In this document: positions 1-32,000 of the stretch, one piece after another
Layout: each line of letters opens with the position of its first letter
How positions within the stretch are numbered: position 1 is the stretch's first letter
Assembly: GCA_016700135.1 (NCBI GenBank)
Contig: CP065004.1
Coordinates: 510,001 to 542,000 of the forward strand
Source of the DNA: Candidatus Saccharimonadota bacterium
GTDB taxonomy: Bacteria > Patescibacteriota > Microgenomatia > UBA1406 > GWC2-37-13
DNA: 32,000 bases
Direction: 5' to 3'
Position numbers and translations under genes: made by a program
The notes under the pieces: model-generated
What the model was told of the DNA's origin: nothing
What the model saw: the letters and a program-made list of their open reading frames with translations, nothing else
The model's database searches: none

Positions 1-126
1 TTCAAGTATCGGAGCAACAACTTTACATGGGCCGCACCATTCGGCATAAAAATCTACGACTACTACGCCTTTGTGATCAACAACGTCGTTTTGAAATGTT
101 TCTGATGTTACTTGTACTGCGGCCAT
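1..126 (-). CDS. trxA: Thioredoxin, N-terminal part (gene continues past the left edge)
   Basis: Reverse-complement translation from the ATG at 126 gives MAAVQVTSETFQNDVVDHKGVVVVDFYAEWCGPCKVVAPILE, with the canonical WCGPC redox motif at the expected position. Confidence 0.85.
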   Translation of the reverse strand, partial: MAAVQVTSETFQNDVVDHKGVVVVDFYAEWCGPCKVVAPILE

Positions 127-384
127 ATTCTTTTGTTAAATATTAACGGTATGACATTGTACACGATCCGGTATCAGTTTTTCAATGAATATTTAATCAA
201 GTTTCTTAATTATGTGTTATGATTATGTCTATAGTATTCGTTTTAATGAAGGGAAATATCTGATTTTCCTCTGTATTTTTCGAAATTTCAGGTATACTTG
301 CAATATCAACGCACATTCTATATACATTTTACGAACGTTAACGTGTTGTTATTTCGTGAAGAATGTGGTATATTATAGGCTCAT

Positions 385-1248
385 ATGGATGAATATTTTC
401 TTCCGAAGCTTTTGGAACGATTTGTCTCGTTTCTGAATGACCAGGGAAAATCAAAGTTTACGGTAGTTGCCTACAAGAAAGATATTGAGCAATTTATCGG
501 CTATTTGGCTTCTCATGAGAAGTCCGATATTCGTGACGTAAAAAAAGAGGATATTGAAGGCTTCATCCAGAATCTGCTTGAAAAGAAATACACTAAAAAA
601 TCCGCTTCACGTAAGCTCAATTCCATCAGAACTTTTTTCAGATTTTTGAAGCATGAAAGCGTCATCAGTGCAAATCCTGCATTTGACATCTCACATCCGA
701 AATATGTACAAACTCCGCCTCGCATTCTTTCAAAGATGGAGTATCGTGCACTTCGGGACGTTGCAAAAGAAGATCCCCGCACCTATGCTCTTGTTGAAGT
801 TTTGCTTCAGACCGGTATTAAGATCGGAGAACTTGCAACACTTCGCGTCGGAGATATCAATAGTAACGTCATTCATATTCAGAAATACGGTAAAAATATT
901 GAGCGTGATGTCCCGTTGAATAATGCAGCCGCTAAGGCTCTGGAAGTTTATATCAAAGACCGCGGTGAAAATGCTAAATCGGATCATGTTTTTATCACCA
1001 GAACTGGGAATCCGCTTCTTATCAGAAACATCCGACAGATTATTGACCGTTGTTTCCAGGAAGTCGGTATTGAAAATGCCACAGTAAATGACCTTCGCAA
1101 CACATTCATCGCTCATCAGCTGAGAAACGGTGCAACTCTTGAATACATCTCAAATATCGTCGGACACCGACGAATCTCTTCTACCGAAAGGTTTCTCAAC
1201 CTTGTCAAACAGGAAGCAGACCGAAAAGAGAAACTCGGCGAGCTGTAA
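385..1248 (+). CDS. Tyrosine-recombinase (XerC/XerD-like) homologue with substituted active-site residues
   Basis: 287 aa. N-terminal SAM-like core-binding region. Box I reads LLQTGIKIGEL and box II reads NDLRNTFIAHQL...VGHRRISSTERF. Hand alignment to XerD places K at Arg-I, N at His-II and F at the nucleophilic Tyr. Confidence 0.8.
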   Translation: MDEYFLPKLLERFVSFLNDQGKSKFTVVAYKKDIEQFIGYLASHEKSDIRDVKKEDIEGFIQNLLEKKYTKKSASRKLNSIRTFFRFLKHESVISANPAFDISHPKYVQTPPRILSKMEYRALRDVAKEDPRTYALVEVLLQTGIKIGELATLRVGDINSNVIHIQKYGKNIERDVPLNNAAAKALEVYIKDRGENAKSDHVFITRTGNPLLIRNIRQIIDRCFQEVGIENATVNDLRNTFIAHQLRNGATLEYISNIVGHRRISSTERFLNLVKQEADRKEKLGEL

Positions 1249-1266
1249 TCTTGGTATACTTTCTTC

Positions 1267-1680
1267 ATGAATATTACAGTCCACACAGACGGCGGCTCAC
1301 TCAATAACCCCGGACAGGCCGCAATAGGTTTTCATATAGATGAAGGATCCCGCAGAATTCATGACCACAGTGAAGCAATCGGTATTGCCTCAAACAACGT
1401 TGCGGAATATACTGCGCTTATTCGTGCTTTGACCTATCTGAGAGATAAAATAGCTGTCAAAGAACTGAACGTAGAACGAATTCTTGTCATCGCGGACTCT
1501 GAACTTATGATCAAACAGGTCACGGGACTCTACAAAGTCAAAAATCCGGATATCCGCACGCTTTTTAATCAGGTAAAAGTCCTCGAAATGGAACTTGGAG
1601 TCCCGATTTCTTACAAGCATGTTCTTCGCGCAGAAAACTCAGAAGCAGACGCCCTGGTGAAAAAAGCTCTCGGCAGATAA
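1267..1680 (+). CDS. rnhA: Ribonuclease HI family protein
   Basis: 137 aa with a DEDD-type pattern: HTDGGS, NNVAEYTALI, IADSEL, SEADALV. TGgTATACT lies 6 nt upstream of the ATG. Confidence 0.75.
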   Translation: MNITVHTDGGSLNNPGQAAIGFHIDEGSRRIHDHSEAIGIASNNVAEYTALIRALTYLRDKIAVKELNVERILVIADSELMIKQVTGLYKVKNPDIRTLFNQVKVLEMELGVPISYKHVLRAENSEADALVKKALGR

Positions 1681-1786
1681 CCTTGGAACTTGCAGGCTGT
1701 AGAAGGCGGCTGGTACCGAGGAAAGTTAGTTCCTACAAGCTACATACTACTAGCTACAAACTTCTCTCTCCGCTATACTGATATAT

Positions 1787-2617
1787 ATGGACCAGCATCC
1801 TATACCACGTCAGATTACGACATTTGAATTTAAACTGATCGGGTTTATGACCCTGAAGCAGTTTTTGTATCTTGCCATTTTCTTTCCGATAGGATTTATC
1901 ATCTATAAAGTAGTTCCCGTTGCTTTTTTGAACGTCCTTCTGGGAGTGCTTGTCGGTGCTGTGGGGATAGCGTTCGCATTTATTCCGATCCAGGACAGAC
2001 CGATGGAACAATGGATTCGCAATTTTATCAAGCGGCTCAATTCTCCCACACAGTATGTATACAAAAAACATAATAATTCAGTGTCATTTTTGGAAGATTT
2101 ATATTATGCCTCGGATCCTCATTTGGCAGTTTCGCATGTAGATACAAAAGAAAAACTCAATAAGTATCTGGCGGCAAAGCAGATAGCGGAACCGGGTGCT
2201 CCCACTGATCAGAAACGGGTAAAACAACAAGTCCATATTGATGACTTACTTCATCAAACGAAACACATTGATCCGACGCAAATAAAAAAAGGTCAGGGAA
2301 CATTGAAAGGACAAACCTCAAACCCGCAGGCACAGCCGTCAGTGAAACAGCCTTTTGTGACTGGCATCATCAAAAACCGCAGAAATATTCCGCTACCCGG
2401 AATTCTGGTGTCAATAAAAGATCAAAACGGACAGCAACTGAGACTGTTGAAGACCAATCCGCACGGCATATTTGCCACGTATAATCCGCTTCCTGAGAGC
2501 GACTATTCATTCGAGATCTCTGATCCAAACGGCAACTACTTTTTTGATACAATGAATGTACATATTCAGCCCGGAAAGCAGAATCCCATCATGTTTTACT
2601 CAAAGGAAGTCTTATGA
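1787..2617 (+). CDS. PrgI/VirB3-like T4SS membrane protein with a C-terminal carboxypeptidase-regulatory-like beta-sandwich domain
   Basis: The N-terminus (IPRQITTFEFKLIGFMTLKQFLYLAIFF plus a second TM helix) resembles PrgI-family proteins. The C-terminus (GILVSIKDQNGQQLRLLKTNPHGIFATYNPLPESDYSFEIS) resembles CarboxypepD_reg. The stop overlaps the next ORF (ATGA). Confidence 0.55.
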   Translation: MDQHPIPRQITTFEFKLIGFMTLKQFLYLAIFFPIGFIIYKVVPVAFLNVLLGVLVGAVGIAFAFIPIQDRPMEQWIRNFIKRLNSPTQYVYKKHNNSVSFLEDLYYASDPHLAVSHVDTKEKLNKYLAAKQIAEPGAPTDQKRVKQQVHIDDLLHQTKHIDPTQIKKGQGTLKGQTSNPQAQPSVKQPFVTGIIKNRRNIPLPGILVSIKDQNGQQLRLLKTNPHGIFATYNPLPESDYSFEISDPNGNYFFDTMNVHIQPGKQNPIMFYSKEVL

Positions 2618-3270
2618 CAAAAACGAAACCGACATCACCGAAAAAATCAACGACACAGGACTTTATCGAAATCGAAGATATCAAAGACGATATTGTTCTG
2701 ATGAAGGACTTTTCAGCAGCAACCATCATTGAAGTGGGTGCGGTCAATTTCTGGCTATTATCCGCTGAAGATCAGATGTCTATGATCTATACATACGGAA
2801 GTCTGCTGAACTCTCTATCCTTTCCGGTCGAGATCGTTATTATCTCAAAAATGATGAATATTGCTTCATATATTGAGTATCTGCAGGCAAAGATTGAAAA
2901 TCAGAAAAATGAGGTTATCCGAACACGTCTTGAGGATTACCGTGAATTTATCAAAATGGTTGTCAAGAAGAATACGGTCATGGAAAAAAGATTTTTCTTT
3001 TCCGTTCCGTTCAATCCCCTTGAGATGGGAGTGACGGGGATGAAAGCTCAGAAGTACGGTAGAGAATATATTCTCAACAGGGCAAAAACCTCGCTGTATC
3101 CGAAGCGTGATCATTTATTGAGACTCCTTGCAAAAGTAGGACTTAAGCCGACCGTACTGCAAAAGCAGGAGTTAACGGAGTTGTTCTACAATCTTTACAA
3201 CCCGTCAGCAACCGGTAAGCAGCTGGCTCCGATTGACAGTTATGTCGACGTGGTTGTCACAAACGGCTAA
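2614..3270 (+). CDS. T4SS-associated protein resembling the N-terminal region of Gram-positive VirB4 (TrsE/PrgJ-type) ATPases
   Basis: 218 aa. TQDFIEIEDIKDDIVLMKD...IIEVGAVNFWLLSAEDQ matches my recollection of the TrsE/PrgJ N-terminal pattern. Translationally coupled to the upstream gene and followed 13 nt later by the ATPase ORF. Confidence 0.45.
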   Translation: MTKTKPTSPKKSTTQDFIEIEDIKDDIVLMKDFSAATIIEVGAVNFWLLSAEDQMSMIYTYGSLLNSLSFPVEIVIISKMMNIASYIEYLQAKIENQKNEVIRTRLEDYREFIKMVVKKNTVMEKRFFFSVPFNPLEMGVTGMKAQKYGREYILNRAKTSLYPKRDHLLRLLAKVGLKPTVLQKQELTELFYNLYNPSATGKQLAPIDSYVDVVVTNG

Positions 3271-3283
3271 TTTTATAGTATTT

Positions 3284-5059
3284 ATGGGTTTATTCGGAAA
3301 GAAAAAAACAAAAGATGAGGCAAAACAGCCGAAAGGAAAGGCCGTTTTACCGAGCGGTGCAAAAAAAGTTGCCGATGTACTGGCAAAAGGAGATGTGGGA
3401 GTAAAAGATCTGATTGCACCCTCATATGTAGAAGTCGATTTCAACCACATAAAAGTCGATGCAAAGTATTACCGAACCTTATTTGTTGTCGGTTATCCCC
3501 GGTATGTATCCGCAAACTGGCTCCACTCTCTTATCACCTATGATCATCCTCTCAATGTTTCCATGTTTATTTACCCTTCGGAATCAAAAGAAATTTTGAA
3601 TGAATTAAAACGGAAGATCGCTGAAATGCAGGCTACTATTGAGGCCGACATGAAAGCCGGAAAAGTCGTTGATCCGACAGTGCAGGTAGCTCTCGATGAT
3701 GCACTGGCTCTGCAGGCAGAACTTGCCAAAGGTGCCGAACGGTTTTTCCAGTTCGGATTGTATGTCACAATCCCTGCAGATTCGGAAGAAGAACTGGATA
3801 CGGTCACAAAAGAGATTGATTCGACACTCTCTTCTCTCCTTATCGTCTCCAAGCAGGCAACACTTGAACAGGAAGAGGGATTCAAATCAACCCTTCCTCT
3901 TTTCCGTGATAAACTCAGTGTCTGGCGAAATATGGATACGACTTCCTTAGCGATGACGTTTCCCTTCTCAACGGCCTCTTTGACTCGTAATGAAGGGATT
4001 TTGTACGGTTTGAATCAGCATGACGGAAGTCTGATCATTTTTGATCGGTTCACTCTGGAAAATGCCAATGCCGTCATTTTGGGAAAATCAGGAGGAGGAA
4101 AGAGTTTTATGGTCAAGCTTGAGGCACTGAGATCTCTTATGATGGAGGTTGACGTGATCATCCTTGACCCCGAGAATGAATACCGGACACTGTGTAAGAA
4201 CTTAGGAGGTGAGTTTGTTGATTTCTCGGCTAGCTCCGAATACAAACTTAATCCGTTTGATTTGAATGCCGAGCAGCCGGAACCTGACGAACTTTCCAAC
4301 AAAATCCTTGATCTGCATTCGTTGATGAAGGTCATCATGGGAGAGCTCACACCTTCTCAGGATGCTCTGTTGGATCGGGCTCTTGTATTGACTTACCGGG
4401 AAAAAGGAATCACGCAGGATCCTGAGACGTTTAAAAATGAACCTCCACTTCTTGAAGATTTATATAAAATTCTGATCGGTATGGAAGCCGTAGAGGCAAG
4501 AGAACTGGCCGACCGTTTAGAGAAATTCGTCAAAGGATCGGCAACCGGTATTTTTAATAGTCTTTCAAACTTTGATATCAAAAACAACTTTACAGTTTTC
4601 GGTATTCGGGATCTTGAAGAGAACCTCAGACCGGTTGCGATGTATATTGTCCTTGATTATATCTGGCATACGGTACGCCGCGGTGAGCCGAAGCGGCGAA
4701 TACTCATCGTCGATGAGGCGTGGTATCTGATCAAGAATAAGGATTCAGGTGCGTATCTTCACAATTTTGCCAAGCGCGCCAGAAAATATAAACTCGGTAT
4801 GACGACGATTACTCAGGACGTAGAGGACTTCTTGGCAACGGAAGAAGGAAAGGCAATCATAACAAACTCAAGTCTACAAATCATTCTCAAACAGTCTACC
4901 GCAGCTGTTGATAAAATCACTAAGACGTTTTATCTGACGGGTGGAGAGAAACACTTCTTGCTTTCCGCCGGTGTTGGTGAAGGATTATTTTTCGCCGGTC
5001 AGTCCCATGTGGGATTTCAGGTCATTGCATCCGATGAAGAAAAACGCCTTATTGAGTGA
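3284..5059 (+). CDS. virB4: VirB4/TrsE-like type IV secretion ATPase
   Basis: Walker A is GKSGGGKS and Walker B is RRILIVDEAW, with a TITQDVEDF motif. The ATG at 3284 (MGLFGKK) is preferred over the TTG at 3233, which overlaps the previous ORF. Confidence 0.85.
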   Translation: MGLFGKKKTKDEAKQPKGKAVLPSGAKKVADVLAKGDVGVKDLIAPSYVEVDFNHIKVDAKYYRTLFVVGYPRYVSANWLHSLITYDHPLNVSMFIYPSESKEILNELKRKIAEMQATIEADMKAGKVVDPTVQVALDDALALQAELAKGAERFFQFGLYVTIPADSEEELDTVTKEIDSTLSSLLIVSKQATLEQEEGFKSTLPLFRDKLSVWRNMDTTSLAMTFPFSTASLTRNEGILYGLNQHDGSLIIFDRFTLENANAVILGKSGGGKSFMVKLEALRSLMMEVDVIILDPENEYRTLCKNLGGEFVDFSASSEYKLNPFDLNAEQPEPDELSNKILDLHSLMKVIMGELTPSQDALLDRALVLTYREKGITQDPETFKNEPPLLEDLYKILIGMEAVEARELADRLEKFVKGSATGIFNSLSNFDIKNNFTVFGIRDLEENLRPVAMYIVLDYIWHTVRRGEPKRRILIVDEAWYLIKNKDSGAYLHNFAKRARKYKLGMTTITQDVEDFLATEEGKAIITNSSLQIILKQSTAAVDKITKTFYLTGGEKHFLLSAGVGEGLFFAGQSHVGFQVIASDEEKRLIE

Positions 5060-5155
5060 TCTTGATTACTTCATTGAAGCGAGCATATCATACAAAAGAA
5101 GCTATTAAATCTGGTATAGTTATTATCTCCTTGTTATATACTCTACACTATAGTC

Positions 5156-6835
5156 ATGAACAGAAATTTGCCGTTTCTTGAAAAAGGAAGCACCGGATCG
5201 CTGTCTTTCCACGGTAGCGGAGGAAACTCTTCCAGCTTCTTCTTTATGCTCTACGTAGTCGGAGTAAGTGCTTTTTTTTTGACGGTTATCGTCCGGCTCT
5301 TTCAGCTTACGATCGTAAAAGGAAATTATTATGCCCAGCTTGCCGAAGACAATCGTATCCATGAGATTATTATTGAAGCTCCGCGCGGGAAAGTTTATGA
5401 CCGGAAGGGTATCATGCTTGCGGGCAGCACTGGTCCGGATATCACTGAGGAACAGGATAGAGTCGAATCGAAGCGTGTTTATTACAACGCCGAGGCCTTT
5501 TCTCATATTTTAGGATATAGGCAGATTGCGGATAAAAATGATCTTGCAAAAGATGCATGCCTCAATAAGTTGAAGATCGGAGATAAGGTCGGGAAAAAAG
5601 GTATAGAACAATTGTATGAATGCGATCTGCGGGGACAGCGGGGGAAAAAACTGGTAGAGGTTGATGCTATGGGTGATCAGATCAAAACATTGAGTATTTT
5701 AGCTCCTACCGCAGGGAAAGATATTCAGCTTGCGCTTGACTCCTATTTGCAGGAAAAAGCTCATGAACTGCTAAAAGATCAGAAAGGTTCAGTCGTAGCT
5801 CTTAAACCGAAAACAGGAGAAGTACTTATTTTAGAGTCGGCACCAGGATTTGATCCGCAGCTTTTTGAAGACGGCGACACTACAAGGACTCAGGAACTCA
5901 TTACTGACCCTGATAAACCTCTTTTTAACCGTGCACTTGAAGGTAATTATCCTCCCGGATCAACATTCAAGATGTTCGTTGCTTCTGCCGGACTAGAGGA
6001 GGATGTGATCACTCCTGAGGAAACAATTGAGGACAACGGAGTGCTCGAAGCCGGGCCGTTGAAGTTCCACAACTGGTATTATCTTGAGTACGGCCGTACC
6101 GAAGGGCCGGTAGACATGATCAAGTCTTTGCAGCGTTCCAATGACATTTACTACTATACCTTGGGAGGGAGATTGGGACCGGAAAAAATTAAAAAATGGG
6201 CGGAAGAATTCGGTTTTCAAAACAAAACGGGAATTGGTTTATATGAAATTGCTGGCATAATCCCTTCCTCCTTCTGGAAGGAGGAAGTATTGGGTGAGCG
6301 CTGGTACCTCGGCGACACTTATAATCTTTCTATCGGCCAGGGGTATGTGACCTCTACTCCCCTCCAGGTTGCCGCTGCCACTGCCGTATTTGCCAATGAC
6401 GGATATTTATGTAAACCGCGCCTTCTAAAATCGTCGTCTGAGAAGGAAAGTGACTGTCGAAAAGTGTCGATTTCAGAAAGTACTTACGATGTTGTCAGGG
6501 CTGGAATGAAAGCTGTTTGTGAAACAGGAGGGACAGCGTATCCGTTTTTCGATTTCAGAGTCGGCAAAAAAACTGCTTCAGAGAGCGCTAAGGTGTCAAC
6601 AGACGAGACAAAGCTAGCAATGGAAGGTACCCGGATAGAAGTAGGCTGCAAGACCGGAACGGCAGAATCTCACGCTGAATCGGGGAAACCGCATGCCTGG
6701 TTTACGATTTTTGCTCCCTATGAGAATCCTGAAATAGTAGTGACGGTACTCATTGAAGAAGGCGGACAAGGATCCGATGAAGCATCTCCGGTAGCAAAAG
6801 AAATATTAGAGGCATATTTTGAGCGTGTGGAATAA
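5156..6835 (+). CDS. mrdA: Penicillin-binding protein 2 (class B transpeptidase)
   Basis: 559 aa with an N-terminal TM helix. Catalytic motifs are STFK (PPGSTFKMF), SND (QRSNDIYY) and KTGT (CKTGTAE). Confidence 0.9.
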   Translation: MNRNLPFLEKGSTGSLSFHGSGGNSSSFFFMLYVVGVSAFFLTVIVRLFQLTIVKGNYYAQLAEDNRIHEIIIEAPRGKVYDRKGIMLAGSTGPDITEEQDRVESKRVYYNAEAFSHILGYRQIADKNDLAKDACLNKLKIGDKVGKKGIEQLYECDLRGQRGKKLVEVDAMGDQIKTLSILAPTAGKDIQLALDSYLQEKAHELLKDQKGSVVALKPKTGEVLILESAPGFDPQLFEDGDTTRTQELITDPDKPLFNRALEGNYPPGSTFKMFVASAGLEEDVITPEETIEDNGVLEAGPLKFHNWYYLEYGRTEGPVDMIKSLQRSNDIYYYTLGGRLGPEKIKKWAEEFGFQNKTGIGLYEIAGIIPSSFWKEEVLGERWYLGDTYNLSIGQGYVTSTPLQVAAATAVFANDGYLCKPRLLKSSSEKESDCRKVSISESTYDVVRAGMKAVCETGGTAYPFFDFRVGKKTASESAKVSTDETKLAMEGTRIEVGCKTGTAESHAESGKPHAWFTIFAPYENPEIVVTVLIEEGGQGSDEASPVAKEILEAYFERVE

Positions 6836-7010
6836 TCTTCTTGTTTTTATTGTTTTGTCGTGTAAAATAAAACTTTCGTCTACATCTGTCTTATTCTTTT
6901 CTAAGAAACACACCGTCAAACAAGTGAGTCTTTAAAACACTATAAGATATTTTGTGGTATAATATTCTTTTGAATAATTTCAAAATTCCATAGAATTTTG
7001 GCATGCAATT

Positions 7011-8174
7011 ATGCTTAGTCTTGAAGAACGTGAATTGGAACCGAACCTCTCTTATGATCCGGCAATTTTCAAAGAGAAGTTTAAACGTAAGCTTGAACAA
7101 GGTATTCGCCACCCACTGGGAGGCGACAAATTTGCAAGCGACTCCTGCAGTGGTCTTTTATTGGCTTTGGAAGAGGATCCTTCATTTCTTGAGCTGTTTT
7201 CTGAGGCTCAGAGATTAAAAGGTCCTTCTTCAAGTACTGAAATGGCGAATTTGGCAACGGTTCATGCTGTAAATTACATCATGACATTCGGTGAGGGAAT
7301 ACAAAATTATCCTTCTGCATTGGGGTTAACAGACGCAGTCGCGTGGAAAGATAAAGTATATTCACGTGTACAAGGGCCTTATGCGGACGAATACTTGCGT
7401 CTGCTTGTTGAGAAGCACGCAAATACAAACATTCCGAACCGCGGAGCACATTTACCGTTTTTATTTCATACCGCGTTTCCGGGGCAGCGGGTAAAAATCT
7501 GTGATGTAGGGGCTTCTGGAAACGGCATATTGGGTAAATTGGCATATAACGGGTACCGAGCAGATACTCCTTATCTTTTTCAAAGCGACACAACTGCTGC
7601 TCAGGGAGTAAACGGCCTTATCCGATATTACGCAAATGAACGGGTCGATTTTTGGGGTGTCGGCTTTGATATTTCGAACATGCATAGCTCACCTGAACAG
7701 GAGAATTGGTTTTTAGTAAATGACTACATAAAAAATATGAATGAACCGTATCTTGCTGCAAAAAGGGCACGTATGGAATTGTATCGGAAGGCGCGGAATG
7801 TGCATTTTTTCCAAGGAGATATGACTCAGCCGCATTTCAAAAGAGGTGCGCTTGATTATATCAACTTCTCATCCACGCTATATGAACTTACGAAAGAACA
7901 GCGTGCCTTAGCTTTAAAGTATGCTTTCGAGGCAACAAGCAGTCCTACAGGGTTGGTAGGAGTGGCGGATAGGATTGTCGTCCAAAACGGTGAACTTGTG
8001 TTTACGAAAGATCGGAGTAAGGGATCATACGGACTTGCTCTGAACGGACAACGGACCGGAGGAAGATGGATCAATCCGATACGGATGGCCGATAGCACTT
8101 GTGAAGTATATACTCCCGGTCCTGACTGGGAAGAATATCTTCAATTATTCCCGCCTCAACTTGAATGTGAATAA
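7011..8174 (+). CDS. Hypothetical protein, possible class I SAM-methyltransferase-like fold
   Basis: A long 387-aa ORF with no competing frame. VKICDVGASGNG (motif I-like), GVGFDIS and LDYINFSSTLYEL resemble Rossmann methyltransferase motifs, but weakly. Confidence 0.45.
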   Translation: MLSLEERELEPNLSYDPAIFKEKFKRKLEQGIRHPLGGDKFASDSCSGLLLALEEDPSFLELFSEAQRLKGPSSSTEMANLATVHAVNYIMTFGEGIQNYPSALGLTDAVAWKDKVYSRVQGPYADEYLRLLVEKHANTNIPNRGAHLPFLFHTAFPGQRVKICDVGASGNGILGKLAYNGYRADTPYLFQSDTTAAQGVNGLIRYYANERVDFWGVGFDISNMHSSPEQENWFLVNDYIKNMNEPYLAAKRARMELYRKARNVHFFQGDMTQPHFKRGALDYINFSSTLYELTKEQRALALKYAFEATSSPTGLVGVADRIVVQNGELVFTKDRSKGSYGLALNGQRTGGRWINPIRMADSTCEVYTPGPDWEEYLQLFPPQLECE

Positions 8175-8253
8175 GTTACGAAAGATATGGCACTCATAGG
8201 GAACTAACATCTATGAGTAAATGGGGAGGAGATCAGCTTCGAGTAATTAGGAG

Positions 8254-8968
8254 GGCTCTAGACTAGCAGAGTAGTGCTAAACTAGAGGTATGGTTTGTAA
8301 CAATAGGCCGATATCAAAATACAAGAGAAAAAAGATACTATGGTGTTTTGCACACGATCTGAGTGCTACACAGACCTCTGGTATTTTGGGTCTCAACCGC
8401 AATACAGTCAACAAATATTACAATAATATTCGTCAACTCATATATCATCACCAAGTGCACCAGATGCAACGATATGTTGGTGGTGAGATAGAAATTGATG
8501 AATCATACTTTGGACCTCGAAGGATGAGAGGCAAGTCAAGTAAAAGAGGTCGTGGGACGTCATTTAAGCAGGTAGTATTTGGGATATATGAGCGTCAAGG
8601 ACGTGTATTTACTCGTATCATTCCAAACTGTAAAAGAAGAACGCTACATGCTGTTATGAAGGGAAAGATTGACTTGAACAGTACTGTATATTCAGATTCG
8701 TGGAGCGGATACAACGGACTTGTTGATGTCGGGTATGACAAACATTTGAGAATCAATCACAAGAAAAATGAGTTCTCAAATACAAAAGGGGTCCATATCA
8801 ATGGCATAGAGTCATTCTGGTCCTTTTGTAAAAGACGTCTCGTTAAGTTCAATGGTGTAAAGAAAAACTTTCCATTACACTTGAAAGAGTGTGAATGGAG
8901 ATGGAGCAAATCCCCATCGATCCTTTACAATGAACTATTACAAATTGTTAATGTGCTAGTCTAGAGCC
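8254..8968 (+). mobile_element. IS1595-family insertion sequence, copy A (715 bp)
   Basis: 15-bp perfect terminal inverted repeats: GGCTCTAGACTAGCA at 8254-8268 and TGCTAGTCTAGAGCC at 8954-8968. Flanked by the direct repeat TTAGGAG (8247-8253 and 8969-8975). Same length and ends as the copy at 23677-24391. Confidence 0.85.
8290..8964 (+). CDS. IS1595-family (ISXO2-like DDE) transposase
   Basis: 224 aa. An N-terminal HTH-like region, then IEIDESYFG...VFGIYER...SDSWSGY...INHKKNEF...HINGIESFWSFCKRRL, typical of the ISXO2-like transposase domain. Confidence 0.8.
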   Translation: MVCNNRPISKYKRKKILWCFAHDLSATQTSGILGLNRNTVNKYYNNIRQLIYHHQVHQMQRYVGGEIEIDESYFGPRRMRGKSSKRGRGTSFKQVVFGIYERQGRVFTRIIPNCKRRTLHAVMKGKIDLNSTVYSDSWSGYNGLVDVGYDKHLRINHKKNEFSNTKGVHINGIESFWSFCKRRLVKFNGVKKNFPLHLKECEWRWSKSPSILYNELLQIVNVLV

Positions 8969-9003
8969 TTAGGAGTTATGACTGGCAGTACAATAGAGAT
9001 CTT

Positions 9004-10041
9004 ATGAAAAAGATACGATCTCTATCAGACTACAATCAGTCAGATGTAGCACAAATCAGAAACGATGTTCTGACATTTGCAGAGAAGTACGGGATACAAG
9101 CTGCAGTTGATGCATATGGGATATCACGAAGGACATTGTTTCGATGGAGGAAGAGACGGCGAGATTCAGAAGGGCAGTTGGATAGCCTGATACCAGAGAC
9201 AACCAAGCCAAAGACACCCCGACGTATGGAGACTCACCCGAAGGTCATATCCTTTATCAAAGAGATTCGAGAACAATACTTTTGTTTGGGAAAGGAGAAG
9301 ATCAAGCCCTTACTTGATGAGTATTGCCTACAGGAAGGAATTTCAACTATATCTGAGTCAACCATTGGAAAAGTGATCAAAAGACACAACCTGCAGCGCA
9401 AGACCTACCGGATCTATCACAATCCAGCAAGTGGCTTTGCAAAACGGAAAGTAAAGTACCGACAGAAGGTCAAGCGGTCTCCCAAGGTGGAAGATACCGG
9501 ATACATTGAGATTGATACCATCACGAAGTTTGTACACGGAATCAAGCTGTATGTCTTCAATGCAGTGGACATCAAACTCAAATTCCAGTTCTCCTACGGA
9601 TACTCAAAACTCAACAGCCGAAACGGTGCTGATTTTATGAGAAGACTGGAACTAGTATACCCAATACAAGATGGTATAAAAACCATACAAACAGATAACG
9701 GCCTCGAGTATCTGGGAAACTTCCATGACTATCTGGAAGAAAACAATATCCCACACCTCTTTATCTACCCCAGATGTCCCAAGATCAATGCCTTTATTGA
9801 GCGAGCAAACAGAACACTCCAGGAAGAATTTATGAACCCCTACATCTATACCAAGTGGACCGGTATCGGATCATTCAATCGTCACCTTATTGAATACCTC
9901 GTCTGGTACAATACAAAGCGAGTTCACAAAAGCCTGAACAATATTTCACCTATGGATTACCTATTATCTATTTTACCTAAAGAGTGCCATATGTATGGAA
10001 CTCATACAGAATGTTGTCAACAGACTACTGATCAGGTATAA
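9004..10041 (+). CDS. IS481/IS3-type DDE transposase (integrase core, rve domain)
   Basis: 345 aa. N-terminal HTH (GISRRTLFRWRKRR). DDE candidates are IEIDTIT, IQTDNGLEY and ERANRTLQEE, followed by YNTKRVHKSL. Confidence 0.75.
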   Translation: MKKIRSLSDYNQSDVAQIRNDVLTFAEKYGIQAAVDAYGISRRTLFRWRKRRRDSEGQLDSLIPETTKPKTPRRMETHPKVISFIKEIREQYFCLGKEKIKPLLDEYCLQEGISTISESTIGKVIKRHNLQRKTYRIYHNPASGFAKRKVKYRQKVKRSPKVEDTGYIEIDTITKFVHGIKLYVFNAVDIKLKFQFSYGYSKLNSRNGADFMRRLELVYPIQDGIKTIQTDNGLEYLGNFHDYLEENNIPHLFIYPRCPKINAFIERANRTLQEEFMNPYIYTKWTGIGSFNRHLIEYLVWYNTKRVHKSLNNISPMDYLLSILPKECHMYGTHTECCQQTTDQV

Positions 10042-10049
10042 TTACGGGT

Positions 10050-10631
10050 ATGAAAGTCTTTTTTGTCGGTACAAATCGCAGTGAAGAAAAACTCTTAAAG
10101 AACTATGAGTTTCTGTACAATGAAATCAAAAATCTGGGATATTCACATCTCAGCGATTTTACTCTTAAAGCCACCAAGGACTTCCAGGATCAGATGAAGG
10201 AAGGAAGAGATAAGCACATTGCTTTTTACAATGAGATGATCCGGGATATTCAGGCTGCTGACATCTGCATATTTGAAGCAAGTTCTCCGAGTCTTGCCAT
10301 CGGATTCCTGATACAAAGATCTCTTGATTATTCGAAACCGACAATCGTTCTGTACTACAAAGATAATCTTGTCTATTTCCTGTCAGGAACGGAAGACGAG
10401 AAGCTGATCAAGGCAAGTTACACGGAAGATAACTATAAAAAAGTCCTCAAAGATGCACTGGAGAATGCAAGAGAAAAAAGAGACAAGAGATTTAATTTCT
10501 TCCTCAGCCCGAAACTCCTCAATTACATTGAAGATGCAAGTAAAGAAAGAGGTATCACAAAATCCAAACTTCTTCGCGACATGATTGTGAACCACATGCG
10601 TGAAAACAAGGTAAATGATGTAGAAGAATAA
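10050..10631 (+). CDS. DNPH1/Rcl-like (nucleoside 2-deoxyribosyltransferase superfamily) domain fused to a C-terminal ribbon-helix-helix domain
   Basis: The N-terminus (MKVFFVGTNRSEE...AADICIFEASSPSLAIGFLIQRS..KPTIVLY) aligns by eye with DNPH1 (VYFCGSIRGGRED...ADVVVAEVTQPSLGVGYELGRA). The C-terminus (RFNFFLSPKLLNYIEDASKERGITKSKLLRDMIVNHM) looks like a CopG/Arc-type RHH. TATAAT lies 7 nt upstream of the ATG. Confidence 0.55.
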   Translation: MKVFFVGTNRSEEKLLKNYEFLYNEIKNLGYSHLSDFTLKATKDFQDQMKEGRDKHIAFYNEMIRDIQAADICIFEASSPSLAIGFLIQRSLDYSKPTIVLYYKDNLVYFLSGTEDEKLIKASYTEDNYKKVLKDALENAREKRDKRFNFFLSPKLLNYIEDASKERGITKSKLLRDMIVNHMRENKVNDVEE

Positions 10632-11384
10632 TCATTTCCCGATCGTTTTTATCCTTTTGTTGAGAAAACAATAATAATTCGGATCCACTTCCTTGGAATT
10701 TACAAACACGGGGACATATATCTCATCTGACGGCAATCCCAACTGTTTTTTCTCCACCGTTTTCAACGGTTTAAAATCCTCAAGCTCCAGCTGCGCTCGT
10801 TCCTGTTCCTCTTGAGTTATTCCCCGGGAGGCTTCATAAAGAATTTTCTGTTCTTGTCTGGGCTTTTCCTGATGGATAATATTCTCGAAATCAACAAGGA
10901 TACGTTCATAATCACTGTAAACATCATACGTTTTTTGGTATTCAAGAGTGAGAGCCAGAGGATGGTGATAGGTAAGATATTGTTTTGAATATTCTTCATC
11001 CCGATCCCAAATGATATGAGGAGCCGTCACATATGAACAGGCGTTCAGTATTTCTGGTCGGGTACTATTTACAAAAATACAGTCATCCCATGAAGACGGG
11101 TGAATGGAACGGGTCGTATGGATATCGTATATTTCATCGAAATTCCGGAAATATTGTTTCAGGATATGAGCTCTTTTTTCTTCGTAGGTTTGCGGATTTG
11201 AGATATTAAAAGATCTGTTCAGATCCGTTTCAATGTATCTGATATTCAGAGGTACAGCTTCAGGATTGCCGATAATGACTTTCCAACTGACCCGATCTGT
11301 TTCTCCGTACGGATAATCCTGGAAAAGTTTGTGACCTGCTAACTCATCTCCATGGGTACAAACAACAAATAAAATTTTTTTCAT
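10632..11384 (-). CDS. Succinylglutamate desuccinylase/aspartoacylase (AstE/AspA) family zinc hydrolase
   Basis: 250 aa. The N-terminal KILFVVCTHGDELAG matches the H-x-x-E zinc-binding start of this family. Abuts the convergent upstream gene with no gap. Confidence 0.6.
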   Translation of the reverse strand: MKKILFVVCTHGDELAGHKLFQDYPYGETDRVSWKVIIGNPEAVPLNIRYIETDLNRSFNISNPQTYEEKRAHILKQYFRNFDEIYDIHTTRSIHPSSWDDCIFVNSTRPEILNACSYVTAPHIIWDRDEEYSKQYLTYHHPLALTLEYQKTYDVYSDYERILVDFENIIHQEKPRQEQKILYEASRGITQEEQERAQLELEDFKPLKTVEKKQLGLPSDEIYVPVFVNSKEVDPNYYCFLNKRIKTIGK

Positions 11385-11409
11385 GACAAAAATCTAAAAT
11401 GGTAATAGA

Positions 11410-11526
11410 CTAGATTGATTTACTTTTGATAAGTTTTGCTACAATCCCGATCGGAATATAAAACATAAGGAACACTACTACTCCGATAATCCAGCCGATA
11501 AGCAATATGTTTTGAAATTTATTCAT
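11410..11526 (-). CDS. Possible 38-aa single-TM small protein (below the ORF-track cutoff)
   Basis: Hand translation gives MNKFQNILLIGWIIGVVVFLMFYIPIGIVAKLIKSKSI: a hydrophobic core with a basic tail. Same strand as the AstE-like gene and 25 nt upstream of it. Confidence 0.3.
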   Translation of the reverse strand: MNKFQNILLIGWIIGVVVFLMFYIPIGIVAKLIKSKSI

Positions 11527-11587
11527 TTACTTATTAATTGATATGACAAAAGTGTATCGACTGAAGAAATGGAACGGAATGACAGTA

Positions 11588-11605
11588 TTGTCAGGAAAAC
11601 TGACT
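11588..11605. promoter_or_regulatory. Palindrome-containing motif TTGTCAGGAAAACTGACT, copy 1
   Basis: Exact 18-nt match to 17409-17426. The core GTCAG-N5-CTGAC is an inverted repeat. Lies between the stop of the TIM-barrel gene (11613) and the small ORF start (11526). Confidence 0.5.
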
Positions 11606-11612
11606 ATGAAGT

Positions 11613-12197
11613 TTAGCTTGAAGTGACTTCTCCCTGCTCAAAAATAAAGGTCCGTCCGGATGATATTTCGGCGATGAAATCAGGAGTAAGGATTTCTCCG
11701 ACGGGCCAATGCTCGTCTCCGCGAAGATCATTTTCATGAAGGTGCAGGTGTTTGATTTGCGGACCCCACTCCTGAAGGATTGCCCGTATGCGCGCCTGAG
11801 CATCATCTTTGTCCTTGGCACCCAACATGGCGTGTCCCGTATCAAGTGTCAGCTCAATATCACGAGGGACATGTGTCCAGTCGGTTTGACCGTGCTTGAG
11901 TTCCCATGATCCGTACACAATCTCCGGTGAATTTTCCCAGTACAGGGGAACTCCGAATATCTTTTTCAGACCTTCTCCGTACCGGATAAAGTGCAAACCG
12001 CGATCTAAATCGGGATAAATCTCAGGGTGCTGGATCTCAAAAGGCAGATGGACATTCAGAGAAAGAAGTCGTCCCTGCTGTGTCAACAGAAAATCTCTGA
12101 CAAGGTTTATGTAATCTTCCACCTGAGTTACTTCATATCGCGATTTGGCATGAGCGTGTTCTCCTTCTACTCTCAGCATGTATAGTTCATTGTTCAT
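11613..12197 (-). CDS. Xylose-isomerase-like TIM-barrel protein (sugar phosphate isomerase/epimerase family), short form
   Basis: 194 aa. LDTGHAML and KHLHLHENDLRGDEHWPVGEG-like motifs are typical of the AP-endonuclease-2/xylose-isomerase-like barrel. Its start overlaps the upstream kinase gene by 4 nt. Confidence 0.55.
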   Translation of the reverse strand: MNNELYMLRVEGEHAHAKSRYEVTQVEDYINLVRDFLLTQQGRLLSLNVHLPFEIQHPEIYPDLDRGLHFIRYGEGLKKIFGVPLYWENSPEIVYGSWELKHGQTDWTHVPRDIELTLDTGHAMLGAKDKDDAQARIRAILQEWGPQIKHLHLHENDLRGDEHWPVGEILTPDFIAEISSGRTFIFEQGEVTSS

Positions 12198-13000
12198 AAG
12201 ATAGAGCGTATCATTTCAATTTTAGGCTGATAAAACGGAGTTGTAAATCGGGTTTCCTGTCCTTCTTCATCGGAAGGCATCCATTCCAGCGTTTTGAGTA
12301 CGGCGAAATGCTTTTGAACTGATGTCTCAGGAGGAATCCCATAACCGGACCAAAAAGGAGATGACGATTCAGGATGAGCGTGTTCGACGGACATAAGGAC
12401 GACCGCAAAATCTTCATAAGGAGATGCAACATTTGCAGTTTCCCAATCAATAACCGAAGAAAGTTCGAAGTGTTCATTCACCCGTCTTCCGATATAGTTA
12501 GAAAGCCAGTAATCGCCGTGTATCCAGGATAGGCCCCTTTTTTCAATTTCATCCTGTTTGTATGTTTCTGTCAATCCTTCAAGAAGTGCAAACGGTTCGA
12601 TTTTCAGATTCCTCAAATACGGATCAGCTCCGTGGACGAGTTTAAAAATCCTCTGCATATGTGCATCGTGAAATCCGGGAACGACCGGGTATCTGATCTG
12701 TTGATGGATGTGTGCAAGCGTTTCTCCGGCTTGTCTGTAAATTTGCATTCTGACTGCTTCAGGATAGCTGTCAATTTCACCGTCCAGATATTTTTCGCCC
12801 TCAACATATGACATTGCAATTCCGCCAGTCGTAAATCCCCGAAATTCAGGGGCTACATCTATTTTTTTCATAGATATGTATTCGGCCCTTCTTCTTTGGT
12901 CAGGCGGAGTACCGATCCCGTTTCCTGTATTAAAATGTTTTGTTATGGTGCCGTTTGTCCGGAATAACGAGTTAACTGTACCTCCTTCCAGTTCTTTCAT
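12194..13000 (-). CDS. APH/choline-kinase-family phosphotransferase
   Basis: 268 aa. Catalytic loop is WIHGDYWLSNYI (HGDxxxxN) and the metal-binding segment is VIDWETANVASPYEDFA. Confidence 0.7.
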   Translation of the reverse strand: MKELEGGTVNSLFRTNGTITKHFNTGNGIGTPPDQRRRAEYISMKKIDVAPEFRGFTTGGIAMSYVEGEKYLDGEIDSYPEAVRMQIYRQAGETLAHIHQQIRYPVVPGFHDAHMQRIFKLVHGADPYLRNLKIEPFALLEGLTETYKQDEIEKRGLSWIHGDYWLSNYIGRRVNEHFELSSVIDWETANVASPYEDFAVVLMSVEHAHPESSSPFWSGYGIPPETSVQKHFAVLKTLEWMPSDEEGQETRFTTPFYQPKIEMIRSIL

Positions 13001-13872
13001 ACGTGTTGCTTAAAATAACTGACATCAATTTGTGTCATAGCCTGTTGAGCCTGTTCCAAATACTCATCGAGTCCTATGGAAACCATTGATTGCGGTGTCC
13101 CTTCTCGGGTTTTATTGGTTGACCAGTTGATGACGGCATCAGGAGTGAGAGGGAAATCGGCAATAACCGAGAAAAATTCCGGATACCACTCCCCGAGATC
13201 GGTGAAATTGGCATAAACGATTTCGCCGTCAGAAAGGGCTTCTCCGAGTGACCGGACATAAGGTCTATGGGTAAAATTCCCCTGGGAAAAGAGTACTTGT
13301 GTATCACTTAATGCTTTTCTGGATTGCTGATATGCAGCATCGCTTGCAAGAAAGTGTTTGTCTCCGAAAGATTCCCGCTCAACATGGTAGTACGATTCTG
13401 CATCGACCTGTTCAAGCTTCATCAAGCCGAAAAGCTCGTCAAGCTGTGCCAGTTCCAGATAGTCCTCTTTCGTCTCGGCGTTCCTGATGGTATCTACCAT
13501 TTTGAACACCTGATCGAGGACAAAACTGTTTCGGTCAATACTCACAAGACAATCAACATCAAGATAGGGAGTGACGGTGAGAAGTGCTCCTACTCCGGAG
13601 ATGATTCCGACACGGGGTTTCCCGTTGCGTTTCTGCCTTGATATGTTTTGGCCGATCGTATCAAGGGAATCGGCAAATCCCAAATCATTTGTATAAATCC
13701 AAGGAACAAGTTTGGTCCGCAGCTCACCCCGTTTTGACATCGGGATATTCGCAAGAGCTTGTCTCATGTGTTGGATATTCATATCTTCAATAGCAAACTG
13801 ATAATTCAGGGCGTTGAAGTATTCAGGTTTCATACGCTGAGCAGTATATGGAGACCTGATGATGAAACACAT
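12997..13872 (-). CDS. Hypothetical protein, first gene of the kinase/isomerase operon
   Basis: A 291-aa ORF overlapping the next gene by 4 nt. A weak Rossmann-like stretch (VGIISGVGALL...LVSIDRN) is present. The start could instead be the internal Met at 13833 (MKPEYF). Confidence 0.5.
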   Translation of the reverse strand: MCFIIRSPYTAQRMKPEYFNALNYQFAIEDMNIQHMRQALANIPMSKRGELRTKLVPWIYTNDLGFADSLDTIGQNISRQKRNGKPRVGIISGVGALLTVTPYLDVDCLVSIDRNSFVLDQVFKMVDTIRNAETKEDYLELAQLDELFGLMKLEQVDAESYYHVERESFGDKHFLASDAAYQQSRKALSDTQVLFSQGNFTHRPYVRSLGEALSDGEIVYANFTDLGEWYPEFFSVIADFPLTPDAVINWSTNKTREGTPQSMVSIGLDEYLEQAQQAMTQIDVSYFKQHV

Positions 13873-13880
13873 GACAAAAC

Positions 13881-13896
13881 TGTCCAGAAAGCTGAC
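13881..13896. promoter_or_regulatory. Degenerate copy of the GTCAG/CTGAC motif (TGTCCAGAAAGCTGAC)
   Basis: 13 of 16 positions match TGTCAGGAAAACTGAC. Lies in the 47-nt divergent intergenic region between 13872 and 13920. Confidence 0.35.
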
Positions 13897-13907
13897 AGTT
13901 CATTGAG

Positions 13908-13913
13908 TATAAT
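13908..13913 (+). promoter_or_regulatory. -10 hexamer TATAAT located 6 nt upstream of the STAND-1 ATG (leaderless-type start)
   Basis: The sequence reads TATAAT-atgtgt-ATG(13920). STAND-2 has the same geometry. Confidence 0.45.
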
Positions 13914-13919
13914 ATGTGT

Positions 13920-16175
13920 ATGACAAAGCTCTCAGCGGGGACAGGCTTTGCATCGCTTTTCAAAAAATACAGACTTCGTTCGGAGATAGAGACACTATCA
14001 GAGTTCGGAGATATCCTTGCTGAAGAGGGGATGGTCTACGAAACCAGTTTATTTACTAAATGGCAAAGCGGATACAGGACCCCCAGGGACCGCCGCTTAC
14101 TTCTTACGATAATCCGAATATGCAATAAGCGGGGCGGAATACGGCTGATTCGTGAAGCAAACGCACTTCTTGAAGCGGCCGGACAGGGATACATGACGGA
14201 GAGTGAGATCTCAGATATCCCTGCACTTCACCGACAATTTTCTTTCCAGGCACCAAGGAAAATCGCATACTATATCGGAAGGCAACTGTATATCACAAAG
14301 GCCACAAATGCTCTGACTGAAGGGAAAACGGTACTGCTGTACGGGCAGCCCGGGATCGGGAAAACGGTTATCGCAGGAGGAATAGGACACGATGTGGCTC
14401 ATCATTTTCCGGACGGAGTGTATTGGTATCAGCTCCAATCATCAACAGTAATGGATATTCTGGCTTCGATCGCAGAAATATTCGGGCACAACGTCCGCAA
14501 TATCGAGGATTTAACAATCCGGGCATCGGTTGTGAGATCTTTGTTAGTCAACACGAAAGCTCTTTTTGTCTTTGACAATCTGGAACATGAAGATGATATT
14601 GATTTTCTTCTCCCGAATACCCGTTCGTGTGGAGTGCTTTTCACTTCGATCCATCCGTGTATACATGCTAGAGGTATTGACGAAAGGATACAGGTACAGC
14701 CGTTTACGAAGAATGAGGCACTGTATCTGTTTCATGAGATACTGGGCGAAACATATACGCAACTCCATACACGTGATATATTGAAGCTCTACGCTCTTGT
14801 TGAGGGACTTCCACTTGCGCTGCATGTTGCGGCCAAACAGGTACTGCATTTCAAAAAGTCACTGCAGGAGTTGATTTCTCATATAGAAAACACCAGGACG
14901 AATTTAGCGGATTATGCATATGAAAATAAGAGTATTTCATCTGTTCTGCAGATCTGTTTTGAGAAACTGAAGCCTAGGCAGAAGGAAGTATTTTCTTCTC
15001 TGGCTGTATTTTCAGGTCGGGATTTTTCCGTACAGGCTGTGGCATATATTAATCGGATGACTGTTGCGGATGCACAGAGACAGCTTGAGTCCTTGTACGG
15101 TTTTTCATTGATTGATCAATCAAATCACAACAGATATCGCATGCACCCCTTTATCCGCATATTCGCTCTCTCTCACGTGAAACAGGACGTGTATGTCAGG
15201 GCAGTTCGGTGCTACTTGAAAACGATCAAAATGAAGCGGAAAACATACTTCCTTTTTGTCCGTCGGGAACTTGATAACATACTGCCGCTTCTTGATAAAA
15301 CGCTTTCCTCAGAAGTATGGAGTTCCGTTTCGGAGATTTGGGAATATCTGTCTGATTACCTGTGGAATGCAGGGCGCTGGGACGATCTCAAAAGATACAG
15401 CAAGCATATCTACAGGCTGAGCGGTAAACACAAAGATTATGCTGCTAAAATCCGTGTGTGTTTACTCTCCCTCAGCCTGGTGTATTACTGGAAAAATCAA
15501 CTGAAACGTTCTGAACGGTATATCAGGGAAGGGCTGAGTTTGGCATCAAAGATAAATGACCGGTATCTGGTGATGCTGGGAAAGCAGCGGCTGGGACGAG
15601 TCCTAATGAATACGAGTAAGTTTGAAGAATCTGAGCATTTGCTTGAGGAGGCAAAGACATATTTCTTAAGCGTCCACGACCAAATCCAACTTGCGATAAC
15701 CATCACAAATATCGGAGAAACGGAACTGAGGAAAGGGCATTTTGATACTGCTCTTACGCATTTTTATGAAGCTTATCAATACAGCCGGAGTATCCAGGAT
15801 ATATCCATGAAAAACATATGTCTGGCAGAAGTTCTATTCTATATCGGAGGATTGAAGTTGTTGAAGAAAGATTGGGATGAAGCACAGAGAAGTTTTGTTG
15901 GCGGTTTGGAATATTGTAAAAAAATTAACGAATACTCGGAGATTTCAGTCATGGGATATATTGGGCTCGCCTTGTGTTTCGAATACTTTGGACAGATAGG
16001 ACCTGCTAAAGAAAGTTATCACCGTGCCCGTGAACAGATAGAATTTCTTGGGATTGATAAGTCTCTTTTTCATCATGATACTCTTTTTTCTATCCTGAAA
16101 AACGAGATTGTTGAAAGCCCGATCTGCGGGTCATTAATGGGTAAAGAGGAGAGAGAAGTGACTCTAAATACTTGA
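13920..16175 (+). CDS. STAND NTPase: XRE-type HTH + NB-ARC P-loop + TPR repeats (paralogue 1)
   Basis: The start at 13920 (MTKLSAGT) matches the paralogue's N-terminus. Walker A is GQPGIGKT, Walker B is LFVFDNLEH, and the NB-ARC signature is EGLPLAL. The C-terminal about 300 aa is TPR-like. Confidence 0.8.
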   Translation: MTKLSAGTGFASLFKKYRLRSEIETLSEFGDILAEEGMVYETSLFTKWQSGYRTPRDRRLLLTIIRICNKRGGIRLIREANALLEAAGQGYMTESEISDIPALHRQFSFQAPRKIAYYIGRQLYITKATNALTEGKTVLLYGQPGIGKTVIAGGIGHDVAHHFPDGVYWYQLQSSTVMDILASIAEIFGHNVRNIEDLTIRASVVRSLLVNTKALFVFDNLEHEDDIDFLLPNTRSCGVLFTSIHPCIHARGIDERIQVQPFTKNEALYLFHEILGETYTQLHTRDILKLYALVEGLPLALHVAAKQVLHFKKSLQELISHIENTRTNLADYAYENKSISSVLQICFEKLKPRQKEVFSSLAVFSGRDFSVQAVAYINRMTVADAQRQLESLYGFSLIDQSNHNRYRMHPFIRIFALSHVKQDVYVRAVRCYLKTIKMKRKTYFLFVRRELDNILPLLDKTLSSEVWSSVSEIWEYLSDYLWNAGRWDDLKRYSKHIYRLSGKHKDYAAKIRVCLLSLSLVYYWKNQLKRSERYIREGLSLASKINDRYLVMLGKQRLGRVLMNTSKFEESEHLLEEAKTYFLSVHDQIQLAITITNIGETELRKGHFDTALTHFYEAYQYSRSIQDISMKNICLAEVLFYIGGLKLLKKDWDEAQRSFVGGLEYCKKINEYSEISVMGYIGLALCFEYFGQIGPAKESYHRAREQIEFLGIDKSLFHHDTLFSILKNEIVESPICGSLMGKEEREVTLNT

Positions 16176-16176
16176 A

Positions 16177-16770
16177 TTATTCACATTGAAAGAAATAAGA
16201 TCCGATACTATCATTTGTCCACTTTTCATTATCTTTCGGAATATTTTGCCAAACCTCCATACCTCTCCCTGATTTTTTTGAAAAGGTAAGAAATTCATAG
16301 TTATAAACACGATTATAATTCTCTTTCTTCACAGGTCGTACCGCTTGGATAATATTGTTTTCATCTTTAATTATGGTGTAGTCTTCCAAAGGATCCATAG
16401 ATCCTGTATCACGAGATCGAATGATCTTGTCATTTTGAAATGTGAGACTAAAGCGTATTGATTCACTTTTTATCATCATGGCTGTTGTCCTGTTTCCGTC
16501 TTTTAAGCTATAAAGGCCGTCATTCAATTGTTGATTTGTATATGCAGTACATTTGAGTTTTTCTCTAAAGGTAAATGTATTTACCCTATCCGGAAGAAAA
16601 CAGTTTGTTTGATAATCTTCCCAAAAGTTACTCTGACTAAAACAAGTAAGCCTATCTCGAGGGATAGAACTGATGTCGTATAGTATAGTAGGCCAGCGAG
16701 TTCCAAAGAAAAAGGCAGCTATGGAAACTAGTAAGAAAAGTATAATGGTAAATACTGTTTGCTTTTTCAT
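16177..16770 (-). CDS. Hypothetical secreted or membrane-anchored protein
   Basis: 197 aa with an N-terminal hydrophobic signal/anchor (MKKQTVFTIILFLLVSIAAFFFG). TGcATAAT lies 6 nt upstream of the ATG on the minus strand. Confidence 0.55.
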   Translation of the reverse strand: MKKQTVFTIILFLLVSIAAFFFGTRWPTILYDISSIPRDRLTCFSQSNFWEDYQTNCFLPDRVNTFTFREKLKCTAYTNQQLNDGLYSLKDGNRTTAMMIKSESIRFSLTFQNDKIIRSRDTGSMDPLEDYTIIKDENNIIQAVRPVKKENYNRVYNYEFLTFSKKSGRGMEVWQNIPKDNEKWTNDSIGSYFFQCE

Positions 16771-16852
16771 ATTTCAATTATGCAATAAGGGAAATGGATT
16801 TACCTTCCTATCGATTGATTGGGAGGTAAGAAACTACTCAACAGACGGTTGA

Positions 16853-17260
16853 CTATCCCTTCGTGCAGCCAGGCCATGATGATCGGACATCGATGAGAAT
16901 TCGAACCCAGTCACCAGACATACTTGTCGGGATGCTTAAAGAACAGCCATTGTAAACACGACGGCCATCGGGGTAGCGGACTCCGTAGTCCACATACAAA
17001 CTTCCTTTCCACCACCAATTTGAGAGGCGATACTCATTGACAAGGGGATTAAACTCCCTGTACCAAGAAACCGACTGCCCATTGTGATTTGTCCCATAGA
17101 CGCGGATCCAGGCGATACCTTGTGCCCCTGAATCGGATGCCTTCTGGAACAAAAGTTGCTGCCCATTACTTCCAGCCATGACTTCGTGAGATGGTATGAT
17201 ACTGACCATGCTCACAACCAATGCAAGCACCACTACTACAAACGTGAGTTGCCGACGCAT
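16853..17260 (-). CDS. Small secreted protein, Trp-rich, compositionally distinct
   Basis: 135 aa. Signal peptide is MRRQLTFVVVVLALVVSMVSIIPSHEVMA. A clear AAAGGAG Shine-Dalgarno sits 7 nt upstream. The gene is visibly more GC-rich than its neighbours. Confidence 0.6.
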   Translation of the reverse strand: MRRQLTFVVVVLALVVSMVSIIPSHEVMAGSNGQQLLFQKASDSGAQGIAWIRVYGTNHNGQSVSWYREFNPLVNEYRLSNWWWKGSLYVDYGVRYPDGRRVYNGCSLSIPTSMSGDWVRILIDVRSSWPGCTKG

Positions 17261-17408
17261 GTTCGAGCTCCTTTCACTTGATGCGTCACAGATTGTTGAG
17301 TTGTACTAAGATACCATCATAACTTTCTCACAGCTTTTGTGAAAAAGTTCACAGGTACTTAGAACGATATTATTCTATGAAGGACTTATATATTTATGAA
17401 TGACTGCT

Positions 17409-17426
17409 TTGTCAGGAAAACTGACT
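17409..17426. promoter_or_regulatory. Palindrome-containing motif TTGTCAGGAAAACTGACT, copy 2
   Basis: Exact 18-nt match to 11588-11605. The surrounding 29 nt (GAATGAC....TTGTCAGGAAAACTGACT) differ at only 3 positions. Ends 10 nt upstream of the STAND-2 -10 element. Confidence 0.5.
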
Positions 17427-17436
17427 GGAAATGTAA

Positions 17437-17442
17437 TATAAT
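17437..17442 (+). promoter_or_regulatory. -10 hexamer TATAAT located 6 nt upstream of the STAND-2 ATG
   Basis: The sequence reads TATAAT-tacatc-ATG(17449). Confidence 0.45.
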
Positions 17443-17448
17443 TACATC

Positions 17449-19584
17449 ATGACAAAGCTCTCAACGGGGACAAGCTTTGCCCAACTATTCAAAAAATACC
17501 GGCTTCTTTCGGAAATTGAAACCCTCGCAGAATTCGGCGATCTTCTTGCAGAGGAAGGGTTTGTGTATGAAACAAGTCTTTTCACCCGTTGGCAAAAAGG
17601 AGACCGCGAGCCAAAAGAAAGACGGGTGCTTCTTGCAATACTGCGAGTATTCGCCAAAAGAGGCGGAATTGTGAGTATAGAGGAGGCGAATTCTGTCGTC
17701 CAATCTGTCAATCAGAAAGATTTAACACATGAAGAATCTTCAGCTCTCTCTGAATTTATTCAAACCTCAAATACTAAAACATTACCGGTAAAACCATACC
17801 TTTTTGTCGGCCGGGATGAATTGTTAAAGGATTTATCTTGGGAGCTGATTAATAAAAAGAAAGTATTGCTATACGGGATGCCAGGAGTGGGTAAGACATA
17901 TATTGCAATATATTTAGCACACCAGTTGAAAAATTTCTTTTCCGATGGTATTTTTTGGTTCCGTGCTGATATCAAGAGTTATGATGATATTGTGGATGAG
18001 TTATTGAGTAGTTTTGGCTTAAATGTTTCGCTAGGGTCAAGCGAAGAAGTGAAATTGGAGAAGCTAAATTCAGCTCTTAAGAATAGAGATATTTTAATTA
18101 TTCTAGATAATATTGATAATGATCTGTTTACAAAAAGATTTGATATTAAAGCACTACGTATCCCGATATTAGCTACTTCTGTGAGGAAATTATCATTGGA
18201 ATTTTCTACATATAAAGTTCACCCTTTTTCTGTAGAAGAGTTTATGAAGTTAAGTGAAAAAATATTGGGGAAACCATACCTTTTAACTAATAAGCTTGAT
18301 ATTGAAGATATCGGGAAGAAAATTGGATATTTACCTATTTCTTCACTACTTACAATTAAACAGGTCTATTTATATCCTACTGAAATTAAAAGTATAACTT
18401 CAAAATTTGATAATTCCAACTTAAAGCTAGACACACTAATTTATGACCATAAGAGTTTATCTGTAACTATTGATCTAGTGTTTCGAAGGTTACAATTAGA
18501 TGAAAAAAAAGTATTAGTAGCATGTGCTGTCTTTGAAGGTCAAGACTTTGATATAGAGCATGTGTCAGTAATAACGAATATTAGCAAGAAGAGCATTCAG
18601 AGTTTCTTTAATAAGTTAATAGAAATTTCTCTACTTGATTTGTCAGTTACAAATAGATATAGATTGCATCCTGCCATACATGCGTATTTGCGAACTAGAG
18701 TTGAATCTACAACCATAATAAATCTCATGAAACTTTATGTTAATAATTTAAAGAAAGTTAGCATTGGAAGTGATAAATACCTTGCATATTTCAATAAAGA
18801 ATATGAAAGCATTATTGGCATCATTAACCAAGGATATAAGTTTGGCCAATATAAATTGGTCACACAAATTTGGCAATTTGTAAGCACGTACATTTTCATC
18901 AGTGGGGATTGGGGAAAAATACTACAATTTTCATCAATTATCGAGGACTCCTATCGAAAAATAAATGATAAATATGGACTAGTTATTTATTGGATAGAAG
19001 ATCTGGGCAGAGTATACTTTTTCCAAAAAGATACTATTAATGCTAGAAAACTGCTACAAGAATCATCTAAAATCGCACGATCTCTTCAGGACAATTCTCT
19101 GTTAGGTTTGATTTCGCAAAAATATGGAGCTTTGTATAGCTCTATTAACAAACTCGATTTAGCTGAGGAGCATCTATCTAAAGCAATAGAGCAATTGCAA
19201 ATTACCAAGCTAATTGGACAACTGGCAAAGACTTATGCATATTTAGGAATGGTTTACGCAAAACAAGGAAAGGATTCTCTTGCGATAAAATATATGGGAA
19301 AAGCACTTAGAGATATCCAGCACATTGAAGATATACCAGTGATTGGATATATATATGTTTACTTAGGCAATTCATATTTAAAGATTAATCAATTACTAGA
19401 TGCCGAATTCTATTTAAGAAAAGGATTGAAGTACTCTGTTAAAAGAAATGTTCTTATTTGCTGCGCTCTAGCATATGAAGGTTTAAGCGAATTGTGCCAG
19501 AAAAAAAACAAAATGTATCTTCAAAAAAAGTATCTTACTAAAGCACAGGAGCTTTATTCTGCCTTGGGTATGCATTCATCCTAA
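17449..19584 (+). CDS. STAND NTPase: XRE-type HTH + NB-ARC-like P-loop + TPR repeats (paralogue 2)
   Basis: 711 aa. By hand alignment, the first about 80 aa are roughly three-quarters identical to paralogue 1. Walker A is GMPGVGKT and Walker B is ILIILDNIDN. The GLPLA-equivalent is degenerate (IGYLPIS). The C-terminus is TPR-like. Confidence 0.8.
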   Translation: MTKLSTGTSFAQLFKKYRLLSEIETLAEFGDLLAEEGFVYETSLFTRWQKGDREPKERRVLLAILRVFAKRGGIVSIEEANSVVQSVNQKDLTHEESSALSEFIQTSNTKTLPVKPYLFVGRDELLKDLSWELINKKKVLLYGMPGVGKTYIAIYLAHQLKNFFSDGIFWFRADIKSYDDIVDELLSSFGLNVSLGSSEEVKLEKLNSALKNRDILIILDNIDNDLFTKRFDIKALRIPILATSVRKLSLEFSTYKVHPFSVEEFMKLSEKILGKPYLLTNKLDIEDIGKKIGYLPISSLLTIKQVYLYPTEIKSITSKFDNSNLKLDTLIYDHKSLSVTIDLVFRRLQLDEKKVLVACAVFEGQDFDIEHVSVITNISKKSIQSFFNKLIEISLLDLSVTNRYRLHPAIHAYLRTRVESTTIINLMKLYVNNLKKVSIGSDKYLAYFNKEYESIIGIINQGYKFGQYKLVTQIWQFVSTYIFISGDWGKILQFSSIIEDSYRKINDKYGLVIYWIEDLGRVYFFQKDTINARKLLQESSKIARSLQDNSLLGLISQKYGALYSSINKLDLAEEHLSKAIEQLQITKLIGQLAKTYAYLGMVYAKQGKDSLAIKYMGKALRDIQHIEDIPVIGYIYVYLGNSYLKINQLLDAEFYLRKGLKYSVKRNVLICCALAYEGLSELCQKKNKMYLQKKYLTKAQELYSALGMHSS

Positions 19585-19653
19585 TTATCTCTCTAAATAT
19601 GTTGCTGTATAATAAATTGAGCGGAAATCAAAAGTATTATTCTCACAATTGAT

Positions 19654-20678
19654 ATGAATTCTATAAGAGACCTTGATCTTCAAACTTTTTTTGATGAAAA
19701 GTCTCCACAAGATAAAATCAAATTTTTGTTGCAACTTGCAATGCTTGCACCATCGACTCATAACAGTCAACCCTGGCTTTTCAAAATAAAAAGCGGATCT
19801 TGTGAAATTCATGTAGATTCTAAAAAAAAATGACAGCCTCTGATAAAAGTGGACGAAATCTATATATTAGTATTGGAGCATGTTTAGAAAATTTGGTTAT
19901 AGCTTCGAAATTTTTTGGTGTTTACAGTCATGTTAAATATCATAAAAACATTAAAGATGATTCCGTATGTGAAGTATACTTTAATAATCTTACTGGTTTA
20001 ATTGCGAAACCAAATCTACGACACAAGTTGTTGGTAAAAGCTATTCTAAAAAGAGTTACAAAGCGAGCATTTTATCATAAAAGGCAAGTCCCCAAAAGTA
20101 TAATTAATGCATTAGAAAAACTTTCAGTTCATGAGCATATTAAGGTTAATGTACTAACCACCAGTGAGAAGTTAAATCAATTTACAGATATAACAATAAA
20201 AGCTATTCAATCTGGGTATAGTGATAGAGCTTTTCGGAAGGAATTATCGCAGTGGATTAATAATAACCTATCAGATCGAAAAGAAGGTATTCCTGGATAC
20301 TCATTAAATATGCCATTTATTGTATCACTGTTATTCCCATTCCTATTAAGGAATATAAACTTGAGTGAATTAGTAGCACGAATTAACAAGAAAAGTCTGA
20401 AGACGATGTCTGCTGTGTGTATTGTAACCTCAGCCACTGACACAAAACGCGATTGGTTAGAAATAGGACGAATATCTCAAAGAGCATTGCTAATATTAAC
20501 TAGCAAAGACTTGAGCACATACATAACAGTCGCTGCAGTCGATATAGATAATTACTATCTAGAAGTTCAAGAGTTATTGAATACGTCTTGGAGACCACAA
20601 TTTTCTTTTACTTTTGGCTACTCTAATATTGTCTCTAAATTCCCCCCGAGACATTCCGTCGACGAAAAATTAATATAA
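19654..20678 (+). pseudogene. Acg-type nitroreductase family gene interrupted by a frameshift at an A9 tract
   Basis: A 59-aa N-terminal piece (19654-19833, MNSIRDL...LAPSTHNSQPWLFKI...VDSKKK*) carries the nitroreductase signature. The 282-aa remainder (19830-20678) is in the -1 frame. One extra A in the run 19822-19830 would fuse them. Confidence 0.7.
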
Positions 20679-20694
20679 TTTACAATTATGCGTG

Positions 20695-22194
20695 ATGAAT
20701 AATTATATAACGAAGTATGAATCTCTATTAAGGAATAATAGTTCGAGTTATTGGCAAAAAAAAGGAGAAATTAAAGTACTAGAACTATTTCATAGTATGG
20801 CACAAAGGGTTCCTGCCTATAGAAAATATCTACAAAATCTAGCAATAAAACATCAGTCAGTTAAAACAATTGCTGACTTTAAGCAGATTCCACCCATAGA
20901 CAAGGAGAATTACCTAAGAAGATATTCTCTTGAAGAACTATGTTGGGACGGTTCCTTTAATAAAGAACAATGGATAATATCAACAACTTCAGGATCAACT
21001 GGAGAACCTTTTTACTTCCCTCGTACTAACGCTCAGGATAGAGAGTACGCTTTAACAGCAGAGTTATATTTAAGGAATAACTTTAGTATTGAAAGAAATA
21101 CTACGTTGTATATTAACGGGTTTGCTATGGGGGCATGGATAGGTGGAGTTTTTACATATCAAGCGATCACAGATATTGCTCAAACAGGGAAATACCCCTT
21201 AAGTATAATTTCACCAGGAATCTTTAAGCCGGAAATAATTAAAGCTATTAATAATCTAGGAAGTAAGTTCGACCAGATCATTATTGGCGGTTATCCCCCG
21301 ATGATTAAGGATATGATCGACGATGCTATACAATCAGGGATAGACTGGTCTAACTATAATGTGGGATTTGTTTTTTCAGCAGAAGGATTTTCTGAAGAAT
21401 TTAGATCCTATATTATTCGGAAAGCACAACTAGCAAACTACTATACTTCGACGATTAATCACTACGGTTCGGTAGATCTAGGAACAATGGCACATGAAAC
21501 GCCATTAAGTATTTTTATTCGTAAGGATCTAATTTCTTCTCCCAGAAGATATATCAATATTTTTAATGATTTCTATCGTTTACCTACTTTAGCTCAATAC
21601 AATCCTTTACAGTTTTACTTTGAAGAGGTAGACGAGAGGCTGTATTGCTCTGCTTATAGTGGGATACCTTTAGTTAGGTATGATTTAAAAGACCATGGTG
21701 GTGTTTATGGGTTTGATGAGATGCTTGCGCTTTATCAGTCAGATGGCATATCTCTAATGGAAAAAATTAAAGGTCTAGAATTAGGGAAATCAATTTGGAG
21801 ATTACCGTTTGTTTATGTTTATGAGCGCAGTGACTTTATTGTGAAATTATATGGGGCAAATATTTATCCTGAGACTATTCGGAAAGTATTAAATTCTTAT
21901 TTTGCAAAACAACTAACTGGAAAGTTTACTGCGGAAATAAATTATGATGACGATCACAATCAATATTTGGTCATAAATATTGAAATGAAAAAAGGAGTAA
22001 AACAAACTAAAGTACTTATAAAGCTGTTAACTGATGAGATAACAAAGAGATTGTTAAAAGAAAATTCAGAATTCCGTTCAAACTATAAAGAAAGTCCCCT
22101 TAGGCAAAGGCCACATATAGTTTTATGGGAGTATGAAAGTTCAAAATATTTTACACCTGGAGTAAAGCAAAAATGGGTGCTTAGTGAAAAATAA
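20695..22194 (+). CDS. PaaK / coenzyme F390 synthetase-like adenylate-forming enzyme
   Basis: About 499 aa with the AMP-binding P-loop-like motif STTSGSTGEPFYFPRT. The ATG at 20695 is preferred over the GTG at 20692. Confidence 0.65.
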   Translation: MNNYITKYESLLRNNSSSYWQKKGEIKVLELFHSMAQRVPAYRKYLQNLAIKHQSVKTIADFKQIPPIDKENYLRRYSLEELCWDGSFNKEQWIISTTSGSTGEPFYFPRTNAQDREYALTAELYLRNNFSIERNTTLYINGFAMGAWIGGVFTYQAITDIAQTGKYPLSIISPGIFKPEIIKAINNLGSKFDQIIIGGYPPMIKDMIDDAIQSGIDWSNYNVGFVFSAEGFSEEFRSYIIRKAQLANYYTSTINHYGSVDLGTMAHETPLSIFIRKDLISSPRRYINIFNDFYRLPTLAQYNPLQFYFEEVDERLYCSAYSGIPLVRYDLKDHGGVYGFDEMLALYQSDGISLMEKIKGLELGKSIWRLPFVYVYERSDFIVKLYGANIYPETIRKVLNSYFAKQLTGKFTAEINYDDDHNQYLVINIEMKKGVKQTKVLIKLLTDEITKRLLKENSEFRSNYKESPLRQRPHIVLWEYESSKYFTPGVKQKWVLSEK

Positions 22195-23249
22195 TGGAAC
22201 CAATAATTTTAGATGAGTTTAAATATTCTTTAGAAGACATTCAAAAATTGTCTAAAGAACATCCTATCACAGAAAGGAAAGACTTATATTGTGCTCAATT
22301 AGCAGAGCTTTATGAAGTTAATTATCCTGCAAGGAAGCTTCAAAATTCTACAAATAAAAAAAAATTTTTTAATGATAAGCTCAGTCCAAATGCTGATATC
22401 CGTGGAAATTGGGTATATTTCCCATGGAATGGACATTTGATCCACACACTTAATAGGGATGACTACTTTGAGCTAAGAACAAATCGTAACCAACTGCTGG
22501 TTTCCACTCAGGAGCAGAAGAGAATATATAGAAGTACAGTAGGCGTTTTAGGGTTATCGATCGGCAGTCATATCGCCGTAAATCTATGTCAACAAGGGAT
22601 TAGTAAAACGATCAAAATTGCAGACGATGATTCTATCGATACAACAAATTTGAATAGAATTAGAGGTAGTTTAATTGATGTCAGCAAAGACAAAACTGTA
22701 AGTGTACAAGAAAAAATCCATGAATTAAATCCTTATAACAAGGTGGTTTCGTTTGGCAAGCTTACAGAGGAAAATCTCCCTATGTTTTTGGGGAATTCAC
22801 CTAGGCCAAATGTGATAGTGGAAGTCATTGATGACTTTAAAATGAAAGTACATTTGAGATGTCTTGCACGAAAGTATAGAATACCCGTTATCATGCTCTC
22901 CAATGTAGCTGATAACATTATTATCGATGTTGAGAGATATGATCTTTCTTCGAATCTATCCTTCTTTAATGGGTTGCTAGGAAATCTTCCAGAACAGATT
23001 ATTAGAGAGCCAAATACTGATCCTAATATTCTTGCAGTCGCTATGGTCGGTAAAGAGCTTATTCCCGATAAAGCCCTAAAGTCTGTTAAAGAAATTGGAA
23101 AAACACTTGTAGGAAGGCCACAACTTATTAGTACAATTTCAGTGTCAAGTGGGATAGCCACTTATATGATACGAGAAATTTTATTAGGAAATGATCAGAT
23201 ACAAGGGCGGAAGGTGTTAAGGCTTGATGATATCTTCTATAAAGAATAG
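22194..23249 (+). CDS. E1-like ThiF/MoeB-family adenylyltransferase with an N-terminal extension
   Basis: 351 aa. The nucleotide-binding region is VGVLGLSIGSHIAVNLCQQGISKTIKIADDDSIDTTNLNRI. Its start overlaps the upstream stop (TAATG). Confidence 0.65.
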   Translation: MEPIILDEFKYSLEDIQKLSKEHPITERKDLYCAQLAELYEVNYPARKLQNSTNKKKFFNDKLSPNADIRGNWVYFPWNGHLIHTLNRDDYFELRTNRNQLLVSTQEQKRIYRSTVGVLGLSIGSHIAVNLCQQGISKTIKIADDDSIDTTNLNRIRGSLIDVSKDKTVSVQEKIHELNPYNKVVSFGKLTEENLPMFLGNSPRPNVIVEVIDDFKMKVHLRCLARKYRIPVIMLSNVADNIIIDVERYDLSSNLSFFNGLLGNLPEQIIREPNTDPNILAVAMVGKELIPDKALKSVKEIGKTLVGRPQLISTISVSSGIATYMIREILLGNDQIQGRKVLRLDDIFYKE

Positions 23250-23676
23250 TATACTTTTTCTATGGAGCTATTCGTTCTATTTATTGTCTTAATAATAAGC
23301 ATTGTACTAAGTCTTTTCGTTATTCATAGTAATCCTAATAGCTTTACCAATCGTTTATTTGTTATTCTTAACGCTACAATTTTCGTTTGGGCAATTATTA
23401 ATAATCTATCATTACAGGCTACCAACGAAGCAACAGCATTATTATGGATGAGACTTACAACTTTTTTTGCTGTTCCACAAGCTGTTTTAGTATACCTATT
23501 AGTACAGAATTTACCGTTTGATAAACGTCTTGTCAGTAAAACTCAACTATTCCTTCTCTTATCTATATCATCGTGTACCATGCTTTTAACATTGTCTCCG
23601 TGGGTATTTAGTAATGTAGTCCTAACTCCAACAGGCTATACTCCAGTTATAGGAATGGCAATGCCGATATTTGCAA

Positions 23677-24391
23677 GGCTCTAGACTAGCACATTAACAA
23701 TTTGTAATAGTTCATTGTAAAGGATCGATGGGGATTTGCTCCATCTCCATTCACACTCTTTCAAGTGTAATGGAAAGTTTTTCTTTACACCATTGAACTT
23801 AACGAGACGTCTTTTACAAAAGGACCAGAATGACTCTATGCCATTGATATGGACCCCTTTTGTATTTGAGAACTCATTTTTCTTGTGATTGATTCTCAAA
23901 TGTTTGTCATACCCGACATCAACAAGTCCGTTGTATCCGCTCCACGAATCTGAATATACAGTACTGTTCAAGTCAATCTTTCCCTTCATAACAGCATGTA
24001 GCGTTCTTCTTTTACAGTTTGGAATGATACGAGTAAATACACGTCCTTGACGCTCATATATCCCAAATACTACCTGCTTAAATGACGTCCCACGACCTCT
24101 TTTACTTGACTTGCCTCTCATCCTTCGAGGTCCAAAGTATGATTCATCAATTTCTATCTCACCACCAACATATCGTTGCATCTGGTGCACTTGGTGATGA
24201 TATATGAGTTGACGAATATTATTGTAATATTTGTTGACTGTATTGCGGTTGAGACCCAAAATACCAGAGGTCTGTGTAGCACTCAGATCGTGTGCAAAAC
24301 ACCATAGTATCTTTTTTCTCTTGTATTTTGATATCGGCCTATTGTTACAAACCATACCTCTAGTTTAGCACTACTCTGCTAGTCTAGAGCC
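23677..24391 (-). mobile_element. IS1595-family insertion sequence, copy B (715 bp, inverted relative to copy A)
   Basis: Same 15-bp terminal repeats and an identical transposase translation. Flanked by the direct repeat TTTGCAA (23670-23676 and 24392-24398). Confidence 0.85.
23681..24355 (-). CDS. IS1595-family transposase (identical to 8290-8964)
   Basis: The 224-aa translation is identical to copy A. Confidence 0.8.
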   Translation of the reverse strand: MVCNNRPISKYKRKKILWCFAHDLSATQTSGILGLNRNTVNKYYNNIRQLIYHHQVHQMQRYVGGEIEIDESYFGPRRMRGKSSKRGRGTSFKQVVFGIYERQGRVFTRIIPNCKRRTLHAVMKGKIDLNSTVYSDSWSGYNGLVDVGYDKHLRINHKKNEFSNTKGVHINGIESFWSFCKRRLVKFNGVKKNFPLHLKECEWRWSKSPSILYNELLQIVNVLV

Positions 24392-26169
24392 TTTGCAATT
24401 ACTGTTACAATAATCTCTATTCTTGCGATTACGATTTTAGTTAGAAGATTTATTCGGTCGAAGGGAAATACAAAAAATCAATTAGGATATGTCTTGTTAG
24501 GCTTAGAATTGATGCTGGGATTAATTATTGGAACGATAATCTTTCCACTAATTGTTTATGGCAGCATCTTTTTTGTGGCATTTGCACCAATGTATGCATT
24601 ACTTTTCTTAACTTTCACAGCATATGCGATTGTAAAGCATCGCCTTCTTGAGGTACGCGGACTGGTTGCAAAAGCTGTAACTTATACAATTTTATTAATA
24701 TTAATTGCTTCTTTTTATACGTTAACGACATATGGTGTTGTTACGTTATTTTTTCATGAGTCTATTCCGGCGAGATATCTTATACTCTTTAGCTTACTTT
24801 GTCTTTTTATTGCACTATCTTTTTCGTGGATTAAAAAAATAACTGAAAAACTCACCGACAAAGTATTCTATAGAGACCATTATGATGCAAATGATTTGCT
24901 TTGGAGTCTGAGCCGTATTATGGCATCGACACTTTTGTTGTCAGATTTAGTCAAACAAATACTGGATAAACTCCTTGAACAAATGAAAATTAATTACGGT
25001 GCTGTAGTTCTGGTAAAAAATAAATCCATTTTTTGGGTTGAAAGCGCAGGAGAAGTCTCGAAGCATCCGTTTGACAATGCCGGGGCGTACACCCTCGTTT
25101 ATGATTCCTATCACACCACAAAACACAACGAGCATATCTTTATTTTTGAGGAACTTCCTGAAGGGAAAATTAAAAAGCTTTTGAGGAAACAGGACCTCAC
25201 AGTGATTATTCCTCTTACGGTCAGACATGAACTGATCGGCGGCTTGATGTTGGGTCAAAAATCCTCCGGAGAAATATATTCATCCGAAGATGTCGAGGTT
25301 TTGAAAATCCTGGCTCCGGAAATCGCCGTAGCTGTCAGGAACGCCCTCTCTTATGAAGAAATTAAAAAATTCAATATTACTCTTGAAAATGAGGTTGACC
25401 GTGCTACAAAACGACTCCGTGCTGCAAACCACAGATTGAAGGAATTAGACCACTTGAAAGATGAATTCGTATCAATCGCTTCTCATGAGCTCAGAACCCC
25501 CATGACGGCCATAAAAAGCTATCTGTGGATGGCGATACATCAGCCGCAGCAGAGCATCAAGAATCCTCTTAAGAACTATCTTGATATTTCTTACAACTCC
25601 ACAGAACGTCTGATTCGGCTCGTAAATGATATGCTGACGGTGTCGCGGATAGAAAGAAACAAAATCGAGCTTAAGAAGGCGCCAATTGATATTATTGAGG
25701 TTGCGGAGCTTGTACATAATGAGCTGAAAATAACTGCGGATGAAAAAAGTATCTCTTTTGTTTTTGAACATCCCAAAAAGAAACTGATTGTAGACGGAGA
25801 TAAAGATAAGCTGCGGGAAGTCATTCAGAATATTGTCGGTAACGCACTGAAATTTACACCTGATAAAGGTACGATCACCATAAGAGCAGAAGAAAAGGGG
25901 AATCTTGTCCATCTTTCTGTCACCGATACGGCATCAGGAATCCCCAAAGAAGAACTGCCGAATCTCTTCAAAAAATTCAGTAAAATTGAGTATTCTTACT
26001 CTAAACACAGCAGCCAGCCCGGGACGGGTCTCGGTTTATATATCTCCAAACAGATTGTTTCTTTACACAACGGCGATATTAAAGTACAATCAGAAGTAGG
26101 TGTGGGAAGCACCTTTACCGTATTATTACCTCTTTATAAAGGGAAAGGCGGTGAAAATGAAAAGTAACT

Positions 26170-26580
26170 ATGTCAACAGACACAGATAGGTCTAAAACCA
26201 TTTTAGTCGTCGAAGATGAAGAGTACTTACGTGATCTGTATGTCCAGATACTGAAGCAGGAAGGATACAATGTTGAAGTCGCCGTAAACGGTGAAGAAGC
26301 CTACCAGAAAATGTCTCAAAAAGATTATGACCTTGTGATTCTGGATGTCATACTTCCGAAAATGGACGGTCTTCAGGTAGTAGATAAGCTGAAAAATGAG
26401 GGACATTCCGTCAACAAAAATGTCGTCCTGCTGTCCAATCTCGGACAGGAGCTCGTTGCTGCAAAGGCAATCGACTTAGGAGTGAGAGGATATATGGTTA
26501 AGAGTGACTATACACCTGAAGAACTGGTGAAAGAAGTCGGCGGTTATCTGACAGACGACGGACCGAAATCAGAACTATAA
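26170..26580 (+). CDS. Single-domain (CheY-like) response regulator
   Basis: 136 aa. ILVVEDEE, DLVILDVILPKMDG and a conserved Lys region (YMVKS). No output domain. Begins 2 nt after the kinase stop. Confidence 0.8.
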   Translation: MSTDTDRSKTILVVEDEEYLRDLYVQILKQEGYNVEVAVNGEEAYQKMSQKDYDLVILDVILPKMDGLQVVDKLKNEGHSVNKNVVLLSNLGQELVAAKAIDLGVRGYMVKSDYTPEELVKEVGGYLTDDGPKSEL

Positions 26581-26581
26581 T

Positions 26582-27427
26582 ATGGAACATTCATTTATGC
26601 ACAATACATCTAAAGCCGGGCAAAGAGGACAAGCTCTTATTGTTCTTGTGCTTATGATCTCAATTATCCTTGCTATTGTCAGTGCAACTTCATATCGACT
26701 GACCACAGAAACGCAAACGACCAAAGCGCAGGAAGATTCCGTACGTGCGCTGGCTGCAGCCGATGCCGGAATTGAAGTGGGGTTGCAGCGCGCGAATAAT
26801 TTACCGGCGCAAACGTATACTTTTGCGGATTTGAGTTTGAGCCTTGCCGGTGTCGACTCAACAAGAAGCAGAGTCCTTATTACAGATACCAGCAGTGATT
26901 TTGTATCTCCAGTTATACCAAAAGACGGCCAGTTTACATTTTATGTCAAAGATTATAATGATCCGGCAGCTCCCAATTATGCTTCAAATATTGCGATCAA
27001 TTTCCGTTCGGAGTCGGGTAACTCATGCGGTGCTCCGCGGACTCAGCCTGCGTATGAATTGACTTATATTTATGGCCCGACAGCCAATCTGGTCCGCCGT
27101 ATGCTTGTTGAGCCTTGTACGGGTCCTCAAGCAATATCGGGAAATTCGTTTACTGCGGCAAATCCCGGATTGTATGTAGTTGCAGCAACTAACTTTGAAC
27201 ACCGAACTGTAATCAATCCCGCAACGTCCGGAATGGCAGATATGAGAGTCATTATCATCCGCCCGATATTCGGATCGGCCCGTTTCGGATTTACCGGGAC
27301 CAATCTTGAACCTCAGGGCAAGCTTATTAGATCAGAAGCATACACTACATCCGGACCGTCAAAAATTGTTACCATCTTTCAGTCTCTTCCCCAAATTCCG
27401 GCAGAATTTTTCGTGACGACATTCTAA
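26582..27427 (+). CDS. PilX-N-like putative minor pilin / pilus-associated protein
   Basis: 281 aa. The N-terminus (GQRGQALIVLVLMISIILAIVSATSYRL...AAADAGIEVGL) resembles the PilX N-terminal domain. Confidence 0.45.
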   Translation: MEHSFMHNTSKAGQRGQALIVLVLMISIILAIVSATSYRLTTETQTTKAQEDSVRALAAADAGIEVGLQRANNLPAQTYTFADLSLSLAGVDSTRSRVLITDTSSDFVSPVIPKDGQFTFYVKDYNDPAAPNYASNIAINFRSESGNSCGAPRTQPAYELTYIYGPTANLVRRMLVEPCTGPQAISGNSFTAANPGLYVVAATNFEHRTVINPATSGMADMRVIIIRPIFGSARFGFTGTNLEPQGKLIRSEAYTTSGPSKIVTIFQSLPQIPAEFFVTTF

Positions 27428-27430
27428 AAA

Positions 27431-28156
27431 TCAGGTGAATTTTTCGAAATGTACTTGATCTCGGGGAATATTTTTTGAAGCAAGATATTCTTTCAAAGAC
27501 TCCACTACGTTCGGACCGCCGCAGATATAATAGTCGTAATTATTCAGAGTTTCTCCTTCCATGGCTTCCAGACCGTGGGTCACCCGTCCGATCATACAAT
27601 GAGGATTATCGGACTGTTCCTCCCGGGAAAGACAAATCTTTAGAGAGAAGTTTTCATACTTCTCTGCCAATTCTTGTAGTTCCTTCATGAGATACAGATC
27701 TTTTTTGTATTTCATTCCCCAAAAGAGTTTCAGTTGTTTTCCGCTTACAGAATCGGTTTCAAGCAGTGTTTTAACCATACTGTAAATCGGTGCTATACCC
27801 GTACCAGTTGCCAGGAAAATGCTGTCTTTATCTGATTCTTTGTAGGTAAATAATCCTGCGGGTCCCTGTAATGTCGCTTTTTGCCCGACGGGAAGCTCTT
27901 TTACAAACATACTTCCCAAACCGTTCGGAATAATTTCGATAACAAAATCGATATGATCTTTCTCAAGCGGAGAAGATGCGATTGAGTAAAGTCTTCGTGC
28001 TGGATGTCCCTTTTCCTCCTTAGGAATATGAAAAATCATGTATTGACCGGCTTTGTATGTCCAGTCAGCCTGATCAGGATACGAAAACTTCAAAAGATAA
28101 ATTTCGGGAGCGATTTCTGTTTTTTCAAGTAAAGTTGCCTGATAGGTGATAAGCAT
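27431..28156 (-). CDS. Ferredoxin-NADP reductase-like FAD/NAD(P)-binding oxidoreductase
   Basis: 241 aa. FAD-binding motif is RRLYSIASSP and NAD(P)-binding motif is LATGTGIAP. C-terminal motif is YICGGP. Confidence 0.75.
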   Translation of the reverse strand: MLITYQATLLEKTEIAPEIYLLKFSYPDQADWTYKAGQYMIFHIPKEEKGHPARRLYSIASSPLEKDHIDFVIEIIPNGLGSMFVKELPVGQKATLQGPAGLFTYKESDKDSIFLATGTGIAPIYSMVKTLLETDSVSGKQLKLFWGMKYKKDLYLMKELQELAEKYENFSLKICLSREEQSDNPHCMIGRVTHGLEAMEGETLNNYDYYICGGPNVVESLKEYLASKNIPRDQVHFEKFT

Positions 28157-28226
28157 GTTTGATATGGTGGGCTACTGATAACTGAATAGTACATGATACC
28201 ATAGCCGACCTGAATTATTCCTAAAA

Positions 28227-30584
28227 TTAAAGGCGGGCACGCTGAGAGATTGCCGCTTCAACAAGCTCGACAGGTTTCCCGTACTTGAGTTTTGAAAGCT
28301 GTATGATAGCCTGGGCAATCTTCTCATTGCGGGCTTTCTTCAGTTCGTCCATATCTTTTGTCATATCGACCGAGAAAGGTTCGACAGGTTCATTGTTTAC
28401 AATCGTTTTCATGTACCCATGGAAGCGTTCGATATTGATCAAGTCACTTTCATTGAAACGGGGCTGGAACTCACGAGCTAAGTAGGATGCATCCGTTACT
28501 CCGACACGGAATGACATGAGAGTACCAACGTTACCGAATACTGCATTTTTCACTTCCTCATCCATCTGTCCGATAAACTGGTTTGCCACGGTCAGACTGA
28601 GATGATATTTTCGTGCCTCTGAAAGAATGACGGCAAAGTCAGGTGTTGCGAAGTTCTGGAACTCATCTACATACAGGAAAAAATCACGACGGTCTTCTTC
28701 CGGAGTATCCACCCGGCTCATAGCCGCAGCCAGGATCTTCGGAATGATAAGAAGTCCCAGGAACGTCGAGTTCTCTTCTCCCAGTTTTCCTTTGGATAAA
28801 TTGATCAAAAGAATTTTCCCGTCGTCCATCACATTCCTGAAATCAAATGATGATTTTGATTGTCCGATAATATTTCTCATCATTTTGTTCGTAACGAAAC
28901 GTCCGAACTTCGAAACGATATAATCCAGAACTTCGGATTTATGAAAATCTGAAGTCTGGGCGATCTGATCAGTCCAGTATCTTCGGACAATCGGGTCTTT
29001 CACTTTCGGCAAAAGCTCCTGAACAAATTTCTGATCGGTCATAATACGTACGATTTCGATAAAGGTTGAGCCTTCTTCGGACATAATGGTCAGCATGGCA
29101 TTACGGACAGCATGTTCGAATCTCGGACCGATAATACCAGTCCTTTGGGGATCGTACAGTTTGTACATCAGGTTGATGATGGCTCCCGTGATGAAGTGCT
29201 TCTGCTCCTCAGTTTGTGCTTCCAGGAGATTGAGACCCATCGGACGTTCGGTTTCTGAAGGATCAAACAGAATAACATCTTCGGCGCGTTCCGGCGGGAT
29301 ATATCTTAGAGTATCATCTATCAAATCTCCATGAGGATCGATGACGCAGACACCTTTTCCGTCATTGATATCCTGTTTTATCATCTCTTTCAAAAGTTCT
29401 GATTTTCCTACACCGGTTTTTCCGATGATATACATGTGGCGCATTCGGTCTTTAAGGTGAATATTGACGGGCCGTCTGACACCTCGATAGTAGCCGTAGC
29501 CGATATGTGTCCCTCCGGTCATAGGGACTTCAGCCGCTACGGAAGCTGATTTTGCTTTCAGCCATTGGATATTAGGTGTTTCCACAGTCTTGTTCGGGAA
29601 ATGAAACATTGATGCCAGTTCATCCACGGTCATAATCGAAGTAAGTTTTGTCCCGGGCATCTCAAATGCGGGAAAGAACTTGTAGATAAAGTTCATCATA
29701 AATCCTGACTTAAACCATATTTTAGGACTCGTCAGTTCATTGTGATCGGAATCAAATTGGGTAAAAGCGTTGGTGATATTTCGTAGATGAGCGTCGGCAG
29801 TGTCACTGTTTTTGGCCGATACAACAATGCGTATCATAGTCTCAAAGGCAGGTTTAGACGTTTTTTCATCAATTTTTTCCAGAGTTTTCTGTGAAGTCTC
29901 AAATGTCGCTTCATTCGGGTCGGCCTCTTTCTTTTTGGTACTGGAGATAAATGATCTTCCTTCTGATTTCCAGCTTGAATCCGCTCCGCGAATCAGGATC
30001 TGGATGATTGCCCCTTCATCATCATCCATCTTTGAAAGGGCAGAGGTAATTGCCGCCATCGTGTCGTTCGGGATATCGCGGTATGTTTTCAATGGCATGT
30101 ATGTCTCCTTGCTTGCTTTCATTGCCTGAAAAGCAACTTTACCGTGCTCGGTAAAAATATTCGGTTCATCCACTTTTTTGATATCCGCGGACGGATAGTA
30201 TCCGTAGATAGTTTTTTCAACCAAATCAACAATCTTGCTTGGAGCAGACACATAGAACCGGATATCTGATTTTGTCCCCACAATCTCAAATGCCATGGCA
30301 TCACTAACATCCAAAAAACTCAGCCAGCCGCTGCTCTTTTTAAGAGAAGAGAAGGATGCAAACATCTGTTCAGCCGCATCAACCTTGATCTCATTGTCTT
30401 TCGGGACTATCACCTGAAGGGTGATCATTTCATATGCCATTTGTTCCCGTTTTTTCAATCGGATATAGATCACCAGGAGATATGTGAAACCAATAGTAAG
30501 AAGCGACGCAATGATTGCGCCGATGACTACAAAGCCGAAGAAAATGAGCCGGCTGATGACACCGTCAAATAATGCTTGATCCAT
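28227..30584 (-). CDS. T4SS coupling-protein-like (VirD4/TraG/TraD-type, FtsK/HerA-superfamily) membrane ATPase
   Basis: N-terminal TM helices. Walker A is IIGKTGVGKSE and Walker B is FFLYVDEFQNF. The ATG at 30584 is preferred because TATAAT lies exactly 6 nt upstream; the ORF track starts at the GTG at 30608. Confidence 0.6.
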   Translation of the reverse strand: MDQALFDGVISRLIFFGFVVIGAIIASLLTIGFTYLLVIYIRLKKREQMAYEMITLQVIVPKDNEIKVDAAEQMFASFSSLKKSSGWLSFLDVSDAMAFEIVGTKSDIRFYVSAPSKIVDLVEKTIYGYYPSADIKKVDEPNIFTEHGKVAFQAMKASKETYMPLKTYRDIPNDTMAAITSALSKMDDDEGAIIQILIRGADSSWKSEGRSFISSTKKKEADPNEATFETSQKTLEKIDEKTSKPAFETMIRIVVSAKNSDTADAHLRNITNAFTQFDSDHNELTSPKIWFKSGFMMNFIYKFFPAFEMPGTKLTSIMTVDELASMFHFPNKTVETPNIQWLKAKSASVAAEVPMTGGTHIGYGYYRGVRRPVNIHLKDRMRHMYIIGKTGVGKSELLKEMIKQDINDGKGVCVIDPHGDLIDDTLRYIPPERAEDVILFDPSETERPMGLNLLEAQTEEQKHFITGAIINLMYKLYDPQRTGIIGPRFEHAVRNAMLTIMSEEGSTFIEIVRIMTDQKFVQELLPKVKDPIVRRYWTDQIAQTSDFHKSEVLDYIVSKFGRFVTNKMMRNIIGQSKSSFDFRNVMDDGKILLINLSKGKLGEENSTFLGLLIIPKILAAAMSRVDTPEEDRRDFFLYVDEFQNFATPDFAVILSEARKYHLSLTVANQFIGQMDEEVKNAVFGNVGTLMSFRVGVTDASYLAREFQPRFNESDLINIERFHGYMKTIVNNEPVEPFSVDMTKDMDELKKARNEKIAQAIIQLSKLKYGKPVELVEAAISQRARL

Positions 30585-30645
30585 AAAATAATTATACAGG
30601 AAATCCACGTATCGGGATATTTAAGCTGTAAGAGGAGGGTAAAAA

Positions 30646-31014
30646 TCACTTCAAAAGAGCGTTTACTTTCTCTACAAATTGAGGCGGCGACATATCGCTT
30701 TTTATCCAGTGGTCAGCCGCTTTTGCCAGTCTCTTTTTATCATTATCACTGGCATCAAGATTGGTCAAAAAAATTACCGGGCATTTTAGCTTTATCTGCT
30801 CTTCGGTTAAAGCATCCATAATCTCAAACCCATCCATACCGGGCAGCATTACATCAAGGAGTACGAGATCCCAGGTATTTTTTTTAATCATATCAAAAGC
30901 CTTCTTGCCGTCAACGGTCCCCGTGACATCATAGTGTTCGTTTTTCAATAGATCGGAATAGAGCTGATGCAGAAACTGATCATCCTCAACAAGAAGTATC
31001 TTTTTTTGAGCCAT
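30646..31014 (-). CDS. Single-domain (CheY-like) response regulator
   Basis: 122 aa. ILLVEDDQ and DLVLLDVMLPGMDG, with no output domain. Immediately downstream of the pilin gene. Confidence 0.8.
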   Translation of the reverse strand: MAQKKILLVEDDQFLHQLYSDLLKNEHYDVTGTVDGKKAFDMIKKNTWDLVLLDVMLPGMDGFEIMDALTEEQIKLKCPVIFLTNLDASDNDKKRLAKAADHWIKSDMSPPQFVEKVNALLK

Positions 31015-31033
31015 ATGCCCACCAGTATATCAC

Positions 31034-31065
31034 AAAAAAACCCTCCGAAGAAATCGGAGGGTTTT
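31034..31065 (-). terminator. Rho-independent terminator downstream of the pilin gene (potentially bidirectional)
   Basis: Stem CCCTCCG (31041-31047) pairs with CGGAGGG (31055-31061) around a 7-nt loop. An A7 run lies on one side and T4 on the other, so the minus-strand transcript ends in a U-run. Confidence 0.7.
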
Positions 31066-31076
31066 AAGGTTTTTAC

Positions 31077-31517
31077 TTAGCGAGTGACTTGGATTGTGCC
31101 GCCATTTGCATCCGGTGCATAGATGGTTACACGATTGTTTTCAGCTGATGCTTCGTATCCTGTGTCATAAGCTGTACAGTCAGTGATGTCTGCTCCCTGG
31201 TTACTGGCAGGATCCTGCGGAAGTGCAGCGATATATGTCGGGACAAGAAGTGTGCACAGATCAACTCCTGTGTTACTGATTGCCGCAGGTGTTGCAGCCA
31301 TAGTACCCGGGACTTGTCCGTTGTTGGCGACCATATATTGATTAACAGCATTCAAAATGGCATTGATATCACTTCTTCGTTTTGTGTCATCTGCCTGCTG
31401 AAGCTGTTGACCTGGATTGACAGCAATAAGAGTAATAGCCAAAAGGACTGCAAGGATACCGATTACGACCAACAGTTCAATAAGCGTGAATCCTTTATTG
31501 TTTCTAAGTTTTAACAT
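31077..31517 (-). CDS. Type IV pilin / pseudopilin with a prepilin-type N-terminal methylation motif
   Basis: 146 aa. MLKLRNNKGFTLIELLVVIGILAVL is the class III signal (G/FTLIE) followed by the hydrophobic alpha-1 helix. Confidence 0.85.
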   Translation of the reverse strand: MLKLRNNKGFTLIELLVVIGILAVLLAITLIAVNPGQQLQQADDTKRRSDINAILNAVNQYMVANNGQVPGTMAATPAAISNTGVDLCTLLVPTYIAALPQDPASNQGADITDCTAYDTGYEASAENNRVTIYAPDANGGTIQVTR

Positions 31518-31545
31518 AGTACATAGAAATTAATAATATATTTTC

Positions 31546-31574
31546 AGAATAGTGAAATTTTAAGGGCATGTCAA
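31546..31574 (-). promoter_or_regulatory. Sigma70-type promoter of the pilin gene
   Basis: On the minus strand: TTGACA (31574-31569), a 17-nt spacer, then TATTCT (31551-31546). This lies about 28 nt upstream of the ATG. A second copy occurs 271 bp further right within the duplication. Confidence 0.55.
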
Positions 31575-31671
31575 GAGTATTTGCTGTGTTATCAATGCAG
31601 AAGCAATACATCACTCTTCTTCATCCTGCCTGTAAGTTGTGATGAGGACGTCACTCGTGAGTTCATCATTT

Positions 31672-31788
31672 TCACGGGTAGACTTCATAGCCGAGGGATT
31701 TTATCATAGCCAAAAGGACTGCAAGGATACCGATTACGACCAACAGTTCAATAAGCGTGAATCCTTTATTGTTTCTAAGTTTTAACAT
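31672..31788 (-). pseudogene. Duplicated pilin 5' fragment fused to a frameshifted remnant (38-aa chimeric ORF)
   Basis: Hand translation gives MLKLRNNKGFTLIELLVVIGILAVLLA, then MIKSLGYEVYP and a stop. It has its own copy of the pilin promoter. Confidence 0.4.
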
Positions 31789-31881
31789 AGTACATAGAAA
31801 TTAATAATATATTTTCAGAATAGTGAAATTTTAAGGGCATGTCAAGAGTATTTGCTGTGTTATCAATGCAGAAGCAATACA

Positions 31882-32000
31882 TCACTCTTCTTCATCCTGC
31901 CTGTAAGTTGTGATGAGGACGTCACTCGTGAGTTCATCATTTTCACGGGTAGTAACTTCATAGCCGAGGGATTTTATCATGGTTGTAATTTCGTCTTTAT
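31882..32000 (-). CDS. C-terminal end of an unidentified protein entering from the right edge
   Basis: The open frame reads ...KDEITTMIKSLGYEVTTRENDELTSDVLITTYRQDEEE and ends at the TGA at 31884-31882. Too short to assign a function. Confidence 0.4.
   Translation of the reverse strand, partial: KDEITTMIKSLGYEVTTRENDELTSDVLITTYRQDEEE

Follow-up and report, generated by a model that had tools for sequence, protein, structure and literature searches.

A conserved operon of Patescibacteria combining an oxazolone-synthetase-like enzyme pair with a PaaK-like ligase and a histidine kinase

Described oxazolone synthetases and related ligases

Bacterial N-acyl oxazolones are made by an ATP-dependent cyclase working with an O2-dependent desaturase, as has been experimentally shown for Rv1355c/TrzS, TyzB/TyzC and OxzB (PMC10404671, PMC12856293, 10.1101/2020.06.11.147165). 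The natural oxazolones known so far come from aromatic amino acids; their physiological role has been stated to be unknown, and a resemblance to signalling molecules has been noted (PMC12856293). Among ThiF-like enzymes, only those of the TrzS/TyzB/OxzB type are known to use small-molecule substrates (PMC12596934). In Mycobacterium tuberculosis, TrzAS (Rv1356c/Rv1355c) forms N-acyl tryptazolone. Loss of the Asp D217 of TrzS abolishes cyclisation, and the catalytic Arg of its flavin-dependent oxidase (FDO) part is R540. Tyrazolone is the product of TyzACB (Rv2336-Rv2338c), in which ThiF-like TyzB and the FDO TyzC are split proteins of one operon acting on a small-molecule substrate (PMC10404671), and in which TyzA, an acyltransferase of the AHL-synthase/FeeM fold, uses acyl-CoA. 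The ThiF-nitroreductase pair of OxzAB from Pseudoalteromonas rubra makes an oxazolone from an N-acylated aromatic amino acid (10.1101/2020.06.11.147165; PMC12596934); OxzB is a fusion, and its partner is the N-acyltransferase OxzA. Outside the oxazolones, the ligase ClxA of closoxazole biosynthesis makes amide and ester bonds (PMC9400959, PMC12519233). Its substrates are aminohydroxybenzoates, and neither a ThiF nor an FDO partner accompanies it in its own cluster.

The locus described here lies in a stretch of 32,000 nucleotides from a Candidatus Saccharimonadota bacterium (the window). It encodes a ThiF-like enzyme and a nitroreductase-fold FDO that are homologous to the N- and C-terminal halves of TrzS. 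They are separate genes, unlike in TrzS, with a gene for a PaaK-like ligase between them, and the split arrangement within one operon, presumably again for a small-molecule substrate, recalls TyzB and TyzC. Further TrzS-like traits in Patescibacteria are ThiF-FDO fusions, the adenylation Asp and an aromatic theme introduced by a ScyB-like dehydrogenase. Compared with TrzAS, the operon has no TrzA-type acyltransferase and scores under the equivalog cut-off; it adds a dehydrogenase or aminotransferase, a seven-transmembrane (7TM) histidine kinase and a receiver, and its hosts are Patescibacteria rather than mycolic-acid bacteria. The tyz genes come without an attached two-component system, and OxzAB is without PaaK-like ligase, dehydrogenase and kinase. 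An earlier note on this DNA had held that the gene combination matches no system that can be named, whereas its E1-like/nitroreductase pair does match OxzB, TyzB/TyzC and TrzS (Rv1355c). The new part is the company of genes around this oxazolone-synthetase-like pair, namely the PaaK-like ligase, the dehydrogenase or aminotransferase and the 7TM kinase.

Gene order and lesions in the window

The features of the locus are as follows, in window coordinates.

13914..16175, plus strand: paralogue of the STAND regulator (N-terminal HTH-like, NB-ARC, TPR); Pfam NB-ARC E 1e-17, TPR_12
17449..19584, plus strand: STAND-type protein (N-terminal HTH-like, P-loop/NB-ARC, TPR), 711 aa; weak NB-ARC, AAA_22 and TPR matches
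19654..19833, plus strand: FDO N-terminal fragment, 59 aa, frame 1; Acg-family model positions 2-35, E 6e-11
19822..19830, plus strand: A9 homopolymer, break of the FDO frame; A10 would restore a single 341-aa ORF
19830..20678, plus strand: FDO C-terminal fragment, 282 aa, frame 3; Acg-family model positions 38-318, E 6e-39
20695..22194, plus strand: PaaK-fold adenylate-forming (ANL) ligase, 499 aa; ATG start, alternative GTG at 20692
22194..23249, plus strand: ThiF/E1-like adenylating enzyme, 351 aa; NCBIfam PRK07877 'Rv1355c family', Pfam ThiF
23262..23675, plus strand: 5' part of the 7TM histidine kinase, residues 1-138; Pfam HisKA_7TM, tblastn to residues 1-138 of the kinase of locus L001
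23676..24391, minus strand: IS1595-family insertion sequence, 716 bp, inside the kinase gene; NCBIfam transpos_IS1595 E 2e-48
24392..26167, plus strand: 3' part of the histidine kinase (remaining TM helices, GAF, HisKA, HATPase_c); Pfam GAF_2, HisKA, HATPase_c
26170..26580, plus strand: single-domain response regulator, receiver only, 136 aa; PF00072 only, on the L085 gene at the identical position

The earlier note had described four plus-strand genes, from the STAND gene to the ThiF-like gene, with gaps of 69 nt and 16 nt and a 1-nt overlap of the last two, and this reading is correct. The AT-richness that it reported is likewise found, GC being 0.30-0.35 at 18-25 kb against 0.40-0.45 in the flanks. 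The end that it gave to the cassette, 23249, has to be moved, as the conserved kinase and response regulator continue to 26580. Its nitroreductase at 19654-20678 holds as to fold and region and fails as a single ORF, the gene being divided into 59 aa and 282 aa by a frameshift at the A9 run. Both fragments are colinear with the intact 342-aa orthologue of locus L001, with the junction at this run: the shorter aligns to residues 1-58 of the orthologue and matches the Rv1355c family at positions 369-412, and the longer shares 41 % identity with it (tblastn). In the sister-strain locus L085 the run is A10 and the FDO gene is intact (341 aa). This difference is the sole gap in a 10,980-nt alignment of the window with L085, at 99.2 % identity. 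The nearest solved structure to the FDO is Acg (2YMV). The protein resembles the C-terminal half of the NCBIfam 'Rv1355c family', but in the window it scores higher with the Acg-family model.

The second lesion is the insertion sequence in the kinase gene. Its transposase occupies 23681-24355, its ends are 22-nt terminal inverted repeats, and it is flanked by a 7-bp target duplication, TTTGCAA, which is present once at the empty site in L085. A second IS1595 copy, 100 % identical, lies at 8254-8970. The kinase part that follows the insertion is 62 % identical to residues 137-717 of the L001 kinase (tblastn). The operon is thus crippled in the window strain, with the FDO frameshifted and the kinase split by the insertion sequence; both genes are intact in the 99.2 % identical strain.

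Conservation of the operon and its missing substrate gene

The operon is carried by at least 150 species of Patescibacteria. Its neighbourhood was compared in 55 fully flanked Patescibacteria loci, the window among them, and the ThiF-like gene adjoins the PaaK-like ligase gene, the founding gene of the conserved cluster, in all 55. The earlier note had named a lack of co-localisation as one outcome that would speak against its cassette, and the opposite was found. An FDO gene lies within 6 kb of the cluster in 43 loci, and 12 have none nearby. A ScyB-like amino-acid dehydrogenase or an aminotransferase occurs in 51/55 loci, a 7TM histidine kinase in 52/55 and a response regulator near the cluster in 36/55. 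The dehydrogenase is nearest to the tryptophan dehydrogenase ScyB (275 bits); this dehydrogenase/aminotransferase gene is missing from the window. Spacing of the core genes is operon-like (median gap 6 nt), and the kinase stands directly 3' of a core gene in 59 of 65 loci, at a median gap of 7 nt. Natural fusions join the ligase to the dehydrogenase, the ThiF-like enzyme or both (ELFV-PaaK-like, PaaK-like-ThiF, ThiF-PaaK-like and ELFV-PaaK-like-ThiF) and the ThiF-like enzyme to the FDO (loci L025 and L043); an FDO-hydrolase fusion also occurs. The operon is widely conserved among the tiny-genome Patescibacteria, and FDO, PaaK-like ligase and ThiF-like enzyme make up its core. Because of this near-universal, operon-like co-localisation and the gene fusions, the three enzymes can be regarded as one functional unit, as the earlier note had proposed.

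The same note had counted the STAND protein as a member of the unit, and here the comparison speaks against it, since only 1 of the 55 loci, the window itself, has the gene. Its position is filled in sister loci by MmyB-like HTH regulators, and the N-terminal 101 aa of the STAND protein are 62 % identical to the regulator at the same position in L001 (HTH_31 + MmyB-like-LBD). The gene also matches the AfsR and HaaT TPR-regulator models. Confined to one lineage, the STAND protein has probably taken over the transcriptional control of the operon from an MmyB-like regulator. The paralogue at 13914 is 30 % identical to it over 674 aa, far more so in the first ~100 aa, and is outside the conserved unit.

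An adjacent STAND gene in a window rich in mobile-element genes might suggest an anti-phage island based on Ubl conjugation, with the STAND NTPase as sensor and the E1-like enzyme as effector arm. Weak PADLOC E1-E2 matches (<=34 bits) on the Rossmann core of the E1-like enzyme would fit such a system, yet no PADLOC defence model matches the STAND protein beyond P-loop segments. With the STAND gene in a single locus of 55, E2, JAB, Ubl and CD-NTase not found by Pfam and NCBIfam, and no copy of the cluster on viral contigs, an anti-phage function is very improbable. Ubl conjugation, one of the roles that the earlier note had brought up, is unlikely, as the ThiF-like family has no conserved Cys in the alignment of homologues and no E2 or JAB partner accompanies it.

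The note had also missed a substrate gene and had listed YcaO, E2, JAB and Ubl among the absent partners. None of these, nor SagB, was found with Pfam and NCBIfam, and a survey of ORFs of 15-69 aa in about 80 loci showed none shared by more than 2 of them. Peptide modification, its other suggestion, could be imagined as a RiPP-like maturation in which the ThiF-like enzyme, in the manner of MccB and PaaA, activates an unannotated precursor of very few residues at its C-terminus, while FDO and PaaK-like ligase decorate it. Precursors of the MccA type can be just 7 aa long, the ORF survey covered 15-69 aa, and a Foldseek search with the ThiF-like enzyme recovers MccB and PaaA; the MccB structural alignments span ~340 columns and may therefore include the N-terminal domain. 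A 17-aa ORF ending in Asn at 19599-19652, just 5' of the FDO gene, would be a candidate precursor, but it is not present in L001 or L005. The core genes abut, no exporter or peptidase is conserved among the neighbours surveyed in about 80 loci, ocin_ThiF_like was not found in the window (Pfam, NCBIfam), and the ThiF-like enzyme scores 215 bits with the small-molecule Rv1355c family against 22 bits with MccB. Such a maturation pathway is accordingly quite unlikely. Oxazolone synthetases act on small molecules, which would explain the missing substrate gene.

Predicted chemistry and possible signalling role

The ThiF-like enzyme matches PRK07877 'Rv1355c family' with 215 bits (E 1e-63, model positions 26-337), and the ThiF-FDO fusion of L025 reaches 382 bits. 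Both are under the cut-off for the full-length equivalog, 476 bits, which places them in a related subfamily and not in TrzS itself. The ATP-site residues R98, G120/S122/G124, D146, N152/N154/R155, K167 and D213 are invariant among 33-62 homologues; D213 is the likely equivalent of TrzS D217, judged from its motif position. The motif GLSIGSH...DDDSIDTTNLNRI given in the earlier note was found, as was TSGSTGEP in the ligase. The AF2 model of the enzyme has a pLDDT of 91. In public records it is annotated as 'molybdopterin/thiamine biosynthesis adenylyltransferase'. That annotation and the Pfam ThiF domain could be taken as signs of ordinary cofactor synthesis, in which a sulfur carrier for thiamine or molybdopterin is activated. 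ThiF and MoeB models, however, score only 29-62 bits (ThiF, the next best, 62), neither a CxxC zinc site nor a catalytic Cys is conserved in the family, and ThiS/MoaD genes are neither conserved alongside in about 80 loci nor assigned in the window (Pfam/NCBIfam), so that a cofactor role is exceedingly improbable. The thiamine/molybdopterin ThiF/MoeB and capsule CapK identities that the earlier note had raised were rejected.

The PaaK-like ligase has the P-loop TSGSTGEP and an invariant C-terminal Lys, K491. Sequence matches to PaaK and FlxY are weak (TIGR02155 gives 34 bits, its equivalog cut-off being 646 bits). Foldseek with its AF2 model (pLDDT 85.7) found PaaK1/2 and BT_0428 at E 1e-21 and the amide ligase ClxA, which has the PaaK-type fold in common at ~14 % identity, at E 1e-14. 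PaaK phenylacetate-CoA ligase is thus the best structural match and shares P-loop and C-terminal Lys; in contrast to PaaK, the window ligase is ~70 aa longer, is always paired with a ThiF-like gene and has no paa catabolic genes nearby. A fold of the PaaK/BT_0428/HCL CoA-ligase kind, together with the ScyB-like dehydrogenase or aminotransferase, with which the ligase forms a single polypeptide in some cases, would also suit a pathway for the breakdown or salvage of aromatic amino acids or aryl acids, in which an arylpyruvate is passed to a true CoA ligase, ThiF-like enzyme and FDO act downstream, and the kinase senses a nutrient. Against this, beta-oxidation genes, like paa genes, are not among the conserved neighbours of the cluster, the PaaK sequence match is very weak, ThiF-like enzymes are not known in catabolism (PMC12596934), and the ThiF/FDO pair matches biosynthetic oxazolone synthetases. 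We consider this pathway unlikely.

The operon probably encodes a small-molecule, oxazolone-type pathway tied to a two-component sensor. Its product is predicted to be a small cyclised acyl-amino-acid metabolite of oxazolone type, made by an operon co-transcribed with the 7TM-GAF histidine kinase and receiver, a reading to which we give somewhat better than even confidence. In most lineages, the ScyB-like (aromatic) dehydrogenase or a class I aminotransferase would first interconvert an amino acid and its 2-oxo acid. The PaaK-fold ligase may then adenylate a carboxylic acid and couple it to the amino acid, for which ClxA is a precedent, and thus presumably fill the role that TyzA has in tyz; no N-acyl-amino-acid synthase (OxzA/TyzA/TrzA, AHL-synthase/FeeM fold) was found in the window or among the conserved neighbours of about 80 loci. 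By homology to TrzS, TyzB and OxzB, the ThiF-like enzyme would adenylate the amino-acid carboxylate, whereupon the amide oxygen closes the oxazolone ring, and the FDO would desaturate the C-alpha/C-beta bond. Kinase and receiver, judged from gene order, may sense the product or control the operon. Some observations fit this scheme less well. The PaaK-like enzyme could be a plain CoA ligase, amide formation being only predicted, and the canonical oxazolone pathway does not explain the role of the dehydrogenase or aminotransferase. Moreover, the known FDO desaturation requires O2, whereas many Patescibacteria are anaerobes.

If the acyl-amino-acid precursor is formed as predicted, the route would be a new one, in which a PaaK-fold ligase consuming ATP stands in for the acyl-CoA/ACP transferase. 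Patescibacteria are not known to possess fatty-acid and CoA biosynthesis, and an ATP-dependent ligase route would fit them. Since oxazolone-synthetase homologues and a sensor kinase are found in one transcription unit, a signalling role is directly testable. We tentatively suggest, while holding it to be unlikely, that the operon is a self-contained chemical signalling circuit in many classes of the Patescibacteria, a group with almost no biosynthetic capacity, and that the 7TM-GAF histidine kinase and receiver of the same operon sense its product. If true, the Patescibacteria radiation would gain its first proposed autoinducer or host-sensing system, and bacterial oxazolones their first assigned physiological role. 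The operon also provides a function-level lead for the ligase family, which has at least 830 cluster representatives at E <= 1e-30 (counted at the 50 % identity level, more than 830). Members of this family carry the public names 'phenylacetate-CoA ligase' or 'hypothetical protein'.

Gene layout and conservation of the operon

The open reading frames (ORFs) of a STAND protein, a PaaK-like protein, and a ThiF-like protein lie on the plus strand where the earlier note had placed them, with the spacing it reported (gaps of 69 and 16 nt, then a 1-nt overlap) and the motifs it quoted. The nitroreductase-fold flavin-dependent oxidase (FDO), which it described as a single gene, actually consists of two ORFs in different frames that meet at a run of nine A residues (A9). 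Both pieces are colinear in alignment with an intact 342-aa orthologue.

Genes of the cassette
17449-19584, plus strand, STAND protein
19654-19833 and 19830-20678, FDO, in two frames
20695-22194, plus strand, PaaK-like protein (P0001), starting with ATG, with a GTG at 20692
22194-23249, plus strand, ThiF-like protein

A scan of species-representative genomes for PaaK-like loci returned 80 loci, all of the Patescibacteria type (Roizman-, Woese-, Gottesman-, Magasanik-, Doudna-, Kaiser-, and Adlerbacteria, Paceibacterota, and Saccharimonadales). ORFs were called in these loci and labelled by phmmer, BLAST clustering, and tblastn; in the 55 with complete flanks, neighbours were counted up to 6 kb from the PaaK-like gene. 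The ThiF-like and FDO genes accompany the PaaK-like gene widely, in support of one functional unit of the three enzymes. The STAND gene, which had been counted as part of the cassette, was found in the window itself and in none of the other loci.

Neighbours of the PaaK-like gene (up to 6 kb away) in 55 loci
ThiF-like protein: 55/55 (full-length tblastn matches)
7TM histidine kinase: 52/55 (phmmer; tblastn with a 50 % coverage rule gives 42/55, an undercount of divergent kinases)
FDO: 43/55
Response regulator: 36/55
ELFV-type amino-acid dehydrogenase: 34/55
Class I/II aminotransferase: 17/55
Dehydrogenase or aminotransferase: 51/55
Alpha/beta hydrolase: 14/55
STAND protein: 1/55 (the window)

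The core genes are separated by a median gap of 6 nt; in 59 of 65 loci the kinase gene comes next after one of them, at a median distance of 7 nt. Natural fusions join the ligase to its neighbours as ELFV–PaaK-like, PaaK-like–ThiF, ThiF–PaaK-like, and ELFV–PaaK-like–ThiF proteins; ThiF–FDO (L025 and L043, two of the related loci) and FDO–hydrolase fusions also occur. Such fusions would point to a physical complex of the PaaK-like, ThiF-like, and FDO proteins. The AT-richness noticed earlier was confirmed, with a GC content of 0.30-0.35 over 18 to 25 kb of the window and 0.40-0.45 elsewhere. It is a trait of the cluster family and not of the window alone, since the FDO, PaaK-like, and ThiF-like genes have a GC content below that of their flanks in 56 of 61 related loci (L001-L084), with a median difference of -3.3 points, and of -8 in the window. 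In 17000-27600, predicted promoters and terminators were about as numerous as in shuffled sequence, and these scans were uninformative on operon structure. In searches of the entire window, neither Rfam (gathering thresholds) nor a tRNA scan returned a match, and the former thus offers no riboswitch clue. No copy of the cluster was detected in a viral-contig scan, and no description of the operon was found in the literature on Patescibacteria/CPR with ThiF, nitroreductase, PaaK, or oxazolone.

Relationship to oxazolone synthetases

The genes had been said to match no nameable system. The ThiF-like protein corresponds to the N-terminal half of the NCBIfam 'Rv1355c family' model (E 1e-63, model positions 26-337), while it reaches at most 62 bits against any ThiF, MoeB, TcdA, or E1 model. 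For the FDO pieces, the Acg-family FMN oxidoreductase model gives the stronger match and the C-terminal half of the Rv1355c model a weaker one. The two proteins are therefore kin to published oxazolone synthetases. Rv1355c, or TrzS, converts N-acyl-tryptophan to N-acyl tryptazolone (PMC12856293), and TyzB/TyzC of M. tuberculosis and OxzB of Pseudoalteromonas rubra perform the same conversion on tyrosine or phenylalanine conjugates (PMC12856293, PMC10404671, preprint 10.1101/2020.06.11.147165). The ATP-site residues of the ThiF-like protein are invariant among 33-62 homologues, including D213, which is equated by motif position with D217 of TrzS; the same homologues share no conserved cysteine. 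Foldseek searches with the ThiF-like model returned only generic E1-like folds (AclA, PaaA, ThiF, MccB, and TcdA) from the PDB, which holds no oxazolone synthetase structure. Many clusters carry a second FDO subtype that is divergent (e.g., L023:12613-13665 and L013:4925-5989); its best scores are to the PRK14851 and Rv1355c C-half models instead of the Acg model, so the operon family uses at least two FDO lineages.

According to a 2025 review, oxazolone formation is the sole known ThiF-like chemistry on a small molecule (PMC12596934). Such chemistry would explain why the locus carries no substrate gene. The absence of one, stated in the earlier note, held in a survey of small ORFs (15-69 aa), none of which is kept in more than two of the related loci. 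A 17-aa ORF at 19599-19652, MLLYNKLSGNQKYYSHN, stops just ahead of the FDO start codon and ends in Asn as does MccA. It is identical in L085, the locus of a sister strain, and is probably a chance ORF because the related loci L001 and L005 lack it; as a precursor peptide it was rejected for want of conservation.

The PaaK-like protein resembles PaaK only faintly in sequence (34 bits), and its alignment, used as a profile against PDB sequences, gave weak PaaK matches only. Its confidently predicted structure (pLDDT 85.7) has the PaaK fold (E 1e-21) and also matches ClxA, an amide ligase according to its papers (PMC12519233). Relatives number in the thousands, almost all unnamed or labelled 'phenylacetate-CoA ligase', with at least 830 cluster representatives (50 % identity level) at E <= 1e-30. 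The closest match of the cluster dehydrogenase is ScyB, a tryptophan dehydrogenase (275 bits).

By homology to tested enzymes, the ThiF-like enzyme would catalyze an ATP-dependent cyclodehydration and the FDO a desaturation. The PaaK-fold ligase may form the amide bond, which is made in known pathways by an acyl-CoA/ACP transferase. Its fusion with the ligase suggests that the dehydrogenase or aminotransferase might provide the acid or amine partner, and the kinase and receiver could sense the product or regulate the operon. Judged by sequence, the ThiF/FDO pair is putatively a subfamily related to the oxazolone synthetases. The operon itself is not filed among them, because no N-acyl-amino-acid synthase of the OxzA/TyzA/TrzA type, a defining partner in those pathways, is encoded in the window or recurs in the conserved neighbourhood. 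Its predicted working is similar, but it differs in its first enzyme, its extra conserved partners, and its new host range.

The STAND gene

The STAND protein has weak matches to NB-ARC, AAA, and TPR models and is similar to regulators of the AfsR and MalT types. At the place it occupies, the sister locus L001 encodes a 371-aa regulator that comprises HTH_31 and a MmyB-like ligand-binding domain; the N-termini of the two proteins are 62 % identical over the first ~100 residues of the STAND protein. Comparable regulators are found ahead of the cluster in L005 and L011. In the Roizmanbacteria sub-lineage (the window, L001, and L005), a regulator of this kind is present and the dehydrogenase/aminotransferase absent. 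For these reasons, the STAND protein looks like a DNA-binding regulator with an exchanged sensor module. It does not resemble a defence sensor; PADLOC made no defence assignment and returned nothing specific for this protein. Between the two STAND paralogues of the window (16177-17260, minus strand) lie two small ORFs of 197 and 135 aa with hydrophobic N-termini resembling signal or membrane-anchor segments.

Lesions, mobile elements, and host range

Besides the split FDO gene, the kinase gene of the window is interrupted by an insertion sequence.

IS1595 copies in the window
23676-24391, 716 bp, within the kinase gene at codon ~138, with 22-nt inverted repeats and a 7-bp target duplication, TTTGCAA
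8254-8970, ~717 bp, 100 % identical, in opposite orientation, with its own 7-bp duplication, TTAGGAG

Two identical copies, each with a target duplication, point to recent activity of IS1595 in this genome. L085 comes from an independent assembly of a strain with 99.2 % identity; there, the FDO is intact (341 aa), with A10 in place of A9, and so is the kinase (727 aa), with an empty IS site and a single TTTGCAA. Two lesions in one operon suggest that the strain of the window has lost, or is losing, its function. The A-run indel is the sole gap in 10,980 aligned bases, which argues against pervasive homopolymer error; the A9 frameshift could still be a lone sequencing error or slippage in the tract. 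Identity to L085 falls from 99.2 % upstream of the IS site (12698-23676) to 94.3 % downstream (24392-30918), and this drop may mark a recombination boundary at the insertion point.

Many mobile-element and type-IV-secretion-like genes are found at 385-5059, 9004-10041, and 28227-30608, including a tyrosine integrase, PrgI, a VirB4/TraG-like ATPase, a rve-type integrase, and a TrwB-like coupling protein. The operon may thus be located within or close to an integrative element. The record CP070635.1, labelled Thermoplasmatales archaeon, contains the cluster in a decayed form (L088:6843-9826): the ThiF-like and FDO genes are intact, the PaaK-like gene beside them is reduced to its last ~55 codons, and the 7TM kinase is a truncated fragment. 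This reflects either a transfer of the cluster out of Patescibacteria or a mislabelled genome. Typical Patescibacteria-type clusters were also observed in metagenome-assembled genomes with unrelated labels: 'uncultured Gammaproteobacteria' (L025, OZ246401.1, and others), 'Polyangiaceae', and Kapabacteria (L087). These labels are probably wrong; one such oddly labelled genome is a complete 0.94-Mb chromosome.
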